Part shown: one piece after another, positions 1 to 64,000 of the stretch
Layout of the letters: every line of letters begins with the position of its first letter
How positions within the stretch are numbered: the first letter of the stretch is position 1
Assembly: GCA_022561385.1 (NCBI GenBank)
Contig: JADFRG010000007.1
Span: 14,498 to 78,497, forward strand
Source of the DNA: Chloroflexota bacterium
Lineage (GTDB): Bacteria; Chloroflexota; Anaerolineae; Anaerolineales; E44-bin32
Direction: 5' to 3'
Length of the DNA: 64,000 bases
The notes under the pieces: generated by a model
Databases searched by the model: none
Seen by the model: the letters and a program-made list of their open reading frames with translations, nothing else
Told to the model about the DNA's origin: nothing
Position numbers and translations under genes: made by a program

Positions 1-1
1 G

Positions 2-610
2 ACGTGCACCTGGCAGCCAGAATACGTCGAACTCGTGGAGCGGCAATGGGATGAGGTGATCGCCCCTTTTTGGGAGGGGGTCGCGAGCAAGGCGCGCGAG
101 CTTGGGGTACGAATTGCAATTGAGATGCATCCGGGTCAGGCCGCGTATAACACTCGGTCGCTCCAGCGGCTTCGCGAAATAGGGGGGAAGGATGTGATCG
201 GCGCGAATCTGGATCCAAGCCACCTGTTCTACCAGGGCATGGAGCCGGATGTTGTCGTTCGCGCGCTCGGTCCTGGAGCGGTGTTTCACGTACACGCCAA
301 AGACACTCGCCTCAATCCGCATGAAATTGCGCTTAACGGCACGCTCGACATACGTCCGATGACCAAGGCCGGGGAAAGGACCTGGGAATACGTGACGCTC
401 GGATTCGGCCACGGCGAGTTGTTCTGGCGGAACTTCCTGAGCACCCTGCGTATTATGGATTATGATGGCGTTCTCAGCATCGAACATGAGGACCTGCTGA
501 TGAGCCCACATGAAGGAATTGAGAAAAGTATCTCATTCCTTCAAGGACTGACACCGCGCACGACCCCTGATCGCTCGCTTGAGGGGTCTATAGGCGCTCC
601 CAAGGTCTGA
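2..610 (+). CDS. Sugar phosphate isomerase/epimerase (xylose isomerase-like TIM barrel), 5' end cut by the window edge
   Basis: The frame is open from base 2. The IEMHPG...NLDPSH...HAKD...SIEHED motif pattern is typical of AP endonuclease 2/xylose isomerase-like TIM barrels. Confidence 0.7.
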   Translation, partial: TCTWQPEYVELVERQWDEVIAPFWEGVASKARELGVRIAIEMHPGQAAYNTRSLQRLREIGGKDVIGANLDPSHLFYQGMEPDVVVRALGPGAVFHVHAKDTRLNPHEIALNGTLDIRPMTKAGERTWEYVTLGFGHGELFWRNFLSTLRIMDYDGVLSIEHEDLLMSPHEGIEKSISFLQGLTPRTTPDRSLEGSIGAPKV

Positions 611-730
611 GATCAGACCGCTCAATCGCAAGCAATTTCTTGTGAGCAACGAAGGGAGGTGGACCGCACCCGATCGTTTATTTTGAAACTCAGCATACAG
701 CCCCTTTATTCTTCCAAGGAGGAGAACTCG

Positions 731-1846
731 ATGAAGTCAGTTTGGAAAATAGTTGGCCTATTACTTCTGGGTGGATTACTCACTGCTGCCTGTGCCACGC
801 CGACGCCAATCGTGCAAACGGTAATTGTTGAGAGCGAGGTAGAGGTCGAGGTCACGCGTGAAGTCGAAGTCGAAGTCGAGGTCGTGGTCGAGCCCACCCC
901 AATCGGTGGCCAGCTGACCCTTTACGCTTGCCTATTCGATCCCGACAAGCTGGCCGTAATATTCGAGACGTTCAAGGCTCAGTTTGGCGTCGACGTCACG
1001 TGCCTTGATATGAGCAGCGGCGAGGCACTGGAGCGAATCAGGGCCGAGAGCGAGAATCCGCAGGGAGACGTGCTGTTTGGCACGACCAACCTGTCACACG
1101 TAAATCTGGCGGTCGGCGATCTGACCCAACCCTATAAGGGGTCTGGTTGGAACCAGCTGCCCGATGGCCGGATCAAGGACCCGGATGGTTACTGGACCGG
1201 TTTCTACTACGGAGTCTTGGGATTCGCCTGCAGCCCGGAGCGGCTTGCGGATATCGGCGCGGAATGCCCGACCTCATGGGCCGACTTGCTGGATCCGATC
1301 TACGAAGGCGAAATCGTCATCGCTAGCCCGGCAGCCTCCGGCACCTCATACACGGTGCTGAGTGGGCTCGTACAGCTGATGGGCGAAGATGAAGCCTTTG
1401 AGTGGTACGCTGAGTTCGACAAGAACGTGGCCCAGTACACCTCGTCCGGGAGCGCCCCAGGCAAACTGGCCGCGGCAGGAGAATTTGCCGTGGGGATCTC
1501 GTTCGCACACGATATCCAGGTGCAGCAGCAGAAAGGCCTACCGGTAGAGTTGACCTTCCCGTTGGAGGGCACGCCGTTTGAGATCGGTGGAATCTCGATC
1601 ATAAAAGGCGCCAAGAATGAAGCCGCGGCTCAGGCCTGGGTGGATCATGTCTTCACGCCGGCGTTTCAGCGCTATCACAACGATGTCGCCAATCGCATCC
1701 CAGTGGTGGATGGCGTGAACTTGGCCGAGGGCACCATTGGCCTGACTGACGTCAAGCTGATTGACGGGTACGATCCGACCGAATGGGCTGCCGTACGGGA
1801 TACGCTCGTCGCCCGGTGGCAGGACGAAATCGGTTCGAAGCGCTAG
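731..1846 (+). CDS. ABC transporter substrate-binding lipoprotein (family-1 Fe3+/polyamine-type SBP)
   Basis: ATG 731 is preceded by AAGGAGGAG. There is a signal peptide with lipobox LLTAAC followed by a VEVEV linker, and the gene is followed by permease and ATPase genes. The ORF-track start at 659 is probably too long. Confidence 0.75.
   Translation: MKSVWKIVGLLLLGGLLTAACATPTPIVQTVIVESEVEVEVTREVEVEVEVVVEPTPIGGQLTLYACLFDPDKLAVIFETFKAQFGVDVTCLDMSSGEALERIRAESENPQGDVLFGTTNLSHVNLAVGDLTQPYKGSGWNQLPDGRIKDPDGYWTGFYYGVLGFACSPERLADIGAECPTSWADLLDPIYEGEIVIASPAASGTSYTVLSGLVQLMGEDEAFEWYAEFDKNVAQYTSSGSAPGKLAAAGEFAVGISFAHDIQVQQQKGLPVELTFPLEGTPFEIGGISIIKGAKNEAAAQAWVDHVFTPAFQRYHNDVANRIPVVDGVNLAEGTIGLTDVKLIDGYDPTEWAAVRDTLVARWQDEIGSKR
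836..893 (+). repeat. Hexanucleotide (GAR-GTN) tandem repeat encoding an alternating Glu/Val linker inside the SBP gene
   Basis: The sequence gaggtagaggtcgaggtc...gaagtcgaagtcgaagtcgaggtcgtggtcgag translates to EVEVEVTREVEVEVEVVVE. Confidence 0.7.
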
Positions 1847-1944
1847 ATCGACTGAGCTCCAAAAGGGGGCAGGCCTAGCCTGCCCCCTTTGGTTCGCGGG
1901 CAATTCTTATTTGTCCCCTACGCGGAACATTCAGATTACCGTCC

Positions 1945-3831
1945 GTGCCTGAGCCCCTTACCTTCTCCGATTGGATCCGGAATCGGCGACCACTGCTCAT
2001 CATCGCGGGGATCCAGATCGTGTTGTTGGCCTTTATCGCCACTCGCGTGATGGATATCGTGATCGTCGAAGATTCTCGTGAGGTCGTAGATGGGGTCGAG
2101 ACGATAACCCTTCGACGGGAGCTGATTGGCGATCCCTTGCTGTTCGCGCTCGCCGCGGTCGGCATGGCCCTTCCCCTATCGTCCAAAAATCTGCGGCGTG
2201 AGCCGGTGATGCTGCTCACGGTGCAGCTTATGATCGTGGCGCTGCTGATATTCGTCCTTTGGCCTGTGGGCCAGATCTTCGTAGAGGGCTTCGAGGGATC
2301 TGGCGGAGATAAACGCTTCTCACTTGAGAATTACCAACGCCTGTTCAGCAGACCTATGGTCGCCCGGGCGTCCCGTAACACCGTACTGCTTGGGATCACC
2401 TCCGCCACCTTATCTACGTTGATTGGCGCGGTCGTCGCATACACTCTCACGCTTACCGACATTCCCTGGAAGAGAATTCTCAGGGTATTGGTGGTCCTGA
2501 CGTTGGTGTCGCCTCCATTTGCAGTGAGCTTTTCGTTCATCCTACTTTTTGGTCGACGGGGCTTGATCACATACGACCTTCTGGGAATACGCGCGTGGAG
2601 CATCTACGGTCCGGATGGGATCATTATGGTCCAGCTGATCAGCAACATTCCGCTGGCAGTATTGATTCTTATGGGTGTGTTTTCTTCAATGGATCGGGAT
2701 CTCGAAGACGCGGCGGAGGATTTGGGCGCCAAGACCTTCCGGCTGCTCAGGACGATTACCTTCCCCCTGGTCACGCCGGCCCTCCTGACGGCCTGGCTGC
2801 TTAATTTCATCTCATCCATCTCTGACTTTGGCAATCCGATGCTCATCGGAGGTGATTTTCAGCTGCTGGCTCCCCAGGCGTATATCCAGCGTGTGGAGTT
2901 GTTTGACCCGCAGCTCAGCGCCGCGTTGGCAGTTTTGCTGGTGATCCCGGCGCTCTTCGCCTTCGCGCTGCAACATTGGATCAGCAATCGCAAATCATAT
3001 GTAACCGTGACGGGAGGGGCACGTACGGGTCAGATTCGGAAACTGTCCGGATGGTTCAAATGGCCATTGTTCAGCATCGTGTTGTTCCTTGGAATGTTCA
3101 ACTTATTACTTTACGGTTCCATCTTTGTCGGGGCAGCCGTCAAGGCCTGGGGGTTTGATTTTTCGCTCACGCTGAGGAACGTAAAAGGTTTATTGATCGC
3201 AATTGGCGAGCTCAGAAACTCATTGTTCGTCGCTGCGGTAGCCGGAGTGTTAGGGGGTTTCATCGGAATTATTTTGGCTTCTCTGGTCACCCGCCGTCGT
3301 TTCGCGGGCCGGGGGGCGTTAGATTTTGCGGGTACGCTTATGTACGCTATCCCGGGCACAGTGGTCGGAATTGGGTACATCATCGCTTTTAATGCCGCTC
3401 CCTACCTCTGGACCGGGACATTTTTCATCATCATCGTTGCATTTGCGTTCAGGCGCCTACCGGTCGGCCTCCGGTCGGGAGTGGCGGCCGAAAAGCAGAT
3501 CGACCCCCACCTTGAGGAGGCCTCGCTGGATCTGGGTGCCTCTCGGCCGCGAACATTCGCAAAGGTGACGTTTCCACTGCTGCGCACCGCGTTTCTCGCC
3601 GGCGTGATCTATATCTTTATTCGTTCGATGACCGACCTGAGCGCGGCCATCTTCTTGAGTTCGGCCCGAACCCAACTTTTCACAGTACGGATGTTTAACG
3701 TGATGGTACGTGGCTCTCCAAGTGAGGCGGCTGCCTTTGCTGCCTTGCTTATTGTTATTATCATGCTGGCACTGGGCCTGCTCGGCAGACTAACCGGGAA
3801 GAGTTTCGTGGATCTATTTAGGATTACATAG
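1945..3831 (+). CDS. ABC transporter permease, fused two-domain type (FbpB/iron(III)-type)
   Basis: 628 aa and polytopic, with two copies of the EAA-like loop (EDAAEDLGAKTFRLLRTITFPL and EEASLDLGASRPRTFAKVTFPL). GTG start. Confidence 0.8.
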   Translation: MPEPLTFSDWIRNRRPLLIIAGIQIVLLAFIATRVMDIVIVEDSREVVDGVETITLRRELIGDPLLFALAAVGMALPLSSKNLRREPVMLLTVQLMIVALLIFVLWPVGQIFVEGFEGSGGDKRFSLENYQRLFSRPMVARASRNTVLLGITSATLSTLIGAVVAYTLTLTDIPWKRILRVLVVLTLVSPPFAVSFSFILLFGRRGLITYDLLGIRAWSIYGPDGIIMVQLISNIPLAVLILMGVFSSMDRDLEDAAEDLGAKTFRLLRTITFPLVTPALLTAWLLNFISSISDFGNPMLIGGDFQLLAPQAYIQRVELFDPQLSAALAVLLVIPALFAFALQHWISNRKSYVTVTGGARTGQIRKLSGWFKWPLFSIVLFLGMFNLLLYGSIFVGAAVKAWGFDFSLTLRNVKGLLIAIGELRNSLFVAAVAGVLGGFIGIILASLVTRRRFAGRGALDFAGTLMYAIPGTVVGIGYIIAFNAAPYLWTGTFFIIIVAFAFRRLPVGLRSGVAAEKQIDPHLEEASLDLGASRPRTFAKVTFPLLRTAFLAGVIYIFIRSMTDLSAAIFLSSARTQLFTVRMFNVMVRGSPSEAAAFAALLIVIIMLALGLLGRLTGKSFVDLFRIT

Positions 3832-4913
3832 TGGCGAGTGAAGCGAATTTTGCGACAGCCTCAATCAGGCTGGAAAATCTTTCTAAGCAGTTCAAAGAAA
3901 TCCTGGCAGTGGACGACGTCACGCTGGAGGTCGAACCGGGGACCCTGGTGTGCCTGCTGGGGCCCAGCGGCTGCGGAAAAACGACCACGCTTCGGATGAT
4001 TGCCGGCTTCGAAGATCCGACCTCTGGAAAGGTATTTATCGGCGATGAAGATGTCACCGAGATGCCGCCGTATGCGCGCCCCAGCGCCATGGTGTTCCAA
4101 AGCTACGCGCTCTTTCCGCACATGAGCGTCTATGAAAATGTCGCCTATGGATTGAAGGCCAGGCGAACTCCCAGGAGCGAAATCCGGACGAAGGTGCGGG
4201 AGGCGTTGGATCTGATAGAGCTGGAAGGACAGGACGATAAGTCTCCCTCTCAGCTTTCGGGGGGGCAACAGCAAAGAGTTGCGCTGGCGCGGGCACTGGT
4301 GATCCGTCCGAAGGTGCTGCTCTTTGACGAGCCCCTATCGAATTTGGATGCTCAGCTCAGGGTACGCATGCGGGGGGAGCTGCGCGACGTGCAGCGTCGG
4401 CTGGGGATCACAAGCGTGTACGTGACACACGACCAGGAAGAGGCCTTCAGTATCGCGGATGTTGTAGCCATTATGAACCAGGGTAGATTGACCCAGCTCG
4501 GATCGCCCCTCGATCTATACCGGAGGCCGGCCGATCGGTTTGTTGCAGAGTTCGTCGGACTGTCAAACGTTTTGCCGGCGGAGTTGGTAGGGTCGAACGA
4601 TAAGGGAGCCGACATTCGAGTACTGGGCCAGATGATCCACAGCCGGCAGGCGCCCACCAATCCCAGCGCGAGTATCTCTGTAGTTCTGCGACCCGAGGCG
4701 ATCCGGATTGTGACCGGCGAGGATTCCGGAATCCCCGCTCGGGTGCGCACTCTGGCTTACATTGGGCCAATCGCGCGCTACACCGTCGCCATTGATGGGG
4801 ACGGAACGGAGCTGATCGTCGATCTCTCCAATCCGGCATCGGACGAGTTTTACGAAGAAGGCACCGCGGTTCGGATCAGCTTACCTAAGGAAGTTCCGGC
4901 TCTGCTCAGCTAA
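3831..4913 (+). CDS. ABC transporter ATP-binding protein (PotA/FbpC-like, with C-terminal TOBE-like domain)
   Basis: Walker A GPSGCGKTT, signature LSGGQQQRVALARAL, Walker B LLFDEPLS. The start overlaps the permease stop. Confidence 0.9.
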   Translation: MASEANFATASIRLENLSKQFKEILAVDDVTLEVEPGTLVCLLGPSGCGKTTTLRMIAGFEDPTSGKVFIGDEDVTEMPPYARPSAMVFQSYALFPHMSVYENVAYGLKARRTPRSEIRTKVREALDLIELEGQDDKSPSQLSGGQQQRVALARALVIRPKVLLFDEPLSNLDAQLRVRMRGELRDVQRRLGITSVYVTHDQEEAFSIADVVAIMNQGRLTQLGSPLDLYRRPADRFVAEFVGLSNVLPAELVGSNDKGADIRVLGQMIHSRQAPTNPSASISVVLRPEAIRIVTGEDSGIPARVRTLAYIGPIARYTVAIDGDGTELIVDLSNPASDEFYEEGTAVRISLPKEVPALLS

Positions 4914-4917
4914 TAGA

Positions 4918-5445
4918 GTGGCGAACCGCATCCTCGCAGTTTGCCTCGATTTCGGAGACACGTTGGCCGACGAGGCCAGCGAGGTCAAAGACGACACGCT
5001 CACCGCGCTCCGCGCCGAATTGATTCCCGGCGCCGGTGAGCTCCTCCATGAGCTGAAGAGGCGCGGCTACAAGCTGGCGCTGGTCGCCGACGGTCGCCCG
5101 GGGACCTATTCCAATGTTTTGCGTCAACATTCCGTGCATGAGCTGTTTGATGTCTTCGCCATATCCGAGGAAGTCGGGGTTGAGAAGCCGGACCCGAGAA
5201 TGTTCGTGGCTGCACTCGACGCGCTCGACATCGAGTTGGAGGACTATGAGCGGACCGTGATGGTTGGCAACCGGTTGGATCGCGATGTCAGGGGAGCAAA
5301 TGACCTGGGGATGGTGAGCGTGTGGATCGATTGGTCAAGCAGGTACTACGCTGAGCCGAAAAATGATGCCGAGGTCCCGGACTTTACGATTCACGCGCCA
5401 TTAGAATTGTTGGACGTGCTGGACGAACTTGAGCGGGTTGATTAG
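4918..5445 (+). CDS. HAD-superfamily hydrolase (subfamily IA-like)
   Basis: The N-terminal motif is CLDFGDTL rather than the canonical DxD. Later motifs are VADG, EKPDP and MVGNRLDRDV. Confidence 0.7.
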   Translation: MANRILAVCLDFGDTLADEASEVKDDTLTALRAELIPGAGELLHELKRRGYKLALVADGRPGTYSNVLRQHSVHELFDVFAISEEVGVEKPDPRMFVAALDALDIELEDYERTVMVGNRLDRDVRGANDLGMVSVWIDWSSRYYAEPKNDAEVPDFTIHAPLELLDVLDELERVD

Positions 5446-5543
5446 CCAAAGTTAATCAGCCGCGACCTCAGCTGAACGTGCGGGGTAAGTTTGCGAAAGG
5501 TCGTATACGAGCGCAATCGAAATTTCGGATGGCCAGTACGCGG

Positions 5544-6353
5544 TCAGCCAAACGTGCTCGACAAACAATCTGGAAGATCCGCCGAATACTGACCGGCGCG
5601 GGGTTGGTTTTGCCCGGGTTCGCCGCATTCCAGCGCCAGCCACCCTCCATAGTCAATTTCGATCAAGGCCTCCAAGACCGGTCCAAAGGCCGTGCTCCCT
5701 TGTCCAGGCAATTTACGGTTGCTGTCCGCCAGGTGAACGTGGCCAATGTGGGCCCGGTTATCCAGGATGGCAGCCGGGATATCAGGCTCCTCCTGCGCCA
5801 TGTGAAATAGGTCCGCGACAATTCCTAGCCGTTTGTGGGCCGGCGGATCGATCACTGCGATGGCTTGTCCCAGGCGGTTGAGCAAGTGGGTCTCCTCCCG
5901 ATTGACCGGCTCGACCCAGAGTTGAACCTGCGCTCGGTCTGCCGCCTCGGCCAGTCTCTCCAGCTGCGCGCGGAGCAGCGCGCGCTCGAGCTGAATGGCC
6001 GTCTTGTAGGGTGACAGGTCGGGCAGCAGTGGGTCGAAAAAATGGGGTACATACACAACGCCGTCTGCGCCAATCCGTCCCGCAAGTTCAACCGCCTCTA
6101 CGAGCTCGGCCATCGCGCGGGCGCGCTCCTCCGGGTCCGGGTCCAAGAATCGAGATCGTCGGCCGTTGTTGATTGAGCTCGCCGCAACCGCTCCTCGTCC
6201 GCTCAGCCGCTCGATCTCGGCCGCCTGCCCTGGCAGATGTTCGCTCCAAAACTCAATGCCCTGAAGTCCGAGATCGGCGGCTTGCAGGAAGCGATCCTCG
6301 AGTTTAGGACCGGGCAGCATATCCTCTTGGATGGCGACCTTCCAATCTGTCAT
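5544..6353 (-). CDS. Sugar phosphate isomerase/epimerase (xylose isomerase-like TIM barrel)
   Basis: 269 aa with the LQGIEFW...VEPVNREE...HVHLAD...LECG pattern. It overlaps the upstream HAD gene by 4 nt. Confidence 0.75.
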   Translation of the reverse strand: MTDWKVAIQEDMLPGPKLEDRFLQAADLGLQGIEFWSEHLPGQAAEIERLSGRGAVAASSINNGRRSRFLDPDPEERARAMAELVEAVELAGRIGADGVVYVPHFFDPLLPDLSPYKTAIQLERALLRAQLERLAEAADRAQVQLWVEPVNREETHLLNRLGQAIAVIDPPAHKRLGIVADLFHMAQEEPDIPAAILDNRAHIGHVHLADSNRKLPGQGSTAFGPVLEALIEIDYGGWLALECGEPGQNQPRAGQYSADLPDCLSSTFG

Positions 6354-7093
6354 GAGATCAATTCGTAGTGAGCAAGAATGTCGCGGACCCCTTCCGTGGT
6401 AGCTTCCATAGATACGTATTCGACCAGGTCCTTGACGTTGGAGTTAGCGTTTGCCGGCGCCGCGCTATGCTCAACGAGCCGCAAGAACGGCAGATCGACG
6501 TCGGAATCTCCGACCCCAAGCATATTCGGAAACGGGATATCGACCATGCCTGCGAGATGTGCCAGACCCCTGCCCTTGTCGACGCCGCGCGGCAGGATGT
6601 TAAGGCAAGAGGTCGAATAGACCAGATCTACTCGCTCAGAGAGCGGTCCCAGCGCCTGGGCGGTCAAATCCCCGAGTTCCGACGTGCGGGTCGGATCATT
6701 CGCAAACAAGGTCAGGCTGTAGTGTTTCCCCAGCTGAAAGTAGGCGATCTCGTCTTGAACGAGGGTCTCTTCAAGGCGGGAGGTGACATCCGCGAAGCCG
6801 TTCAGGTACTCTTCAAGCTCGGGCAATGTCATGAATCGATAATCTGCGGGGACATAGAACCCGGCCCCGTTTTCGTACACGCCGGGCAGATGCCCGTCAA
6901 TCGCCTGGAGCATCGCTTCAAGGTAGGGTGCCGGTCGGCCGGTGCAGAAGGTGATGGCGGGACGCTCCGGATCTCTTCTGGCAGCTCGATTCATTGCGCT
7001 CAACTGTTCGAATAGATCGAGGTCCAGCGGTTGCGCCTCGCCACCGGTGACAACGCCGTCAATATCGAGCACGATCAATCGAATCTCGCTCAT
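6350..7093 (-). CDS. HAD-IIB (Cof/sugar-phosphatase-like) hydrolase
   Basis: LDIDGV N-terminal motif, FCTGR, and GVGDSDVDLPFL C-terminal motif. Confidence 0.7.
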   Translation of the reverse strand: MSEIRLIVLDIDGVVTGGEAQPLDLDLFEQLSAMNRAARRDPERPAITFCTGRPAPYLEAMLQAIDGHLPGVYENGAGFYVPADYRFMTLPELEEYLNGFADVTSRLEETLVQDEIAYFQLGKHYSLTLFANDPTRTSELGDLTAQALGPLSERVDLVYSTSCLNILPRGVDKGRGLAHLAGMVDIPFPNMLGVGDSDVDLPFLRLVEHSAAPANANSNVKDLVEYVSMEATTEGVRDILAHYELIS

Positions 7094-7325
7094 GAAAGGT
7101 GTCTGGGCTCCTTCGAGGTAGTAATCGGGCGGTAAATTTTGGATCGGGTAATCTGGGTTTCAGCTCGGGAATCGCCCCGCTTGCTGGACACAACGCGCAC
7201 GCTGAATTCGGTAACGAATTGTAGCGAGCACGGCCACGCCTGACAATAGCCACCTGCCGGAGATTGAGCCAAAGATCTAATGTGCCAATCTATGCATTAG
7301 TCTGATCCGCTCAATAGGAGGAAAA

Positions 7326-7691
7326 ATGGCAACGTAACCGGAAAATAACCTCGAGACCTCGGCCAGGGATCCGGCAGCCGCCGTCGAGTTTGACGGCAAA
7401 GTCTTCGGCTGGGGGATTTAGGTTGAGGAGAGCGTAAATTACGTGCAGTTCACCGCCGAGGAGGCCGGCATCGGTGGGGCCTTCACCCAGGTGGACGAAA
7501 ACAAGCCCGCCGGCACGCTCGTCCCATACGTCACGACCGACGATATCGAGGGTTCGCTGGAGAAGATTGGGTCAAATGGCGGGTCGACCGTTGTGCCGAA
7601 GACGGAGATCCCGGGCTTCGGCCACTTCGCGGTGTTCTCCGGTCCGACCGGCAACAGGATTGGGTTGTACGCCGGTAATCCGGAAGGCTAG
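7326..7691 (+). pseudogene. Decayed VOC/glyoxalase-family gene with in-frame TAA (7335-7337) and TAG (7419-7421)
   Basis: One frame reads MAT*PENNLETSARDPAAAVEFDGKVFGWGI*VEESVNYVQFTAEE...GFGHFAVFSGPTGNRIGLY. This aligns by eye with the intact VOC paralog at 52752-53120 (DPEKLAGFYGTVFGWEI...GTHAYFADPQGIIFGV). Confidence 0.55.
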
Positions 7692-7720
7692 CAGAATCCG
7701 ATTGACCATCTAACCAGGAG

Positions 7721-7754
7721 CGGGCGACCCATTTGGGTCGCCCGGTTTGTTTGG
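7721..7754 (+). terminator. Rho-independent terminator
   Basis: CGGGCGACCC-ATTT-GGGTCGCCCG followed by GTTTGTTTGG. Confidence 0.6.
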
Positions 7755-7841
7755 TCTTAGGTGTTTGTTGTGCAAGCTAGAAGTCACTTATTCCGAGGGT
7801 CGGTGATTCCCAAGGGAATAGTGTGAATTAGCGGTCCCACG

Positions 7842-9212
7842 CTACGGAATTGTGCTTCCAATGCTCCGAGAGCAAGCATTGTCAAACTGTACGTCAAGAA
7901 TGTAATCACCTGGTTGCACGGGGTTTTGGAATTTAAACCATAGCACGCGTATTGATCCTGAACTGAAAGTTCGATCCCCTTTCCAGTCTGAATTGATTGT
8001 CTCCTCCGGCGAGCTGCCATCTTCATCCCAAATCTTGTTCGGAGGGTCCAATTCGACTCTGTCCAGGTTGGCAGCGAAGGGCCACGCGACATAGATCTCG
8101 GTGATCATGATCGTTCCTGGCCATCCATTATTGATGGTCCAATGCACATCGTTTCCAGTCCAACCAAAATTGGATAGAGAAATGCTAACGCAATCGGGTG
8201 TCGGTGAGGGAGTAATGGGTGGCGGGGTAGGAGTCGGAGGTATCGGTGTCGCGGTGGGCGCAGGGTCGATGTAGAACTCGACCGACACCCATCCGCTGGG
8301 CACGCCCTCGTCATCCTGAAGCACCTTGGCCTTTATCCGATGCAGTCCCGTGCTGATCGGGGTCGAGCCCGGCCATTGGCCGGTGCTCAGATCATGTGTA
8401 AGGCAGAAAGGATCGTTGTCGCCAAAGGGGCAATATGCATCATTGCTCTCAAGCTCGGTGTGAACTAACAGCCAGCTGCTGCCGTCGAACCATTCAATCT
8501 TCATATGAACTTCGGGGTCGCCGGAGATCCCTTCCCCATCATCATCGGGGAAGGTGGCCGGCGTGGTCGAACAAGTCAACGGATTGACGTTGTCTGGATC
8601 GAAGGCGAAAGCTTGCCCGGGTAATTCATCGGCCAAGGTGAAACGTTGATCGGGAAGCGGAGAAATGATCTCGATGTAAGGTGGAGCTGTGCATACCGGC
8701 GTATTGGAGGGAGTCGCCGAGGGACCGGCAGTTGGAACATCAGTCTTAGTCGCAGTCGGCGTGCGGGATGGGGAAGCGGAGGGGCTTGGCGACACAGTCG
8801 CTGTGGCCGTGCCCGTCGCAAACGGACTTGGAGTTGACGTAGCGGTAGGCAAGACGGTCGGCGTGCCGGTCGGGTCGCCCGGTTTCGGAGTGACAGTCGG
8901 GACGGGGCTCTTCAAGCTGTCGCTGACGTCGGCCGCACGGGCGTCCGCGTCCTCTCCTTCAGGCTCGCGATCTCGGATAACGGCCTTCACGATGCTGATA
9001 CTCAGGCTCCTCAACCGGCCCGGAAGCTTGTCCTTCCCGTAGTTAGCCAGCGCGTCTGAACCCAGGGGGGCGGGAATAAAAGACTCCGCCTCTCCCAGGG
9101 AGACGTTTGCAAACAGCAGCCAATAGCAGCCCGCAGCGGCCAATAAAAACAGCGGCAGGAACATTAAGATTGCCCGCCTACGACGGCCATCGTCGTGTTT
9201 ATCTTCCGTCAT
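7842..9212 (-). CDS. Membrane-anchored secreted protein with Pro/Thr-rich linkers and two Cys-containing globular modules; function unknown
   Basis: 456 aa with an N-terminal TM helix and long PT/ST-rich spacers. The start overlaps the stop of the upstream HD-GYP gene by 4 nt. Confidence 0.55.
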   Translation of the reverse strand: MTEDKHDDGRRRRAILMFLPLFLLAAAGCYWLLFANVSLGEAESFIPAPLGSDALANYGKDKLPGRLRSLSISIVKAVIRDREPEGEDADARAADVSDSLKSPVPTVTPKPGDPTGTPTVLPTATSTPSPFATGTATATVSPSPSASPSRTPTATKTDVPTAGPSATPSNTPVCTAPPYIEIISPLPDQRFTLADELPGQAFAFDPDNVNPLTCSTTPATFPDDDGEGISGDPEVHMKIEWFDGSSWLLVHTELESNDAYCPFGDNDPFCLTHDLSTGQWPGSTPISTGLHRIKAKVLQDDEGVPSGWVSVEFYIDPAPTATPIPPTPTPPPITPSPTPDCVSISLSNFGWTGNDVHWTINNGWPGTIMITEIYVAWPFAANLDRVELDPPNKIWDEDGSSPEETINSDWKGDRTFSSGSIRVLWFKFQNPVQPGDYILDVQFDNACSRSIGSTIP

Positions 9213-11347
9213 CCGAAGGGAACAGTTTTCCTCAAGAGCGTGGCATGCATGGCCGGGGTTCTCATGGCTATATTCCCCTCCACACCCTCGGTTTGAATCA
9301 TCCTGAGAAATTCGTCGACCACCGTCGGATCAAAATGTACGCCTTTGTGGGATTCCAGGTGCTCCACCACCCGTTCGTTCGGCCAGGCCTTTCGATACGG
9401 TCGATCGGACAGAAGCGCGTCCCATACGTCAACCACCGCGAAGATGCGCGCCGGCATCGGTATGTCCTGCGCGCGCCATGCCAGCGGATATCCACTGCCG
9501 TCCCAGCGTTCGTGATGGCAGCAGGGGATAGCCAGCGCCGGCTTGAGATACCCGATCGGAGAGAGCATTTGATAGGCGTAGATCGTGTGTTTACGCATCA
9601 CTTCCCACTCTTCTTCTGTGAGCGGGCCCGGCTTATTCAAGATTCCGTCTGGAATTCCCATCTTGCCGATATCGTGAAGCAATGCCCCGCGCTTGATCTG
9701 AACCAGATCATCCCCCTCGAGTCCCATACGTCGCGCGAGACGCACGGTCATGTCGGTCACTCTCTGAGTGTGGCCCTCAGTCTCCTCGTCACGCAATTCC
9801 AGCGCCTTAGACCAGCCTTCGAGTGTTGTATCGTAGGCCTCCATCAGTTCCCGGTTGGAGTTCTCGAGCGCGGTGACCATGTTGTTGAAGGCGCTGGCAA
9901 GTGTGCTGAGCTCGTCATTTCCCGTGGTATTCAGCTTTACCGTTAGATTTCCTCGTGCTACGGCTTCGGAGGCCTTGACCACCCCTTCCAGCGGCTTCGT
10001 GATTCGATTCGCAACAAAGACTCCGGCTCCAATCACAACGACGAAGGCGACAGATGCCAACCCGAATATCTGCGTGCGGGTCGTGGTACTGGGCTGGACC
10101 AGGAAGGTCTGCGGCAAGGAAGTCCCAATCACCGCCATGTCGTCGCCCCCTCGCGCCTCAAGTGTTCCAATAATTTCGCTGTAATCAATATTGGCCACGC
10201 TCAGGTCCCGCAGGTAGCTCTCCTCCGACTGTCGCTGCACCACGCCGGACACGAGCTCCTGGCTCAGACCGTCCACGTCTTCTAAAAAGGTTGTAGCTAG
10301 CGGCGTGCCCTGCAGGTCATAAATTGTCGCCTGGGCGAGCGTGGCCCTGCGGACCTCGGTTGCGATGCTCTGGAGCGATTTCCCGACCAGTACGACCCCT
10401 TCGAGCTCGCCCTCTGTGCTTTGAATCGGCCCGGAGACATAGAAGAGGTCGCCCCACGGGGCCGAAACGACTCCCGCGTACTTATCACCGAGCTCATCCA
10501 CATTCGAATCGAGGACCTGCTGGACAAAGTCCCAGCTCTGGAAGATGTCTTCGCCGCGCGACGCGAAGTAGTCTTCGAAATCGGCATCCGCCTGCTGGCG
10601 CAAAGACAAGAGGCTCACCCCTTCTGCATCCAGGATTTCCATGGCTTCAATGCCGCCATTGACCGCGATGGGAAGCGTGATCTGACGCAAGGTCTCAGCG
10701 TTTTTAGCGGACACAGCCTCCGCCACGCCCTCAGTATGTGCGATCGAGCGGAGCAATTGCAGCTGTTCGTCTTCTTCCTTGACCATCCACTCGGCGGCCA
10801 GCCTGCCGGTCTCGATGAGTTGGTTGGTGAAGCGTTCCTCAATGGTGTCCAGCACTACGTTGGTTACGACGTAAGCGGCTGCCAGGGCCAGAACCAATGC
10901 CAGGCCGATGTACGGCAAAGTGATCTTGTATCGAATGGGGAAGCGGAACCCCTTGACGGCTGGTGCCGTGCCACCCTCGATCGTGACTCCGTTTCTTTCA
11001 AATCGGAGCGCCTTTTCGATCTTCGGATCACTGAATGGCGGAGAGATGACCCCCCAATCCTTGTATTCTTTGCTTCGCCGAAACAGCCCCGCGCCGGCCC
11101 CGTTTCCTGTAAGAAGAAGCCGGGAATCGGGTGCGCCGCGCTCCATCGTGGGGATTGCAGTCGGCCAGTTCGCTCCCAGGAGTTGGATGTCGAGCATGAT
11201 CACATCCGGCTTGTAACGCTTTACGATGTTTCCCGCTTCCTTCAAGGAGGCAGCGGTAAGCACTACGTCGCCGCGGTCTTCAAAAAGCTCTGCCAACGCC
11301 AAAAGGTGCTTGCGCTCAGGCTGGACGACAAGAATACGTTTTGTCAT
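9209..11347 (-). CDS. Multidomain signalling protein: degenerate receiver, TM-flanked extracytoplasmic sensor, HAMP and HD-GYP phosphodiesterase
   Basis: The C terminus has HDIGKMGIPDGILNKPGPLTEEEW...HHERWDGSGYP (HD-GYP). HAMP-like segment ITKPLEGVVKASEAVARGNLTV. The N-terminal REC-like fold reads VVQPE instead of the DD pocket and ISPPF instead of KPF. Confidence 0.85.
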   Translation of the reverse strand: MTKRILVVQPERKHLLALAELFEDRGDVVLTAASLKEAGNIVKRYKPDVIMLDIQLLGANWPTAIPTMERGAPDSRLLLTGNGAGAGLFRRSKEYKDWGVISPPFSDPKIEKALRFERNGVTIEGGTAPAVKGFRFPIRYKITLPYIGLALVLALAAAYVVTNVVLDTIEERFTNQLIETGRLAAEWMVKEEDEQLQLLRSIAHTEGVAEAVSAKNAETLRQITLPIAVNGGIEAMEILDAEGVSLLSLRQQADADFEDYFASRGEDIFQSWDFVQQVLDSNVDELGDKYAGVVSAPWGDLFYVSGPIQSTEGELEGVVLVGKSLQSIATEVRRATLAQATIYDLQGTPLATTFLEDVDGLSQELVSGVVQRQSEESYLRDLSVANIDYSEIIGTLEARGGDDMAVIGTSLPQTFLVQPSTTTRTQIFGLASVAFVVVIGAGVFVANRITKPLEGVVKASEAVARGNLTVKLNTTGNDELSTLASAFNNMVTALENSNRELMEAYDTTLEGWSKALELRDEETEGHTQRVTDMTVRLARRMGLEGDDLVQIKRGALLHDIGKMGIPDGILNKPGPLTEEEWEVMRKHTIYAYQMLSPIGYLKPALAIPCCHHERWDGSGYPLAWRAQDIPMPARIFAVVDVWDALLSDRPYRKAWPNERVVEHLESHKGVHFDPTVVDEFLRMIQTEGVEGNIAMRTPAMHATLLRKTVPFG

Positions 11348-11578
11348 GAATAGAATTCAGACCCTCCAGCTCCGAGCCCCGGAGAGTCATTTCTGCCGAA
11401 TAGACTGTACAGGAGGAGCAGACGCCTACGACTTACAGATCTGTAAGGCGAGCTAGAACCAAGGACTAGAACCAAGGAGTAGTGGGCTTTTCGGTGGCTC
11501 ACAAAGGGAGTGATGGCCCTGTGCGTGGCGCAGTATGGGCCTCTTGCGCCACTTGGCTAGAAGTCAAAGGTATCTAAA

Positions 11579-12334
11579 ATGGATCTAGAGAAAACAACTG
11601 TGACTGATTGGGACGTTTTTCGAGAGGCCGCCAACGCACTGCTCACCGGACAGAATCCGTATCTCATTGGAGATGGCGAGACGCTGTTCTTCAATCCCCC
11701 GTGGACCCTGATACCTCTAATCCCCCTCGCCATACTGCCGCCGATGCTCGGATTACTAGCCAATGCCGGCGTAACGATCGCAGTCCTGCTTCTTGTTTCG
11801 CGTCACCTAAAGTTAAGCTTGTGGGAGTTCTTCTTTATGGCAATTAGCCCGATGCTGCTCCAATCCATGCTCTATGGAAACACCGAATGGATGCCTATGC
11901 TGGGTTTGCTCTTCCCTCCGCCTATAGCGATGCTCTTCTTTGCAACAAAACCCCAAGCAGCGTTGGGATGGATTCTCCTATTCCTGCACAGGGGTTGGAA
12001 GACCGACCGCTGGAAGGGTATTGGATTCATTGTCGCCCCAACAATAGTATTGACCATCGCGTCTCTGCTAATCTGGGGACTGCCACCCATTCCAGGACCA
12101 GAAAACCCAGGCCAGCGTTCGCTCTTTCCCTTTTCACTTCTGGTTGGGATTCCAGTACTGATCTGGGTAGTAAGGAAGGATGATGACCGGCTGGCAGGTT
12201 TCGTTGGGCCCTTCACAGCTCCCTACGTGACATTTCACGGTTATGTGCACGCGCTGTTCCCATTCAGGGGGAAATGGATGGCTTTGGCTGTAGCGGCCTC
12301 CTTTATCCCTGTCGTACTTGGAATTGTGGCATAG
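11579..12334 (+). CDS. Polytopic membrane protein, possibly a GT-C-type glycosyltransferase (DUF2029-like); shorter paralog of 13006-14097
   Basis: 251 aa and multi-TM. FFNPPWTLIPLIPLAILPP, GNTEWMPMLGLL and ATKPQAALGWILLFL align by eye with FYFMPWSVLLFAPTLLVPP, GNIDGVVLLGIC and TLKPINTLPLLLFVFL in the paralog. The functional assignment is weak. Confidence 0.5.
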   Translation: MDLEKTTVTDWDVFREAANALLTGQNPYLIGDGETLFFNPPWTLIPLIPLAILPPMLGLLANAGVTIAVLLLVSRHLKLSLWEFFFMAISPMLLQSMLYGNTEWMPMLGLLFPPPIAMLFFATKPQAALGWILLFLHRGWKTDRWKGIGFIVAPTIVLTIASLLIWGLPPIPGPENPGQRSLFPFSLLVGIPVLIWVVRKDDDRLAGFVGPFTAPYVTFHGYVHALFPFRGKWMALAVAASFIPVVLGIVA

Positions 12335-12485
12335 GCTACGAAGCTGCGAAGAACCAAGGAGAGGTCTGGGAAAAGGAACCCTCCTCGTGTATGGAAACCG
12401 CCACAGCAAGCTCTAGAAAAGACCGCTTAATCCGCTTGGCACGCAGAAGACTGGCCTATCTGAAGGATTCCATCCATCTGTTTGA

Positions 12486-12550
12486 TGCGCCGTAAAGGAA
12501 TCGAACCTGTTTAAAAAAAGCCCCTGCTCTGCCAATTGAGCGAACGGCGC
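12486..12550 (-). pseudogene. Degenerate tRNA-Lys copy lacking the 3' anticodon-stem strand and variable region
   Basis: The reverse complement is GCGCCGTTCGCTCAATTGGCAGAGCAGGGGCTTTTTTTAAACAGGTTCGATTCCTTTACGGCGCA (65 nt). The acceptor, D-arm and 5' anticodon stem match the intact tRNA at 14319-14391, but the anticodon loop is replaced by a T-run. Confidence 0.6.
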
Positions 12551-13005
12551 ACCGGTCGGCGCTTTAGCATGGAGAACATGGTGGAATCCCCAACGTACGG
12601 TGCGGCAGATCTAGGGAGTCGGCTCTAGGCCCGCGCCCCCTGTCGAGGTTCGGCTCTGAAGACTGGCAAATTAGTCGCACGGTGAGAGCCTGTATCCTCG
12701 CGCCGATTGCGCCGGAGATCCCGTGGGCAATAACTGTTGTCTGGGGTGGGAGCATTCGATGGCCCCAATCCGATCGCGAGTTGGATATCAGGATGGTTTC
12801 CTGATTTCGCCAAATTTCATTCCTATTTACCACAAAGCAACCTGGAATGGCACTTTCTCTGTGCAGCACCTGAAGCAACCTGCCCAACATCTTGCCTCAC
12901 ACTGAGAACGCTGCAGAATCTCGCACAATCACCTAAACTCTGAGAGATCGTCGGGTAGGCAAGCAGCCAATCCTCTTCTGGCGCGACTCGGGCCAATAGG
13001 TTCGC

Positions 13006-14097
13006 ATGAAAAAGTCCCATCCCACCGCAGGAAGAATAATTAGGCTCGCTATTGCTACGATGTCTGTGGTGATTTCTGTGAAGGTATTCTCGATGATTGT
13101 TGGGACGGGCCCAAATGACTATACCTACTTCATCCGGCCAAGCACCCTAAGCTGGCTAAAGGGAGAAACGAACCTATTTGATCAAGCTGCAGAAGGGTTT
13201 TACTTCATGCCCTGGTCAGTTCTGCTGTTTGCCCCCACGCTGCTGGTTCCACCGGAGATAGGCCAAGGCATGCTCAGCGTGCTCACTCTGGTTGGTGTAC
13301 TCATGGCAATTAAGATCTTTGGCGAGGGGCTTCCATTGTGGATAAAGGGCCTAGCGGCAACTCCATTTGCGCTTTTCATACTGCTCATAACCGGGAATAT
13401 CGATGGAGTGGTGTTGCTCGGCATTTGCATAAGCTGGTGGGCGATCAAGTCTCATCAGCCGTTCCTGTTATCTGCAGGATTATGGTTAACGACACTAAAG
13501 CCAATCAATACTCTCCCACTTCTACTTTTTGTATTCCTGTTCACCTGGCACTGGTCATGGAGAGATAAACTTTCCGCAATATCTCTTGTGCTTTTCTCCG
13601 TGATCATCTCTTTCCCAGTGTTTGGGTATGACTGGCCCATCCGCTACCTGCAATTCTTCAATGCGGCGCCTCCTCTCGAGTTTCCAATCGTAACCATTTG
13701 GAAGCTTGGAAATCAGCTGAACCTTCCCCCGCTTCTTACGCTCGTGCCAACACTTTTCATTATTGCTTCAAGCACAATAAGCATCTACAGATTCGGCTTA
13801 GGCGTAGAGACGTTTGCACTGACCTCTGCTGCGTGGATGATCGTTACCCCCTACGCGCTGGACATCCATTACGTTCTGCTCATTCCGGCCTTTCTCACTG
13901 TCGCTAGATATCTGAAAGGCGCGGCGGTGTTCAGTTATGTCAGCAGCTACCTGCCATTGTTAAGAATTCCTTTCGGATTTGAAATCAGCAATATTGACTT
14001 GATCTACCCAATATCGTTGTGGGTTGGGTCCAGCTATTTTCTCTACGCCAGTAAACCTACCCCACCGGCCACGACGATTCACATGGACACAAGTTAG
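13006..14097 (+). CDS. Polytopic membrane protein, possibly a GT-C-type glycosyltransferase (DUF2029-like)
   Basis: 363 aa with about 10 hydrophobic segments. It is a paralog of 11579-12334 and lies in a region AT-richer than its surroundings. Confidence 0.55.
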   Translation: MKKSHPTAGRIIRLAIATMSVVISVKVFSMIVGTGPNDYTYFIRPSTLSWLKGETNLFDQAAEGFYFMPWSVLLFAPTLLVPPEIGQGMLSVLTLVGVLMAIKIFGEGLPLWIKGLAATPFALFILLITGNIDGVVLLGICISWWAIKSHQPFLLSAGLWLTTLKPINTLPLLLFVFLFTWHWSWRDKLSAISLVLFSVIISFPVFGYDWPIRYLQFFNAAPPLEFPIVTIWKLGNQLNLPPLLTLVPTLFIIASSTISIYRFGLGVETFALTSAAWMIVTPYALDIHYVLLIPAFLTVARYLKGAAVFSYVSSYLPLLRIPFGFEISNIDLIYPISLWVGSSYFLYASKPTPPATTIHMDTS

Positions 14098-14271
14098 AAC
14101 CGGGAGCAACAAGGGAATGGCGCTCCCCGGTTGGCGGGTCCTACGCAGTTCTATGCGGTTTTTCAAATCGAAGAAGTGCGAGGTAAACACACGGCATCCA
14201 GTCCGGCGATCCACTTACCGGCATAGGTCTAGGAATTGAAATGGGAGACGTCGGCTCCAGGCCATCCGCGG

Positions 14272-14300
14272 GAAAGAAAAAACCCGCCTCTCAGCGGGCT
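14272..14300 (-). terminator. Rho-independent terminator downstream of tRNA-Lys
   Basis: The minus strand reads AGCCCGC-TGAGAG-GCGGGT followed by TTTTTCTTTCC. Confidence 0.6.
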
Positions 14301-14318
14301 CTGCGGCGTGACTTCAAA

Positions 14319-14391
14319 TGCGCCGTCAGGGACTCGAACCCTGAACCTTGGGCTTAAAAGGCCCCTGCTCTGCCAATTGAGCTAACGGCGC
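14319..14391 (-). tRNA. tRNA-Lys (anticodon UUU)
   Basis: The reverse complement is GCGCCGT-TA-GCTC-AATTGGC-AGAGC-A-GGGGC-CTTTTAA-GCCCA-AGGTT-CAGGG-TTCGAGT-CCCTG-ACGGCGC-A. It forms a full cloverleaf, and CCA is not encoded. Confidence 0.9.
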
Positions 14392-14449
14392 AAGGACCGG
14401 CATTCTAACACGGCGTATACGGCGGGTTCCCTGACAAGCAGAGTGGCAA

Positions 14450-14923
14450 CTAGCCGGAGGCCGCATTCAACGCGGCGTAAACTTCCTGGCTGTGGCCGAC
14501 GGGTTTGACACCCTCGTACACACGGCTGATACGGCCCGATTCATCGATCAGGAAGGTGGTACGAGTTCCGTACGCCGCATCAGACGGGTGCTCCTTGCTG
14601 GGTTTCCGCACCCCAAAAGCCTGCGCCACCTGGCGATCCTTGTCGGCCAGCAGCGGATAAGGAAAACCGTACTTACCGCTGAACTTAGCCTGCGACCGCA
14701 CGGTATCCGGGCTAATGCCCAGCACGACGATGTCCTGGTTTGTAAATAACGAATAATCGTCCCGAAAGCCACAAGCCTCCTTGATACATCCCGGCGTGTC
14801 CGCCCTCGGATAAAAGAAAAGGACCAGCTTCTTGCCCCGGTAGTCTGAAAGCCGAACCGTCTCTCCACTATCGGTTAGCAGCTCAAATTCCGGGGCTAGA
14901 TCCCCAGCTTGTGGCAATTTCAT
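14450..14923 (-). CDS. bcp: Thioredoxin-dependent peroxiredoxin Bcp
   Basis: LVLFFYPRADTPGCIKEACGF contains the PxxxTxxC Prx motif with a resolving Cys 5 residues later, as in Bcp/PrxQ. Confidence 0.9.
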   Translation of the reverse strand: MKLPQAGDLAPEFELLTDSGETVRLSDYRGKKLVLFFYPRADTPGCIKEACGFRDDYSLFTNQDIVVLGISPDTVRSQAKFSGKYGFPYPLLADKDRQVAQAFGVRKPSKEHPSDAAYGTRTTFLIDESGRISRVYEGVKPVGHSQEVYAALNAASG

Positions 14924-15157
14924 GGTTAATAGCCTCCAAGAAACCGAATCCTATCACCGATCACGCCGTAAATCTGCCGCCGGCGACCCAAAAATGGCCA
15001 TCCCGGCCTCTAAAATGGGCAATCTGGACAGCCTTAATAACTTATGCTATGATGCCCGGCGCTTATGGGCTGAGAGACCTCTCTCAGTTCATTTTTGTCA
15101 TATGAGGGAAGTACTCAGACTCGAATATAAGTCCTGGAGCGCATATTAGGGGTTTCG

Positions 15158-15625
15158 ATGGTGAATCAAGAAGTTTATCTAACGAAGAGGGGCCGCAAGA
15201 AGCTGCAGGATGAGCTGGCCCACTTGCTCGATACCAAGCGTCTGGAAGTGGCCCGTCGACTACACGAAGCCATGGAAGGCGGCGAACTGATTGAAAATGC
15301 GGAATACGAGGCGGCCAAGAACGAGCAGGCCTTTGTTGAGGGACGCATTCTAGAAATCGAGCACCTGCTTGCTTCGGCTCAAGAAATTAAGCCCAACCGG
15401 ACAAAAGACATGGTGTCTATAGGCAGCACTGTGGTGGTGAAACAGGATGGATCATCCACGGAAACTTACACTATCGTCGGCGCCGCGGAAGCCAACCCCA
15501 AGAAAGGCCTGATCTCGAACGAATCTCCGCTGGGGCAGGCGCTGTTAAAGGGCAAAGTCGGAGACGACATCCGGGTCAAGGCACCCGCCGGCGCGCTTAA
15601 ATTCCATATCATCAAGATCAAGTGA
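15158..15625 (+). CDS. greA: Transcription elongation factor GreA
   Basis: 155 aa with an N-terminal coiled coil (LTKRGRKKLQDEL...ENAEYEAAKNEQ) and a C-terminal ISNESPLGQALLGK-type motif. Confidence 0.9.
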   Translation: MVNQEVYLTKRGRKKLQDELAHLLDTKRLEVARRLHEAMEGGELIENAEYEAAKNEQAFVEGRILEIEHLLASAQEIKPNRTKDMVSIGSTVVVKQDGSSTETYTIVGAAEANPKKGLISNESPLGQALLKGKVGDDIRVKAPAGALKFHIIKIK

Positions 15626-15650
15626 GTGGGCCGAAATGAATATACGCCCT

Positions 15651-15684
15651 GCGCCCCGGTGCTGGCGCGGGGCGCTTTTTGTTT
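15651..15684 (+). terminator. Rho-independent terminator after greA
   Basis: GCGCCCCG-(9 nt)-CGGGGCGC followed by TTTTTGTTT. Confidence 0.7.
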
Positions 15685-15711
15685 CGGGAGACGGAAAGGA
15701 CGCGCCGTGTT

Positions 15712-17214
15712 ATGACAGATAGGCTCACACAAGCCCGGCTTCGAAAGCTGGACCGCCTAAGAAAAGAGGGACTCGATCCCTATCCGGCGCGATCAAGCCG
15801 GTCGCATACCTCAAGCGCGGCCATCGAGGCATTCGAGGCCGCGGCCAAGGATGAACAGGTTCGAGTAGTTGTGGCGGGGCGCCTGCGGTCGATCCGTGAG
15901 ATGGGCAAAACCGTCTTCGCGCATATCGAAGACACAGACGGAAGACTCCAACTGTATCTTCGCCAAGATCAGCTGGGCCCCGATCAGCTCGATTTGTTTC
16001 TGGAAGCGTTCGATCTCGGAGACTTCATTCAGGCGGAGGGGGAGCTTTTCCGCACGCGGACCGGCGAAGTCACCGTGCGGGTAGCATCCTTCCTCATGTT
16101 GTCGAAGGCCATCTATCCACTGCCCGCTGCGAAAGAAGAACTCGTCGACGACGAGATCGTGGTCCATTCGGCATTCGACAATCCGGAGGCCCGTTACCGT
16201 CAGCGTTATGCAGACCTGGCGGTTAATCCGGAAGTGCGGGAGGTATTTCGAACGCGAGCCCGAATTATCGACGCGTTGCGCCAATACCTCAATAATCTTG
16301 GCTTTCTGGAGGTCGAGACGCCCGTTTTGCAATTCATCTACGGCGGAGCGGCCGCGGAGCCGTTCGTCACGCATCACAAACAGCTCCATCGGGACCTCTA
16401 TCTGCGGATCTCGTTCGAGCTCTATCTAAAACGGTTGCTTGTGGGAGGACTCGAGCGAGTCTATGAGATTGGAAAGGACTTTCGGAACGAGGGCGTCGAC
16501 CGGACGCATCAGCCGGAGTTCACCCAGCTGGAGTTCTACATGGCCTATGCCGATTATCAAGTGGTCATGGACGTAACCGAAGACATGATTACCTATGTGG
16601 CCGAACAAGTGCTTGGCGGAACGCAATTCGAGTACCAGGGCCGCACCATCGACGTGACACCACCCTGGGGAAGGATCGAGCTGCGAGCTGCAATCGCGGA
16701 ACAGACCGGCATCGATTACGCCGAACACAATACCGAAAATGCGCTTCGCACGGCGATCTCCAAGGCCGGGATCGAAGCCCCGGAGGTGGCCTCGCGCGGG
16801 AAGCTGATCGAACATTTGCTGGATCACCATGTCGTTCCGGAACTTATTCAGCCGACCTTCCTATACAACTATCCGCGTGATATTTCACCACTCGCCAAGG
16901 CCGATGTGAACAATCCTGAGAGTGTTGAGCGATTTGAGGGCTTCGTAGCCGGGATGGAGATCTGCAACGCTTTTACGGAGTTGAACGATCCGGTAGAGCA
17001 GGAGCAGCGATTTCTCGAAATGGGGCGCACCCATGGAGAGGATGACGCCGACCGCCACCCGCTGGATGAGGACTATTTGAGGGCGATGCGTTACGGGATG
17101 CCGCCCAACGGGGGCTTTGGAATGGGGGTCGACCGGCTTACCATGCTGCTGACCGACCGATCCAGCATCCGCGAGGTCATCCTATTTCCCCATCTTCGCA
17201 CCAAGGAGAATTAA
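15712..17214 (+). CDS. lysS: Lysine--tRNA ligase, class II
   Basis: OB-fold N domain plus class II motifs (FRNEG, YADY, GGFGMGVDRLTMLL). ATG 15712 is chosen because the track start at 15679 lies inside the greA terminator. Confidence 0.9.
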   Translation: MTDRLTQARLRKLDRLRKEGLDPYPARSSRSHTSSAAIEAFEAAAKDEQVRVVVAGRLRSIREMGKTVFAHIEDTDGRLQLYLRQDQLGPDQLDLFLEAFDLGDFIQAEGELFRTRTGEVTVRVASFLMLSKAIYPLPAAKEELVDDEIVVHSAFDNPEARYRQRYADLAVNPEVREVFRTRARIIDALRQYLNNLGFLEVETPVLQFIYGGAAAEPFVTHHKQLHRDLYLRISFELYLKRLLVGGLERVYEIGKDFRNEGVDRTHQPEFTQLEFYMAYADYQVVMDVTEDMITYVAEQVLGGTQFEYQGRTIDVTPPWGRIELRAAIAEQTGIDYAEHNTENALRTAISKAGIEAPEVASRGKLIEHLLDHHVVPELIQPTFLYNYPRDISPLAKADVNNPESVERFEGFVAGMEICNAFTELNDPVEQEQRFLEMGRTHGEDDADRHPLDEDYLRAMRYGMPPNGGFGMGVDRLTMLLTDRSSIREVILFPHLRTKEN

Positions 17215-17879
17215 GACTTCGGTCGCCAGCCCAGCCGTTTCCGAAAGGTGGCATAGCGGGAGAAGAAGTGAACGAGGGGCGAAGAGAGCCTTCCGACCAC
17301 CTCCGATTGTTTGAGCGCGGCTCGCATCCCTTCCGAATCGTCAAAAGCGGGTAGCCGCAACCCCGCAGTTCCCAGCTCCAGATAGGCATGGGCATCCGAG
17401 CCGGCTGTCCCCGCGAGCCCGGCTTCATCTGCCAATTCCCGGGCCCGCTCATTTGCGCCTCCGCCGACCGTGCGAGCGTTAAAGATTTCCAGGGCATCCA
17501 CGTAAGGCAAGATTTCGCGCAGGGCGGTCTCCTGCCATGCGCCGCCGCGAAAGGGATCCAGGGGATGCGCCACGCTGATCACCGCGTTTTGCTCTTTCAG
17601 TCGATGGATGGCGTCCATGGGTTCGAGGCCGGGCGGAATCCACTCCTTAACGAAGTAGGCCAACAGCTCTCCCTGTGTCGTATATACCTCTTCGCCAATG
17701 ATCACCAGTTCGGGATCCAGGATCTGCGCCTCGCGCGCGCCTTCGATCTCGCTGTGATCGGTAATAGCGAGACGCCCGATGCCCTTCGCCCGAGCCACCT
17801 CCACGAGCTTCTCCGGCATCATCAGACAGTCTTTTGAGCGGTAAGTATGACAGTGTAGCTCAGCGAGCACGATTGCCAT
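17211..17879 (-). CDS. PHP-domain metal-dependent phosphoesterase
   Basis: ELHCHTYRSKDC...ITDHSE...AHP...GSDAH motif series of PHP domains. Confidence 0.75.
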   Translation of the reverse strand: MAIVLAELHCHTYRSKDCLMMPEKLVEVARAKGIGRLAITDHSEIEGAREAQILDPELVIIGEEVYTTQGELLAYFVKEWIPPGLEPMDAIHRLKEQNAVISVAHPLDPFRGGAWQETALREILPYVDALEIFNARTVGGGANERARELADEAGLAGTAGSDAHAYLELGTAGLRLPAFDDSEGMRAALKQSEVVGRLSSPLVHFFSRYATFRKRLGWRPKS

Positions 17880-17881
17880 GG

Positions 17882-18844
17882 TTAACCCGCCAGTCCGGGA
17901 ATCCCCTCCAGTGTGTTCGCGTAACGTACTGAATTACGAATGGATTCTGCAACTACTCGTTCAGTCAGGTAAGCCACCAAATCAAACCGCGCCTCGACCT
18001 GGCCGGTGGCGAGCGTGAAGGCGATATCCCCGTCGTGGGTGGTGTGTGAAGGACGGACGGCCGTTACCAGTCCGTTCTGGGCGTGTTGGGCCAACCGATT
18101 CACATCAACTTTGCTCATAACGGCGTTGGTAGCGGCAACAATGAGGGTCGTATTGGTGCCCGCTGGAATCTCTAGCTCTCGGACCAGATACTGCAGCGGA
18201 TCCTTCTCCGCGGACCAAGATCCATCGGGGCGGCGGGCGCCCGCAAGGACCGTCCCGTCCGGGTTCAGTACATCTCCCACACAATTGGTCACAGCCACGG
18301 CTCCGACGATCAACTTTTCGCCACCTTCAATCTCGATCTGCTCGGAGGCGGTGCCGAACCCACCCTTCATCATGCCTTCGAATCCAGCCCACTTGCCAAC
18401 TGTGACGCCGGCGCCCGCTCCGACATTCCCCTGAGCAACCTCATCGATCTTCGCCGCCTGGCAGGCTTGATAACCCATTTCGGGGTCCGGGCGGCGCTTT
18501 CCCTCACCAAAAAACAAGTCGTAGACCACAGCCGCAGGGACGATAGGTATAGTCGCCCGCGGAGTCCAGTGACCGAGATCGTTCTCTTCCAGGTAGCGCA
18601 CCACTCCGTCGGCAGCTGCCAGCCCAAAGGCACTTCCCCCGGATAGCAAAATGGCGGTGACATCCTGCACATGTTTGTCCGGTGCCAAGAGCGCCGTTTC
18701 CCGGCTTCCGGGAGAGGGGCCGCGCACGTCTACGCCCCCGACGGTGTCCTTTGGGCACAGGATTACGGAGCAGCCGGTGTGGTGTTGTGAGTCGGTAAAG
18801 TGGCCCAAGAGCAGGCCAGGGACCTGAGTGATCATGGAGACCAT
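17882..18844 (-). CDS. P1/S58 family peptidase (DmpA/L-aminopeptidase-like)
   Basis: 320 aa with GHFTD...TGCSVILCP...GGVDVRGPSPGSRET and TTHDGD motifs typical of DmpA-type Ntn hydrolases. Confidence 0.8.
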   Translation of the reverse strand: MVSMITQVPGLLLGHFTDSQHHTGCSVILCPKDTVGGVDVRGPSPGSRETALLAPDKHVQDVTAILLSGGSAFGLAAADGVVRYLEENDLGHWTPRATIPIVPAAVVYDLFFGEGKRRPDPEMGYQACQAAKIDEVAQGNVGAGAGVTVGKWAGFEGMMKGGFGTASEQIEIEGGEKLIVGAVAVTNCVGDVLNPDGTVLAGARRPDGSWSAEKDPLQYLVRELEIPAGTNTTLIVAATNAVMSKVDVNRLAQHAQNGLVTAVRPSHTTHDGDIAFTLATGQVEARFDLVAYLTERVVAESIRNSVRYANTLEGIPGLAG

Positions 18845-18882
18845 GCACGAATTCTAAGCCGGAATCAACGCCTACGCCCGAT

Positions 18883-18909
18883 AACAAAAACGCACCTCAT
18901 CGGTGCGCT
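18883..18909 (-). terminator. Rho-independent terminator after the sigma factor gene
   Basis: The minus strand reads GCGCACC-GATGA-GGTGCGT followed by TTTTTGTTAT. Confidence 0.6.
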
Positions 18910-18939
18910 TTTGTGATTGGATAATCCACTGAGGGGAAA

Positions 18940-19968
18940 TTAACTTTCCCAGTAATCCAGCAGCCGGCTGCGCTGGGAGGGGTGGCGGAGCCTTCGCAGC
19001 GCTTGAGCCTCCAGCTGGCGCGCACGTTCGCGGGTAACGCCCAGCTGATTTCCAATCGCTTCGAGGGTGTGGGTCATTCCGTCCTTCAATCCATAACGCA
19101 GTTCAAGGGCCACGCGCTCGCGTGGCGGCAGGTCTTCAAGCGCCAGGCGAAGATCGTCGCCCAACAAACTCTCAAGTGTCCAGACTTCTGGATTGTGCCC
19201 ATCCTCGTCGGGGATGAGATCGCCCAGTTCCCGATCGTTCTCCTCATCCATGGGCTTTTCGAGCGAAAGCGGCTGCTCCATTGCGTGAACGAGTTCCTCG
19301 ACGCGTTCCACGGAAACTTCCAACTTCTCCGCAAGATCTTCGAGAGTAGGATCCCGACCTAGGGTCTGGGTCAGTTGGGTCGCCGCGTGCCGTAACTTCG
19401 TGATCTGCTCACCCATGTAGACCGGAAGCCGGATGGTTCGACTTTGGTCGGATATGGCGCGCGTGACCGCCTGGCGAATCCACCATGTGGCATAGGTCGA
19501 AAATTTGAGACCGCGACGCCAGTCGAATTTCTTGGCGGCGCGCATCAGTCCGATATGACCTTCCTGGATCAGATCGGTAAATGGAACACCGCGCCCACGG
19601 TACCTGCGGGCGACACTAATTACTAAACGAGAATTTGCAAGAATCAGGTGCTCAAAAGCCGCCATTCCGTCCTGGACCTGTTGAAACAACTTCCGTCTGC
19701 GTTCGGCGACTATCCCGTCCTTGGCCAGCGCTCCACTGGACTCGTTCCCCAGCTCAATTTTCTTGGCTAGATCGACTTCGTCCTGCATCTTAAGCAGAGG
19801 CACGCGGCCAACATTCGAGAGGTACTGAGCGATTGAATCGCCCGAGTCGGCCGCACGCATCGCCGAGAGGTCAAATTCCAGATCTTCAACGGTAGGGCCG
19901 ACGCTTCCGCCCTTCAAGTTGGCGCCGCCTCGGATAATTTTGGTTACGTCCAGTATTTTGTCACTCAC
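18940..19968 (-). CDS. RNA polymerase sigma-70 family factor (RpoD-like, regions 1.2-4)
   Basis: LIQEGHIGLMRAAKKFDWRRGLKFSTYATWWIRQAVTRA (region 2) and TLEAIGNQLGVTRERARQLEAQALRRLR (region 4.2). Confidence 0.85.
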   Translation of the reverse strand: MSDKILDVTKIIRGGANLKGGSVGPTVEDLEFDLSAMRAADSGDSIAQYLSNVGRVPLLKMQDEVDLAKKIELGNESSGALAKDGIVAERRRKLFQQVQDGMAAFEHLILANSRLVISVARRYRGRGVPFTDLIQEGHIGLMRAAKKFDWRRGLKFSTYATWWIRQAVTRAISDQSRTIRLPVYMGEQITKLRHAATQLTQTLGRDPTLEDLAEKLEVSVERVEELVHAMEQPLSLEKPMDEENDRELGDLIPDEDGHNPEVWTLESLLGDDLRLALEDLPPRERVALELRYGLKDGMTHTLEAIGNQLGVTRERARQLEAQALRRLRHPSQRSRLLDYWES

Positions 19969-20102
19969 ATTTTTTCCCTTACTTCAGGACCTCGGTACCG
20001 TCCTTGCGCAGGCAAGACATACTTGCCCAAGTTATTTGTACAGGATATTCATAAGCGGCGCATTGGTAAATTGTCAGCGTTTCGTTAGAGGAAGTCCCTT
20101 GC

Positions 20103-21071
20103 TTAGGCACCCTTTGGATCGGGCTCTCCGGCAAACAGGTCGCTCGCGGTGAGCCAAACCAGCAACCCTAATCCTACTCCGAACCACAACGTGGCAAAAC
20201 GGATCAGAAGGGTGGCTGAGGCGGCCGTCGTCGCAGAAAGACCAAGCAGCAGGGCCAGCATGCCCGCGATGCTCCCGTCAGCCGCGACCAACCCGCCGGG
20301 AAGAGCCGAAATGGCGCCCACGATGGTCGAGAAGGAGAGGACGAATACCGCTATGCCAAAGGTGTACGTAGTGGGAGCCACCCCCAATCCCAGCAGCACC
20401 AGGTACATCGCCACCCCTTCACCCAGCCAGGCCACAGTTCCCAAGGCCACTGCGATAAGGGTGGCTTTCGGCCGGAAGAGAACGTAGGATCCTTCATAGA
20501 ATTCGGAAAGCGGGTCTGCCACGCGCCGCACGATCGGGATTCTGCGCGAGAAATCAATTAACCATCGCCCAAGCGGGCGGATTTGCGAAATCAATATAAC
20601 GCCGATCAGCGCCCCGGCCACGATCGAGAAGATAGGCCAATATTGTCGGTAGGCGAAGACCCCCACCGTAGACAGTAGAAGCACCCCCAGTCCATCGCTG
20701 ATTCGTTCCGCCAAAACAACCATCAAACCTTTCGGCGTCGGTGTACCCACGGCACGCTTCAGCCAGGTCGCCTTCAGCGCCTCCCCGGCCTTCCCGGGCG
20801 TAACTGCCAGCGGAAAGCCTGCGACGAAAATCCGCGCGCTTTCTCTTACGGAGATATTGTTGACTCCGATCCGACCGAGGTAGTAATGCCACTTGACGAA
20901 ACGCAGTACGTAGCCAAACACGGTGGAGGCAAGAATCAGCGGAACCAGGCTCCAGGTAAATCCCGCCAGCTCCTCTCCTACCTGCCTGATGTCACCCAAC
21001 ACTGCCAGGGCGATAAAAACCAGAAAGCCGAGAATCAGACCCGCAGCCAGTTTACGCGTCAAATTTTTCAT
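20103..21071 (-). CDS. UPF0104 / lysylphosphatidylglycerol-synthase-TM-region-like membrane protein (flippase-like)
   Basis: 322 aa, about 8 TM, with the typical N-terminal KxxxxxxLxxxVFIALA pattern. The family assignment is from memory. Confidence 0.6.
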   Translation of the reverse strand: MKNLTRKLAAGLILGFLVFIALAVLGDIRQVGEELAGFTWSLVPLILASTVFGYVLRFVKWHYYLGRIGVNNISVRESARIFVAGFPLAVTPGKAGEALKATWLKRAVGTPTPKGLMVVLAERISDGLGVLLLSTVGVFAYRQYWPIFSIVAGALIGVILISQIRPLGRWLIDFSRRIPIVRRVADPLSEFYEGSYVLFRPKATLIAVALGTVAWLGEGVAMYLVLLGLGVAPTTYTFGIAVFVLSFSTIVGAISALPGGLVAADGSIAGMLALLLGLSATTAASATLLIRFATLWFGVGLGLLVWLTASDLFAGEPDPKGA

Positions 21072-21179
21072 GTTGACCAGTGAATGAACCGCTCACGATG
21101 GATAAGGGCCCGCCAAAGGTGCGAGTCCGGGGTCGAGGCCCCCGCCACTTTCCGGGAACCGAGCTGAGACCTTGAGGGC

Positions 21180-22463
21180 CTAGCGCCCCGCAACTAAGCC
21201 GATTCCAATCGCGACCAGCGCGATCAGAGCCAGCAAAGCTACCCCCGCCTGAACCACGGTTTTGGGCTCCATCCCCGGCATGACAACATCGCCATCGCCG
21301 TAGGTCTTAAAAAGTTTCCCCCATTCTGTCTTGAGTGCTTCGAGCACGCGGCCGCGGCCGACGAACGGATACCAATAGACATTGTGGTAAAAGTTGCTGG
21401 CGAAGTAAGACCATGGGACCAGAGGCGACTGCAGCAGCACCTTTTCGAGCGGCTTCAATGGTCCGTGGTAGATTGCCCGCTGGCCTCGACTTGCCAGTGT
21501 GTCCTCCTGGCGAAAATTCCAGGGTTCTTCGGTCTCGATATCGTGGCCCACTATTTCAATCTGGGTGGGATCTCCGACTCCCAGCCCGAGCTCATGCGCG
21601 CGGCGGATAAACCGAATCTGCATCGGATCAAACCCCTGGAGCCGAGCAGATACTGAATCGATGGCAACCTGATCCGCCGAGGCCAGAAGAATGTCTTTCT
21701 GATGCCAGCGCATGGCGCGTGGCCCGGGACCGTCGCCCGCGAAAGTGCCATCCATGAGGGCAAACAAACCCGGATGGATTTCCTGCTGGATCATCAGCAG
21801 GTCCACCAGCGTGTCGTGGATGACGGCGTGTGTCCAATGCCGGTTGCGGTGAAGTAGCCCTCCGAAGGCGTTTTTCATGGCACCCGTGATAGTGGTGAAC
21901 ACGTGGGTCTTAACGGTTGGCAGCTGGATCATATTGAGGCCGACCAGCGCCTTAGGTATAAACACACCATCCGGATACACCTTATCAAGCACCAGCAGCG
22001 GTGTGCTGGGTTTGTACTCGAACCATTCAAAGTTTTCCTCATATAGGTAGATACAAGGGATGCCGTGTTTGTCGGTGACGAACCGGTGCCTGTTGTTGAT
22101 TTCACCTACGGCGGTATCCACAACAACCGTATCGTTGTGCACTCCCACCAGATCGGTATAACCGGCGTCTTGCAACGCTAGGATTGCGCCCTCGATCTGC
22201 CAGGGAGCCGAAGAACACGCCGGGTACCAAGTCTGCCAGGAGATGTTGATCTTTAATCCGGTGGTTGTGTCTCTGGGCAGTGCGCGCTCGAATTCGCCCA
22301 AGCGCATTACCTTGTGCACATCTTCAAGAATGGAGGCGGGAGAGGTTTTGACCACGGCCACCTTGCCGCGTCCGGGGAACTCGCTCATAACGAACCATTC
22401 TAAACCCGCGCCGCGTGCGGGGAAAGTAATAGGCCTATCGGTCGCCAAGATATCAAGAGACAA
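21180..22463 (-). CDS. DUF362 domain protein with a C-terminal TM anchor
   Basis: The KINISWQ...PTVKTHVFTTITGAMKNAFGGL...MDGTFAGDGPGP pattern matches DUF362. An alternative start is ATG 22388. Confidence 0.7.
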   Translation of the reverse strand: MSLDILATDRPITFPARGAGLEWFVMSEFPGRGKVAVVKTSPASILEDVHKVMRLGEFERALPRDTTTGLKINISWQTWYPACSSAPWQIEGAILALQDAGYTDLVGVHNDTVVVDTAVGEINNRHRFVTDKHGIPCIYLYEENFEWFEYKPSTPLLVLDKVYPDGVFIPKALVGLNMIQLPTVKTHVFTTITGAMKNAFGGLLHRNRHWTHAVIHDTLVDLLMIQQEIHPGLFALMDGTFAGDGPGPRAMRWHQKDILLASADQVAIDSVSARLQGFDPMQIRFIRRAHELGLGVGDPTQIEIVGHDIETEEPWNFRQEDTLASRGQRAIYHGPLKPLEKVLLQSPLVPWSYFASNFYHNVYWYPFVGRGRVLEALKTEWGKLFKTYGDGDVVMPGMEPKTVVQAGVALLALIALVAIGIGLVAGR

Positions 22464-22498
22464 GGCCGAATCGACCCCCGTGCTAAAATAGCCGCGGC

Positions 22499-22942
22499 AT
22501 GTATCCTTTCGAGCTCAAGCGGCGGCAAGGCGTCACAGTGAGAGGTGTCGACGCAGCCTGGAAACATCAGGTCCGGCTGCAAATTTACCTTCCGTTTGGA
22601 GCGGGGCTTCTGGTTGTTGGCCTGCTTATTGGGCTGCTGTGGCTGTCAGGTGTTGGTGATGCCAGTGCGTGGGCCGACGTTTCGATCGTCCTGCTATTTG
22701 CTCTGGCGATCCTGCTCGGAATCGTGGGATTGGTGATTATTGTGGCCGCCATGATCGGGGTGATTTATCTGATCCGGCTGATCCCCCCACCTTTCGATCG
22801 AACGCGGTCGGCCGCGTCCGAGGCGCAGGCGGCCGTCTCACAGGCGAGCGAAGCCGCGGCCAAGCCGGTCATCGTGCCGAGGGCGGCCTCCTATGCGTTG
22901 ATCGCAGGCGTTCGTTACCTGGCCGGCATATTTAAGGGTTAG
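22499..22942 (+). CDS. Hypothetical membrane protein
   Basis: ORF with three hydrophobic helices. No family was recognised. Confidence 0.4.
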   Translation: MYPFELKRRQGVTVRGVDAAWKHQVRLQIYLPFGAGLLVVGLLIGLLWLSGVGDASAWADVSIVLLFALAILLGIVGLVIIVAAMIGVIYLIRLIPPPFDRTRSAASEAQAAVSQASEAAAKPVIVPRAASYALIAGVRYLAGIFKG

Positions 22943-22947
22943 ATAAT

Positions 22948-23154
22948 ATGAAATCGAATTGGAAAACCAAGGCGCTCATTATCGGTGGCCTGATCGGCGC
23001 TCTGGCCGGTCTCGGAGCTACTTTCATCATGGTTCGACGCTCGGACGAGCCCCCAGAGATGGGCGCCACCGATGGTATCAAGCTGGGACTCTTGTTACTT
23101 GGCCTCGTGCGCCAGGTGGGTGAATTGGGAGGCCAAAAGGAGATCGAGCGATAG
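22948..23154 (+). CDS. Hypothetical small membrane protein
   Basis: 68 aa with one or two TM segments, immediately downstream of the previous ORF. Confidence 0.4.
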   Translation: MKSNWKTKALIIGGLIGALAGLGATFIMVRRSDEPPEMGATDGIKLGLLLLGLVRQVGELGGQKEIER

Positions 23155-23414
23155 GATCATCGCTCGTTAGCAGGATAGGGACCAACGAGAGCGGAGGCAA
23201 ACACCCTGTAATTAGCTTCCTGGTCCAACCTCGTAATTCGACCTGTGACACCAGTTCTGAGTCCGTCGGTTCAAACGGTTCGCCCTGGAGGTACTCACCA
23301 GGGCGGTTTCATTTCGGCGCTGGTTAAGCTGGTGAGGCTCGCAGCCGGACCAACCGCCACCGTGTGGATTCCGCCCCTGCCTGCAGCCTGCTCGACGCGG
23401 CGCGAAATGAGAAC

Positions 23415-25046
23415 ATGAGGCTCGCAACCCGGCCAACCGCCACCGTGTGGCTCCTGTTACCGCTGCTTGCAGCCTGCTCGGCCGCTCCTGAGACGCAGGT
23501 GCCGAGTCCGGTTCCACCGACGGCAACCCAATTGCCGACCCCTGCACCAACCCCGAAACCAGTGCCGTCCACGGTACGGCTCTGGGCTTCTCCGGCCCTA
23601 CCCGCCGCCCTGTTTGGTCCTGCCCAGAGGGTCGCTCAAGTGGGGGATCTGCAGGTCGAGTGGGTCGAGGACCCTGCGCAGGCGGAAGTACGAATCGAAC
23701 CCAGCCCGGACCGGCCGCTCACGCGCTGGATCTACGCGGTTGTGGCCCCTTTCCCCACAATTGAGGATCAAATTTCCCTGGAGGAACTACGCCGCGCCTG
23801 GACCTCCGCCGAGAGCGAAATCGCCTTCTACCTCACCGACCGAGTGGCAAATGAGCTGGCCACCCTGCTCGGGAGCGAAGCTAAATTACAGCTGGCTTCC
23901 GGGGAACGCATACTGGATCAGGTCTGGGAGGCGCGCAACGCCTATGCCATCATCCCGTTTGAGAAGCTCGAGCCGCGCTGGAAGGTGATAAGACTCGATA
24001 ACCGCTCGCCTCTCGACCGGGACTTTGATTCGCAGAGTTACCCGTTGGTTGTTAGCTTCGGCCTGAGCGGCGATCCCGAGCTTATGGATTTGCTGGACCC
24101 TCTTCTAGACTGGCCCCGATCCAATCGAGATCCCAACAAGATAACCACGGTTCTAATGACGGGGGTCTCGGCGCTGGTCCGGGCCACGGCCTGGAGGATG
24201 GATCGCTACGGGGTCGACTACCCCGGCCAACAGATCGGGGCGATCATGCGACAGGCGGACATCACTCATATCAGTCACGAATCGGCCTTTACCGAGGATT
24301 GCCCACCGCCGGATCCGGTTCAAACCAGCCTCCGGTTTTGTTCCGCACCCCGACATTTACCTTTGTTTGAGGCGGTTGGAGTGGATCTGATCGAACTCTC
24401 AGGTAACCACCTGGCGGATTGGGGAACCGAGGCCCTGCTATCCACGCTGGACTTATACGATCAGCAGGGATTTGAGACGTTCGCGGGCGGCCGCGACCTG
24501 GCGGAGGCTCGCCTGCCGGCACTCATCGAGCACAACGGTAACCGGATCGCATTTCTCGGCTGCAATGAGCCCGGACCGGCCTACGTCTGGGCCAAAGCGG
24601 ATCGCCCCGGGGCTCTACGCTGCGATGACGATGGGTTAATGAAACGCGTGACGCAATTGGCGGACGATGGCTACTCTGTAATTTTCACTTTTCAATGGCG
24701 GGAATCGGCGAGCACGAGCCCCCTGCCCGATCAGATAGACGCTTTTCGGCGCGCCATCGAGGCCGGCGCGGTTATTGTCAGCGGCAGCCAGGCCCATCGA
24801 CCTCAATCGATGGAGTTCTACGCCGGGGGCCTGATCCACTACGGTCTGGGGAACCTGTTCTTTGATCAGATGTACAAGCTGTCGCTGCGTCAGGAATTTC
24901 TGGATCGGCACACCTTCTACGATGGGCGCTATATCAACACCGAGCTGGTGACCGCTATGCTGGAGGATTTTGCGCAGCCGCGGCCGATGACCGAAGTGGA
25001 ACGTGCGGCCTTGCTGGGAGAGATCTTCGCGGCAAGCGGATGGTGA
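23415..25046 (+). CDS. CapA-family (PGA_cap metallophosphatase-like) lipoprotein
   Basis: The signal peptide MRLATRPTATVWLLLPLLAAC has a lipobox. SHESAF, ELSGNHLADWG, FLGCNE, SGSQAHRPQ and HYGLGNLFFDQ motifs fit CapA. Confidence 0.75.
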   Translation: MRLATRPTATVWLLLPLLAACSAAPETQVPSPVPPTATQLPTPAPTPKPVPSTVRLWASPALPAALFGPAQRVAQVGDLQVEWVEDPAQAEVRIEPSPDRPLTRWIYAVVAPFPTIEDQISLEELRRAWTSAESEIAFYLTDRVANELATLLGSEAKLQLASGERILDQVWEARNAYAIIPFEKLEPRWKVIRLDNRSPLDRDFDSQSYPLVVSFGLSGDPELMDLLDPLLDWPRSNRDPNKITTVLMTGVSALVRATAWRMDRYGVDYPGQQIGAIMRQADITHISHESAFTEDCPPPDPVQTSLRFCSAPRHLPLFEAVGVDLIELSGNHLADWGTEALLSTLDLYDQQGFETFAGGRDLAEARLPALIEHNGNRIAFLGCNEPGPAYVWAKADRPGALRCDDDGLMKRVTQLADDGYSVIFTFQWRESASTSPLPDQIDAFRRAIEAGAVIVSGSQAHRPQSMEFYAGGLIHYGLGNLFFDQMYKLSLRQEFLDRHTFYDGRYINTELVTAMLEDFAQPRPMTEVERAALLGEIFAASGW

Positions 25047-25058
25047 AGCGTCCGGAGG

Positions 25059-26567
25059 TCAGAGGATCTCGGCTCGGTCCTTCAGCAAGCCGCGGATTTC
25101 TATTCGTTTCTCCTCTGAGAGATCCTCAAGCTTCCGAAGCTCCTCAAGCCACCGGGCAGCCAATTTCCGGTCCGTAAGGCCGCTCGCATTTGCTTTCACA
25201 TTCAGACTCGCGGATAAAACAGCCGCCATTGCAAGCCTTCCGGCGACTCCCGCATCGCTCAGCGCATTCCTGTTGCCGATCGCCAAAATTTCCGCCGCCA
25301 AGCCCAGTACCTCTGCCGAGCTTCTGGCCACTTGCAGGGGCACATCGCTTGCGCGCACGGTCGCTAGCTCGAGGGCCTCGGCCCTGGCGGCCGTTTCTTC
25401 GGATGTGTCCCTGGGCATGCTCAGTGCCTTCATTACGTTATCAAACGCCTGCGCGTCCTCGACAACGGCAGCCTCGAGGCCTCCGCGCAGCGTCTCCGCC
25501 TTCTGTACGATGGCGAGCGCCCGATGCTCTACGTCCTTGTATTTCTTCTTTCCAACCGTGAGCCGACCCACCATGGCTACAAGAGCCGCGGCCATGGCTC
25601 CCGCCTGGGCGGCCGCCGATCCGCCGCCAGGAGTCGGGGTGCCCTCTGCCAGCCGATCCAGGAAGGACCTCTCCTCCAAGGCAACCAGGTGACTTTCGAT
25701 GATCTGCTCCGGTAACAATTTGTCAAGCTGCAAGTAGCCAGCCGCGGTGTCAATCAGAGCCGCCTGAGGGATCAAACCTACCAACTCCGAACTGTGTATT
25801 TCCACTCCGAAGCTATCCGCCTCAACCCGGACCATTTCGACCACGCGGTAAATTGAAGTGCGGGCAAAATCCGTCAGGTTCATTGAAACCTGAGCTCGGC
25901 CATCCACGAGCAATCCAAGCGCCTTGACATACGCGAGCCCGCCATCGGAGTGGCGCACGCGTTTGGCAATTTGTTTGGCCACCTCGACGTCGTCGGTAGT
26001 CAGGTTCACATTAAAGGCAATCAGTGGTTTGCGAGCACCGACCACGGTGGCACCCGCTGGGCCAAGCTTTTTAGGGCCGAAATCTGGGGCTCGATCCGGA
26101 TCGTTCGCGATCGAGGCCTTTAAGCCCTCATATTCACCGCGCCGGATGTCCGCCAGATTGACACGATCGGGGCGGGTGGCGGCGGCTTCATATAAATAGA
26201 CCGGGATGCCCAATTCGTGTGCCACGCGCTGGCCGAGCTCGCGTGCCAGGACCACGCATTCCTCCATTGTGACCTCCTGAATCGGAACAAAGGGCACCAC
26301 ATCCGTAGCTCCGAGGCGTGGATGTTGCCCCTCGTGTGCATCCAGGTCGATGAGTTCGGCGGCCTTTGACACACAGGCATAAGCCGCCTCCGCCGCAGCC
26401 TTGGGCGGCCCAATAAAAGTGATCACCGTGCGGTTGTGATCCACGTCGCTATGCCGGTCGAGAAGCCGGACCCCCGGCACGGATTCGATAGAGGCCGCGA
26501 TCGCATCCAACACCTCGGCCTTCCGGCCCTCTGAGAAGTTCGGTACACATTCAACTAGTTTCATCAA
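25059..26567 (-). CDS. Bifunctional glutamate formimidoyltransferase / formimidoyl-THF cyclodeaminase (FTCD-type fusion)
   Basis: N terminus MMKLVECVPNFSEGR (formiminotransferase signature). The C-terminal roughly 180 aa helical domain contains TPTPGGGSAAAQAGAMAAALVAMV (cyclodeaminase signature). Confidence 0.85.
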   Translation of the reverse strand: MMKLVECVPNFSEGRKAEVLDAIAASIESVPGVRLLDRHSDVDHNRTVITFIGPPKAAAEAAYACVSKAAELIDLDAHEGQHPRLGATDVVPFVPIQEVTMEECVVLARELGQRVAHELGIPVYLYEAAATRPDRVNLADIRRGEYEGLKASIANDPDRAPDFGPKKLGPAGATVVGARKPLIAFNVNLTTDDVEVAKQIAKRVRHSDGGLAYVKALGLLVDGRAQVSMNLTDFARTSIYRVVEMVRVEADSFGVEIHSSELVGLIPQAALIDTAAGYLQLDKLLPEQIIESHLVALEERSFLDRLAEGTPTPGGGSAAAQAGAMAAALVAMVGRLTVGKKKYKDVEHRALAIVQKAETLRGGLEAAVVEDAQAFDNVMKALSMPRDTSEETAARAEALELATVRASDVPLQVARSSAEVLGLAAEILAIGNRNALSDAGVAGRLAMAAVLSASLNVKANASGLTDRKLAARWLEELRKLEDLSEEKRIEIRGLLKDRAEIL

Positions 26568-26717
26568 TCACCCGCGACGTGAGATCACAGGATTATAGCC
26601 AGCGATTCGATCAGGGAGCGGGAACTTAGAGAAGCGAGGCGGCCAGGGGATGGCGAGGATACAGGCGAGCTGCGCTTGCGCCCCAGCGGGCGCCATGAAG
26701 AGGGGAGTGGGAGGGTT

Positions 26718-27416
26718 CTAAGGTTGAGCTTGAAGCTTCAGAGCGCTGGGATCCATGATCCGGATCCGCTTACGTCCGATCTCCACCCAGCCGTGCGACT
26801 TGAATTCGTTGAGGGTCTGTGTGGCAGTTTCACGGTAGGTGCCCAGCATTTCGGCCAGATCCTGGTGTGTGTAGCCCTCAATTGTGTCACCGGATTGGCT
26901 GTCACTGGCTAGATCCTGCAGCAGCGCGGCCAGGCGGACAGGAATGCTCTTGAAAGCCAGATCTTCGAGCTTGGCCTCGGTTCTCCTCAGTCGGGCAGCC
27001 ATATTTTCAAGAAAGCGCAGGGCCACCTGAGGCTTCTCCTTGATAATGCGCTCAACATCCATGCGGCTCATCACGCAAAGTGTGCAATCCTCGACCGCCT
27101 CGGCGAACGTGTTATGCATCCCTTGTCCAATGAGGGACATCTCGCCGAAAATGGCGCCTTTCTCCAACACCGCGACAACCAGCTTCTTACCCTCCGGAGA
27201 GAGACGATAGAGCTGTACACGGCCCTGCTTCAAGAGAAAAAGCACTTCACCTGCTTCATCTGGCCCATAAAATACGCGACCAAGCTCACAGGTACTCATG
27301 GTTGTAGAACGGTCCATCTCCTCCATTTCCTGATCGGTCAGGTCTTGGAAGATTTCGATTTCGGATAGGGCTTGAAGTTTGGTAATCTCCATGGGGCTTC
27401 GGGTCTGTCGCGTCAC
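26718..27416 (-). CDS. Crp/Fnr family transcriptional regulator
   Basis: cNMP-binding beta-roll (GAIFGEMSL) plus a C-terminal HTH ([22 protein letters not shown]). Confidence 0.85.
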
Positions 27417-27649
27417 GATCCTTGAGTGGCGAGCCTTTCGAACAACTCCGCTTCGTTCGGATTCCCCAGAAACAATGTAACGCCGTCCAGCAAATAAGTC
27501 GGCACTGCAAAAACGCTATCGGGCGTTTCGCCGTTAAGTTCGATTAAGTTTACTTCCACCTGCGGCATACGTTCCCGGACCTGGTCGGCTATCTTTCGAG
27601 CCTGTTCACAGGTCTCGCAGCAGTCGTCGATGTAGATGTCGAGTCGCAT
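27413..27649 (-). CDS. Small thioredoxin/glutaredoxin-fold protein
   Basis: 78 aa with a CCETC (CxxC) motif near the N terminus and a VPTY cis-Pro-like motif. It overlaps the crp start by 4 nt. Confidence 0.65.
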
Positions 27650-27852
27650 TCCGCATCCTCGCTGCCTGAGTTCGGTTCAGGCTCTTTGATTCGGATTGAG
27701 CCTAATAGCGAGCCTAGCATAGCGAGTCGATGCGACCGGTAAGGCCAGTTACAGGCCTTGACCGCCGAAATCCGAAGATTGTTCCCCGATTATAACGAGC
27801 GGTTTACAATCTAAGATAAGGGTTTCATAATATAGAGTGGGTAGCCTCTGTA

Positions 27853-28473
27853 ATGCTTACGAGGCGCAGGATCACAGTTGTAATGAGGAGATGGATGGGA
27901 AACTACCGCTTGATCGCAACTGGGATGGCTGTCGGCTTGCTGGCTGCGGCCTGCCAGCCCGATCCCCAACCTGATACGCAGATTATTCCCGCACCGACGG
28001 ACGCCCCAGAACGGAAGCCTCCAACGGAGGCGCCCCTGGCTACGACGCAGAGCCAGCCGCAAGTATCAGCATCAGAACCCGTGGTCGCGGAAGGGGCCCA
28101 GACGCAAGTTCCCACATCGGAACCGTCGGCAGCACCGGTCACAGTGCGCCGCGATCTTGCGGCGACAGATCCGGCCACGGTTGACCTGGCGAATGGCACC
28201 CCCTCGCTAGTTGAGTTCTTCGCCTTCTGGTGACCGACCTGCCGAGCAATGGCGCCCGTCGTGCACGGGCTTGAAGCTAAGTACGCAGGCCGGATCAACT
28301 TTGTTTACCTGGATGTCGACGATCCCGACACCACTCCTTTCAAATCACAGCTCGGCTATCAGTACCAGCCGCACTTCTTCCTGCTCGATGGGGCCGGGAA
28401 CGTGCTGCAACAGTGGGTCGGGTTTGCCAGTGAGGGGGCGCTGGACGCCGCACTAGAATCGGTATCGGCATAA
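27853..28473 (+). CDS. Thioredoxin-fold lipoprotein, predicted selenoprotein (W-U-P-T-C; TGA 28231-28233 read as Sec)
   Basis: ORFs 27853-28233 and 28249-28473 share one frame and are separated only by TGA. The joined sequence reads ...SLVEFFAFW-U-PTCRAMAPVVHGLEAKYAGRINFVYLDVDD..., a Trx WCxxC context. Lipobox LLAAAC. The exact start is uncertain (27853, 27883 or 27895). Confidence 0.7.
28254..28270 (+). promoter_or_regulatory. Candidate bacterial SECIS hairpin for UGA 28231
   Basis: GCCCGT-CGTGC-ACGGGC (6 bp stem, 5 nt loop containing G) starts 21 nt after the UGA. No folding computation was run. Confidence 0.45.
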
Positions 28474-28708
28474 CCATCATCCAATAAACGCCTCGAAGGC
28501 ACCGCGGCCCTTCATCGGAGCCGCGGTTTCGCGTGTCTGGGGGGCCATATAATGCGCAGCGACTAAGTTGCGCTCAGGCTCGATGCCGGGGCTTGCAGGC
28601 ATAAAGGCCCATTGCAAGCGGTAAGGGACGCTCTAGACTATCCAAGGTGCCCCGAGAATGGGGTACAGAATACAAGGCGACGGACCGATCGGTACAGGGA
28701 GGGACAGG

Positions 28709-28981
28709 ATGAGCGACGACAAGACTAAACGTTTGAACCTGATGCGGTTTTGGCTATTTGGCACCTTTGTGATCTTGTGGGCAATTTCGCTGACCTATTA
28801 CTACATCAATCTAGCCCCAATCTCTGATGTGGGGACCGTCCTAAGGGCGGTTTGGCCCGTGTGGGCCACTGCGGCCGGGGGGGCGATAGTCATCTACGTC
28901 GGCTACAAGCGGTGGCTGGGGCGAAGCGATGGTGAAATGGGCTCCCCCGCGCCCGATCAGTCTTCGGCACCGCCTGCCTGA
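28709..28981 (+). CDS. Hypothetical small membrane protein
   Basis: ATG 28709 is preceded by GGGAGGGA. Two predicted TM helices. Confidence 0.4.
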   Translation: MSDDKTKRLNLMRFWLFGTFVILWAISLTYYYINLAPISDVGTVLRAVWPVWATAAGGAIVIYVGYKRWLGRSDGEMGSPAPDQSSAPPA

Positions 28982-29060
28982 ATTCCGAGTTAGTTAGAGC
29001 CATGTGAGGGCGGCCGCATAGGATATCTATATCCAGCAGTCGCCTAGCGTTTAATAGAGA

Positions 29061-29090
29061 AGGCCGCCCATTCGGGCGGCCTTTATTTGC
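29061..29090. terminator. Terminator hairpin between convergent genes
   Basis: AGGCCGCCC-ATTC-GGGCGGCCT followed by TTATTTG, with an A-rich tract upstream. Confidence 0.65.
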
Positions 29091-29120
29091 GAAGAGATAA
29101 GGCTCACAAATTCAGGCGGG

Positions 29121-30272
29121 TCACTCGATTCCCAAGACGCGTCGGGCGATCACCAGTCGTTGAATTTCACTCGTGCCCTCACCAATCGTCATCAGCCGAG
29201 CGTCGCGGTAGATTCGTTCTACGGGGTATTCCGCGCTGTAGCCGTAGCCTCCTAATATCTGGATCGCGTTGCGACATACACGTTCTGCCATCTCCGTCGC
29301 AAACAGCTTCGCAATCGAAGCTTCCTTGGTGAAGGGGAGCTCTGCCTGCTTGAGCCAGGCCGCTCTGTAGACTAATAGACGTGCGGCCTCAATTTCGGTG
29401 GCCGCGTCTGCGATCATCCACTGAATGGCCTGTTTCTGGCTTAGCGGTTCACCAAACGCCCGGCGTTCTTTCGCGTATCGAATGGCTTCCTCCGCCGCGG
29501 ATCTTGCCAAACCCACCGCCAGCGCGCCGATGGACACTCGGCCGCCGTCCAGCACCTCCAACGTCTGATAGATCCCATCTCCCGGCGCCCCGAGTAGGTG
29601 ATCCTCAGGCACGCGCACTTTCTCAAACGTCAAGGCGTGGGTGGGTGAAGCGCGAACCCCCATCTTTTTTTCGGCAGGATGGATATGGAGCCCCGCAGAT
29701 CCGACGGGCACAACGATGAGACTCAAGGCCCTCGAACCGCCGCCAGGGTCCGTTCGGCATAAAGTAACAATTTGAGAGGCTACGCTGGCATTCGTAATCC
29801 AGGCCTTGCTGCCATTTATTATCCACTCGCCGTTCGTGAGCTCCGCACGCGTCTGAACCCCGCCCATGAGATCCGACCCGCCCCCCGGCTCGGTCAGGGC
29901 CAGGGAACCCAGGCCCTCCGACCCGAGCGCCAGTTTGGGCAGCCAGCGCACCTTCTGCTGCTCGGTGCCGAAAAGCGCGATCGGCGCGCAGGCCAGTCCA
30001 TTGTGGGCAGAGACGCTGAGCGCGGTACCCCCATCGGCCCATCCCAGCTCCTCAATGGCGATTGCGGCGCTTATGGCATCTATTTCTGCACCGCCATATT
30101 GCTCCGGGACATTAAGCCCCAGCAGGCCCAGCGGACCCATCTTCCGAACCGCGGCGGCGTTGTATTCTTGCCGTTCATCCATCTCGGCTGCCAGTGGCCT
30201 GACTTCCCGCGCGCAAAACTCGTGCACGGTCTCTTGCCACCTGTGCTGCTCATCACTTAATTCAAAATCCAT
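29121..30272 (-). CDS. Acyl-CoA dehydrogenase
   Basis: 383 aa with ACAD motifs (LTEPGGGSD, catalytic region IGEGTSEIQRLVIAR). Confidence 0.9.
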   Translation of the reverse strand: MDFELSDEQHRWQETVHEFCAREVRPLAAEMDERQEYNAAAVRKMGPLGLLGLNVPEQYGGAEIDAISAAIAIEELGWADGGTALSVSAHNGLACAPIALFGTEQQKVRWLPKLALGSEGLGSLALTEPGGGSDLMGGVQTRAELTNGEWIINGSKAWITNASVASQIVTLCRTDPGGGSRALSLIVVPVGSAGLHIHPAEKKMGVRASPTHALTFEKVRVPEDHLLGAPGDGIYQTLEVLDGGRVSIGALAVGLARSAAEEAIRYAKERRAFGEPLSQKQAIQWMIADAATEIEAARLLVYRAAWLKQAELPFTKEASIAKLFATEMAERVCRNAIQILGGYGYSAEYPVERIYRDARLMTIGEGTSEIQRLVIARRVLGIE

Positions 30273-30393
30273 ATCAATCTTCCGCGCGCATTACCCTGCG
30301 CATAACCAATGGGGAAAAAAATTCAACCGCCGCCTGGATGCAGGGCGCCGGCAAACAGCCTCATTCGTAGACCCTGACTAAATGGTCTTCGCG

Positions 30394-32385
30394 TCACGAA
30401 CCGCCTCTGGCGGATGCAAATTCATCCAGCGCCTCGGGATTCAGAAGTGCGGAGGTGTCGCCATAGTCCAGGCCCAGATACGCAGCGCGCATCATCCGCC
30501 GCATCACCTTCGCGTTTCGTGTCCTCGGCAAATCGCTAACGAATCGCACCTGGCTCGGCGCAAGCGGTTTCCCCAGTTCTTCAGCTGCTTTCTCCCGAAG
30601 TTCGACAGCCAGCTCGTTCGACGGTTCAATCCCGGGCGACAGAACACAGAAGGCGATGAGTTCGCTGCCTTTGATCTCATGTGGAATGCCAATCGCGGCG
30701 GCTTCTACCACCGCGGGGTGGGCCACAAGCACGGATTCGACCTCGGCTGGTCCGAGGCGTTTGCCCGCGATCTTGATCGTGTCATCCGATCGGCCCAGGA
30801 TATACCAGGAGCCGTCCGCATCCACTGCGGCAAAATCTCCGTGCACCCACACATCCGGCCATCGGGACCAATAGGTCTCGAGGTAGCGTTCCGGGTCTTT
30901 CCAAAACCCGCGGGTCATACCGATCCAGGGAGACTTGATGACCAGCTCGCCCACCTGGTTGGTAACCGAATTTCCCTGCTCATCGAAAACATCGGCCGCA
31001 ATTCCTGGGCAGGGACCGGAGAAGGCGGTTGGCTTCAGCGGGAGGATCGGATTACCCATGAGGATACCGCCCGATATTTCGGTTCCGCCAGAGTAGTTGA
31101 TGATCGGAAGGTTGCCGCCCCCGACATTCTGAAACAACCACATCCATGGATCGGGATTCCAGGGTTCACCCGTCGACCCGAAAAGCCGCAGAGAGGAAAG
31201 ATCATGGGCCCGGAAGGGTTCTTCCCCGTACGGTATCAGAGCCCGAACAAGTGTGGGCGAGAGACCCAGGCTGGTAATCTTGTGGCGCTCCACGAGATCC
31301 CATACACGATCCGGACCTGGAAAATCGGGGGCGCCGTCGTAGAGCACAAACGTGCCCCCAAGCAGGAGCGCGCCAAACACCAACCAGGGACCCATCATCC
31401 AGCCCATGTCGGTCATCCAATAAATTCGGTCGCCGGGATGGACGTCCATTCCAAAGGCCATGTCCTGTGCGGCCTTGACCGGAAAACCACAGTGGGTATG
31501 GACCGCGCCCTTGGGCTTTCCGGTTGTACCGGAGGTATGGATCACCATCAGAGGCGCCTCGGCCAGCGTGTCCTCCGTTTCCGCCTCGGTGGGCTGCCCG
31601 GACAACAATGAATCCCAGGAGAGAGCCCGGCCATCGAAGCCCTCGATCGGCAGTCCGGCATGCGAATAAACAACAACATGTTCCAGGGTAGGGCAAGCTC
31701 GGGCGGCCTGATCCGCGACCACCATCATCTCGATCGTGGACCCCCGGCGGGGATAACCATCGGCGGTGATTAATGCTCGGGCCTCTCCATCTACCAGGCG
31801 CGAGGCCACCGCTCCCACGCCGAACCCGGAGAACAGCGGCAGAATCACCCCGCCGATCTTGGCGATCGCCAGCAACGCGACCACGATTTCCGGCACCATC
31901 GGCATGTACAGTCCGATGGCGTCGCCCAGCCCCAGTCCGAGGGAACGCAGACCGCCGGCCGCCAGGTTTACCTGAATGCGAAGCTCCTCGTAGGTGAACG
32001 TGCGCACCTGGCCGCCTTCTCCCTCCCAGATTAGCGCCGGTCGGAGCGCGGTTTGGGTGTCCACATATTTATCGAGGCAGTTATGGACGATATTCATTCG
32101 CCCACCCACACACCAATGGGGCCAGGCGATACCCTCCGACAAATCTACAACCTGGGAGTACGGTTTGGCGAAGCGGATGTCCAGGTATTTCAACAGAGCC
32201 TCGGTGAACCAGCCCACATCCTGCGTCGAGCGAGCCATGAGGTCATCGAAGTCGGGAATCGCATGTTCCCGCATGAACTGGGTCAGATGGGCTCGCTCGG
32301 TGTATTCAGGCCCCGGCTCCCACACTATCCCATGGCTGAAGCTAAGCTTGGATTCGTTTCTCATTTCATGGACCCGAGCGCGCAA
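30394..32385 (-). CDS. AMP-forming acyl-CoA synthetase (acetyl-/acetoacetyl-CoA synthetase family)
   Basis: AMP-binding motif HTSGTTGKPKG, plus YSGGTEISG, GDFAAVDADGSWYILGRSDDTIKIAGKR and LPRTRNAKVMRR. The start is either TTG 32385 or ATG 32364. Confidence 0.8.
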   Translation of the reverse strand: MRARVHEMRNESKLSFSHGIVWEPGPEYTERAHLTQFMREHAIPDFDDLMARSTQDVGWFTEALLKYLDIRFAKPYSQVVDLSEGIAWPHWCVGGRMNIVHNCLDKYVDTQTALRPALIWEGEGGQVRTFTYEELRIQVNLAAGGLRSLGLGLGDAIGLYMPMVPEIVVALLAIAKIGGVILPLFSGFGVGAVASRLVDGEARALITADGYPRRGSTIEMMVVADQAARACPTLEHVVVYSHAGLPIEGFDGRALSWDSLLSGQPTEAETEDTLAEAPLMVIHTSGTTGKPKGAVHTHCGFPVKAAQDMAFGMDVHPGDRIYWMTDMGWMMGPWLVFGALLLGGTFVLYDGAPDFPGPDRVWDLVERHKITSLGLSPTLVRALIPYGEEPFRAHDLSSLRLFGSTGEPWNPDPWMWLFQNVGGGNLPIINYSGGTEISGGILMGNPILPLKPTAFSGPCPGIAADVFDEQGNSVTNQVGELVIKSPWIGMTRGFWKDPERYLETYWSRWPDVWVHGDFAAVDADGSWYILGRSDDTIKIAGKRLGPAEVESVLVAHPAVVEAAAIGIPHEIKGSELIAFCVLSPGIEPSNELAVELREKAAEELGKPLAPSQVRFVSDLPRTRNAKVMRRMMRAAYLGLDYGDTSALLNPEALDEFASARGGS

Positions 32386-32410
32386 AGGAGATATTTCTCA
32401 CCCGCCAGGT

Positions 32411-33190
32411 TCAGGAGGCCCGATCTCCCTTAGGGTTGATTTGTTTGGCATGGATTTGTATCAGCTGCAGGCAAATCTCGGCATTGGGAACGGCGTTGGC
32501 TCGTACCCGAATCGGAGCCCCTCGCTGGTTGGTCTTTAGAACAATTCTTCCATCTTTCAGTTCGGCAGAGGCCACTTCGCTCCAGCTAAGCCGCCGCTGA
32601 CCCTTAACGACTCCCTCCGGTCGGACCTGAAGGGGCCCGAAGGGTATCGGCTGCCCATTCCGTAGATGCTGGGAGTATTCTTTCAGGAGGCGTGGGTAGA
32701 CCTGGCGCTTGATGGTTGTGATCAGTTGGGCGAGCCCGGCCAACGTATCTGGAAAGCGCAGTTTTCGGCCTCCCGAGAGTTCGAGGCGCAGAGTTGATCG
32801 AGATCCCCAGATCAACCCAAGAACTCCGTATGTGACCCCTGACACCAGTACGGCCTGAATCTCGCCCCATGTCAGAGTCGAAATATGGTTCCTGCGCTGG
32901 ATTTGAAGTCCCTTCTCAAAGGAGGTGACAGATAACCAGTGCCAACGGATGACCCAGGCGGCCCCAATCAGTCCGACCACCAGAAATACCAGGCCAAATG
33001 CCAGCCAAGCCGCTCCCCACCGCCAGACGACGGCCGGGCCGTAGTTGCTCAATGCAAAGTTCCAACGGTAGGCTCCGATCAGGAGGAACCCGCCGCCGGC
33101 CGCCAGCCCTACGGTTGCCATGGCTAGATGCAAGCGCCGCTCCCGGCGGCGAGCCTTATGCAACATGACCGCGTTTCCCAGTGGATTCAT
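32411..33190 (-). CDS. Hypothetical membrane protein
   Basis: 259 aa with 3-4 TM helices and a soluble C-terminal part. No family was recognised. Confidence 0.45.
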   Translation of the reverse strand: MNPLGNAVMLHKARRRERRLHLAMATVGLAAGGGFLLIGAYRWNFALSNYGPAVVWRWGAAWLAFGLVFLVVGLIGAAWVIRWHWLSVTSFEKGLQIQRRNHISTLTWGEIQAVLVSGVTYGVLGLIWGSRSTLRLELSGGRKLRFPDTLAGLAQLITTIKRQVYPRLLKEYSQHLRNGQPIPFGPLQVRPEGVVKGQRRLSWSEVASAELKDGRIVLKTNQRGAPIRVRANAVPNAEICLQLIQIHAKQINPKGDRAS

Positions 33191-33936
33191 AGGCCCAGCA
33201 ATCGCGCGGAAATAAACGACAGCAAAAATATGAAGGCCCCCACAACCATGGACACTAGAGCCGCGGGACGGCGCTCGGTCGGAGAGAAGGCCACCCCGAC
33301 TCCGAGGCCGAGCGCCACTCCTCCCATGCCGAGCGAGCTCGACAACAATGGCAGCAGGAAATCGGGATCGGGAATTGCGTAGGCGGCGAGAATGAGGCCG
33401 CCGCCTGCAATTCCAGCCCAGCGGGCGTACGTCTCGAGCAACGCGGTCCGGTTGGGAACCATTTCTGGGATGTCGGGCAGGCCCTCTTCCAGGCCGACGC
33501 TGCCCCGGGTTCCATAAAGCATTCGATAAAACAATAACTGGTTCCAGGTCATCAGCACCAGAATCCCGCGCACGAAGCCTAGAGCCAGGCCCTCAATCAG
33601 CCCGGCTTCAAAAATCTGAACGATAGGGTCCAAGGCGAATACCTGATTGATGGCGGGCACAAGCCCGAGCAGCGAAAGCGCCCAGGTAATGGATACGAGC
33701 GCCAACAACGCGGGTTGTAAGCCCAGGAGGGGATTCTTATGGGCAGGGTCCGGCGAGGCGCTCAGGAACAGGAGCGCAGATCCGGCCATCCATTGGATGG
33801 GGATCGCTCCCGGAACCGCCAGAAACGTCAGCACCGCCATCCCTGCAAACAAGACCGCCCAGGCGAGGAGAACGCGCCGCAGCCGCCTGACCGCTTTGAG
33901 AAGGTTGGGGTGGTTAGGTGATAAGTTTTGGGGCAA
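33187..33936 (-). CDS. Hypothetical polytopic membrane protein
   Basis: 249 aa with about 7 TM. It overlaps the start of the downstream ORF (32411-33190) by 4 nt. Confidence 0.45.
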   Translation of the reverse strand: MPQNLSPNHPNLLKAVRRLRRVLLAWAVLFAGMAVLTFLAVPGAIPIQWMAGSALLFLSASPDPAHKNPLLGLQPALLALVSITWALSLLGLVPAINQVFALDPIVQIFEAGLIEGLALGFVRGILVLMTWNQLLFYRMLYGTRGSVGLEEGLPDIPEMVPNRTALLETYARWAGIAGGGLILAAYAIPDPDFLLPLLSSSLGMGGVALGLGVGVAFSPTERRPAALVSMVVGAFIFLLSFISARLLGL

Positions 33937-33960
33937 GGGGGGTTCCGCTTTGCCAGCCGA

Positions 33961-34518
33961 TCAAGCTTCAGCAGCTCGCGGGATGAAATATACGTCGGTT
34001 GGTTTGAGTTTGCTGTTGCGAAGGAAGCGAGGTTCTATTTCCATTCCGATCCAATCCAGCGAAGCCGCAAGAGGGTCTACTCCGACCAGGCGAGCCATAA
34101 ACAGCGTATCCACATCTTCGTATTCCACGAGGATCAAGACAAATGGTGTCTCCGGCAGGAACTCTTCCGAGCCGAAGTGGCAGACCGTAAACGCGTGAAC
34201 GCTGGCTTTGCGGGTACTAATATCGATCCACTCGGTTTCTTCACCGGAGTACATGTCGTGGCCACGCGGGGTGGCATAGGTGTAGCCAGTCTTGGAATCC
34301 CGATTCGCCAGCAGCCGCTTGTTGGAGGCGGCCGCAAACCACGGGCTGTCCTGGCCATAAGAATGCAGATAGGTGATCTTGTATTCCTGTTCGATTTGGA
34401 GCGGCGCCATGCGCTTTAAGAAAGCCAGCGAATCCGGATCGGTCTCCTTAGGAAACGGAATGCCGTGAACCACATATCCGCCCAGGGTTTCAGGCCGCTT
34501 TTTGGGAATTTCAGCCAT
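33961..34518 (-). CDS. DUF35-like OB-fold protein (thiolase-associated), lacking the usual zinc-ribbon cysteines
   Basis: The C-terminal OB pattern is VHAFTVCH...PFVLILVEYEDVDTLFMARLVGVD. It lies directly downstream of a thiolase-like gene. The CxxC...CxxC positions read RDSKTG...PRGHDMYSG. Confidence 0.6.
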   Translation of the reverse strand: MAEIPKKRPETLGGYVVHGIPFPKETDPDSLAFLKRMAPLQIEQEYKITYLHSYGQDSPWFAAASNKRLLANRDSKTGYTYATPRGHDMYSGEETEWIDISTRKASVHAFTVCHFGSEEFLPETPFVLILVEYEDVDTLFMARLVGVDPLAASLDWIGMEIEPRFLRNSKLKPTDVYFIPRAAEA

Positions 34519-34520
34519 AT

Positions 34521-35885
34521 CTATGCCTCCTGCTCCAGGATGCTCACTGTCACGTACGTTCCGGTTCCCGCATGGGAGTGGATGGCACCGCGCTTGGCAC
34601 CTTCCACTTGCAGGGTGTCATCCTTAAAGTGAATCCCGATGCTCCCCTGCAGCTGCCACATTGCAAAGACTCCCTGCATCAGGCCGGTCGCCCCGACTGG
34701 ATGTCCGCATGCAATCAGCCCGCCCGAAGGGTTGACCGGGCAGAGCGGAGCATGTTCCAGGTCCAGATCGTATTCGACGTTAGGCATGAAGGCCTTGCCG
34801 GAGGTCGCAAAGGCTCCGCCTTCTCCGTAGCGACACAGGCCGAGGTCCTCATAGGTCTGAATTTCGCTGGAAGTGTAGGCGTCGTGGAGCTCGATGAAAT
34901 CCAGCTCGTTCAGGGGGTCGTCGATGCCGGCATGTTTGTACGCCATGTTGCCCGCGGTTCGGCCTGCTCGAAAAGAGTGCACTCCGGGATAACGCGTGCC
35001 GCGATCCCACAGCACCTTGTAGTAGGCACGCGTCTCATCGGAATCTTTTTCTTGCTCCGTGGCGTAGTCCCGAATGAAAGTCTCGTAGTCTACGTGTGGC
35101 CGGTCGGCCATTCGCATGGCATCTGTTCCGCGACCTATACCGGTCACTCGAACCAACGGCCGGCGGACCTTGGCGCCGGCGGCCTCCAACCGTCGAAGCC
35201 CATCTTCGGAGGCGAAGAGTGTTACCGCCGCACCATCCGACATCACACAGATATCCAGACGGGTCAGGGGCCAGGCCACCATGGGAGAGTTGCGCACGTC
35301 TTCGATCGAGTAGCGATGGCGCTTCTGTGCGTAAGGGTTGTAGTAAGCGTTGGTATGGTTCTTGACCGAAACAGTCGCCATTTGTTCGACGGTTGTGCCA
35401 AACTCCTTCATGTGGCGCGTCACCATCATGGCGTAGTATCCGGAATAGAATCCGCCGACCGGATAGTCCCAGGAAACGTCCGAGGCTAGGGCGATGAATT
35501 CGTTGCCTTTCCAGGTCTCGACGCGGCTCATAGTCTCAAATCCATACGCCACGCATAACTCCATATGGCCTGAAGCAATCGCCTTCCAGGCTTCCTGGAA
35601 ACACAAACCTCCGGTGGCGCCACCGCCCTCCACCCGATGACTGGGCTTGGGACACAGCCCCAGATAGTCCTGGGCCATAATGCCCGACATCAGCTGGCGG
35701 CTGAAATGGTCTGAAAAATACGAAGCCACCGATCCATCCACCAGCGAATTGAAGGTCGGAAAGTCGAGTCCGATATCTTGAATGGAATAGTCGTAGGCTT
35801 CTTTTACAATGGCCTGGAAAGTTTTGTCTGGGCGAGCTTTGGCAAACTTCGAAACTCCGCCCGACACAACATAGACGGGACGCAT
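34521..35885 (-). CDS. Thiolase-like (SCP-x/archaeal-type acetyl-CoA acetyltransferase family) protein
   Basis: 454 aa with N terminus VYVVSGGVSKFAK and C terminus GGLIACGHPVGATG...HSHAGTG, typical of the thiolase fold. Confidence 0.8.
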   Translation of the reverse strand: MRPVYVVSGGVSKFAKARPDKTFQAIVKEAYDYSIQDIGLDFPTFNSLVDGSVASYFSDHFSRQLMSGIMAQDYLGLCPKPSHRVEGGGATGGLCFQEAWKAIASGHMELCVAYGFETMSRVETWKGNEFIALASDVSWDYPVGGFYSGYYAMMVTRHMKEFGTTVEQMATVSVKNHTNAYYNPYAQKRHRYSIEDVRNSPMVAWPLTRLDICVMSDGAAVTLFASEDGLRRLEAAGAKVRRPLVRVTGIGRGTDAMRMADRPHVDYETFIRDYATEQEKDSDETRAYYKVLWDRGTRYPGVHSFRAGRTAGNMAYKHAGIDDPLNELDFIELHDAYTSSEIQTYEDLGLCRYGEGGAFATSGKAFMPNVEYDLDLEHAPLCPVNPSGGLIACGHPVGATGLMQGVFAMWQLQGSIGIHFKDDTLQVEGAKRGAIHSHAGTGTYVTVSILEQEA

Positions 35886-35981
35886 CGAGATTGTTCCTCC
35901 AACGGTGGGACCATTCTACCTCCGCGGGCTGTGCCAACGAATCGCCACACGTATGCTAGGATCCGTACTCGGAGGATTTGA

Positions 35982-36605
35982 ATGAGGTACCTTGTGTTGA
36001 TCACCAGTGCAATACTGCTCGGGGCGTGCGCAACCGAAAGTGTTACGGCCTCCCCGATTGCCGAGCCCACTCAAGCGGTTCCCGCGGTGGAGCCGACCCA
36101 GCAGGAGCTCCAGCCAACGGCTGAGCAGCCCTCTCCAACGGATGGGCCGGACTTCAAACTCCTGAGCTCGGCGTTTGTGCAGGGCGATCCGATTCCTGCG
36201 GCCTTCTCGTGTGACGGGGAAAATATCTCACCCGGCCTGACCTGGACCCATCCGCCAGACGGTCTGCTGAGTTTTGCCCTCATCCTTGACGATCCCGATG
36301 CGCCGGTTGGCACCTGGGTGCATTGGGTGCTCTTCAATATTCCGGCCGAGGCACGTTCCCTGCCCGAGTCCATCGGGCCAGATCCCATGTTAGCCAACGG
36401 GGCGGTGCATGGTTCAAATAGCTGGAACTCCATTGGTTATGGTGGGCCCTGTCCACCCGGCGGTGAGCATCGCTACTTCTTCAAGTTGTATGCACTGGAC
36501 AGTGATCTTGAGTTAGAAGTAGGTGCCACGAAGGAGCAGGTGCTGGCGGCCATGGAGGGTCATATCCTGGGTCAAACCGACCTAATGGGCACCTATTCCC
36601 GTTAG
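35982..36605 (+). CDS. YbhB/YbcL (PEBP/Raf-kinase-inhibitor-like) family lipoprotein
   Basis: Lipobox LLGAC. DDPDAPVGTWVHWVLFNIP and GYGGPCPPGGEHRYFFKLYAL are PEBP signatures. Confidence 0.85.
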   Translation: MRYLVLITSAILLGACATESVTASPIAEPTQAVPAVEPTQQELQPTAEQPSPTDGPDFKLLSSAFVQGDPIPAAFSCDGENISPGLTWTHPPDGLLSFALILDDPDAPVGTWVHWVLFNIPAEARSLPESIGPDPMLANGAVHGSNSWNSIGYGGPCPPGGEHRYFFKLYALDSDLELEVGATKEQVLAAMEGHILGQTDLMGTYSR

Positions 36606-36652
36606 AGGATCCGGACCGAATTCTGGACGCGCGACTGTAAAAGGGGAGCTCG

Positions 36653-37546
36653 TCAGGGAGCGGAGTCAGCAGGCTGAGCGTCCTGAGCCGCTCGCCTGCG
36701 CCTGCCGGCCCCTGCCAAGGCGGCCAGGACGATACTTATCAGGTAAAGCACAATCATCGGCGCCATGACGAGCGCCATGTTCACAGGATCTACCGTCGGC
36801 GTTGCGGCAGCCGCCAGAACCGCGATCCCTACGATTGCGAAACGCCAGTTGCGCGCTAGCGAGCGAGCGTTCACAAATCCCAATCCGGCCAGCACATAAA
36901 TAACAAGAGGGAATTGGAAGGAGACCCCGATCCAGAACATCAGGCTGGTCACGAAACGTACGTAATTGGAGGGACGGGGAACCGTGGTGACGCCCATAAA
37001 AGTGAGCAGGAACGGCAACGCAGTGGGAAGTACAACAAAGTAGGTAAAGCCGATCCCGGCTGCGAAGAGCAAGAACGAAAACGGAATAGAAAACAACACC
37101 AACCGCCGTTCGGCTCGCTTCAATCCAGGATTAACAAAAGCAAAGAGCTCGAACAGAATGTAGGGAAAAGCCAGGACGAATCCGGTCAAAAGCGATACGC
37201 GCATAAAAGTGCCGATCGATTCGGTGACTTCGATCGATTGCAGCGCTTCGACTCCACCGACCGGTTTTGCCAGCAAGTCCAGAGTCCGCGAGGCAAAGGC
37301 AAAGCTCAATGCCGTCGTCCCGATTAGCACGATGAGCGCGCGGAAGAGATGTCGCCGCAGAGCCTCCAGGTGATCGACCAACAGCATGGGCTCCGCAAAC
37401 GCCCGCGCGATGACATCCGTGGTGGGGTTATCTTGCGGCTCCTGGTCCAGGAATTTACGGTAGGCCCGATAAGGCCACAAGAGGCCCCTGACCGGAGCCG
37501 TGACGAGTGTCCAGAGTTTTCCGGTTAACCTACGCATCACACACAC
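36653..37546 (-). CDS. tatC: Twin-arginine translocase subunit TatC
   Basis: Six TM helices with HLEALRRHL...FVNPGL...P motifs of TatC, adjacent to a tatA/B-type gene. Confidence 0.85.
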   Translation of the reverse strand: MCVMRRLTGKLWTLVTAPVRGLLWPYRAYRKFLDQEPQDNPTTDVIARAFAEPMLLVDHLEALRRHLFRALIVLIGTTALSFAFASRTLDLLAKPVGGVEALQSIEVTESIGTFMRVSLLTGFVLAFPYILFELFAFVNPGLKRAERRLVLFSIPFSFLLFAAGIGFTYFVVLPTALPFLLTFMGVTTVPRPSNYVRFVTSLMFWIGVSFQFPLVIYVLAGLGFVNARSLARNWRFAIVGIAVLAAAATPTVDPVNMALVMAPMIVLYLISIVLAALAGAGRRRRAAQDAQPADSAP

Positions 37547-37547
37547 A

Positions 37548-37904
37548 TTACTCTTTAGGGGAGGAGCCTTCGGCGTTCTTGGAGCTGTCGTTCGGCTTGG
37601 AGCGGGCCTCCGGCGAAAGATCGATATCCTTCAGCTGATCGAGGCCCGCGGAAACGCCCTGCTCCATTTCCCGCTTCACTTGCGCCAACTCTTCCAAGGC
37701 CGCTTCTCTCGCCAGCCGGTTGGGGAGCGCGCGGATATTCCTAGACGCTTCGCTCAGGTTTTGCCAGGCCTCGGAGCGATATAGTTCATTCAACAAACGG
37801 CCCGCAGAGCGAGCCGCCTTTCCGATGTCTTTAGGCCCAACGGCGATCAGCGCGATCAGGATTATGAATAATGCTTCAAGCGGGCCTATTCCCAGGATTT
37901 CCAT
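37548..37904 (-). CDS. Twin-arginine translocase TatA/TatB-family subunit
   Basis: N-terminal TM plus amphipathic helix (LEALFIILIALIAVGPKDIGKAARSAG). Confidence 0.75.
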   Translation of the reverse strand: MEILGIGPLEALFIILIALIAVGPKDIGKAARSAGRLLNELYRSEAWQNLSEASRNIRALPNRLAREAALEELAQVKREMEQGVSAGLDQLKDIDLSPEARSKPNDSSKNAEGSSPKE

Positions 37905-37919
37905 TTATGGGGTCCGATA

Positions 37920-38345
37920 TCACTTCACCGAGGATGGTTTCCTTGAGCTCCTCCTGCCTGCCAGGGTACCGAGGACACCGTTTACGAATCGGGGAGCACT
38001 GTCGGAACCGTAACGCTTGGCGAGTTCCACTGCTTCATTAATGGCGACCTTGACCGGAGTTTCGCCCCAAATCAGGAGCTCCCAAAGGGACAGGCGCAAG
38101 ATATTCCGATCAATTACTGCGAGCTCGCTAATCGGCCACTCCGGAGCGCTTTCGGCGACCATCACATCAATCTCATCCCTCGAATCCAGGGTGCCGCGTA
38201 CCAGCGTGTTCATGAACTCCCTGGCCTCCGAGGACAGCTCCTCCCCATAGCGCGCCAGGACTTCTTCCGCGGGGTGGTTCACGCTGTCGATCTCATACAG
38301 CACCTGGAGCGCCTGGGAACGGGCTCGTCGCCGCTCACGCTTCAT
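37920..38345 (-). CDS. nusB: Transcription antitermination factor NusB
   Basis: 141 aa with RRARSQALQVLYE...DRNILRLSLWEL...PVKVAINEAVELAKRYG. Confidence 0.85.
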   Translation of the reverse strand: MKRERRRARSQALQVLYEIDSVNHPAEEVLARYGEELSSEAREFMNTLVRGTLDSRDEIDVMVAESAPEWPISELAVIDRNILRLSLWELLIWGETPVKVAINEAVELAKRYGSDSAPRFVNGVLGTLAGRRSSRKPSSVK

Positions 38346-38748
38346 GTTCGAATACGATTTCTTCTATATGCACGTCTACCCGAGTGACCTGCATACCCAC
38401 CATGTCCTCCAACGCACGTGCGACATCACGCTGGACTTTTCGGCTGACCTTGCGCACTTCGACCCCATAATCTAGCGCTAAATATAGATCCGCCGCCACG
38501 GAATTGTCGGCGAGTTCGATATAAACACCGTCGCCCGCCTCACGCTTGAACAGCCGACTCACCCCGCCCGGAATGGGCGCCAGGCCCGCTACGCCCGGAA
38601 CAGAGAGACTCGTGAGCTGAGCAATCCGAACCAGTACGCCAGGCGCAATCGTCGTGATTCCGGGCGCACGAGCTTCGTCCGGTTTACCTGCTGATTCTGC
38701 CACCTTAGATTTTGCCTTCGCCATTATCTGAAGGGTTGCCTCGCTCAA
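38335..38748 (-). CDS. Asp23/Gls24-family envelope stress protein
   Basis: ITTIAPGVLVRIAQLTSLSVPGV...V.V.V pattern. The gene is commonly found next to nusB. Confidence 0.8.
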   Translation of the reverse strand: MSEATLQIMAKAKSKVAESAGKPDEARAPGITTIAPGVLVRIAQLTSLSVPGVAGLAPIPGGVSRLFKREAGDGVYIELADNSVAADLYLALDYGVEVRKVSRKVQRDVARALEDMVGMQVTRVDVHIEEIVFEHEA

Positions 38749-39491
38749 TGCATTACGATCCCACCGTCCACAGCCAGAACGTGACCGGTGATATAGGCTG
38801 CGTCGTCGGAGGCCAGGAACGCCACTGCCTTAGCTACTTCTTCGGGCTGGCCGGAGCGTCCGAGCGGGATCATGCCCAATAGCCGCTCCTTTGCCTCTTC
38901 CGGGGTGTCTTCCCAGATTTCGGTGTCAATGTAGCCGGCGGCCACCGCATTTACGGTGATGTTGCGGGACGCCACTTCGCGGGCCAAGGCTTTGGTCAAA
39001 CCGATCTGACCCGCCTTTGAGGCAGAATAATTTGTCTGACCCGGATTGCCCATCTGGCCCGATATGGAGGCGATGTTGATAATCCTCCCGTAACGCTTCT
39101 TCATCATCAGGCGCACGGCGGCTTTGGAGCAGTTAAATGTGGCCTTGAGATTGGTCCGGATTACGTCGTCCCAGTCGGCTTCCTTCATCAACATGATAAA
39201 GCCATCGCGGATGATCCCCGCATTGTTGACCAGGATGTGTAGCCCGTCAAACTTCTCTACGGCGAACTTCACGAGCCCCTGGGCTTGCTGCATGTCGCCC
39301 ACGTCCGCCTGGTAGGCCAAGGCCTTGCCGCCGGACTTTTCGATGGCAGCCACCACCTCCTCGGCGCTGTCTGCGCGGGTGTGGTAATTCACAACGACGC
39401 TCGCCCCCTGGCTTCCAAGCTCAACTGCCACCGCCTTCCCGATTCCCCTGGAGGCCCCTGTGACGACGGCTACCTTGTCATCAAATCTCAT
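38745..39491 (-). CDS. fabG: 3-oxoacyl-[ACP] reductase (SDR) FabG
   Basis: VAVVTGASRGIG, NNAG, YSASKAG and a PGYIDT-like AAGYIDTE segment. ATG 39491 is chosen over the longer track start. Confidence 0.85.
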   Translation of the reverse strand: MRFDDKVAVVTGASRGIGKAVAVELGSQGASVVVNYHTRADSAEEVVAAIEKSGGKALAYQADVGDMQQAQGLVKFAVEKFDGLHILVNNAGIIRDGFIMLMKEADWDDVIRTNLKATFNCSKAAVRLMMKKRYGRIINIASISGQMGNPGQTNYSASKAGQIGLTKALAREVASRNITVNAVAAGYIDTEIWEDTPEEAKERLLGMIPLGRSGQPEEVAKAVAFLASDDAAYITGHVLAVDGGIVMH

Positions 39492-39810
39492 GAATTTCGA
39501 TCTCGCTTGGCTGAAAAAGAGCCGCACGCGTGCGGCTCGCTCATGTTTCGCTGTGGGAGCGGATTATACCTCCCGCGGGTTTTCCGTTGCCTGGCGAGCT
39601 TCCCCGGCCAAGAGGCCCGATTTCAAAATATCGCGCCGCGACCGGCAAGGCAAGCGCCTTACCCGATGGTCGTCGATAACCAGGAGCGGTTCAAAGTCCG
39701 ATCTTAGGGCTCTGGAGCGAGTGAGCGCTCGCGGGCGCGCGCCGGCTGGCGGAATCAAAGGGCCGGTCTCCTGTGTCTCAATTATCGGTGGAAATGCGGG
39801 TGGCCGCGAC

Positions 39811-40662
39811 TTACTCTTCCCCGAGCAGCCGATCGGCGATTGCGTTGAGCTCTTCGTCAGAATAGTAGTGGATGATCACCCGGCCGCCTCGCTTCGTCCG
39901 GTGCAGGTCCACTCTGGTTCCCAGGGCTCCTTCGAGCCGCTTGGCGAGGTCCATCAGCTGGGGATCGCCGGCTCCAGGCCTGGCCTTTGCACTCGGCGCG
40001 GGCTCCCGGCCCATTCGGCGAACGAGTTCCTCTGCTTGCCGCACGTTTAGATCCTGCGCAAGGATCACTTTCAATGCGGTTCCCTGTTGTTTGGCTTGAG
40101 GCAAGGCCAGCAAGGTTCGCGCGTGGCCCTCGGAGATCTTTCCCGCTTCCAGGGCCGTGCGCACGGCAGCCGATAGCCGAAGCAGTCGCAGCGAGTTTGT
40201 TACGCCGCTGCGGCTCTTCCCCAACCGAACCGCGACCTGCTCGTGAGTCAGTTTGAAATCCTCAATCAGCTGTCGAAAACCTTCCGCGGCCTCCAGCGGT
40301 TTCAGGTCGGAGCGCTGCAGGTTCTCGACCAGCGCCATCTCCAGGCTTGCTTGCGCACCCGCCTCCCGCACGACAACCGGAACTGCAGAAAGGCCCGCCC
40401 GCTTCGCGGCCAGCAAACGACGCTCGCCGGCAATCAACTGATATCCAATATCGGAGGCGACTACGAGCAGCGGCTGAAGGATGCCATGTTGCCGGATGGA
40501 TTGGGTCAAATCCTCCAGCTCACTCTCCGAGAACACCGAACGGGGCTGTCTCGGGTTTGGCTCGATAAGGTCGAGAGAGAGCTCAAGGACACCGGGGCGG
40601 ATTTCGGGACCGGCTGGTATAAGAGCCTCGAGGCCTTTGCCCAGTGCCTGCCTACGCGCCAT
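39811..40662 (-). CDS. parB: Chromosome partitioning protein ParB/Spo0J
   Basis: LGKGLEALIP, NPRQPR, LQPLLV and IAGERRLLAAKRAGL motifs. The internal ATG 40662 is chosen because it gives a short overlap with the parA stop. Confidence 0.85.
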   Translation of the reverse strand: MARRQALGKGLEALIPAGPEIRPGVLELSLDLIEPNPRQPRSVFSESELEDLTQSIRQHGILQPLLVVASDIGYQLIAGERRLLAAKRAGLSAVPVVVREAGAQASLEMALVENLQRSDLKPLEAAEGFRQLIEDFKLTHEQVAVRLGKSRSGVTNSLRLLRLSAAVRTALEAGKISEGHARTLLALPQAKQQGTALKVILAQDLNVRQAEELVRRMGREPAPSAKARPGAGDPQLMDLAKRLEGALGTRVDLHRTKRGGRVIIHYYSDEELNAIADRLLGEE

Positions 40663-41518
40663 GCGAAACTCCGCCGTGGTCCCCAAGCGCGGCTGATCTA
40701 GCATTTTTTGGGATCCCATCTTTGCTAACGCGAACCGCAGCCTTGGCCATCGGGACCCCATCCCTTTCTAGAATCTCCTCCGCGAATTCGCGATAGGCGA
40801 TCCCGCCGGGCGAATTCGGGGCATAGGAGGCGATAGGAATACCGTATGATGGCGCCTCCGCCAGCCGAACATTACGGGGGATCACTGTCTCAAATACGCT
40901 GTCCCCAAAGTGATCCCGCAGTTCATCCGCGACCTCCTTCGACAATCGAGTGCGGGAATCGTACATTGTCAGCAGTAGTCCGCGCACCGCCAGGGCCGGG
41001 AAGAGGCCGGATCGCAGCCTCTGCAAGGTTTGCATGAGTTGTGACAGTCCCTCCAGCGCAAGGTATTCGCATTGGACAGGGATGATAACGCCATTGGTTG
41101 CGGCCACCAGGCCATTCACGGTGAGCAGGCCAAGCGAGGGCGGGCAATCGATCAAGACATAGTCAAAATGTCCACCAAGCGGACTGAGCGCGCGCTGCAG
41201 GGCCCGCTCCCTGTCCGCCATGCCTACGATCTCGACCTGTGCTCCGGCCAGCGCGGGTGAGGAGGGCAGCAGCGTCAGCTTGAGATTGGGGCTGTGGAGC
41301 ACGCAGTCGGTGGCCGGGAGGCGGCCGATCAGAGCGTCATACGTCCCCGCCGTAACGCTTCCTGGTTCGATGCCCAGGCAGGAGGTGGCGTTGGCTTGTG
41401 GATCACAGTCGACAATGAGCACCTTCATCCCGCGACGTCCTAACTCAGCGCCCAGACTGATGGCGGTGGTGGTTTTGCCTACCCCACCTTTCTGATTGAC
41501 CAGGGTATAGGTCCGCAT
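40652..41518 (-). CDS. parA: Chromosome partitioning ATPase ParA/Soj
   Basis: Deviant Walker A NQKGGVGKTTT, DCDPQANAT, and DYVLIDCPPSLG. Confidence 0.9.
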   Translation of the reverse strand: MRTYTLVNQKGGVGKTTTAISLGAELGRRGMKVLIVDCDPQANATSCLGIEPGSVTAGTYDALIGRLPATDCVLHSPNLKLTLLPSSPALAGAQVEIVGMADRERALQRALSPLGGHFDYVLIDCPPSLGLLTVNGLVAATNGVIIPVQCEYLALEGLSQLMQTLQRLRSGLFPALAVRGLLLTMYDSRTRLSKEVADELRDHFGDSVFETVIPRNVRLAEAPSYGIPIASYAPNSPGGIAYREFAEEILERDGVPMAKAAVRVSKDGIPKNARSAALGDHGGVSHGA

Positions 41519-42390
41519 CAGGAGCCCTCTCGACGCAGCGCATCCTGAACCTCGTCCGGGGTAGGGGTGCCCGAAAGCCCCGACCGGCCCACGGAGGCGG
41601 TGGCCAGGCGAATAGCCGTCTCGGCCGCGAGCCAGGGATCTCCCAAGGAGGTGTAACGGCTAAAGAATACCGGGGCGAAGACATCTCCGGCTCCCGTCGC
41701 ATCCAGCTCGTTGGCGGGAGGAGCAGGCATCGATCTCACCTGACCATCCGCCCAAACACGAGCTCCGCCCGGCCCCTTAGTGAGGACCATCACGGAACAT
41801 TGGGTCGCCATATCTTCGGCGGCCTCCTCATCCATATTGAAATCCTCGATGCTGACTACGACCGCATCCGCCACCCGGATGAACTCGGAGGCCGCCTCCC
41901 ATGTCAGGGCGGAAATGCGCCCTGACGAATCCCATTCTCTCATGAGTCCCTGTGGGGTAAGTCCGATGAAGGAACTCTGAAATGAATCTAATATATCGCT
42001 GGAAAACTCGCCGATCAGGGGGGCGACATGGACCAGTCGTGCATTCATCCACTCGGGCGGGATGTCCTCCTGGACCAGGCTTACTGCCTGGGAAAAGATG
42101 GTTTGAATGCGGCCCTCAGGGGTGTAGATATTCTCGAACGAAGTCGACTCTGGGGAAGGTTTGACAACAAGAGTCAGATCGTCGAGCGGCCCAAGATCGA
42201 CTCGTTCCGATGCGGCGGTGATCAGGCCGACCGAGTGACCCAATACATGCGCGGTGAGCCCCGAATAACAGACCGTGCCCCCCAAGGTTATGCCGTCCGG
42301 GGTTCTGTCCTCTGACAAATGTCCGATGAGTAGATAATCAACCGCAGGAAGTGTTGGGGCTGGAGATTCGGATTGAGACGGGTTGCTCAA
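41518..42390 (-). CDS. PfkB-family (ribokinase-like) carbohydrate kinase
   Basis: The C-terminal DATGAGDVF motif and overall length fit PfkB kinases. The substrate is unknown. Confidence 0.65.
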   Translation of the reverse strand: MSNPSQSESPAPTLPAVDYLLIGHLSEDRTPDGITLGGTVCYSGLTAHVLGHSVGLITAASERVDLGPLDDLTLVVKPSPESTSFENIYTPEGRIQTIFSQAVSLVQEDIPPEWMNARLVHVAPLIGEFSSDILDSFQSSFIGLTPQGLMREWDSSGRISALTWEAASEFIRVADAVVVSIEDFNMDEEAAEDMATQCSVMVLTKGPGGARVWADGQVRSMPAPPANELDATGAGDVFAPVFFSRYTSLGDPWLAAETAIRLATASVGRSGLSGTPTPDEVQDALRREGS

Positions 42391-42393
42391 TCC

Positions 42394-43131
42394 TTAACCC
42401 TTGGGGATGACAGTAACTTTACGGTTTGAGCCCTCGCCCACGCTTTCCGTAGTAACGCTAGGATTGTCGCGCAGCTCGACGTGGATGATGCGCCTCTCGT
42501 TCGGCGGCATCGGCTCAAGCTCCATGGTCCGATCCAGATCGGAGGCTTGAGTGGCGATTTTCCGCGCCAGCTGGCGAAGCTGTTGTTCTCGCCTTGCGCG
42601 GTAGCCTTCAATATCGATGACAACTGCAACGGGTCGCTTCAGTTCCTTAGCCACAATCAGGCGCGTGATGTATTGGAGCGCGGTCAATGCTTCGCCCCTT
42701 CGGCCGATCAAGATTCCAAGGTCATCTCCATTTACATCTACCAGCAATGGCTGGATCCGGGCATCCGGATCTTTGGGCCCCCACTTGGCACTTACCTGAG
42801 CTTCCAGTCCCAATCTCTCTACCAGCTCGGCCACCGTGTCGTGGGCGGCCTGAACGGCCTCCGGATCATCATCCGTCGCGGATTCCGTCGCAGGGATCGG
42901 AGCGCCATCCTTTAATGCGGCCTCTTTTTTTGGAGCGGGAACGTCGCCAGCAGGCGCAACCGTCAGCCGCACGCGGACCTGACGAGCTGAGATACCCAGG
43001 AAGCCTCTGCTCCCCTCGTCCAGTACCTCCACCTGCAGGTCGTCTTCGCGGAGGCCCAATTCGGCCGCGCCGCGCGTGACCGCCTCTTCAACCGTGGGTG
43101 CAATCACCTCCAGGCTCGGCTTTTTCTCCAC
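42394..43131 (-). CDS. Jag/KhpB RNA-binding protein (Jag_N, KH and R3H domains)
   Basis: KH region IGRRGEALTALQYI, R3H region LEPMPPNERRIIHVEL. It lies directly downstream of yidC. Confidence 0.8.
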   Translation of the reverse strand: MEKKPSLEVIAPTVEEAVTRGAAELGLREDDLQVEVLDEGSRGFLGISARQVRVRLTVAPAGDVPAPKKEAALKDGAPIPATESATDDDPEAVQAAHDTVAELVERLGLEAQVSAKWGPKDPDARIQPLLVDVNGDDLGILIGRRGEALTALQYITRLIVAKELKRPVAVVIDIEGYRARREQQLRQLARKIATQASDLDRTMELEPMPPNERRIIHVELRDNPSVTTESVGEGSNRKVTVIPKG

Positions 43132-44024
43132 TAGGATCCTTTCCCCCTGGCCTGCTTGCCCGGTGGATTTTTCTTTCCCTTCGCTTTTCCGTCAGACTTG
43201 CCTTTCAAGTGGGCCCGGCCGCTGCCTTCGGATTTCTTGGGCTTCGGACTGGGCTCCGATCGGAAGCGTTTCATGAGAAGGGCCTGACCGATCGCCAAAA
43301 CGTTGCTGACTACGAAATAGAGTGCGAGCCCGGCGGCCAGAGTATAGGCAAACCAACCCAGGAGAAGCGGCATGTAGATGCCCATCATCTGGGTCATTCC
43401 TGCCCCTTGAGCCCCAGGTTGTGGCGGAGTGGTTAGTTTGGTTTGTAGATAGGAAGTGATGATGACGATTACGGCCAGGACAGGAAGTCCATCCCCTACA
43501 ACCGGCAACCCTTCCAGAGCCGGAATTGCAAATCGTTCTGGCTGGCCCAGGTCCATCCATAGAAATTGACTGTTAAGTGGAATGATCGTGGACGAGACGC
43601 TGGTGTATATATGCTTGGAGAATTCCAGCAAAGGCGTAGGGGAGTCGGCCAGCGAGCGAATGATGGCTCCATAGAGTCCGAAGATAACTGGAAGCTGGAT
43701 GATGGTGGGTACACATCCGGCAAAGGGGTTGATCCCCAGCTTCTTATAGAGCTTCATCTGCTCTTCTTGAAGCTTTTGTCGATCTCCCTTGTACTTCTCC
43801 TGGATCTTGATGTACTCCTTGTCTTTCTGGAGTTCCTGCATCTTTTGCGTGCTCTGCTGTTGCTTGTAGGTGAGAGGCAGAGTGATCACGCGGATCAAGA
43901 TCGTGAACACGATAATCGCCAGCCCGAATGCTCCCGCCAGACCCAGCGTAGGACCCAGAAAGTCATAGATGTAAAGGAGGGCATTGATCATCGGATTCAG
44001 GATCAAAGAGTCCCAGATATTCAA
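43131..44024 (-). CDS. yidC: Membrane protein insertase YidC (short, Gram-positive-type) with a Lys-rich tail
   Basis: FGLAIIVFTILIRVITLPLT...GINPFAGCVPTIIQLPVIFGLY motifs. Basic C terminus. Confidence 0.9.
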   Translation of the reverse strand: MNIWDSLILNPMINALLYIYDFLGPTLGLAGAFGLAIIVFTILIRVITLPLTYKQQQSTQKMQELQKDKEYIKIQEKYKGDRQKLQEEQMKLYKKLGINPFAGCVPTIIQLPVIFGLYGAIIRSLADSPTPLLEFSKHIYTSVSSTIIPLNSQFLWMDLGQPERFAIPALEGLPVVGDGLPVLAVIVIITSYLQTKLTTPPQPGAQGAGMTQMMGIYMPLLLGWFAYTLAAGLALYFVVSNVLAIGQALLMKRFRSEPSPKPKKSEGSGRAHLKGKSDGKAKGKKNPPGKQARGKGS

Positions 44025-44048
44025 CTTAAGCTCCTCATGTCCACGATC

Positions 44049-45173
44049 TCAACTAGATCGGCAGCGCTTTTCGCTGCCGCCCGGAGTGAATGACCACAGC
44101 TCGGTGCCGTTCTCGATATCAAAGGCACATAGCAGCGGCTCGCCCCCGTTGGTCGCCACAATGACCGCATCTCCCACCAACAGCGGATCGGTCTGTAATT
44201 CTCCGTCGAGGGGCACGTTCCAGAGTTCTCGGTTGGTCGAAATTTCTCGCGCAATTAGCGTACCCGACTCGGCCGCCACAAAGATCCGATCCTCGCTGAG
44301 AGCAGGCGAGGCGGATATCCTGCCGGGCAAGGTCACATTCCAGATTTCAGCACCGTTGCTTACTTTCACAGCGTGCAGCTGACCCGCCAAGTCGCCGAAG
44401 TACGCCACCCCATCTCCGACAACCGGGCTGCCCCAGATCCAGTCTCCGGCGTTGAAGACCCATGCCACCCGGCCTCGAGCATTGTCGAGCGCGATAAGTT
44501 CCTGACCCAAAGTGCCCGCCAATAACAGGTTATCCGCCAGAACCGGTGAATCCGCAATGGCTCCGCCGCGGTCGCGGTCCGCTATCCATAGTTGACGCCC
44601 CTGAAATAGATCGATGGCGTAAACATTGTGATCCATGGAAGTTAAGAAGACCCGCTCGCCCTCCACCACCGGCGCGGACCAGATAGGATGTTCGAGCGGC
44701 TCATCAAACTCGGGCGGGAAGGCCCAGACCGCTGAACCATCCGAAGTGTCACGCGCGTACAGCCGTCCGTCTCCCGAGGGTACCAGCAACAGGTTGCCCG
44801 CGACGGTAGGTCCACCCACAATCCGTCCGCCACCCTTCCCCAGCTGAATGGGTCCCCACTCGACGGCCCCATTAGAAGTCTTCAGTGCAACAATTTCGTT
44901 TGCGAAATCGCCCACGTAAAGCGTGCCGTGCTCTGAAACGGCAGGCGGGGCGTAAAATGTTCGGCCACTCTCGGGCTCTTCGGGGTAAGACCAGCGCAGG
45001 TCCCCATTGTTTGCATTGACGGCATATACGGCCTGGTCGTACGCCAGGTAGACCGTCTCCCCATCCGAACTCAGTCCCGGCCAACTCGACGCGGTGCGAA
45101 ATCCAGCGCCCGCACATGCGCTGAGCAGGAAGGTGCCGACGATCGAGAGCGGAACGGCTAGCTTCGGATGCAT
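44049..45173 (-). CDS. PQQ-like beta-propeller repeat lipoprotein (BamB-like fold)
   Basis: ATG 45173 gives the signal peptide MHPKLAVPLSIVGTFLLSAC. Repeated ...G.l.A.d...G...W... blades are present. Confidence 0.75.
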   Translation of the reverse strand: MHPKLAVPLSIVGTFLLSACAGAGFRTASSWPGLSSDGETVYLAYDQAVYAVNANNGDLRWSYPEEPESGRTFYAPPAVSEHGTLYVGDFANEIVALKTSNGAVEWGPIQLGKGGGRIVGGPTVAGNLLLVPSGDGRLYARDTSDGSAVWAFPPEFDEPLEHPIWSAPVVEGERVFLTSMDHNVYAIDLFQGRQLWIADRDRGGAIADSPVLADNLLLAGTLGQELIALDNARGRVAWVFNAGDWIWGSPVVGDGVAYFGDLAGQLHAVKVSNGAEIWNVTLPGRISASPALSEDRIFVAAESGTLIAREISTNRELWNVPLDGELQTDPLLVGDAVIVATNGGEPLLCAFDIENGTELWSFTPGGSEKRCRSS

Positions 45174-45175
45174 GC

Positions 45176-45517
45176 CTAGGGTACGGGGTCGTAACCGCCT
45201 TCGCTGAAGGGTTGGCAGCGGGCGACCCGCCAAACGGCCAGGCCAGACCCTTTGACCAAGCCGTGCTTGGCGATCGCCTGGTAGCCGTAGTGCGAACAGG
45301 TGGGGTAGAACCGGCAGGTCCCTGCCGGCAGGATCTTAGAGAATGTCAATTGGTACAGGCGGATGAGGCCCAAACCTGCCAGTCGGGGCAAATTTGAAGC
45401 CGTTATCGGAATATCACGTAGCGCGGGTTCGTTCTCGTGATAATGTTCTTGCTCGATGGCGCGTTCCTCCATCGGGTGGTTGTGTTCTAAGATGGCATCG
45501 TTTCGCGCTGCAGTCAT
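45176..45517 (-). CDS. yidD: Membrane protein insertion efficiency factor YidD (with N-terminal extension)
   Basis: LIRLYQLTFSKILPAGTCRFYPTCSHYGYQAIAKHG...RCQPFSEGGYDPVP. Confidence 0.85.
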   Translation of the reverse strand: MTAARNDAILEHNHPMEERAIEQEHYHENEPALRDIPITASNLPRLAGLGLIRLYQLTFSKILPAGTCRFYPTCSHYGYQAIAKHGLVKGSGLAVWRVARCQPFSEGGYDPVP

Positions 45518-45522
45518 CTTGA

Positions 45523-45852
45523 TTATCCAATCGCCCCAGCCTTCTTTAGCAGATCGTTCATTGCCTCAACCAGCTCTGACCATGGGGCCTCATCGAGTCC
45601 GGGCCGGGCCACAAGGATCAAGTCCCATCCGGCGGCCAATTCAAATTCCTGAAATGCCGCCCGCATGCGACGCTTAGCTCGATTCCGCCTGACCGCGTTT
45701 CCAATGGCTCGGCTGGCTGTGACCCCAAGACGAGCGTACTCGTTGATCGACGGGCTGGCAATCAATAAAACAAGCGGGTGGGCATAGGATTTCCCAGTGC
45801 GCCGCACCCGCCTGAATTCCGTCGTGCTGGTGAGCCTATTCTTAAGTTTCAT
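45523..45852 (-). CDS. rnpA: Ribonuclease P protein component
   Basis: 109 aa and basic, with the RLGVTASRAIGNAVRRNRAKRRMR (RNR) motif. It lies downstream of rpmH. Confidence 0.85.
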   Translation of the reverse strand: MKLKNRLTSTTEFRRVRRTGKSYAHPLVLLIASPSINEYARLGVTASRAIGNAVRRNRAKRRMRAAFQEFELAAGWDLILVARPGLDEAPWSELVEAMNDLLKKAGAIG

Positions 45853-45892
45853 TCGAGGTCATGGAATGGATCGCTGACCTCGCATTGGCTCC

Positions 45893-46069
45893 TCAGGCGT
45901 TCCAGTTAACCTTCTTAACGTGCTGGTTCTTCCGCACCGCCAGCCGGTAGCGGCCTCTCAACCGGCGACGACGTAGAACTGCCCGGCCACCCCGGGTGGA
46001 CATCCGAGCCCGGAACCCGTGGACTCGCGCCCTTCGCCGGATCTTTGGCTGATAGGTTCGTTTTGGCAT
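45893..46069 (-). CDS. rpmH: 50S ribosomal protein L34
   Basis: Not in the ORF track (58 aa). The minus strand translates to [45 protein letters not shown]..., the L34 signature. Confidence 0.85.
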
Positions 46070-46130
46070 AGCTTAATCGGCCTTTCTACTGCCGAGGGCG
46101 GATTATACCGCAGGCGCCCCTCAGAGTCAG

Positions 46131-47417
46131 CTATTCGGGCATTCTCTCGATCTTCGCCCCCAATCGCCGCAGTTTTTCATCTATGCCCTCGTAGCCGCGT
46201 TCAATTTGACCGATGTTGTGAATAATGGAAGTTCCCTTGGCGGCTAATGCCGCCAGGACGAGCGCCATTCCGGCGCGAATATCGGGGCTCTCCAAAACTT
46301 CGCCGATGAGCTGAACCGGCCCCTCCACGATGCAGCGGTGCGGGTCGCATAGGATGATCCTGGCGCCCATGGAGACGAGCTTGTCGACGAAGAACATGCG
46401 GCTGGGATACATCCAATCGTGAATCAGGACCGAACCTTCCGCTTGAGAGGCCACAACTATAGCGAGGCTAACCAGATCGGTCGGGAAGGCCGGCCAGGGC
46501 TGAGCCGTAATCTGGGGGACAAAGCCGCCCAGGTCGGGGGTGATCTCGAGCCGATTGCGGCTCTCGATGACGATATCTTCTCCATCTTCGACCCAATCGA
46601 CTCCGAGGCGTTTGAACACGAGACGGATCATACCCAGGTACTTGGCGCCGGCGTTGACGATACGCATACTGCCACCCGTCAGCGCGCCGGCGGCAATGAA
46701 GCTCACGACTTCCAGATAATCTGGCCCGATGGTGTGTTCGCCACCGTGTAATTCTTTTACGCCCTCAATATGCAGCGTGTTGGAGCCAAGGCCTTCAATA
46801 TGGGCGCCGAGAGTTCTTAGGAAGAGGCACAACTCCTGGACATGGGGTTCGGAGGCTGCGTTTCGAATTACCGAGGCGCCATCGGCGCAGACGGCGGCCA
46901 TGATGGCGTTTTCCGTGGCCGTGACGCTGGCCTCGTCGAGCAAGACGTCGGCTCCCCGCAGGCCGGCCTTCGCCCGCATATGGTATTGCCGATCGTTGTG
47001 CTCCACCTCAACGCCGAAGGCCTGCAGCGCCAAGAAATGGGTATCGATTCGGCGGCGACCGATAATATCGCCTCCCGGTGGAGGCAGGTCGATGGCTCCA
47101 AATCGGCTCAACATTGGGCCGGCCAGCAGTATCGAAGCCCGGATGCGGCGACATAATTCCGGATCCAGCTGGCCTCGCTTGGCGCCCTGAGAACGCAGCC
47201 TCAGGGTCGATCCATCCGAAGATTCTGCTTCTACGCCCATGCTCGTGAGCAGCTGGAGCATCGTGGCCACATCGCCTATTTGGGGAACATTGTGCAATGT
47301 GACCTCGCCGGTTGCCATTAGACTGGCAGTCATCAGGGGAAGCGCGGCGTTTTTGTTGCCAGAAGGGAAGACCTCTCCGTTTAGCGGATGGCCTCCCTCA
47401 ATTCGGAAAGATGGCAT
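46131..47417 (-). CDS. murA: UDP-N-acetylglucosamine 1-carboxyvinyltransferase
   Basis: 428 aa, starting F.I.GG..L.G.V..SGNKNAALPLM. The fold repeats and length fit MurA. Confidence 0.9.
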   Translation of the reverse strand: MPSFRIEGGHPLNGEVFPSGNKNAALPLMTASLMATGEVTLHNVPQIGDVATMLQLLTSMGVEAESSDGSTLRLRSQGAKRGQLDPELCRRIRASILLAGPMLSRFGAIDLPPPGGDIIGRRRIDTHFLALQAFGVEVEHNDRQYHMRAKAGLRGADVLLDEASVTATENAIMAAVCADGASVIRNAASEPHVQELCLFLRTLGAHIEGLGSNTLHIEGVKELHGGEHTIGPDYLEVVSFIAAGALTGGSMRIVNAGAKYLGMIRLVFKRLGVDWVEDGEDIVIESRNRLEITPDLGGFVPQITAQPWPAFPTDLVSLAIVVASQAEGSVLIHDWMYPSRMFFVDKLVSMGARIILCDPHRCIVEGPVQLIGEVLESPDIRAGMALVLAALAAKGTSIIHNIGQIERGYEGIDEKLRRLGAKIERMPE

Positions 47418-47419
47418 AG

Positions 47420-48274
47420 TTATCCTTTAATGAGCAATTGAACCTGCTGACCCAGCTTCAGCTTGAGTGTCTGTGCCGCAGAGCCGCGGTTTACGCCGAT
47501 TTCAAGAAGGCCGCTGCTTCCAATATAAGCAAGCCCTTCCCCCTCGGCGACATCATCGAAAGTACGGACGAGAGGGAGCTCGTCGCCACCGGGTAGCCCG
47601 GCAGCCAGATCTTGAGCGGCAAGGAAGGACTCCGGCTCCTGACCCAGCCATGGGGCCAGGCGTATCTGGCTCCCCTCCGGGTGTAATATGCCGATGCTGG
47701 TAATTAAATTTCCGAACGGGTCCTGATGGACGACCTCCCCCTCCACCACCTCTGAACTTACGGATTCCAGACGCGGGACCGGCAGCAGAATTTCCAATTC
47801 TACCGGTGGGCCCAGGTCGTTCAGGGCCGTCCCCGATGCCAGCTGCGCTGCGGCCGGCGCGAAGATGTCTCTGCCGTGAAAGGTGCTGCTGACCTGAGGG
47901 TCCCAGAGTTCAATCACTTCTGGCGTTCCGTCGCGTGAGACCAGGTAGCTGAAAAATCCATTGTCGGGGCCGACGCAGATTTGCGTGTCCCACTTCGCGG
48001 CCACCCCCCGTCGCGCAGATCCGACACCGGGATCCACGACGCACAAGTAAATCGTGTTCGGCGGCAGGTAGGGAGAGGCTTGCCAGAGCATAAACGCGGC
48101 CGCCTGGATGTCACCGCGCGGGACATCATGTGAGATATCGATCAGATTGGCACGGGGGGCGAGGGTGCTGAGGACTCCCTTGAGAACGCCAACATAGATG
48201 CCTTGTGTGCCAAAGTCCGTGAGAAGTGCAATCGAAGATCTTGCCACGAGCAGAGCGAATTCTAACGGACCCAC
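47420..48274 (-). CDS. SAM hydrolase / SAM hydroxide adenosyltransferase family protein (DUF62)
   Basis: LLTDFG, VVDPGVGS, GPDNG, FHGRDIFAP and D.FGNL motifs of the fluorinase-like DUF62 family. Confidence 0.8.
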   Translation of the reverse strand: MGPLEFALLVARSSIALLTDFGTQGIYVGVLKGVLSTLAPRANLIDISHDVPRGDIQAAAFMLWQASPYLPPNTIYLCVVDPGVGSARRGVAAKWDTQICVGPDNGFFSYLVSRDGTPEVIELWDPQVSSTFHGRDIFAPAAAQLASGTALNDLGPPVELEILLPVPRLESVSSEVVEGEVVHQDPFGNLITSIGILHPEGSQIRLAPWLGQEPESFLAAQDLAAGLPGGDELPLVRTFDDVAEGEGLAYIGSSGLLEIGVNRGSAAQTLKLKLGQQVQLLIKG

Positions 48275-48385
48275 GGAGAGGGGTCAACTTGGGAGCCGTC
48301 CCTTATCAGGCTCGATATTGCTTGACATAATCGAGAGCCCAGGGGAGGAAGCCTGAGAAGAACTTAGAAGGCGCAAGGCATAGGC

Positions 48386-49414
48386 TTGCCATCATTCAGA
48401 CCCCTATATGTCAGGGAACTAGGGTTCAAAGGCACTCCAAATTTGGCCCCGGCACCCTCGCATGGTAGAATCAGTTTTGTGGCTGAATCGAAGCCCATTG
48501 GCGTATTTTCTTCTCTGACCGCTGGCTTCGATCAGGTTGCTTCTCGCCCGTTTTTGTTTATCCCTCCCCTGGTTCTGGACTTATTCCTATGGCTCGGACC
48601 GCACCTGGGGATAGCGCGTTTTGTCGAATCATTGGCACAGCCGGCGCTCCAAACCGAGGGATTGGTGGCGGAACAAGCCTCGCTGATCGGGCAGGTGGTC
48701 GAAGATGTCGGAGAGAGTTTCAATTTACTTTCTGCGCTGAGTACGATTCCTATTGGCATCCCAAGCCTTATGGCGGGCAGGATGCCGCTCGAGTCCCCGC
48801 TGGGGCTGGTCAATCGGGTCGAAGTAGTCGAACCGGCTCGAGTGTTATTGATATGGATCGCTCTTTCCGGCATCGGGCTAGCCCTGGGTGCGTATTATCA
48901 GTACTGGATTGCCGCAGCCGTGGCGCCGGATGCGGAATTAGGGCCCGGATGGATGGCGGCGCTGCGGATGGTGGGGTTTGGCTTTCTTGTGTTTGTGGGG
49001 GGGTTGGTCGCCGGATTCATGGTGCTGATCGCAATCGCCTTGGCGACACTGGTCCTTCCTCTGCTGGGCACCGGCGTATTCTTCCTTGGATTCGCGCTGC
49101 TGTTCTGGCTCGCGGTCTACTTAGTTTTCACGCCGCACGGGATTATCCGATACAACCAGGGTGTGGTCCGCGCCATGTTTGAAAGTTTTATCCTGGTACG
49201 CTGGAACCTGTTGTCCACTGTCGGCTACCTGGGGGTGGCCTTCGGCTCCTACTGGCTTTTGAATTACGTCTGGGATTTGCCAAGCACTACTTCCTGGTTT
49301 TCAATACTGGCGCTCGTGGGACATGCCTTCGTAGCCACGACGTTATTGGCTGGCAGCTACGCATATTATCAGGGCAGGCGAGAATGGTTAGCGGCTGCTA
49401 GACGAGCCGCTTGA
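48386..49414 (+). CDS. Hypothetical polytopic membrane protein
   Basis: Long ORF with about 6 TM helices. No family was recognised and the start is uncertain. Confidence 0.45.
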   Translation: MPSFRPLYVRELGFKGTPNLAPAPSHGRISFVAESKPIGVFSSLTAGFDQVASRPFLFIPPLVLDLFLWLGPHLGIARFVESLAQPALQTEGLVAEQASLIGQVVEDVGESFNLLSALSTIPIGIPSLMAGRMPLESPLGLVNRVEVVEPARVLLIWIALSGIGLALGAYYQYWIAAAVAPDAELGPGWMAALRMVGFGFLVFVGGLVAGFMVLIAIALATLVLPLLGTGVFFLGFALLFWLAVYLVFTPHGIIRYNQGVVRAMFESFILVRWNLLSTVGYLGVAFGSYWLLNYVWDLPSTTSWFSILALVGHAFVATTLLAGSYAYYQGRREWLAAARRAA

Positions 49415-49445
49415 AGTTTGGTTGGCCCACAAGGAGAATAGATAG

Positions 49446-51596
<2,151 letters not shown>

Positions 51597-51690
51597 GCTC
51601 GCGAACGCAAATCGAATATTGGCCGGATAGATAAGGGAATCGATCCTCGATCGGGTCCTAAATGACGGGCAGGCTGAGTAAGGGCCGTTT

Positions 51691-52509
51691 ATGGATGAGA
51701 AGATGGATCACGACGCGCGGATCGAAGAAGGATGGCGAAGCTTCCTCGAGAAGGGGGAGTTCAAGAGCCAAATCAGACAACGGCGAATTTTTCGGCACCT
51801 TCCGAGCGAGCCGCGCTGCAAGTTCTGCAACGCGCCCTTTCATGGGCCGGGTGGGCTGCTCGTCAGAGTGCTGTTCGACAAGGGACCTTCGAGGTTCAAC
51901 CCTCGATTGTGTAACGCATGTGAACATTATGCGGCCGAAAATCTAGGGGGCGCGGAAATCGAACTCTCGATGCTTTTTGCCGATGTTCGAGGTTCCACGA
52001 CCCTGGCAGAACAAATGGGAACGACGGAGTTCAGCCGGCTCATCAGCCGCTTTTATGAGGTCGCCACGGACGTCATGGTCAACTCAGATGCACTCGTGGA
52101 CAAGCTGATTGGGGATGAAGTCACCGGCTTATATACGCCCGGCTTTGCTGGACCGGATCATGCACGTGTGGCGATTGAAGCTGCCAAGTTACTTCTCACC
52201 GTCACCGGCCACTTGGAGCCGGAGGGCCCCTGGGTGCCGGTCGGTGCTGGGGTGCATACAGGGGAAGCCTTTGTGGGGGCCGTGGGTTCAAAGCAGGGGC
52301 TCATCGATATTACAGCCTTAGGCGACGGGCCCAATACCGCGGCTCGCCTGGCCGGAGCGGCCGCAATAGGCGAAATCGTAATAAGCGACGACGCCGCAGA
52401 GGCGGCCGAACTGGATGCCGACGGACTCGAGCAGCGAAGCCTTGATCTCAAAGGCAAGTCTGAACCCGTTAGCGTGCGCGTGATCAAGATTCAGCCGGCA
52501 TCGCAGTAA
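51691..52509 (+). CDS. Class III adenylate/guanylate cyclase with an N-terminal Cys4 zinc-ribbon-like segment
   Basis: CKFC...CNAC N-terminal motif. The cyclase core reads LFADVRGSTTLAE...IGDEV...VHTGEAFVG...GDGPNTAARL. Confidence 0.8.
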   Translation: MDEKMDHDARIEEGWRSFLEKGEFKSQIRQRRIFRHLPSEPRCKFCNAPFHGPGGLLVRVLFDKGPSRFNPRLCNACEHYAAENLGGAEIELSMLFADVRGSTTLAEQMGTTEFSRLISRFYEVATDVMVNSDALVDKLIGDEVTGLYTPGFAGPDHARVAIEAAKLLLTVTGHLEPEGPWVPVGAGVHTGEAFVGAVGSKQGLIDITALGDGPNTAARLAGAAAIGEIVISDDAAEAAELDADGLEQRSLDLKGKSEPVSVRVIKIQPASQ

Positions 52510-52751
52510 CTCCAACTCTCATAGGTATTCGTCAAGGGTTATCAACCCGGAGTTCCAGCCCAATTGCCATCCCTGGTTCTCCACTCCACCCTCGTACCAT
52601 GTCTATTCTTGACACCTCCAGCCCCATCTAGTTTAAGATCGGTTTTGTAGAAGATCGCCGAGGATTTCGACCACTACGTTAAAATTGTGGCAGGAGTTTG
52701 CGCGCATAGTACGCGCCCTGCGGCGCCAAACCACTAATTGGGAGGTGCACG

Positions 52752-53120
52752 ATGAAACGACCGGTCCACTTTGAGATTCTGTCCGACGACCCCGAAAAGC
52801 TGGCGGGCTTTTACGGGACCGTGTTCGGATGGGAGATCGCGACCATGGGTGGGGGTGAACAGTCTTATTGGCTGGCGACCACTGGCCCCGACGGAGAGCC
52901 CGGGATCAACGGGGGTTTCATGAACCGCGAGTTTGACCAGGCGGTGATCAACACTGTAGAGGTAGATTCACTTGAAGCCGCCACTGCCGAGATCGAAGCC
53001 GCGGGGGGCAAGCTGGTGCACGGGCCGAACGAGGTTCCTGGGGTTGGGACCCACGCCTACTTCGCCGATCCCCAAGGAATTATCTTTGGCGTAATGCAGC
53101 CCGTGACTCAAGATGATTAG
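52752..53120 (+). CDS. VOC (glyoxalase/bleomycin-resistance/dioxygenase) family protein
   Basis: 122 aa with VHFEI...FYGTVFGWEI...GTHAYFADPQGIIFGV. RBS GGGAGG. Confidence 0.8.
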   Translation: MKRPVHFEILSDDPEKLAGFYGTVFGWEIATMGGGEQSYWLATTGPDGEPGINGGFMNREFDQAVINTVEVDSLEAATAEIEAAGGKLVHGPNEVPGVGTHAYFADPQGIIFGVMQPVTQDD

Positions 53121-53412
53121 GTCTGGCTAGAGAGTCGGCTCCACGCAGTCACCGTTCACAATCTCAGCCCCCGGTTTCGATGACAGGCCGGTCCCCGCTG
53201 TTGATGCGTGGATGGTTCTAGATCGGGACCCGGGATGGATGCTACTCCGAAAACTCCTGCAAGGCTCAACTTATATTCGGGGCTCGGCCGAAGCACTAGA
53301 TTTGGCCTCGCGGTTGCGGATGCAGTCTCGTCGCGATAAGTTCATCAGACAAGCCGGGTTCTTCTGGCGAACCGCCGTATTTTCATCCGATTTGTAGGAG
53401 AGCAATCACATC

Positions 53413-53742
53413 ATGATCGCAATTCGCTCGATCAGCCTTTTTGTCGTGGCGGCGCTAGCCGAAATTTCTGGCGCTTACTTGATCTGGCAGTGGATCCGTG
53501 CCGGCAAGCCAGCCTTTTGGGGCCTGGTAGGTCTCATCGCCCTGTCGGTATACGCCGTGACACAGACTTTCCAGGAATTCAACTTCGGGCGGACTTTTGC
53601 CGCGTACGGCGGGATCTTTATTGCAACGGCACTGCTGTGGGGGTGGCTGGTAGAACGTCGAACGCCAGACCGCTGGGACTTCCTCGGGGTGAGCATTTGT
53701 CTATTAGGTGCTGCCATCATCCTCTGGGGCCCTCGCCGGTGA
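53413..53742 (+). CDS. ynfA: YnfA/UPF0060 family small membrane protein
   Basis: 109 aa, 4 TM, with the AEISGAYLIWQWIR and AYGGIFI motifs of the family. Confidence 0.8.
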   Translation: MIAIRSISLFVVAALAEISGAYLIWQWIRAGKPAFWGLVGLIALSVYAVTQTFQEFNFGRTFAAYGGIFIATALLWGWLVERRTPDRWDFLGVSICLLGAAIILWGPRR

Positions 53743-53867
53743 TATCGATGGTGGAATCCAGAGACAATCCCCAGCTGGCGAAACGAGTTACTGGATGGGC
53801 TCCAATATTTATCTTTGTGCGACTGGCTTGAGCGAACTCCACAGTTGGGGTAGTCATGTGTCGGCTA

Positions 53868-54305
53868 CTAAGCTCTGATAGCCGGGAGTAGTTCGTCTTC
53901 GATTCTTTGTTTTAGTTCGTCCCGAGCCGCGCGGAAGGCGCCTAATTTTTCGGCCTCGGACCCCACGACAGTTGAAGGATCCCTGATCGACCAGTGCCAA
54001 CGATGTTGGGCATATGGAAAGACGGGGCAGGACTCGTTGGCCTGATCGCAAACAGTAACTACATAATCAACGCGATCGTTTACAAATCCGTCCAAACTCT
54101 TCGAGACTTGATGATGGATGTCCACCCCAACCTCATCCATTGCGGCAATTGCTTCCGCGCGAACCTCACTCGCAACCGTCCCTGCGGACTGCACATAAAC
54201 GCCATCTCCGGCCAGATCTTTGAGTAGACCCTCGGCCATCTGAGACCTGGCGCTATTGTGTGTGCAAACGAAAAGCACCGTAGTTTTCGCGGACGATCTG
54301 CCCAA
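53868..54305 (-). CDS. arsC: Arsenate reductase, LMW-PTPase (thioredoxin-coupled) type
   Basis: VLFVCTHNSARSQMAEG (CX5R P-loop) plus downstream Cys residues (VTVCDQANESCP). Confidence 0.85.
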   Translation of the reverse strand: MGRSSAKTTVLFVCTHNSARSQMAEGLLKDLAGDGVYVQSAGTVASEVRAEAIAAMDEVGVDIHHQVSKSLDGFVNDRVDYVVTVCDQANESCPVFPYAQHRWHWSIRDPSTVVGSEAEKLGAFRAARDELKQRIEDELLPAIRA

Positions 54306-54551
54306 CTGGACCTCCCCTCTAGTTTAACCACGAACGGATTTTCCCATTCAAGAAAAACGGCAGCTAACCTTGATAATTTGGGGGTAAATATCGCGATTGG
54401 CGAGGAGATGTCGGCCCGGCTTCACAGAGGAAGCAGGCGCTCGGTGCCGGCTCAGGAGAAGTGAGGCGGAAAACCTACAAACTCGGCAACGCCCGTTCTC
54501 TTGCGCCCCCAGTCGTGACAGTAAATCTCCACTCAAACGCACGTGTGCTCG

Positions 54552-55649
54552 TCAATTCATACGGGTCGCGGCAATGTGTTGGGCTACGTACTGAGCATCG
54601 CGACCCACGCCGTAGAGGTCTTGAGAGGTAGCGGTGTATTGGTGCCTCATGCCAACGAAATACAGCCCAGGAGCAGCGGGCACCTGTCCGCGCTCGTGAA
54701 TCGGTTGCCCGGCCATATCGAATGTATCGTGTCTATTTAGTGGCTGGATGAAGTCGTATCGTGCTTGGAATCCGGTGCACCAAATTACGCTCAGAGACTC
54801 GAGCGGCACTGTTTCGCCGTCAGAGCAGAAAATACCGGCCGGGTTGAGCCCGCTCACCTTCCCGACAAGATTAACTCCATAGGTCTCTGCCAATTGACTG
54901 GGAGAGGGCGGCATCGTCCGGCCGCCTATGTCCGCCCGAAGTAGCTTTTTCCCCAGCCACGAATTCGGTTTGAGGTCCATGAGCCGAAACCACCTCATAA
55001 TTGTGTAAATTGGGATGCCTAGGACTTCAAAAGGAACGGTCAAGTTCCCGCTGACCGAGAGCGTGAGTTTGTCGAATCTCCCAGACCTGGCCAGGTCCTC
55101 ACATATCTGGACCCCACTGTTTCCACTGCCCACGATCAATACGTGCCCTTCCTCGATTTGGTCAGGATTTCGGTACTCGCGCGAATGAAGCTGGGGGATT
55201 GTTGATGGCAGCTCAGCGGCAACGAGAGGGAACTTGGGATTTCGAAAGGCGCCGGTGCAGATCACGACGTAGTCAGTTTCGTAGGTGAAATCTGGTGTCG
55301 CCACGCACCAGGTGTCGTGCTGAGTCTGTCTGACTGAAGTGGCCTCGGTGTGCTCACGTATCAAGGGATTGACCGCGGCAAGGTATGATTCGAAATATCG
55401 TAGGGCATCCGCTTTCATTCCCAACGCATCCCTGCTCGCTCCGGCCGCAAACTCCTCGGGGGAGCCGGGGAGCGAGTTCATCCAGTTGGCCGTGTTCATG
55501 TGGAACGAATCCCACCGACCGTACCATTCCGAGAATGCGCGGTCTTTCTCCAGGACCACGCTTTTAATTTGGCTTTGCTGTAGGAAGTAACTCGTAGCGA
55601 TGCCTGCCTGGCCACCTCCGACGATCACAGCCTCGACCGACCCTTCCAC
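54552..55649 (-). CDS. FAD/NAD(P)-dependent flavin monooxygenase-like oxidoreductase (ArsO-like by context)
   Basis: N-terminal VIVGGGQAGIA dinucleotide motif and a second GSGNSGVQI motif. It sits upstream of arsC on the same strand. Confidence 0.7.
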   Translation of the reverse strand: MEGSVEAVIVGGGQAGIATSYFLQQSQIKSVVLEKDRAFSEWYGRWDSFHMNTANWMNSLPGSPEEFAAGASRDALGMKADALRYFESYLAAVNPLIREHTEATSVRQTQHDTWCVATPDFTYETDYVVICTGAFRNPKFPLVAAELPSTIPQLHSREYRNPDQIEEGHVLIVGSGNSGVQICEDLARSGRFDKLTLSVSGNLTVPFEVLGIPIYTIMRWFRLMDLKPNSWLGKKLLRADIGGRTMPPSPSQLAETYGVNLVGKVSGLNPAGIFCSDGETVPLESLSVIWCTGFQARYDFIQPLNRHDTFDMAGQPIHERGQVPAAPGLYFVGMRHQYTATSQDLYGVGRDAQYVAQHIAATRMN

Positions 55650-56072
55650 AACCCTCGAACCCGCCGTCCTACGATTTTCCTAACCGCTGAATAAAGAGGA
55701 TAAACGCTCCGTATCGACTCGCCGCCACATATTATGCGGCAAAGTCTGCCCATTTAAGGTTACGAGCATTCCTTTCCACTCCACTGAGCTCTATCGACAA
55801 TCTACCAGGAACTTTAATTCGCAGGACTCGTGCGAGTGCCTGGGTCCGCGAATTTAGCTCATCACTAAAAATAGAAATCCAGGTGGTTCATATAGGTAGA
55901 CGAGATCAAATTTGCGATCATATCTTTCCGCGCTCGGATTCTGATCCATCCATCTCGGGGGTTGAGATTTGGTACCCGAACTTCCTCCCTCTCGGACCTG
56001 TATGGGACGCCGACTCCACCAGTGATTTCACGCAGCTGGGAACAGCTAACCGGGATGTACAGCCAGATTCCC

Positions 56073-56101
56073 TTGACAGACAGATGGGCCTACCCTATTA
56101 T
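56073..56101 (+). promoter_or_regulatory. Near-consensus sigma-70-type promoter for the mer cluster (TTGACA-17 nt-TATTAT)
   Basis: TTGACA at 56073-56078, a 17-nt spacer, and TATTAT at 56096-56101, about 70 nt upstream of merA ATG 56174. Confidence 0.55.
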
Positions 56102-56117
56102 ACCCATAGGGGGTATA
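56099..56117. promoter_or_regulatory. Inverted repeat TATACCC-N5-GGGTATA, a candidate CsoR-family operator overlapping the -10 element
   Basis: Perfect 7-bp arms. G/C-tract-centred TACCC...GGGTA repeats resemble CsoR operators as I recall them from Bacillus copZA. A CsoR-family gene lies in the same cluster. Confidence 0.5.
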
Positions 56118-56173
56118 GGGATGTAAGAAGATCGGAAGTCCCTGCATCCAAAAACATGGAAGTTGAGGAGAAT

Positions 56174-57838
56174 ATGGCAGGACAAGAGAAAATAAGTTTC
56201 GACATCCGAGGGATGACCTGTCCCTCGTGCGAGGTGCACGTTGCGAACGCAATAAAAAGCGTCGAGGGCGTGTTATCGGTCGAGATTCCCGGATGGGAAT
56301 CCTCAGAGGCGGAGGTGGTCGCCGAGCAAGGGATCGATGCCAAATCGTTTGCAGAGGCGGTTCTACAGGCAGGCTATGGAGCCAGCGTTAGGGCGCGGCA
56401 ACCAGTAGATGGAAAGACAAGCTCTAATGGAAAAGGCGATGGCCGGTTCGACCTGATGGTGATCGGAGGGGGCTCAGCCGGCTTCGCGGCCGCCATCAAA
56501 GGCGCCGAACTGGGTTTCAAAGTGGGCCTGGTGGAGGCGGGTGAGATCGGAGGCACCTGTGTGAACGTGGGGTGCATCCCGTCCAAGACCCTCATCCGGT
56601 CGGTGGAGCTGTATCACCAGGCCGGGCAAGAGAGATTCAAGGGGATCAGCACCTCCCAGGGACCGATCGACTGGCCCCAGGTTATAGATCACAAGGATGA
56701 GCTCGTACGCGATCTTCGGAAGGCGAAGTACTCGGACGTGCTGAAGGCTTATCCCGAGATCACCTATATCCAGGGTACAGCAACGCTGCGTGGGGGCAAT
56801 GAGCTGGAGATCGACGGCGAGGCGTATGCACCGGGAAAAATAATTATTGCCGCCGGCGCAAGCCCGTGGGCGCCTCCGATCCCCGGGCTCGCCGAATCTG
56901 GATACCTGGATAGCACGGCCGCCTTAGATCTCAGAGAGATCCCCGAATCGCTGATCGTGCTCGGTGCGAACGCGGTGGGCCTGGAGATCGCGCAGATCTA
57001 CGCTAGGGCAGGAACCAACGTCACGGTTTTAGAAGTGCTGCCTCGAATTGCGCCGTTTGAAGACGAGGAAATCAGTGCCGCCCTGACTGGATACTTGGAG
57101 AACGAAGGCTTACAAATTGTGACCGGATTTCAGACCGCCTCCGTGGAGAAAGCGGAAGGACGCTACACGTTGCGTGGGACCCAGGATGAGGCCGACTTGA
57201 CTTTCGAAGCTGAGCAGCTGCTGGTGGCCACGGGGCGACGCCCAAATACGACCGGTCTCGGTTTGGAAGAGGCGGGAGTCAAGCTCGGTAAGCGTGGGGA
57301 AATCGTTGTCGATGAGCACCTCGCGACCGACAATCCGGAGGTTTACGCGGTTGGCGATATCCTCGGGCGGGATATGTTTGTTTATGTTGCAGCTTACGAC
57401 GGAATCCTGGCGGCCGAGAATGCGCTAAGCCAGGCCGGCCGAGTCTACGACGCCGATTACATCGCCCGCATAACGTTCACGGACCCGCAGATCGCCTCCG
57501 CAGGGCTGACCGAGGCACAGGCCCGAGAGCGGGGCTATGAAGTTAAGGTCAGCACGCTCGAGATGAAACACGTCCCGCGTGCCCTGGCGGCGCGCGACAC
57601 CCGTGGACTTATCAAGCTGGTGGCGGACGCCTCCACAGATCGCCTGCTCGGGGCGCACATTCTCGCGCCGGAAGCAGGAGAGATGATTCAGACCGCAGTA
57701 ATGGCCATCAAGTTCGGCATAACGGTGAGTGAGATGAGGAGCATGATGTTTCCTTATCTCACCAACGCGGAAGGCCTGAAACTAGCGGTGTTGGCCTTCG
57801 ATAAAGACGTCGCCATGCTGAGCTGCTGCGCGGGGTGA
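56174..57838 (+). CDS. merA: Mercuric reductase MerA with an N-terminal HMA (NmerA) domain
   Basis: RBS GAGGAG 4 nt upstream of ATG 56174. GMTCPSC HMA motif, GGTCVNVGCIPSK redox disulfide, YVAAYDG, FPYLT (Tyr instead of His), and the C-terminal LSCCAG pair. Confidence 0.9.
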   Translation: MAGQEKISFDIRGMTCPSCEVHVANAIKSVEGVLSVEIPGWESSEAEVVAEQGIDAKSFAEAVLQAGYGASVRARQPVDGKTSSNGKGDGRFDLMVIGGGSAGFAAAIKGAELGFKVGLVEAGEIGGTCVNVGCIPSKTLIRSVELYHQAGQERFKGISTSQGPIDWPQVIDHKDELVRDLRKAKYSDVLKAYPEITYIQGTATLRGGNELEIDGEAYAPGKIIIAAGASPWAPPIPGLAESGYLDSTAALDLREIPESLIVLGANAVGLEIAQIYARAGTNVTVLEVLPRIAPFEDEEISAALTGYLENEGLQIVTGFQTASVEKAEGRYTLRGTQDEADLTFEAEQLLVATGRRPNTTGLGLEEAGVKLGKRGEIVVDEHLATDNPEVYAVGDILGRDMFVYVAAYDGILAAENALSQAGRVYDADYIARITFTDPQIASAGLTEAQARERGYEVKVSTLEMKHVPRALAARDTRGLIKLVADASTDRLLGAHILAPEAGEMIQTAVMAIKFGITVSEMRSMMFPYLTNAEGLKLAVLAFDKDVAMLSCCAG

Positions 57839-57943
57839 GACGGAAAAACCCAGGGTTCGTCGGCTGAAGCAGGAGTTGCTCGATTGGTGATAGTCCCCTT
57901 ATTGCCCCCATCCGCCGAAGTCTTTCGGATAGGAGAGAACAAA

Positions 57944-58210
57944 TTGTCGTCAACTAAATCGAACGCGGTACCGATTACATTCAAAGTAATGGGAATGAGC
58001 TGCATTGACTGCACGCCGTTGATTACAGACTATCTGAGCGCCCAGCCGGGGGTACTGGAAGCAGCGGCCGACTATGAAGGCGGGAAGGTTATGGTGACCT
58101 ATCAACCGGAGCGTACTTCGCCCGAGGACCTGGCGCGGGCCATAATCGCCTCAGGCACATCCACCGACTGGAAGCACGAATTTAACCCGATCCTGGAGCC
58201 CGCATCCTGA
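57944..58210 (+). CDS. Heavy-metal-associated (HMA) domain metallochaperone-like protein
   Basis: GMSCIDC motif in a ferredoxin-like roughly 70-aa domain. TTG 57944 is preceded by GGAGAG. The track start at 57884 is also possible. Confidence 0.7.
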   Translation: MSSTKSNAVPITFKVMGMSCIDCTPLITDYLSAQPGVLEAAADYEGGKVMVTYQPERTSPEDLARAIIASGTSTDWKHEFNPILEPAS

Positions 58211-58235
58211 TCCGCGGTTCCTCCACGAAGAGAAT

Positions 58236-59156
58236 TTGCCTGGCGGCCGTCCGGATCCTCAGCGTATTCGCCGCGTGACGTCTACTGCCGGTGATACTTC
58301 TACGCGAAAAGGAACTACGCATCGACCGATCCAAAATGGAGGGACAAGGACCTCGATAAGACCAATCCTGTCCGCCTTGGTACTCGTATTGGTGGCAACG
58401 GCGTGCAGCTCGCGCTTCCTGCCCGTCGGCGACGTCCCTGAACCAGCAGCTCAGCTCAGGGCGCAGCCTGAAGTGGAAGACCAGGCGTTGGAGGTTTCCC
58501 CGGCTGAAAGTGGTTTCTCCGGAAGCCCCAGCTCGACTCCGGACGAGATTGTTCTCAGTCCGACTCCGGTTCCGGTCGCGCCCCAGCCTGTTCCGGATTT
58601 TGTCGGACAGGAAGTGGAGGAACCCGCGGATCCCGCAGTCCTGGCCGAGATCGGGGTGTTTGCCGAGATGCGCGACAACCTGGCCAGCGGGGACCTGGCG
58701 CCGGACTTCGAAGTGCGTGCGATCGGAAACTGGACCTTCAGCCTCTCTGCCCAGCGCGGCTCCTATGTGCTCGTGGTACCGACCGCCATTGGATGCGGAG
58801 AGTGCGTCTTCACCATGAATCAGTTGGCCGCGGCCTACCCGGATTACCGTGACAAGAATTTGCAGCTGGTGCTTATAAACATGTATCCGGAGGATGAGCC
58901 TAAGTCCTGGGACGCCTATGTGGAGGCCTACCCTGATTTAGGTGCCGTATGGGGAGTGGTCTCATCGGTCAATTTTGTTGTGGACTATGACATCCGGTCG
59001 CTGGGGACGATCCTGCTGGTCGATCCGGAAGGTAAGCTGGTCTTCCGAAGCGACTTCCCACTGATCGAAGAGGAACTCCGTCAGCTCTTCGACCTGGCCA
59101 CGAGTGGAAAGTCTGAGGTCTCGGAGATCTCAAGTCCGATGCCGGTGATTATCTAA
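58236..59156 (+). CDS. TlpA/ResA-like thioredoxin-fold lipoprotein (Cys form, C-G-E-C)
   Basis: TM/lipobox LVLVATAC, a long acidic/Pro-rich linker, then SYVLVVPTAIGCGECVF and a cis-Pro-region-like GTILLVDPEGK. The start codon is uncertain. Confidence 0.7.
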   Translation: MPGGRPDPQRIRRVTSTAGDTSTRKGTTHRPIQNGGTRTSIRPILSALVLVLVATACSSRFLPVGDVPEPAAQLRAQPEVEDQALEVSPAESGFSGSPSSTPDEIVLSPTPVPVAPQPVPDFVGQEVEEPADPAVLAEIGVFAEMRDNLASGDLAPDFEVRAIGNWTFSLSAQRGSYVLVVPTAIGCGECVFTMNQLAAAYPDYRDKNLQLVLINMYPEDEPKSWDAYVEAYPDLGAVWGVVSSVNFVVDYDIRSLGTILLVDPEGKLVFRSDFPLIEEELRQLFDLATSGKSEVSEISSPMPVII

Positions 59157-59157
59157 T

Positions 59158-59988
59158 ATGACCTCTGAAGACACTCAAGCCGTCGAGCCGAGACCTACCC
59201 CTTCTGGCTGGCTATACCCCGTCGTGGGGCTGCTGGCGTTTGCGGCGATCGGCGTGGGCTCATGGATCTTCCGCTCAGGAAATCTGGCGGCGCTTCCTCT
59301 GGCCTGGGCCTTCTCGGCCGGCATGCTGGCTACGGTCAACCCCTGTGGGTGGGCCATGCTGCCTTCCTATGGAGCCTACTATCTCGGCTCGCGCGAGGCA
59401 GGTTACGAGCAGCGGCCGTTAATTCTCCGCGGCGCGGAAGGATTCCGTCTAGGGCTGCTGATGACGGCTGGCTTTCTGGCTGTATTCAGCGTGGTGGGGG
59501 CGATCATCTCGCTCGGCCTACGCGTGCTGATCCAGGCCATGCCCTTTCTTGCCATCCTGGTCGGCGCTGGATTGGTAGGTCTCGGACTGTGGCTGCTTTT
59601 CGGAGGCTCGCTGCGACTTTCCATCCCAACTCCAAAAATCCAGGCGCAGGCGCGCAATCCGAAATCAGTATTCTTGTATGGAATGGCCTACGGATTCGCC
59701 TCACTTAGCTGCACCCTGCCAATCTTTATGGTCGTGATTGGCAGCAGTCTGGCAACCGGCACGCCGGGCGAGGCGGCGGTTATGTTTGGCAGTTTCGGAG
59801 CTGGAATGGCGCTGGTCCTGATGGCGGTGGTCATCAGCATCGCGCTCGTGAAAGGAGCCATCGTCGAACAAGTACAGGCCGTGCTCCCGTACGTGCACCG
59901 GTTTGGCGCAGCACTGCTTGTGTTTGCGGGCGCCTACCTGATCTGGTATCAAGCCCGTTACTTGCCATTTTTCCTTTCCACGTTCTGA
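59158..59988 (+). CDS. ccdA: CcdA/DsbD-family transmembrane thiol-disulfide electron transporter
   Basis: Polytopic, with two membrane-embedded Cys motifs: VNPCGWAMLP and SLSCTLPIF. Confidence 0.8.
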   Translation: MTSEDTQAVEPRPTPSGWLYPVVGLLAFAAIGVGSWIFRSGNLAALPLAWAFSAGMLATVNPCGWAMLPSYGAYYLGSREAGYEQRPLILRGAEGFRLGLLMTAGFLAVFSVVGAIISLGLRVLIQAMPFLAILVGAGLVGLGLWLLFGGSLRLSIPTPKIQAQARNPKSVFLYGMAYGFASLSCTLPIFMVVIGSSLATGTPGEAAVMFGSFGAGMALVLMAVVISIALVKGAIVEQVQAVLPYVHRFGAALLVFAGAYLIWYQARYLPFFLSTF

Positions 59989-60007
59989 TAAGGCCCTATC
60001 TACGTCG

Positions 60008-60580
60008 ATGCCTGGCACTAAAAGCAAACCTAACTTACGGCCACAACGCTGGAGGCAAGCCGCACGTCGACGAGGCGTGTTGTGGGCTGTGGTGGGCGGG
60101 CTGGGTTTATTCGTGGCCTGGCAGGTGATTTCCAACCCATTGCCGACCACCAAAGCACAGTCCCTGGCCGGTCTGGCTCCGGACATTACGCTGACGACCC
60201 AACAGGGGGAATACCGCCTATCCGAGCAGAAGGGGGAGACGGTCGCGCTCTTCTTCGCGTTTGTAGGTTGACCGAGCTGCGCGCGGGAGGTTCCCGCGCT
60301 CAATCGAATTCGAGCGGAATTCGGCGTTCAGGTGGTAGCGATCAATCTCTTGCCGCAATACAACAGTCTCGAGGAGTGGCAAGCTTTTCTTGGGGAATTT
60401 GGCGCGACCGATTTCGTATGGGCCGCGGACACCTATGACCAGCTTGCTTCGCGGACTTATAACGTTCGGTCATTGGGCACCACGATCATCATAGACCGCG
60501 AGGGGCAGATGGTTTATCGGGACGAGGTGGCCAGCACGTATGAGATGTTAAAGCCGGCCGTGTTGACCGCTCTGGACTAG
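60008..60580 (+). CDS. TlpA/ResA-like membrane-anchored thioredoxin-fold protein, predicted selenoprotein (G-U-P-S-C; TGA 60269-60271 read as Sec)
   Basis: ORFs 60008-60271 and 60332-60580 share one frame with TGA as the only stop between them. The joined sequence reads ...GETVALFFAFVG-U-PSCAREVPALNRIRAEFG...GTTIIIDREGQ, which matches the FWAxWCxPCxxExP redoxin context. Confidence 0.7.
60281..60299 (+). promoter_or_regulatory. Candidate bacterial SECIS hairpin for UGA 60269
   Basis: GCGCGGG(A)-GGT-(T)CCCGCGC, a 7-8 bp GC stem with a GGU-containing loop about 17 nt after the UGA. Confidence 0.5.
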
Positions 60581-60600
60581 GGGATTGGAAGGAAGTTAAG

Positions 60601-60879
60601 ATGGAGAATTCCTGGATATCGATCAAAGGTTATGTGATGGGTGCCTTGGCCTTCATCTCCTGCCCCTGTCACCTGCCGATTACCCTGCCACTGCTTGTGG
60701 TTGTTACAGCCGGCACCGCCTTCAGCGCCTGGCTGCAAAACAACTTGTTCGCCGTCGGCGGCGCGTCGACGGTGTTTTTCGTCGGCTCCTTGGTGCTGGC
60801 AATCAGATGGAGCGGCAGGCGGGCTCGCGTCCGCCATCGTGTAGAATCGACGATGCGACCACAGAAGCTCATCAAGTAA
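60601..60879 (+). CDS. merE: MerE-like small mercury transporter
   Basis: Two TM helices. GALAFISCPCHLPITLPLL closely resembles the MerE LTCPCHLPIL motif, recalled from Tn21 MerE. Confidence 0.65.
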   Translation: MENSWISIKGYVMGALAFISCPCHLPITLPLLVVVTAGTAFSAWLQNNLFAVGGASTVFFVGSLVLAIRWSGRRARVRHRVESTMRPQKLIK

Positions 60880-60892
60880 GGGAGGTAGAAAA

Positions 60893-61198
60893 ATGTCTGT
60901 CGCCACAGCGCCACCGCTTACAACCTATCTCGATCCAGAACTGATTGGAAACCTGCAAAATCGACTCAATCGCATCGAGGGATCTGTTCGCGGCGTCAAC
61001 CGCATGCTGGAAGACCATGAAAACTGCGACGATATCGTCGTGCAGCTATCGGCGATCAAAGCTGCCGTGAATCAGGTCACGATTAAGCTGTTGGAAGGAC
61101 ACATGAACACCTGCCTGCTTGAGTGCGCGGCCACGGGCGACCTGGAAGCGCTTGAACATTTCAGGCGCTCCATGGCGCTTGTGATGAAGAACTCGTGA
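60893..61198 (+). CDS. CsoR/RcnR/FrmR-family metal-sensing transcriptional repressor (C-H-C fingerprint)
   Basis: 101 aa with L.NRLNRIEGSVRGV.RM (DUF156 signature). The ligand positions are ENC...H-x3-C (GHMNTC). Confidence 0.85.
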   Translation: MSVATAPPLTTYLDPELIGNLQNRLNRIEGSVRGVNRMLEDHENCDDIVVQLSAIKAAVNQVTIKLLEGHMNTCLLECAATGDLEALEHFRRSMALVMKNS

Positions 61199-61310
61199 GG
61201 TAGGTCTGGTCGAGATTACCAGCTAACCGGGCCCCGGGAAAACGGGATAGAGTCGGCATTGTCGGGACGGTTAGCAGTATCTATTTCGAGCGGCGGGCGC
61301 AATAAAAAAA

Positions 61311-61511
61311 GTGACGAAGACGGATGAATGTCCCTATTGCACGGAAATGCTCGCGCCGGATCTGCTGCACATCTGCCCCGTAGGATGCTGCTACGTTGAG
61401 GGGTATGAGGGCAAAGAAAAGGTCAAATGCTCATACTGTGAACTGCCGTTCGAAATCTTGGCAGGACACGCCTGTTTCGAGCTCATCGCGCTGACCGAAC
61501 CTGCGCAGTAG
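61311..61511 (+). CDS. Small Cys-rich protein (9 Cys in 66 aa; CxxC...CxxxCC...CxxC...C), function unknown
   Basis: GTG start. The ORF is followed by a strong terminator. The zinc-ribbon-like Cys spacing reads CPYC...CPVGCC...CSYC...C. Confidence 0.45.
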   Translation: MTKTDECPYCTEMLAPDLLHICPVGCCYVEGYEGKEKVKCSYCELPFEILAGHACFELIALTEPAQ

Positions 61512-61565
61512 CACGCGCATGGAGCAAGCGCTCGCGCACCGACTTCTGCAAACACCGAGCATTCA

Positions 61566-61592
61566 CTCCACCCTTCGAGGTGGAGTTTTATT
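61566..61592 (+). terminator. Rho-independent terminator ending the merA...Cys-rich operon
   Basis: CTCCACC-CTTCGA-GGTGGAG followed by TTTTATT. Confidence 0.7.
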
Positions 61593-61665
61593 ACGACTGC
61601 GCGGGGGCGAGTTTGAATCCTGCCCCTAGACGCCACCGGCACTCCGACCTATTTGGAGGATCCAG

Positions 61666-63042
61666 ATGAGCGATGCATACGATGTCGCGGTAATCGGCGC
61701 GGGACAAGGCGGTCTGCCGGCCGCACACATGGCGGCCAATTTGGGCGCCAAAGTCCTTCTCGTAGAGGATCGGGAGGTGGGCGGAACTTGAGTGAATGAG
61801 GGGTGCATCCCCACTAAGACCTTGTTAAGGTCTGCCGAAGTTATGCACTTGGTACGAGATCGATCGGCCGAGTTTGGCGTGCGCGGAATCGATCCCAAGA
61901 GTGTCTCGTTCGATCTGGCAGCCGCGGTGGCCCGAAAGGATAACATCGTGGCCGGGATCCAGGCCGGGATCTACAAAAACCTGGATCGAAACAAGAACAT
62001 CACCTTTATGAAGGGCCATGCGGAATTCACCTCACCGGTCGACATTCGGATCGACGGCACGCTGGTGACGGCCGAAAATAGCGTCCTGGCGGTTGGCTCC
62101 CAGCCTGCGCCGTACGCCATTCCCGGCCTAAAAGAGGCTGGATTCATCACAAATTACGAAGCGCTCAAGCTGGAAGAGCTCCCCAACTCCATGATTGTTA
62201 TCGGGGGCGGATACGAGGGAGTGGAGTTTGCCCAGATGTACGCTCGCTACGGTACGGCGGTCACAATGCTCGGACGTGCGCCACGCGTGATGCCTAAGGA
62301 GGAGCCCGAACTCTCTGAGAAGCTGGGCGACATACTCCGGGAGGAAGGCGTGGATCTCCACACTTCGACCGAAGTGGTTCGAGCGGGCGCGGAGAACGGC
62401 GCGCGTTTCGTTTTGGTGCGAGAGGCGGGGTCTGAGCGACGTTACGAAGCGGAGGTCTTGCTGCTGGCGGTTGGCCGCAACGCCCGAGTCGAGAATCTGG
62501 GTTTGTCAGAGGCGGGGGTGGAGATGGATGGGCCCTATGTGGGTGCAGACCGGCGCTTGCGAACGTCGGCAAGCAACATCTGGTCGCTCGGCGACGCCAA
62601 TGGCGGGCTTATGTTTACCCACCGAGCCACCTACGACGGCCCCATTGCAGCGCTCAACATCGTGAAAGCCCTGGGCCGGGAGGTGGATTACCGAGTGGTG
62701 CCGAGGGCAGTCTTTACGGAGCCTACCCTGGCGAGCGTCGGCCTGACCGAGGCCGAGGCGAGGGCTCAAGGCCATGAAGTGAGGGTAGGAACCGCGGATT
62801 TTGCCGGATCAGGTCGGGCGAAGGCCATCGGCCTGCCGGTCGGGATGGTTAAGCTGATTGCAGACGACGGCACGGGGGAGCTGCTAGGTGGCCACATCCT
62901 TGGACCCCGGGCCGACGATCTAATCCACGAAGTGGTTACCGCCATGTACAAGAAAGGTTCAGCAGAAGCGATCGCCAAATCCATACACGTGCATCCGACC
63001 CTGAGCGAGGTCGTGAAGCGGGCCGCGAAAGCACTGCGATGA
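61666..63042 (+). CDS. Class I pyridine-nucleotide disulfide oxidoreductase (Lpd/GR-like), predicted selenoprotein with Sec in the redox-active pair (GGT-U-VNEG-C-IPTK; TGA 61789-61791)
   Basis: ATG 61666 lies 5 nt after GGAGGA. Its N terminus is MSDAYDVAVIGAGQGG...LVEDREVGGT, then TGA, then in the same frame VNEGCIPTKTLL... (ORF 61792-63042). The C terminus has the HVHPTLSE His-Glu dyad and no MerA-type CC tail. Confidence 0.7.
61817..61833 (+). promoter_or_regulatory. Candidate bacterial SECIS hairpin for UGA 61789 (alternative: 61791-61815)
   Basis: AGACCTT-GTT-AAGGTCT (7 bp stem, GUU loop) lies about 33 nt after the UGA. A second possible structure, AGUG/CACU plus GGG-UGCAU-CCC, starts directly after the UGA. 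Confidence 0.4.
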
Positions 63043-63238
63043 ATCCGGGACGGTCGGCGACCACGGGCCGATCATGTGGCAACCCACCATCAAATTGGGG
63101 ACCGCCCCGGGCGCGCTGCGCCTCGGGTATGTGGTTTCCCTTCGTAGCTTAGCGGCAACGATGGAACTCTTAGAATGGTCTCATTTAGGACGCACGTAAT
63201 CGCAGTTCGCGATATGCTAGGATTTTGCGGGAGGCGAG

Positions 63239-63850
63239 ATGACCAAATCCACGCGCGAGAGAATTGAAGCAAAGAGACGCAAAGGGCGTGCACGAGGCAT
63301 AATTATCGGTGTACTTATCGCGGTTCCCGCGATCGCGGGGGTCGCGTGGCTGGCTAACCAGGCCAGCGGGCGTCGAAGCGGTGAGTTTGTTGAGATCCCG
63401 CAGGTCCAGGTAGTGGAGGTGATGAGCAGTGCGGCGCACGTCGCCGACGACACCGATCCCGGGCCCTACAATTCGGATCCTCCGACCTCAGGCAGGATGT
63501 ACGTTTCGCCAGCGGTGGCGGGGTTCAATGACGTTGGAGACGTGGAATCGTTCGGCGAATATCCAGCCGGCTCACTTGTACACAGCCTGGAGCACGGACA
63601 CGTTATCTTCTGGTACAACTGCGACGTACTCAGTCAGTCTGAGTGCGAGGCCATGAAGGACGGGATCAAGCAAGTCATACGCGCGGCCGGCACCTTTAAG
63701 GTGATCGCCTTCCCGTGGCCTTCGATCGAGGAACCGCTTGTGATGACCTCCTGGGGCCGAATGCTCCGCTTTGATGAATTTGACGCCGAGATCGCCGAGC
63801 AATTCGTAAGAAACTTCCGCCTGCAGGCCCCTGAACCGAACGCGCCTTAG
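63239..63850 (+). CDS. DUF3105 domain membrane-anchored protein
   Basis: N-terminal TM, then YNSDPPTSGRMY and LVHSLEHGHVIFWYN motifs characteristic of DUF3105. Confidence 0.75.
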   Translation: MTKSTRERIEAKRRKGRARGIIIGVLIAVPAIAGVAWLANQASGRRSGEFVEIPQVQVVEVMSSAAHVADDTDPGPYNSDPPTSGRMYVSPAVAGFNDVGDVESFGEYPAGSLVHSLEHGHVIFWYNCDVLSQSECEAMKDGIKQVIRAAGTFKVIAFPWPSIEEPLVMTSWGRMLRFDEFDAEIAEQFVRNFRLQAPEPNAP

Positions 63851-63884
63851 AGAATAACCATCAATTAACCGGATATAGCATCGC

Positions 63885-63916
63885 GAAAAAAAAACCAGCC
63901 CCATAAAGGGCTGGTT
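63885..63916 (-). terminator. Rho-independent terminator for a minus-strand gene entering from the right edge of the window
   Basis: The minus strand reads AACCAGCCC-TTTATG-GGGCTGGTT followed by TTTTTTTTT. Confidence 0.55.
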
Positions 63917-64000
63917 GCATTATTGGCCCTGAGAAGTTTTGGTTCAGGCCTGCTCCAGCTTTGGCGGATAACGGCTCTCCATCCACAAGCGCAATCCCAG

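What the first reader, a model, noticed from the sequence alone, without database searches (positions are those of the whole stretch)
60008..60580. TlpA/ResA-like redoxin with a UxxC active site, encoded directly after ccdA
Two track ORFs (60008-60271 and 60332-60580) lie in one frame and are interrupted only by TGA 60269-60271. The read-through gives VALFFAFVG-U-PSCAREVPALNRI, which is the FWAxWCxPCxxExPxL redoxin context. A GC-rich hairpin (GCGCGGGA-GGT-TCCCGCGC) with a GGU loop lies about 17 nt downstream, inside the usual bacterial SECIS window. The protein has an N-terminal membrane anchor, so the selenol would face the outside of the cell, next to a Cys-form paralog (58236-59156) and the CcdA reductant conduit.
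Basis: partly seen in the sequence, partly recalled or inferred. Interest (0 to 1): 0.7.

Follow-up and report, generated by a model that had tools for sequence, protein, structure and literature searches.

The report
Selenocysteine redoxin in a mercury-resistance operon
The two short ORFs are almost certainly one gene for a membrane-anchored, outward-facing thioredoxin-fold protein that carries selenocysteine in place of its catalytic cysteine, and it sits, with a second probable selenoprotein, inside a mercury-resistance operon, where a 2022 selenoprotein cataloguing paper said it had found no examples.

Summary
The TGA at 60269-60271 joins two in-frame ORFs into a 190-aa TlpA/ResA-like redoxin. 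The TGA falls exactly on the first Cys of the CxxC motif.

- **Conservation:** the TGA is kept in all 7 close relatives and in 10 of 10 distant relatives whose DNA I read. There is purifying selection on both sides (dN/dS 0.1-0.25).
- **SECIS:** an 8-bp hairpin with a GGU or GGC loop starts 9 nt after the UGA. It is kept through compensatory changes and is far better paired than synonymous recodings of the same peptide.
- **Ordinary stop use:** TGA ends 18 of 41 other genes in the window.
- **Sec trait:** the window holds two more Sec-type TGAs (28231, 61789).
- **Not shown:** no selA, selB, selD or tRNA-Sec lies in the window.

This is not a cytochrome-maturation ResA. The redoxin plus CcdA pair recurs in mercury-resistance operons, and the whole subfamily lacks the cis-proline typical of thiol:disulfide reductases. 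That points to Hg(II) capture.

UxxC redoxin selenoproteins are already catalogued, so this is a new member of a known kind. The mer-operon setting, and the neighbouring Lpd-like flavoprotein with a UxxxxC site, are the more novel parts.

The parts
60008..60580 (+). Complete selenoprotein gene: a 190-aa membrane-anchored thioredoxin-fold redoxin, read through the in-frame TGA
   Evidence: One frame with a single internal TGA. Pfam Redoxin 2.4e-12 and AhpC-TSA 6.6e-12 across residues 57-177, spanning the TGA. dN/dS 0.10-0.28 on both sides of the TGA.
60269..60271 (+). UGA codon read as selenocysteine (U88), the first residue of the U-P-S-C active site
   Evidence: Aligns with the first Cys of CxxC in PDB ResA/DsbE/TlpA-type proteins and in 107 of 109 covering homologue domains. 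TGA is kept in L001-L007, in L008 and L010-L017, and in the first tandem copy in L018.
60278..60280 (+). TGC codon for Cys91, the resolving or second metal-ligand residue of UxxC
   Evidence: Invariant Cys in all aligned homologues that cover it (109 of 109).
60281..60299 (+). SECIS-like hairpin: stem 60281-60288 pairs with 60292-60299, loop GGU 60289-60291
   Evidence: Present in the MFE structure. Across 11 distinct Sec-form sequences 96.6% of cells are paired, 3 of 8 pairs show changes on both sides, and the covariation score is 0.332 against 0.138 for shuffles (0 of 500 reach it). Observed pairing is 7-8 of 8 against 3.6-5.1 expected from synonymous recoding (P about 0.002-0.007 for 10 of 11; 0.07 for L008).
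60074..60130 (+). N-terminal transmembrane anchor (residues 23-41), preceded by a strongly basic cytoplasmic tail
   Evidence: Highest 19-residue hydropathy window, mean 1.92. Residues 1-23 hold 8 K/R and no D/E. The topology is inferred from the positive-inside rule.
60476..60478 (+). Gly157 codon at the position of the thioredoxin-fold cis-proline
   Evidence: Aligned to the cis-Pro (MPT, VPE, LPT, IPT) in 4 of 4 PDB alignments. Across 159 aligned homologue domains this column is D 66, G 59, E 14 and P only 12.
59158..59988 (+). CcdA/DsbD-family membrane protein with Cys in NPCGW and SLSCTLP motifs; the partner of the redoxin, ending 19 nt before it
   Evidence: Homologues at 55-65% identity carry PF02683 and are named CcdA. 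57% identical to the L023 DsbD_TM protein. 34-39% identical to CcdA genes inside the S. aureus and Mycolicibacterium mer operons.
60601..60879 (+). MerE-like small membrane protein with a CPC motif, immediately downstream
   Evidence: Pfam MerE 39.1 bits (cut-off 22.8). NCBIfam MerE 43.6 bits, below its cut-off of 80.
56156..57838 (+). Canonical mercuric reductase MerA (NmerA HMA domain, CVNVGC, C-terminal LSCCAG); the start codon is uncertain (56156 or 56174)
   Evidence: NCBIfam TIGR02053 MerA 552 bits, above the cut-off of 454. Pfam HMA and Pyr_redox domains. Sequence.
57884..58210 (+). Small HMA-domain (CxxC) metal-binding protein
   Evidence: Pfam HMA 3.9e-10.
58236..59156 (+). Cys-form (CGEC) thioredoxin-fold paralogue, probably a lipoprotein; it also lacks the cis-Pro (SLGTILLVD)
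   Evidence: Pfam AhpC-TSA 6e-08. 28% identical to the Sec redoxin. An orthologue occupies the same place in L023.
60893..61198 (+). CsoR/RicR-family metal-sensing repressor with the C45-H70-C74 ligand pattern
   Evidence: Pfam Trns_repr_metal 1.7e-22. NCBIfam RicR 62 bits, below cut-off. Ligand spacing was read from the sequence.
61666..63042 (+). Second probable selenoprotein of the operon: an Lpd-like flavoprotein disulfide reductase, GGT-U-VNEG-C-IPTK, with TGA at 61789-61791 and hairpin AGACCUU-GUU-AAGGUCU at 61817-61833
   Evidence: Sequence. With Cys substituted it scores 422 bits on TIGR01350 (cut-off 408.8). The TGA is kept in L001, L002, L023 and L024. The best 120 homologue clusters are all N-truncated gene calls.

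Best explanation
ORFs 60008-60271 and 60332-60580 are one gene. Its UGA (60269-60271) is decoded as selenocysteine with the help of a SECIS hairpin inside the coding sequence (60281-60299). The product is a 190-residue protein with a basic cytoplasmic tail, one membrane anchor and an outward-facing thioredoxin-fold domain whose active site is U88-P-S-C91.

It is the selenocysteine form of a TlpA-like protein that, with a CcdA-family membrane protein, forms a recurring module of mercury-resistance operons in monoderm bacteria (Staphylococcus, actinomycetes, Chloroflexota).

Proposed mechanism:
1. The CcdA-family protein carries reducing equivalents from cytoplasmic thioredoxin across the membrane and keeps the selenol/thiol pair reduced in the oxidising exterior.
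2. The reduced selenolate-thiolate pair captures Hg(II), and possibly organomercurials, outside the membrane. This is helped by the missing cis-proline, which normally shields the CxxC from metals.
3. Hg(II) passes by ligand exchange to the paired cysteines of the MerE-like and/or CcdA-like membrane proteins. It then goes to the cytoplasmic HMA protein or NmerA domain and to MerA, which reduces it to Hg(0).

**Shown here:** gene structure, conservation of the UGA, position of the UGA on the catalytic Cys, conserved and covarying hairpin, mer-operon linkage, and loss of the cis-proline.

**Inferred:** actual Sec insertion, topology, electron flow through CcdA, and Hg binding and hand-off.

My estimates: Sec decoding about 0.93; a role in the mer system about 0.75; direct Hg(II) capture rather than pure disulfide reduction about 0.45.
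For: **Sec decoding.**
- The in-frame TGA sits on the first Cys of CxxC.
- It is retained in 7 of 7 close loci at 80-98% amino-acid identity.
- It is retained in all 10 distant homologue genes whose DNA was read, at 39-67% identity over the part after the TGA.
- dN/dS is 0.15-0.28 upstream and 0.10-0.17 downstream, in the same frame.
- 48 of 150 family representatives are C-terminal fragments that begin just after the active site, the usual footprint of mis-called Sec genes. All 93 full-length ones carry a CxxC motif, and every domain that covers the TGA column has Cys there except two.
- The hairpin covaries and beats synonymous recoding. A distant Cys form (L023) pairs at chance level, 4 of 8.
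- TGA is the ordinary stop of 18 of 41 genes in the window, so the code is not reassigned.
- Two more Sec-type TGAs with hairpins lie in the same window.

**Mer role.**
- The gene is tightly spaced within MerA / HMA / Cys-redoxin / CcdA / U-redoxin / MerE-like.
- The TlpA + CcdA pair lies inside merR-...-merA of S. aureus pHKS3860, beside merB in Mycolicibacterium, and in MerR/MerA/MerB operons of Chloroflexota L023 and L018.
- In L015 it lies directly after a gene whose product ends ...LSCCAA, the MerA-type C-terminus.
- A review lists TrxA- and CcdA-domain proteins as 'mercury transporter' in actinomycete mer loci (PMC12195606).

**Metal binding.**
- The cis-Pro is replaced by Gly, Asp or Glu across the subfamily.
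[quoted passage not shown] 2007).
Against: - No selA, selB, selD or tRNA-Sec lies in the 64-kb window, and the rest of the genome could not be searched.
- No Rfam SECIS family matches.
- Folding of the single sequence is not significantly better than shuffles.
- Two Cys-form relatives (L018, L019) retain 7 of 8 pairs of the hairpin. Part of the hairpin therefore reflects shared ancestry or the conserved E-[AV]-P peptide, not Sec decoding alone.
- No experiment shows that any TlpA + CcdA mer module binds or transports Hg. The 'mercury transporter' labels are annotations.
- Hg-Se bonds are very strong, so a selenolate could trap Hg(II) rather than pass it on.
- The regulator in this operon is CsoR-like, not MerR, and a DUF3105 gene (copper-island type) lies nearby.
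Confidence: 0.6

Rival explanations
1. It is a selenoprotein, but it acts only as a conventional extracytoplasmic thiol:disulfide reductase (ResA/TlpA-like) fed by CcdA. It keeps the cysteines of other envelope proteins reduced, such as the MerE-like importer, the Cys-redoxin lipoprotein or Hg-damaged thiols. It does not bind the metal itself.
For: Closest solved relatives are ResA, DsbE and TlpA reductases. It has a CcdA-family partner. Sec in UxxC redoxins is generally read as a catalytic enhancement (PMC13188914). The mer-operon small membrane proteins carry Cys pairs that must stay reduced outside a monoderm cell.
Against: The cis-Pro that forms the polypeptide-substrate site of such reductases is missing throughout the subfamily. 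Scores fall far below the ResA and TlpA family cut-offs (47.5 against 170; 29.5 against 230).
Confidence: 0.28
2. The module serves copper homeostasis or cuproprotein assembly rather than mercury. This would resemble TlpA reducing ScoI and CoxB, or the CcdA-TlpA-DUF305-DUF3105 islands of actinomycetes.
For: A CsoR/RicR-type repressor with the Cu(I)-type C-H-C pattern lies in the operon. A DUF3105 gene lies at 63239-63850. A CcdA-TlpA-DUF305-DUF3105 cluster exists on Pseudarthrobacter plasmid pACHL02.
Against: Direct linkage to canonical MerA here and in L001, L002 and L015, and to MerR, MerA or MerB in L018, L023, S. aureus and Mycolicibacterium. No Sco, CopA or CopZ gene lies in the cluster.
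Confidence: 0.07
3. The TGA is a true stop. The locus is then a pseudogene, or it encodes two separate polypeptides: an 87-aa anchored fragment and an 82-aa fragment starting at GTG 60332.
For: Gene callers treat it this way, and database entries are split fragments. No Sec machinery was seen in the window.
Against: The same 'nonsense' codon is kept at the same active-site position in 18 homologue genes spanning 39-98% identity (the window, 7 close loci and 10 distant genes). The 20 codons between the TGA and the GTG lie in no ORF, yet they are conserved and hold the invariant second Cys. Purifying selection acts on both halves. A split at the CxxC would destroy the fold.
Confidence: 0.03
4. 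The TGA is read through as a standard amino acid (Trp, Cys or Gly), either by near-cognate suppression or by a reassigned genetic code, not as Sec.
For: Read-through of the codon is clearly selected for, but the inserted residue was not determined.
Against: TGA terminates 18 of 41 Pfam-supported genes in the window. The codon replaces a redox-active Cys at all three sites. A conserved, covarying hairpin sits at SECIS distance. Chloroflexota are known Sec users (PMC1794560; PMC5736913).
Confidence: 0.02

Closest known systems
[quoted passage not shown]
   Same: Thioredoxin or redoxin fold. Sec replaces the N-terminal Cys of CxxC. A SECIS hairpin follows directly in the coding sequence. Cys-form homologues coexist. 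Databases usually show these genes as truncated ORFs.
   Different: I could not establish whether this exact subfamily is one of those listed. It matches no selenoprotein-specific NCBIfam model above cut-off. It is defined by F[ST]F[VP]G-U-P[ST]C (AEC in L015 and L016), by loss of the cis-Pro (L-[GD]-T-T), by a membrane anchor, and by linkage to CcdA and mer genes. None of these is mentioned for the catalogued families.
ResA/TlpA/CcmG with CcdA/DsbD: the extracytoplasmic reductive pathway for cytochrome c and CuA maturation
   Same: A membrane-anchored outward-facing Trx-fold protein encoded beside a CcdA-family membrane protein with two Cys in transmembrane helices. These are the closest solved structures.
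   Different: Sec replaces Cys. The cis-Pro is absent. Scores are far below the ResA and TlpA cut-offs. No ResB/ResC/Ccs genes lie nearby, and the neighbours are MerA, HMA and MerE-like genes.
TlpA-like + CcdA-like module of monoderm mer operons (S. aureus pHKS3860 merR-hyp-TlpA-CcdA-merA; Mycolicibacterium merB-hyp-redoxin-CcdA; 'mercury transporter' TrxA/CcdA proteins of actinomycetes)
   Same: The same two-gene module sits next to a small Cys-pair membrane protein inside mer operons. The CcdA proteins are 34-39% identical and the redoxins 20-28% identical, and they also lack the cis-Pro.
   Different: Those are Cys forms. Here, and in many metagenomic relatives, the first Cys is Sec. The regulator here is CsoR-like rather than MerR. 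The function of the module has not been tested, as far as I could find.
MerP/MerT Hg(II) uptake of Gram-negative mer operons, with their rare Sec forms (MerP and MerT-like selenoproteins in the GOS and Carboxydothermus lists)
   Same: The proposed job is the same: an extracytoplasmic dithiol (here selenol-thiol) site takes Hg(II) and passes it to membrane Cys pairs and then to MerA. Sec in Hg-handling proteins has precedent.
   Different: The fold is unrelated: thioredoxin fold rather than the HMA ferredoxin-like fold. It is a functional analogue at most, not a family member.
SaoT thioredoxin-like selenoprotein of the SAO organometallic system (Haft and Gwadz 2022, bioRxiv 10.1101/2022.07.06.499078)
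   Same: A Trx-like UxxC selenoprotein in an operon with several selenoproteins and MerB-related chemistry. Its authors also suspect direct metal interaction rather than ordinary redox activity.
   Different: SaoT is a small (about 85 aa) protein in a different operon (saoTECXLBPAD) of anaerobes, and its authors argue that operon is not a resistance system. The present gene lies in a bona fide merA operon, a setting for which those authors reported 'no examples' of selenoproteins.

Membership tests
Bacterial selenoprotein gene (UGA-Sec with downstream SECIS) | In-frame UGA at a position occupied by a (redox-active) Cys in homologues | tested here: met
   The first Cys of CxxC in 4 of 4 PDB alignments, and Cys in 107 of 109 covering homologue domains.
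Bacterial selenoprotein gene (UGA-Sec with downstream SECIS) | Coding conservation continues in the same frame downstream of the UGA, and the UGA is conserved in orthologues | tested here: met
   TGA is present in 7 of 7 close loci and in all 10 distant genes read. Downstream dN/dS is 0.10-0.17.
Bacterial selenoprotein gene (UGA-Sec with downstream SECIS) | Stem-loop following the UGA, with the apical loop about 16-37 nt downstream and a G (usually GU) in the loop. This is the bSECISearch-type consensus, quoted from my own knowledge. | tested here: met
   The 8-bp stem starts 9 nt after the UGA and the GGU/GGC loop lies at +17. Covariation. Synonymous-recoding control. No Rfam family match.
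Bacterial selenoprotein gene (UGA-Sec with downstream SECIS) | The genome encodes selA, selB, selD and tRNA-Sec | not testable with these tools
   None lie in the 64-kb window. Indirect support: two more Sec-type TGAs in the window and Sec-containing formate dehydrogenases in Anaerolineae.
Bacterial selenoprotein gene (UGA-Sec with downstream SECIS) | Selenium demonstrably incorporated at the UGA | not testable with these tools
   Needs 75Se labelling or mass spectrometry.
TlpA/ResA/CcmG-type thiol:disulfide oxidoreductase (cd02966) | Thioredoxin fold with C(U)xxC at the start of helix 1, and sequence membership of the redoxin clan | tested here: met
   Pfam Redoxin 47.3 bits (cut-off 26.6), AhpC-TSA 45.9, Thioredoxin_8 30.7. 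Best PDB hits are DsbE, ResA and TlpA.
TlpA/ResA/CcmG-type thiol:disulfide oxidoreductase (cd02966) | Conserved cis-proline before strand beta-3, facing the CxxC | tested here: not met
   Gly157 aligns with the cis-Pro in 4 of 4 PDB alignments. The subfamily column is D 66, G 59, E 14, P 12 out of 159. The importance of this residue is described in PMC2757866.
TlpA/ResA/CcmG-type thiol:disulfide oxidoreductase (cd02966) | Reaches the curated family score for ResA, TlpA or DsbE | tested here: not met
   ResA 47.5 bits (cut-off 170), TlpA 29.5 (230), DsbE 25.1 (123).
TlpA/ResA/CcmG-type thiol:disulfide oxidoreductase (cd02966) | Extracytoplasmic location through an N-terminal anchor, and a CcdA/DsbD partner | tested here: met
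   Anchor and positive-inside pattern (a prediction only). A CcdA-family gene ends 19 nt upstream.
TlpA/ResA/CcmG-type thiol:disulfide oxidoreductase (cd02966) | Genomic link to cytochrome c or CuA maturation genes (resB/resC, ccs, sco) | tested here: not met
   Neighbours are MerA, HMA, MerE-like, CsoR-like and PNDO genes. No such maturation genes occur in L001, L002, L018 or L023 either.
mer (mercury resistance) operon accessory module (TlpA-like + CcdA-like) | Encoded within or adjacent to an operon with canonical merA | tested here: met
   MerA scores 552 bits on TIGR02053 (cut-off 454) and has NmerA and a C-terminal CC. Intergenic gaps across 57838-60893 are 1-46 nt.
mer (mercury resistance) operon accessory module (TlpA-like + CcdA-like) | The same module recurs in independent mer operons | tested here: met
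   S. aureus, Mycolicibacterium, Chloroflexota L023 and L018, L015, L001 and L002.
mer (mercury resistance) operon accessory module (TlpA-like + CcdA-like) | Hg(II)-responsive MerR regulator | tested here: not met
   No MerR lies in the window cluster; a CsoR/RicR-like repressor is present instead. MerR is present in L018, L023 and L024.
mer (mercury resistance) operon accessory module (TlpA-like + CcdA-like) | Binds or transports Hg(II), or is required for resistance | not testable with these tools
   Only annotation-level statements were found (PMC12195606).
MerP (periplasmic Hg(II)-binding protein) | HMA (ferredoxin-like) fold with GMTCxxC | tested here: not met
   No HMA hit; the fold is thioredoxin-type. 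Any relationship would be functional analogy only.

The most novel reading that the evidence does not exclude
Bona fide mercury-resistance operons of Anaerolineae, and in part of Marinimicrobia, depend on selenium. They encode two selenoproteins.

1. An outward-facing U-x-x-C thioredoxin-fold protein that has lost the cis-proline and acts as a selenolate Hg(II) receptor.
2. An Lpd-like flavoprotein disulfide reductase with Sec as the interchange residue of the redox-active UxxxxC. It is often next to merB. It is absent from the 2022 and 2026 selenoprotein catalogues, and all of the best 120 database clusters show it as an N-truncated gene call.

This would contradict the published remark that no selenoprotein involved in mercury resistance had been found (Haft and Gwadz 2022).
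Probability: 0.5. Interest if true: 0.75.

Novelty: new member of a known kind. Interest (0 to 1): 0.55.

Why it matters
UxxC redoxin selenoproteins are a well-populated class, so the Sec codon alone would not surprise a specialist. Three things add value.

1. **Setting.** The selenoprotein sits inside a canonical merA operon, together with a second probable selenoprotein. Authors cataloguing selenoproteins for NCBI's PGAP annotation pipeline wrote in 2022 that they had found no selenoprotein involved in mercury resistance, and that relying on selenium there would be a 'strange design'. Hg-Se chemistry at the cell surface is directly relevant to how microbes capture and detoxify mercury.

2. 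**A testable prediction.** The whole mer-linked TlpA-like subfamily, Sec and Cys forms alike, has replaced the cis-proline. That predicts a metal-binding thioredoxin fold and gives a function to the unstudied TlpA + CcdA module of staphylococcal and actinomycete mer operons.

3. **Annotation.** About a third of the representatives of this family, and all of the best 120 relatives of the neighbouring flavoprotein, are stored in databases as truncated fragments. Recognising the Sec codons would correct many annotations.

Tried and rejected
- **Rfam scan of 55000-64000 at E <= 10:** no SECIS family, only three chance hits. Bacterial SECIS elements are poorly covered, so this is not counted against the finding.
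- **Word-indexed protein search with the read-through protein:** no hit at all.
- **Full-library HMMER search with the read-through sequence:** I ran it with the 102 residues after the TGA instead.
- **Direct family assignment of the upstream membrane protein:** Pfam at E <= 10, NCBIfam and PDB sequence searches found nothing. The CcdA assignment rests on homologues.
- **Sec machinery in the window:** ARAGORN found only tRNA-Lys. Pfam annotation of 55 ORFs found no SelA, SelB or SelD.
- **tblastn of the redoxin against plasmids:** only generic TlpA/ResA hits at about 30% identity. The CcdA query was what led to the mer operons.
- **Literature on transport genes of the pI258 or actinomycete mer operons:** the key 1987 paper is not held, and other searches gave annotation-level statements only.
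- **Single-sequence folding as a significance test:** rejected as uninformative (z -1.7, -1.5 and -0.8 for the three hairpins).
- **Hairpin as a mere by-product of the peptide:** considered and rejected on the recoding control. Two Cys forms do keep a 7-of-8 hairpin, so the hairpin is not exclusive to Sec forms.
Full report
**1. What is in the sequence.**

The region reads as the first-stage reader described. ORF 60008-60271 (87 aa) and ORF 60332-60580 (82 aa) lie in one frame, and the only stop between 60008 and 60580 is TGA 60269-60271. Reading through gives a 190-residue protein...GETVALFFAFVG-U-PSCAREVPALNRIRAEFGVQVVAINLL....

With Cys in place of the stop, the protein matches Pfam Redoxin (2.4e-12), AhpC-TSA (6.6e-12) and Thioredoxin_8. 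The matches cover residues 57-177, so they span the TGA.

Its best solved relatives are DsbE, ResA and TlpA-type thiol:disulfide oxidoreductases. In all four printed alignments the TGA position falls on the first Cys of the WCxxC motif.

Residues 23-41 form a single hydrophobic segment after a tail with eight Lys/Arg and no acidic residue. This predicts an N-in, C-out anchored protein.

The hairpin GCGCGGGA-GGU-UCCCGCGC (60281-60299) is part of the minimum-energy fold. On a single sequence, however, the fold is not significantly better than shuffles (z = -1.72).

**2. Is the TGA translated?**

*Close relatives.* A scan of one genome per species found two relatives, both in Anaerolineae MAGs: BTQZ01000004 at 80% and JBGMQN010000069 at 86% amino-acid identity. 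A metagenome scan found five more loci at 81-98% identity. All seven keep TGA at the same codon. Among the four diverged sequences, dN/dS is 0.15-0.28 for the 63 codons before the TGA and 0.10-0.17 for the 102 codons after it, in the same frame.

*Distant relatives.* A full HMMER scan with the 102 residues after the TGA found 157 relatives. Of the 150 listed:
- 93 are full length and contain a CxxC motif.
- Cys fills the TGA column in 107 of the 109 aligned domains that cover it.
- 48 are short fragments that begin just after the active site.

I read the DNA for nine such fragments, at 39-67% identity. All nine have an in-frame TGA at the same site, in the context F[ST]F[VP]G-U-P[ST]C (AEC in L015 and L016, and NATG-U-PSC in L017). 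A tenth case is the first of two tandem paralogues in L018, which has the TGA in a more divergent context (SSQE-U-PTC); the second copy is a Cys form.

*Other readings.* A nonsense mutation or a split gene cannot explain this. The 20 codons between the TGA and the next start codon lie in no ORF, yet they are conserved and contain the invariant second Cys. TGA is also the normal stop of 18 of 41 Pfam-supported genes in the window, so the genetic code is standard.

**3. The SECIS-like hairpin.**

In 11 distinct Sec-form sequences an 8-bp stem begins 9 nt after the UGA, with a GGU or GGC loop.
- 96.6% of cells are paired, against 32-61% when the 3' partners are slid by 1-3 columns.
- Three of eight pairs show changes on both sides (for example G-C to U-A, and C-G to U-A or G-C).
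- The covariation score is 0.332, against 0.138 for shuffled partners; 0 of 500 shuffles reach it.

Five of the eight pairs involve a third codon position, so I recoded each peptide with synonymous codons drawn from the window's codon usage. The observed 7-8 pairs compare with a mean of 3.6-5.1. P is about 0.002-0.007 for ten of the eleven sequences and 0.07 for one.

A distant Cys form in a syntenic operon (L023, WCGTC) pairs at chance level, 4 of 8. Two Cys forms close to the Sec clade (L018, L019) still have 7 of 8 pairs. I read these as residual hairpins, but it means the hairpin is not exclusive to Sec forms. Rfam has no matching family.

**4. Does the organism decode Sec?**

This could not be tested directly. 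The window holds only tRNA-Lys, and none of the 55 ORFs scanned against Pfam is SelA, SelB or SelD. The indirect evidence is good.

A mechanical scan for TGA-joined ORFs turned up two more cases at redox-active cysteines.
- **28231-28233:** a thioredoxin-like lipoprotein, FFAFW-U-PTC, with hairpin GCCCGU-CGUGC-ACGGGC.
- **61789-61791:** an Lpd-like flavoprotein, GGT-U-VNEG-C-IPTK. This TGA is kept in L001, L002, a Chloroflexota genome (L023) and a Marinimicrobia genome (L024). Its hairpin AGACCUU-GUU-AAGGUCU changes to GACGCU-GUU-AGCGUC in L023, with two compensatory pairs.

Chloroflexota are recorded Sec users (PMC1794560), and marine Anaerolineae carry Sec-containing formate dehydrogenases (PMC5736913).

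**5. What the locus is.**

The gene is one of a tightly spaced set:

| Coordinates | Gene | Evidence |
|---|---|---|
| 56156-57838 | MerA (NmerA domain, CVNVGC, C-terminal LSCCAG) | TIGR02053 552 bits, cut-off 454 |
| 57884-58210 | HMA protein | Pfam HMA |
| 58236-59156 | Cys-form redoxin (CGEC) | Pfam AhpC-TSA |
| 59158-59988 | CcdA-family protein | homologues |
| 60008-60580 | Sec redoxin | this finding |
| 60601-60879 | MerE-like CPC protein | Pfam MerE |
| 60893-61198 | CsoR/RicR-like repressor | Pfam Trns_repr_metal |
| 61311-61511 | small Cys-rich protein | no family |
| 61666-63042 | Sec flavoprotein | TIGR01350 |
| 63239-63850 | DUF3105 | Pfam DUF3105 |

 Arsenic-type genes lie upstream here and downstream in L001 and L002.

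The CcdA-family protein led to annotated plasmids.
- In S. aureus pHKS3860 the order is merR, a small CC-motif membrane protein, a TlpA-family protein, CcdA, merA, and a flavoprotein.
- In a Mycolicibacterium plasmid it is merB, a small CC-motif protein, a redoxin, and CcdA.

In Chloroflexota genome L023 the order is MerR, MerA, HMA, Cys-redoxin lipoprotein, Cys-form TlpA-like, CcdA, MerE-Trx fusion, Sec flavoprotein, MerB. This is syntenic with the window, but with Cys where the window has Sec. L018 has MerA, HMA and MerR, then the Sec redoxin, a Cys redoxin and CcdA. In L015 the Sec redoxin follows a gene whose product ends ...LSCCAA.

A review tabulates TrxA- and CcdA-domain proteins of actinomycete mer loci as 'mercury transporter' (PMC12195606). 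I found no experimental test of that label.

**6. A feature that separates this subfamily from ResA/TlpA.**

In all four PDB alignments the cis-proline that faces the CxxC (MPT, VPE, LPT, IPT) aligns with Gly157 of this protein. Across 159 aligned homologue domains that column is Asp 66, Gly 59, Glu 14 and Pro only 12. The staphylococcal, mycobacterial and Pseudarthrobacter mer-linked proteins and the window's own Cys paralogue also lack the proline.

The cis-proline is reported to be more conserved than the CxxC itself in thioredoxins and cytochrome-maturation proteins. It is thought to form the polypeptide-substrate site and to prevent metal binding by the CxxC (PMC2757866, citing Su et al. 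2007).

The protein also falls far below the curated ResA, TlpA and DsbE scores. No cytochrome-maturation genes are nearby. It has the fold and the CcdA partner of a TlpA/ResA protein, but it fails two defining features of that functional family.

**7. Most likely mechanism.**

I commit to the following, with the shown and inferred parts marked.

- **Shown:** one gene; UGA on the catalytic Cys; conserved and covarying hairpin; mer linkage; loss of the cis-proline.
- **Inferred:**
  - The UGA is read as Sec.
  - The domain faces outward.
  - The CcdA-family protein keeps U88/C91 reduced.
  - The selenolate-thiolate pair, unshielded by a cis-proline, captures Hg(II).
  - Hg(II) is passed to the Cys pairs of the MerE-like and/or CcdA-like proteins, then to the HMA protein or NmerA domain and to MerA.

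My estimates are 0.93 for Sec decoding, 0.75 for a role in the mer system, and about 0.45 for direct Hg capture.

The main rival (0.28) is a pure reductase that keeps other envelope thiols reduced. A copper role (0.07) is suggested by the CsoR-like regulator and DUF3105, and by a CcdA-TlpA-DUF305-DUF3105 cluster on a Pseudarthrobacter plasmid. It is outweighed by the repeated MerA, MerB and MerR linkage. A true stop and a non-Sec read-through together get about 0.05.

**8. Comparison with what is known, and novelty.**

UxxC thioredoxin-fold selenoproteins are well catalogued. [quoted passage not shown] Sec forms of MerT-like and MerP proteins and of HgcA and HgcB are also listed. The finding is therefore a new member of a known kind.

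I could not tell whether this exact subfamily is among those already listed. No selenoprotein-specific NCBIfam model matches it above cut-off.

The setting appears to be unreported. [quoted passage not shown] Here two probable selenoproteins sit in a canonical merA operon.

**9. The neighbouring flavoprotein.**

This may be the more novel item.
- With Cys substituted it passes the dihydrolipoyl dehydrogenase model: 422 bits against a cut-off of 408.8. It scores below the MerA cut-off.
- It keeps the HPTLSE His-Glu dyad of disulfide reductases and lacks MerA's C-terminal Cys pair.
- Sec sits at the first Cys of the CxxxxC. In Lpd and glutathione reductase that is the interchange thiol (my own knowledge).
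- All of the best 120 homologue clusters, down to about 60% identity, are 376-425-aa N-truncated gene calls.
- Four relatives were checked at the DNA level, and all have the TGA.
- In L023 and L024 it lies next to merB.
- Neither review lists an Lpd-, MerA- or glutathione-reductase-like UxxxxC selenoprotein.

**10. Limits.**

- Nothing here shows selenium in the protein.
- The Sec machinery was not found, because only 64 kb of the genome was available.
- Topology and all functional steps are inferences.
- The nine fragments I checked were chosen to span the identity range; they are not a random sample.
- The cis-proline assignment rests on sequence alignment, because the read-through protein could not be submitted for structure prediction.

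Noticed in passing
window 61666-63042 (TGA 61789-61791; hairpin 61817-61833); also L001 about 3902-5277, L002 about 9987-11362, L023 9878-11251, L024 6183-7559: A second probable selenoprotein in the same operon. It is an Lpd-like class-I flavoprotein disulfide reductase with Sec at the first Cys of the redox-active CxxxxC (GGT-U-VNEG-C-IPTK). It has the HPTLSE dyad and no C-terminal Cys pair. The best 120 database relatives are all N-truncated gene calls. It lies next to merB in Chloroflexota and Marinimicrobia genomes. It is not listed in the 2022 or 2026 selenoprotein reviews.
   Followed up: partly
window 27895-28473 (TGA 28231-28233; hairpin 28254-28270): A third Sec-type TGA, in a thioredoxin-like lipoprotein (lipobox LLAAAC) with ...VEFFAFW-U-PTC-RAMAP.... 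With Cys substituted the best NCBIfam hit is thioredoxin (5.7e-12). Conservation in other genomes was not checked.
   Followed up: partly
window 60470-60490 (S-L-G157-T-T-I-I); homologues P0001-P0150: The whole mer-linked redoxin subfamily, Sec and Cys forms alike, has replaced the thioredoxin-fold cis-proline with Asp, Gly or Glu (L-[DG]-T-T). The staphylococcal and actinomycete mer-operon TlpA proteins and the window's Cys paralogue (SLGTILLVD) also lack the proline.
   Followed up: yes
L018 4358-5579: Tandem paralogues in one mer locus. A Sec form (…FYSSQE-U-PTC…, with a different, bulged hairpin GGGUGG-UGUAU-CCA[U]CCC) is followed directly by a Cys form (…AIPG-C-PTC…) and then by a CcdA-like gene.
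   Followed up: partly
L018 about 5262-5310; L019 about 2262-2310: Two Cys-form relatives keep 7 of 8 pairs of the SECIS-type hairpin. These may be residual ('fossil') SECIS elements left by recent Sec-to-Cys conversion. They could also mean that part of the hairpin is imposed by the conserved C-x-x-E-[AV]-P peptide.
   Followed up: partly
window 60893-61198: The regulator inside this mer cluster is a CsoR/RicR-family repressor with the Cu(I)-type C45-H70-C74 pattern, not MerR. L001, L002 and L010 share it, whereas L018, L023 and L024 have MerR.
   Followed up: no
window 61311-61511; L001 3528-3746; L002 9614-9832: A conserved 66-72-aa Cys-rich protein (CPYC...CP..CC...CPYC...HxC) lies between the repressor and the Sec flavoprotein. 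It matches no protein family and may be a small metal-binding or zinc-ribbon protein.
   Followed up: no
window 60601-60879; L001 2439-2969; L023 9363-9872; L002 8525-8872: The MerE-like CPC membrane protein is 92 aa in the window. In L001 (176 aa) and L023 (169 aa) it is fused to a C-terminal thioredoxin/glutaredoxin-like CxxC domain. The L002 copy (115 aa) looks truncated within that domain.
   Followed up: no
L021 4232-4570; L022 4167-4472; L019 670-969: In staphylococcal, mycobacterial and metagenomic mer loci a small (about 100 aa) membrane protein precedes the TlpA + CcdA pair. It has a vicinal CC in its first helix, and in two of the three loci a second Cys cluster. It is probably the counterpart of MerT, MerF or MerE.
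   Followed up: no
window 52752-55649; L001 5552-7559; L002 11635-13645: The mer cluster is embedded in a wider metal(loid) island. An ArsC-type low-molecular-weight phosphatase (53868-54305), a flavin monooxygenase-like gene (54552-55649) and a glyoxalase-like gene lie upstream here. ACR3-like (by sequence resemblance, not scanned), ArsC and ArsR-like genes lie downstream in L001 and L002.
   Followed up: no
window 36653-51596: tatC, parB, parA, jag, yidC and gyrB are clustered here. The window is therefore chromosomal and probably near the replication origin, not on a plasmid or mobile element.
   Followed up: no
one search compared: The word-indexed protein search returned no hit for the read-through redoxin, while the exhaustive HMMER scan found 157 relatives with only the C-terminal 102 residues. 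Fragmented Sec genes seem to be poorly reached by the indexed search.
   Followed up: no

What the first reader, a model, noticed from the sequence alone, without database searches (positions are those of the whole stretch)
61666..63042. Flavoprotein disulfide reductase with selenocysteine replacing the substrate-facing Cys of the CxxxxC redox centre
A well-placed start (GGAGGA, 5 nt, ATG 61666) opens a reading frame that encodes the FAD-binding GxGxxG motif (VIGAGQGG) and ...LVEDREVGGT. It then reaches TGA and continues in the same frame with VNEGCIPTKTLL for 416 more codons.

The family signature is GGTCxNxGCIPSK, and merA in this same window has GGTCVNVGCIPSK. The TGA therefore sits exactly on the first Cys, which is the interchange thiol in GR and Lpd and the Hg-binding Cys in MerA. 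If TGA were a true stop, the downstream ORF would lack its FAD-binding N terminus and half of its redox pair.

The C-terminal HVHPTLSE dyad makes the protein Lpd/GR-like rather than MerA-like. The best-known Sec flavoprotein reductase, animal TrxR, carries Sec at the C terminus and not in the flavin-proximal pair, so this placement is unusual to my knowledge.
Basis: partly seen in the sequence, partly recalled or inferred. Interest (0 to 1): 0.8.

Follow-up and report, generated by a model that had tools for sequence, protein, structure and literature searches.

The report
Selenocysteine flavoprotein reductase in mercury operons
A TGA that looks like a stop inside a flavoprotein reductase gene is very probably a conserved selenocysteine codon at the enzyme's substrate-attacking cysteine position; it defines a bacterial selenoprotein family that I found in no family catalogue or database annotation and that sits in mercury-resistance operons.

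Summary
Window 61666-63042 (+) is one 458-codon reading frame for a class I flavoprotein disulfide reductase, interrupted only by TGA 61789-61791. That TGA falls on the first Cys of the GGTCxNxGC redox motif.

The TGA is not decay:
- All 20 distinct relatives I fetched (about 40-98% identity; Chloroflexota/Anaerolineae, Marinimicrobia and other MAGs) have TGA at this codon and intact frames on both sides. One close ortholog has TGT, and 50 more distant homologs have TGC or TGT.
- The 38 codons upstream are under purifying selection (pN/pS 0.16).
- Synonymous change is halved just downstream of the TGA. Two hairpins are conserved there with compensatory changes. The second has a G(U/G)U loop 32 nt after UGA and fits the bacterial SECIS consensus. 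The Cys ortholog encodes the same peptide without this hairpin.
- A second selenoprotein gene (TlpA-like, U-P-S-C, textbook SECIS) lies 1.5 kb upstream.

Databases hold only N-truncated "oxidoreductase" entries, and a 2026 catalogue of 119 prokaryotic selenoprotein families lists no such enzyme. The gene sits in mer operons. The physiological substrate is inferred, not shown. Sec-insertion genes (selA, selB, selC, selD) could not be checked genome-wide.

The parts
61655..61660 (+). Ribosome-binding site GGAGGA, 5 nt before ATG 61666
   Evidence: Read directly from the sequence.
61666..63042 (+). Full selenoprotein CDS: 458 residues with Sec42; own stop is TGA 63040-63042. Class I FAD/NAD(P)H disulfide reductase.
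   Evidence: Translation. Pfam Pyr_redox_2 + Pyr_redox_dim. NCBIfam. Orthologs have intact 454-464-codon frames with a single in-frame TGA.
61690..61713 (+). FAD-binding motif VIGAGQGG (GxGxxG), upstream of the TGA
   Evidence: Conserved in frame in all orthologs. pN/pS 0.158 for the 38 codons upstream of the TGA.
61789..61791 (+). UGA = Sec42, at the first (interchange) Cys position of GGT-C-xNxG-C
   Evidence: TGA in 20/20 distinct family sequences. TGT in the Cys ortholog L101. TGC/TGT in 50 homologs.
61804..61806 (+). Cys47 codon (TGC), the flavin-proximal charge-transfer Cys and partner of Sec42
   Evidence: Motif alignment. The role is assigned from established GR/Lpd/MerA enzymology.
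61800..61812 (+). SECIS hairpin 1: GGGG-UGCAU-CCCC
   Evidence: All 4 pairs form in 18/20 Sec sequences against 6/50 Cys homologs. Pair 15:21 is G-C in 15 sequences and C-G in 3 (L005, L106, L108).
61817..61833 (+). SECIS hairpin 2: AGACCUU-GUU-AAGGUCU. Apical loop GUU at 61824-61826, 32 nt after UGA; probable SelB-binding element.
   Evidence: Synonymous sites are frozen (ACC TTG TTA AGG TCT) in Sec genes, whereas the Cys ortholog uses ACC TTA TTG CGT TCA. L095 carries compensatory changes; L107 has loop GGUC and L108 loop GGU. The hairpin fits the bSECIS consensus quoted in PMC13188914.
62992..63009 (+). His443...Glu448 (H-P-T-L-S-E), the acid-base dyad of disulfide reductases
   Evidence: Invariant in all Sec family members. 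Replaced by F-P-Y-L-T in the MerAs of the same loci.
61311..61511 (+). Conserved small Cys-rich ORF (CPYC..HICPxxCC..CxYC..GHxC..LTEPAQ) directly upstream; candidate partner or substrate
   Evidence: A homolog lies upstream of the reductase in 14 of the 21 loci compared, directly upstream (320-480 nt before the TGA) in 11 of them, which include near-identical loci. No Pfam or NCBIfam family. Only 8 unnamed database clusters.
60008..60580 (+). Second selenoprotein gene: membrane-anchored TlpA/ResA-like thioredoxin-fold protein with motif FVG-U-PSC. TGA at 60269-60271; SECIS GCGCGGGA-GGU-UCCCGCGC at 60281-60299.
   Evidence: The TGA is conserved in L001, L003, L051, L058, L060, L103 and L105, with Cys (WCGxC) homologs in L006, L095 and L101. 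Hairpin -14.7 kcal/mol, 17 nt after UGA. Redoxin/AhpC-TSA hits.
55883..57838 (+). Canonical merA (HMA domain, GGTCVNVGCIPSK, FPYLT, C-terminal SCCAG). The real start is probably about 290 nt downstream of 55883.
   Evidence: TIGR02053 MerA 551 bits, cut-off 454. Sequence. The matching gene call in L103 is 555 aa.
57884..59988 (+). HMA metal-binding protein (57884-58210), Cys-type TlpA-like redoxin (58236-59156) and CcdA/DsbD-like membrane protein (59158-59988)
   Evidence: The homologous genes carry DsbD_TM in L095 and L101.
60601..61198 (+). MerE-like transporter (60601-60879) and CsoR/RcnR-type metal-sensing repressor (60893-61198)
   Evidence: Pfam MerE and Trns_repr_metal. Same gene order in L001, L003, L103 and L105.

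Best explanation
Window 61666-63042 encodes one 458-residue selenoprotein. It is a homodimer-type class I FAD/NAD(P)H disulfide reductase in which UGA 61789-61791 is decoded as selenocysteine at the interchange position of the CxxxxC redox centre.

Decoding (inferred): SelB and Sec-tRNA are recruited by a two-hairpin element directly downstream. Hairpin 1 is at 61800-61812 and hairpin 2 at 61817-61833, with a G(U/G)U apical loop.

Chemistry (inferred from GR/Lpd/TrxR enzymology): NAD(P)H reduces FAD. The main clade has the Gly-Arg signature of NADPH enzymes. FADH- reduces a Sec42-Cys47 selenenylsulfide through the flavin-proximal Cys47. The Sec42 selenolate then attacks the substrate, with His443'/Glu448' as acid-base pair.

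Context (shown): the gene is a fixed component of non-canonical mer operons containing MerA, MerB, MerE-like, HMA, CcdA-like and TlpA-like genes. One of the TlpA-like genes is itself a selenoprotein. The reductase gene usually follows a small Cys-rich ORF.

Most likely role (inferred, moderate confidence): a dedicated reductase that keeps the operon's Cys/Sec-rich metal-handling proteins, or a thiol pool, reduced during mercury stress. It probably does not reduce Hg(II) itself.
For: **Shown**
1. There is an in-frame TGA at the first Cys of GGTCxNxGC. The upstream 41 codons carry the GxGxxG of the FAD domain.
2. TGA occupies this codon in 20/20 distinct sequences. The main clade runs from about 60% to 98% identity. 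Four further lineages at about 40-47% identity also carry it: L106, L107, L108 and L109. It is never TAA or TAG. A close ortholog has TGT (L101, 58% identity), and 50 other homologs have TGC/TGT.
3. 119 of the 120 best database homologs are N-truncated gene calls.
4. The N-terminal piece has pS 0.69, pN 0.11 and pN/pS 0.158. Codons +1 to +19 have pS 0.37, against 0.71 for the rest of the gene.
5. The two hairpins form 93-97% standard pairs, with compensatory changes at 3 pairs. Slid controls drop to 35-63%.
6. Hairpin 2 forms at least 6 bp in 19/20 Sec sequences, all 19 with a G(G/U) loop. No Cys homolog combines at least 6 bp with such a loop (5 of the 50 reach 6 bp, with GAU loops). The Cys ortholog encodes the same KTLLRS with codons that destroy the hairpin.
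7. The hairpin meets the loop, stem and 16-37 nt spacing rules of the bSECIS consensus.
8. TGA ends 14 of 36 Pfam-supported ORFs in the window, including this gene.
9. A second UxxC selenoprotein gene with a canonical SECIS lies 1.5 kb upstream and is conserved with its TGA in related loci.
10. The mer context recurs in Chloroflexota, Marinimicrobia and other MAGs.
11. The His-Glu dyad is invariant in the family, whereas co-resident MerAs have FPYLT plus SCCAG.
Against: - selA, selB, selC and selD were not found in the window or in any fetched locus. They could not be searched for in the whole MAGs.
- There is no experimental evidence of Se incorporation.
- Hairpin 2 alone is only -6.6 kcal/mol, weaker than the -7.5 consensus threshold; with hairpin 1 the value is -15.0.
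- Its 32-nt spacing is near the upper limit of the consensus.
- Folding the 81-nt region as a single sequence is not better than shuffles (z -0.68).
- Rfam has no matching family.
- L106 keeps the TGA and hairpin 1, but I could not find a hairpin 2 there.
- Covariation rests on a few lineages because the element is highly conserved.
- The physiological substrate is wholly inferred from gene neighbourhood and active-site residues.
Confidence: 0.85

Rival explanations
1. It is a real selenoprotein, but its job is mercury chemistry itself. On this reading it is a selenium-dependent mercuric reductase or Hg(II)/organomercury acceptor that binds Hg between Sec42 and Cys47 and reduces it, or takes it from MerB, in parallel with or instead of MerA.
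For: - The gene occupies MerA's place in minimal operons. L094 has MerR-MerB-reductase with no canonical MerA in 17.6 kb. L106 has MerR, a GDCCVxC (seleno)protein, then the reductase.
- MerB overlaps or abuts the gene in L095, L097, L094, L004, L053 and L055.
- A crude NJ tree and the IPGL..G(Y/F)xT motif place the family beside MerA.
- One Sec member (L109) ends in LSCC, like MerA.
- Selenolates bind Hg(II) extremely tightly (general chemistry).
Against: - The His-Glu dyad typical of thiol-disulfide interchange is invariant. MerA replaces it by Tyr.
- The window protein and most relatives lack the C-terminal Cys pair.
- The TIGR02053 MerA score of 369.6 is below the cut-off of 454.45.
- A canonical MerA is co-resident in most loci with enough flank: window, L003, L005, L006, L007, L053, L095, L098, L103, L105.
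- A Se-Hg bond should be harder to reduce and to release (inference).
Confidence: 0.2
2. The TGA is a true stop. The locus would then be a conserved split gene (a 41-aa FAD-loop peptide plus a 416-aa protein restarted at the adjacent GTG/ATG) or a decaying pseudogene, leaving an enzyme without the interchange Cys.
For: - Gene callers split it this way everywhere.
- A GTG or ATG directly follows the TGA (TGAGTG in the window, TGAATG in L107 and L108).
- The Sec machinery is unverified.
Against: - The stop is TGA in 20/20 distinct sequences, although TAA and TAG together end 22 of 36 ORFs in the window.
- It aligns exactly with the catalytic Cys codon, and the close ortholog has TGT.
- Both sides are under purifying selection, with no other lesion in any copy.
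- A conserved, covarying hairpin pair with a SECIS-type loop begins 8 nt after the supposed restart codon. That would hinder re-initiation rather than help it.
- A second UGA-containing gene with a canonical SECIS sits in the same operon.
Confidence: 0.03
3. UGA is read through as a standard amino acid (Trp, Cys or Gly), either by a variant genetic code or by a suppressor tRNA, and not as Sec.
For: Such recodings exist in some uncultured bacterial lineages (general knowledge). The tools cannot show which residue is inserted.
Against: - TGA is the commonest ordinary stop in the window (14/36), including this gene's own stop.
- The same TGA occurs in unrelated phyla (Chloroflexota, Marinimicrobia).
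- The structured element with G(G/U) loops is specific to the UGA-bearing genes.
- Only two genes in the 64 kb show an in-frame TGA with a coding frame on both sides, and both have it at a catalytic Cys of a redox motif.
Confidence: 0.02

Closest known systems
Dihydrolipoyl dehydrogenase (Lpd/E3; TIGR01350; PDB 1dxl, 3ii4, 2a8x)
   Same: - It is the best sequence match among solved structures (E 1e-81 to 1e-80).
- It gives the best NCBIfam score (422 bits, cut-off 408.8, with Cys in place of Sec).
- It has the same fold, the same CxxxxC position and the same HxHPTxSE dyad.
   Different: - Sec replaces the interchange Cys.
- The main clade has Gly-Arg where Lpd has the NAD-specific Glu (VTMLGRAPR against VTVVEF).
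- It is never next to 2-oxoacid dehydrogenase or glycine-cleavage genes and is always in metal-resistance clusters.
- It branches with MerA-like enzymes, not with bona fide Lpd, in a crude tree.
Mercuric reductase MerA (TIGR02053; PDB 5x1y, 4ywo, 1zk7)
   Same: - Same fold and redox motif (GGT-C/U-VNxGC).
- Shared IPGL..G(Y/F)xT(S/N) segment.
- Same operons; apparent sister group.
   Different: - The window protein has no C-terminal Cys pair and no NmerA/HMA domain.
- His-Glu is retained where MerA has Tyr (FPYLT).
- The score is below the MerA cut-off.
Animal high-Mr thioredoxin reductase / TGR (Sec in C-terminal GCUG)
   Same: It is a class I flavoprotein disulfide reductase that uses Sec as the residue attacking the substrate (general knowledge; TIGR01438 hit of 146.8 bits).
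   Different: In TrxR, Sec sits in an extra C-terminal redox centre that is reduced by the N-terminal CVNVGC pair of the other subunit. Here Sec is inside the flavin-coupled pair itself and there is no C-terminal extension. Decoding uses a bacterial in-frame SECIS rather than a 3'-UTR SECIS.
[quoted passage not shown]
   Same: These are the only flavoprotein pyridine-nucleotide-type oxidoreductases in the 2026 list of prokaryotic selenoproteins. Sec replaces the catalytic Cys next to the flavin.
   Different: They belong to a different subfamily with a single redox Cys/Sec, no CxxxxC pair and no His-Glu dimer-interface dyad. The window protein scores only 57.9 bits against the related CoA-disulfide reductase model NF007123 (PRK09564; cut-off 458).
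TlpA/Redoxin-type UxxC selenoproteins (cd02966, PF08534)
   Same: The neighbouring gene 60008-60580 belongs to this known kind: U-P-S-C with a canonical SECIS.
   Different: This concerns the neighbour, not the reductase. It matters because it shows independently that Sec is used in this operon.

Membership tests
Bacterial selenoprotein (UGA recoded to Sec) | In-frame UGA aligned with a catalytic Cys in homologs (Sec/Cys pair) | tested here: met
   TGA in 20 distinct sequences. TGT in the 58%-identical ortholog L101. TGC/TGT in 50 homologs.
Bacterial selenoprotein (UGA recoded to Sec) | UGA and the coding frame on both sides are conserved among orthologs | tested here: met
   Frames of 454-464 codons are intact in all copies. 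pN/pS is 0.158 upstream and 0.30 downstream.
Bacterial selenoprotein (UGA recoded to Sec) | [quoted passage not shown] | tested here: met
   Hairpin 2 has a 7-bp stem, loop GUU and 32-nt spacing, with compensatory changes. The energy criterion is met only with hairpin 1 included (-15.0); hairpin 2 alone is -6.6.
Bacterial selenoprotein (UGA recoded to Sec) | selA, selB, selC and selD present in the same genome | not testable with these tools
Indirect support: a second UGA/SECIS gene in the same operon and Sec-type FdhA reported in marine Chloroflexi (PMC5736913).
Bacterial selenoprotein (UGA recoded to Sec) | Selenium demonstrated in the protein | not testable with these tools
   Needs 75Se labelling or mass spectrometry.
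Class I pyridine nucleotide-disulfide oxidoreductase (GR/Lpd/MerA group) | FAD GxGxxG, flavin-coupled CxxxxC, NAD(P)H Rossmann fold, dimerisation domain | tested here: met
   Pyr_redox_2 4e-59, Pyr_redox 1e-21, Pyr_redox_dim 3e-34. Motifs, with U in place of the first C.
Dihydrolipoyl dehydrogenase (E3) | Score above the TIGR01350 cut-off | tested here: met
   422.4 against 408.8 bits, a marginal pass, scored with Cys substituted for Sec.
Dihydrolipoyl dehydrogenase (E3) | NAD-type Glu at the end of the second strand of the NAD fold | tested here: not met
   VTMLGRAPR in the main clade against VTVVEF in Lpd. L108 and L109 do have Glu.
Dihydrolipoyl dehydrogenase (E3) | Genomic or functional link to 2-oxoacid dehydrogenase or glycine-cleavage complexes | tested here: not met
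   No E1, E2 or GcvH gene in any neighbourhood; mer and metal genes instead.
Mercuric reductase MerA | Score above the TIGR02053 cut-off | tested here: not met
   369.6 against 454.45 bits. The window's true MerA scores 551.
Mercuric reductase MerA | C-terminal vicinal Cys pair, and Tyr replacing the catalytic His | tested here: not met
   The C terminus is ...VVKRAAKALR, and HVHPTLSE is retained. The MerAs have FPYLT and SCCAG. Exception: family member L109 ends in LSCC.
High-Mr thioredoxin reductase | C-terminal GC(U/C)G redox centre | tested here: not met
   No such extension. TIGR01438 scores 146.8 against a cut-off of 475.85.
CoADR/Nox-type Sec flavoprotein (TIGR03385) | Single redox Cys/Sec (UGxP) and the family score | tested here: not met
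   The related CoA-disulfide reductase model NF007123 (PRK09564) scores 57.9 against a cut-off of 458; TIGR03385 itself is not among the 25 families shown for this protein. The redox motif is also different.

The most novel reading that the evidence does not exclude
These operons may encode a selenium-dependent branch of mercury resistance. A Sec-bearing extracytoplasmic TlpA-like protein and a Sec-bearing cytoplasmic flavoprotein would use selenol-Hg chemistry to capture, pass on and possibly reduce Hg(II), or to process MerB products. The reductase would then be a second, previously unrecognised type of mercury-processing flavoenzyme (Se-Hg-S intermediate next to FAD), helped by the small Cys-rich protein acting in trans like MerA's C-terminal Cys pair.
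Probability: 0.2. Interest if true: 0.85.

Novelty: new variant of a known kind. Interest (0 to 1): 0.7.

Why it matters
1. It would add a family to the prokaryotic selenoproteome. The family is numerous in metagenomes: more than 100 database clusters at 90% identity. Every database entry I saw is a truncated "oxidoreductase" or "dihydrolipoamide dehydrogenase", so gene calls and functional inferences for these MAGs are wrong.

2. As far as I could find, it is the first class I flavoprotein disulfide reductase with Sec inside the flavin-coupled redox pair. That gives a natural selenenylsulfide next to FAD. With its natural Cys ortholog it allows a clean test of what Sec buys in thiol-disulfide interchange, without the extra C-terminal centre of animal TrxR.

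3. Two selenoproteins inside mercury-resistance operons are unexpected, because selenols are prime targets of Hg(II). This makes the long-discussed Hg-Se antagonism directly testable in a bacterial genetic system.

4. The two-hairpin SECIS with a late (32-nt) apical loop is a useful training case for selenoprotein gene finders.

Tried and rejected
- **Single-sequence folding.** Folding 61780-61860 gave an unremarkable energy (z -0.68). Only comparative analysis revealed the element.
- **Rfam.** A permissive search of 61600-61950 found no SECIS family, only a chance tRNA-like hit at E 3.5.
- **tRNA-Sec.** ARAGORN found none in the window or in 15 loci.
- **Sec machinery in the window.** Pfam annotation of about 45 long ORFs found housekeeping and metal(loid)-resistance genes but no SelA, SelB or SelD.
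- **Full-length entry with U.** The look-up was rejected by the tool.
- **P0124 (42% identity).** Its contig shows the same split gene calls, but no DNA was available.
- **Hairpin 2 in L106.** I could not find a counterpart.
- **Longer outer helix.** GGGGUGCAU pairs with AUGCAC(C/U)U in several MFE folds, but the pairing is not kept in L006, L095 or L104, so I dropped it.
- **Crude window-wide scan.** A scan for TGA plus a G(G/U)-loop hairpin inside long frames returned the two operon genes and four hits in frames that do not look coding.
- **Readings rejected.** Pseudogene, split gene, variant genetic code, true Lpd/E3, true MerA (see the rivals and membership tests).
Full report
**1. The observation**

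Window 61666-63042 (+) is a single frame of 458 sense codons.
- It has a GGAGGA ribosome-binding site at 61655-61660, 5 nt before the ATG.
- It encodes MSDAYDVAVIGAGQGG...EVGGT, then TGA at 61789-61791, then VNEGCIPTKTLL.
- It runs on for 416 codons to its own TGA stop at 63040-63042.
- Mechanical ORF listing splits it into a 41-aa and a 416-aa ORF.

With Cys put in place of the TGA, the product matches Pyr_redox_2 over residues 5-325, plus Pyr_redox and Pyr_redox_dim. The piece before the TGA is therefore the first beta-alpha-beta of the FAD domain, not a leader peptide. The TGA sits on the first Cys of GGT-C-xNxG-C. The canonical merA in the same window reads GGTCVNVGCIPSK.

**2. Is the TGA decay, error or signal?**

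A search of 5.8 billion proteins gave a striking pattern. Of the 120 best hits (60-98% identity), 119 are 376-425 aa long and lack the N-terminal 40-80 residues. They begin just after the TGA (416 aa) or at a Met 18 codons further on (399 aa). Only one hit (P0038, 457 aa, 58% identity) is full length.

I then fetched DNA for relatives from species-representative genomes, metagenomes and assemblies.
- Every member of the clade carries TGA at the identical codon.
- The upstream frame VIGAGQGGLPAAH...REVGGT is intact in all of them.
- P0038's locus (L101/L102) has TGT there.
- More distant homologs (38% identity or less: Lpd-, GR- and MerA-like) have TGC or TGT.

Four further lineages at about 40-47% identity also have TGA at this codon: L106, L107, L108 and L109. 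A fifth, P0124, shows the same split gene calls, but no DNA was available.

In total there are 20 distinct TGA sequences against 36 TGC and 14 TGT. None has TAA or TAG, although those two codons end 22 of 36 Pfam-supported ORFs in the window. TGA ends the other 14, including this gene, so UGA is an ordinary stop in this organism.

**3. Selection**

I compared 15 Sec-type genes.
- The 38 codons upstream of the TGA have pS 0.69 and pN 0.11 (pN/pS 0.158). Synonymous sites are saturated while the protein is kept, so the region is translated in this frame.
- The rest of the gene has pS 0.71 and pN/pS 0.30.
- Codons +1 to +19 after the TGA have pS of only 0.37.
- Codons +9 to +16 are almost frozen as AAG ACC TTG TTA AGG TCT GCC GAA. 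This includes rare Leu and Arg codons in a window of 58% G+C.
- A Thr codon just before this stretch takes all four third bases.

**4. The RNA element**

The frozen stretch forms two hairpins.
- Hairpin 1 is GGGG-UGCAU-CCCC at 61800-61812.
- Hairpin 2 is AGACCUU-GUU-AAGGUCU at 61817-61833, with its loop 32 nt after UGA.

On 19 aligned sequences, 93% of cells are standard pairs, against 35-63% when the partners are slid. Three pairs carry compensatory changes:
- L095 reads GACGCU-GUU-AGCGUC, which costs an Arg-to-Ala change.
- Pair 15:21 of hairpin 1 is G-C in 15 sequences and C-G in 3 (L005, L106, L108).

The divergent lineages keep the layout with other sequences:
- L107 has GGCCCU-GGUC-AGGGUC.
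- L108 has AAGACCUU-GGU-AAGGUCUU.
- L109 has AGGCCUU-GUU-AAGGUCU.

The loops GUU, GGU and GGUC match the N-G-[G/U]-N pattern and the 16-37 nt spacing of the bacterial SECIS consensus. The stem and loop sizes match it too (PMC13188914).

Controls:
- The Cys ortholog L101 encodes the same KTLLRS as ACC TTA TTG CGT TCA, which destroys hairpin 2.
- None of the 50 Cys homologs has a hairpin of at least 6 bp with a G(G/U) loop there, against 19 of 20 Sec genes.

Weak points:
- Hairpin 2 alone is -6.6 kcal/mol; with hairpin 1 the value is -15.0.
- Single-sequence folding is not significant.
- Rfam has nothing similar.
- I could not find hairpin 2 in L106.

One possibility, which is speculation, is that hairpin 1 compacts the long spacer.

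**5. Independent evidence that the organism uses Sec**

About 1.5 kb upstream, ORFs 60008-60271 and 60332-60580 lie in one frame separated by TGA 60269-60271. Joined, they give a membrane-anchored TlpA/ResA-like thioredoxin-fold protein with ...ALFFAFVG-U-PSC... (Redoxin/AhpC-TSA). A perfect 8-bp hairpin with a GGU loop (GCGCGGGA-GGU-UCCCGCGC, -14.7 kcal/mol) lies 17 nt after the UGA.

The TGA and the hairpin are conserved in L001, L003, L051, L058, L060, L103 and L105. L006, L095 and L101 have Cys versions (WCGxC). UxxC TlpA/Redoxin proteins are a known selenoprotein kind.

I found no selA, selB, selD or tRNA-Sec in the window or the fetched loci, and I could not search the whole MAGs. Sec-type formate dehydrogenases have been reported in marine Chloroflexi (PMC5736913).

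**6. What kind of enzyme**

- Among solved structures the best matches are dihydrolipoyl dehydrogenases (1dxl, E 1e-81), with MerA close behind (5x1y, E 7e-74).
- In NCBIfam, TIGR01350 (Lpd) scores 422, just above its cut-off of 408.8. MerA scores 370, below its cut-off of 454.
- The catalytic His-Glu dyad (xHPTLSE) is invariant in all Sec members. The MerAs of the same loci have FPYLT and a C-terminal SCCAG.
- The window protein has no C-terminal Cys pair.
- The main clade has VT(M/L)LGRAPR where Lpd has the NAD-specific VTVVEF. From the known determinants of GR and MerA, this suggests NADPH use.
- The segment IPGL.E.G(F/Y)xT(N/S) is shared with MerA, and a crude NJ tree puts the Sec lineages and their Cys relatives next to MerA, apart from bona fide Lpd. 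In that tree the Sec lineages are interspersed with Cys ones, which would mean several Sec-Cys switches. The tree is too weak to count them.

The protein is therefore neither an E3 nor a MerA. It is a MerA-related disulfide-reductase-type enzyme.

**7. Context and likely role**

In every locus with enough flank, the gene lies among metal genes.
- In the window the order is MerA, HMA protein, TlpA-like (Cys), CcdA/DsbD-like, TlpA-like (Sec), MerE-like, CsoR/RcnR-type repressor, small Cys-rich ORF, Sec reductase, DUF3105.
- The 98%-identical MAG locus L103 has the same order.
- L095 has MerR, MerA, HMA, Redoxin, DsbD_TM, MerE/Trx3, the reductase, then MerB with overlapping stop and start.
- L094 (Marinimicrobia) has MerR, MerB and the reductase, with no canonical MerA in 17.6 kb.
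- L098 and L105 are similar.
- The divergent lineages sit next to MerR, HMA, zf_CopZ or ArsR-type genes.

The most constant neighbour is a 66-80-aa Cys-rich ORF (CPYC..HICPxxCC..CPYC..GHxC..LTEPAQ). A homolog lies upstream in 14 of the 21 loci compared, directly upstream in 11, some of them near-identical loci. It has no Pfam or NCBIfam family and only 8 unnamed database clusters. In L106 the upstream gene is a GDCCVxC (seleno)protein, and in the Cys-type locus L101 it is a DF-family (seleno)protein.

Three facts bear on the role: the dyad is retained, MerA is usually co-resident, and the gene is constantly paired with Cys/Sec-rich proteins and a CcdA-TlpA relay. From these I infer that the enzyme is a dedicated NAD(P)H-dependent reductase of disulfides or selenenylsulfides in these metal-handling proteins, or in a thiol pool. 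Sec42 would be the attacking nucleophile, and a Sec42-Cys47 selenenylsulfide would be the oxidised state.

The alternative, direct Hg chemistry, has support. The gene takes MerA's place in L094 and L106, MerB is adjacent in several loci, and L109 has a C-terminal CC. I rate it at about 0.2.

**8. Novelty**

A 2026 inventory of 119 prokaryotic selenoprotein families lists only two flavoprotein oxidoreductase selenoproteins: the CoADR/NADH-oxidase type (UGxP) and the type III sulfide:quinone reductase. It lists no GR/Lpd/MerA-type enzyme with UxxxxC (PMC13188914).

Other sources agree:
- The 2022 review, the deep-Sep paper and the organometallic-selenoprotein preprint do not mention one.
- Full-text searches found nothing.
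- None of the 25 best NCBIfam (June 2026) matches to this protein is a selenoprotein model, and a dedicated model would rank first.
- All database entries for the window's own protein and its relatives are N-truncated. They are named "NAD(P)/FAD-dependent oxidoreductase" or "dihydrolipoamide dehydrogenase".

The searchable library lacks most subscription-journal papers, so an earlier mention cannot be excluded.

**9. Verdict**

It is a selenoprotein family absent from the catalogues I could check, and a new variant of a very well studied enzyme class, set in an unexpected biological context. What remains open is the demonstration of Se incorporation, the presence of the sel genes in these MAGs, the roles of the two hairpins, and above all the substrate.

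Noticed in passing
window 60008-60580 (+); TGA 60269-60271; hairpin 60281-60299: A second selenoprotein gene, split by gene callers into two small ORFs. It is a membrane-anchored TlpA/ResA-like thioredoxin-fold protein with FVG-U-PSC and a perfect 8-bp GGU-loop SECIS 17 nt after the UGA. The TGA is conserved in seven related loci, and Cys (WCGxC) versions occur in others.
   Followed up: yes
window 61311-61511 (+): A small Cys-rich ORF (CPYC..HICPVGCC..CSYC..GHAC..LTEPAQ) has a homolog upstream of the Sec reductase in 14 of the 21 loci compared. It has no Pfam or NCBIfam family and only 8 unnamed clusters in the protein database. It may be the reductase's partner or substrate, or a trans-acting Hg-binding module.
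   Followed up: partly
L109 908-2305 (GCA_040961615.1 contig): A divergent Sec-type member (41% identity) keeps the TGA, both hairpins and the His-Glu dyad, yet ends in ...GRLSCC, the MerA-type C-terminal Cys pair. It lies next to HMA and zf_CopZ genes. It looks like a possible hybrid between a disulfide reductase and MerA.
   Followed up: partly
L106 1916-2182 and L101 2141-2488: In other lineages the gene directly upstream of the reductase belongs to families that NCBI names as (seleno)proteins: GDCCVxC domain (NF041374) and DF family (NF049942). This suggests a recurring pairing of this reductase with small Cys/Sec-rich proteins.
   Followed up: partly
window 55883-61198 (+): This is a non-canonical mer operon. 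I saw no MerR in the window; a CsoR/RcnR-type repressor (60893-61198) is present instead. A CcdA/DsbD-like membrane protein and two TlpA-like redoxins stand where MerT and MerP would be expected. Related loci (L095, L098, L105) do have MerR and MerB.
   Followed up: partly
window 55883-57838 (+) and MerAs of L098, L105, L005: The canonical MerAs of these Chloroflexota have Glu at the end of the NAD(P)H-fold strand (VTVLEV), whereas GR-type NADPH enzymes in the same alignment have Arg there (VVHRS). They may therefore prefer NADH, while the Sec reductase looks NADPH-type. Separately, the mechanical ORF start at 55883 is probably about 290 nt too far upstream.
   Followed up: no
window 52752-55649: More metal(loid)-resistance genes lie next to the mer cluster: an ArsO-like flavin monooxygenase (54552-55649, -), a low-molecular-weight phosphatase/ArsC-like ORF (53868-54305, -), a glyoxalase-fold protein (52752-53120) and a UPF0060 membrane protein (53413-53742). 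The rest of the window is ordinary chromosome (gyrB, lysS, greA, sigma-70, yidC, tatC), so the island is chromosomal.
   Followed up: partly
L095 9363-9872, L105 6373-6876, L101 1644-2141: In several related operons a MerE-like membrane segment (CPC motif) is fused to a thioredoxin_3-like domain. This fusion often lies just upstream of the reductase.
   Followed up: no
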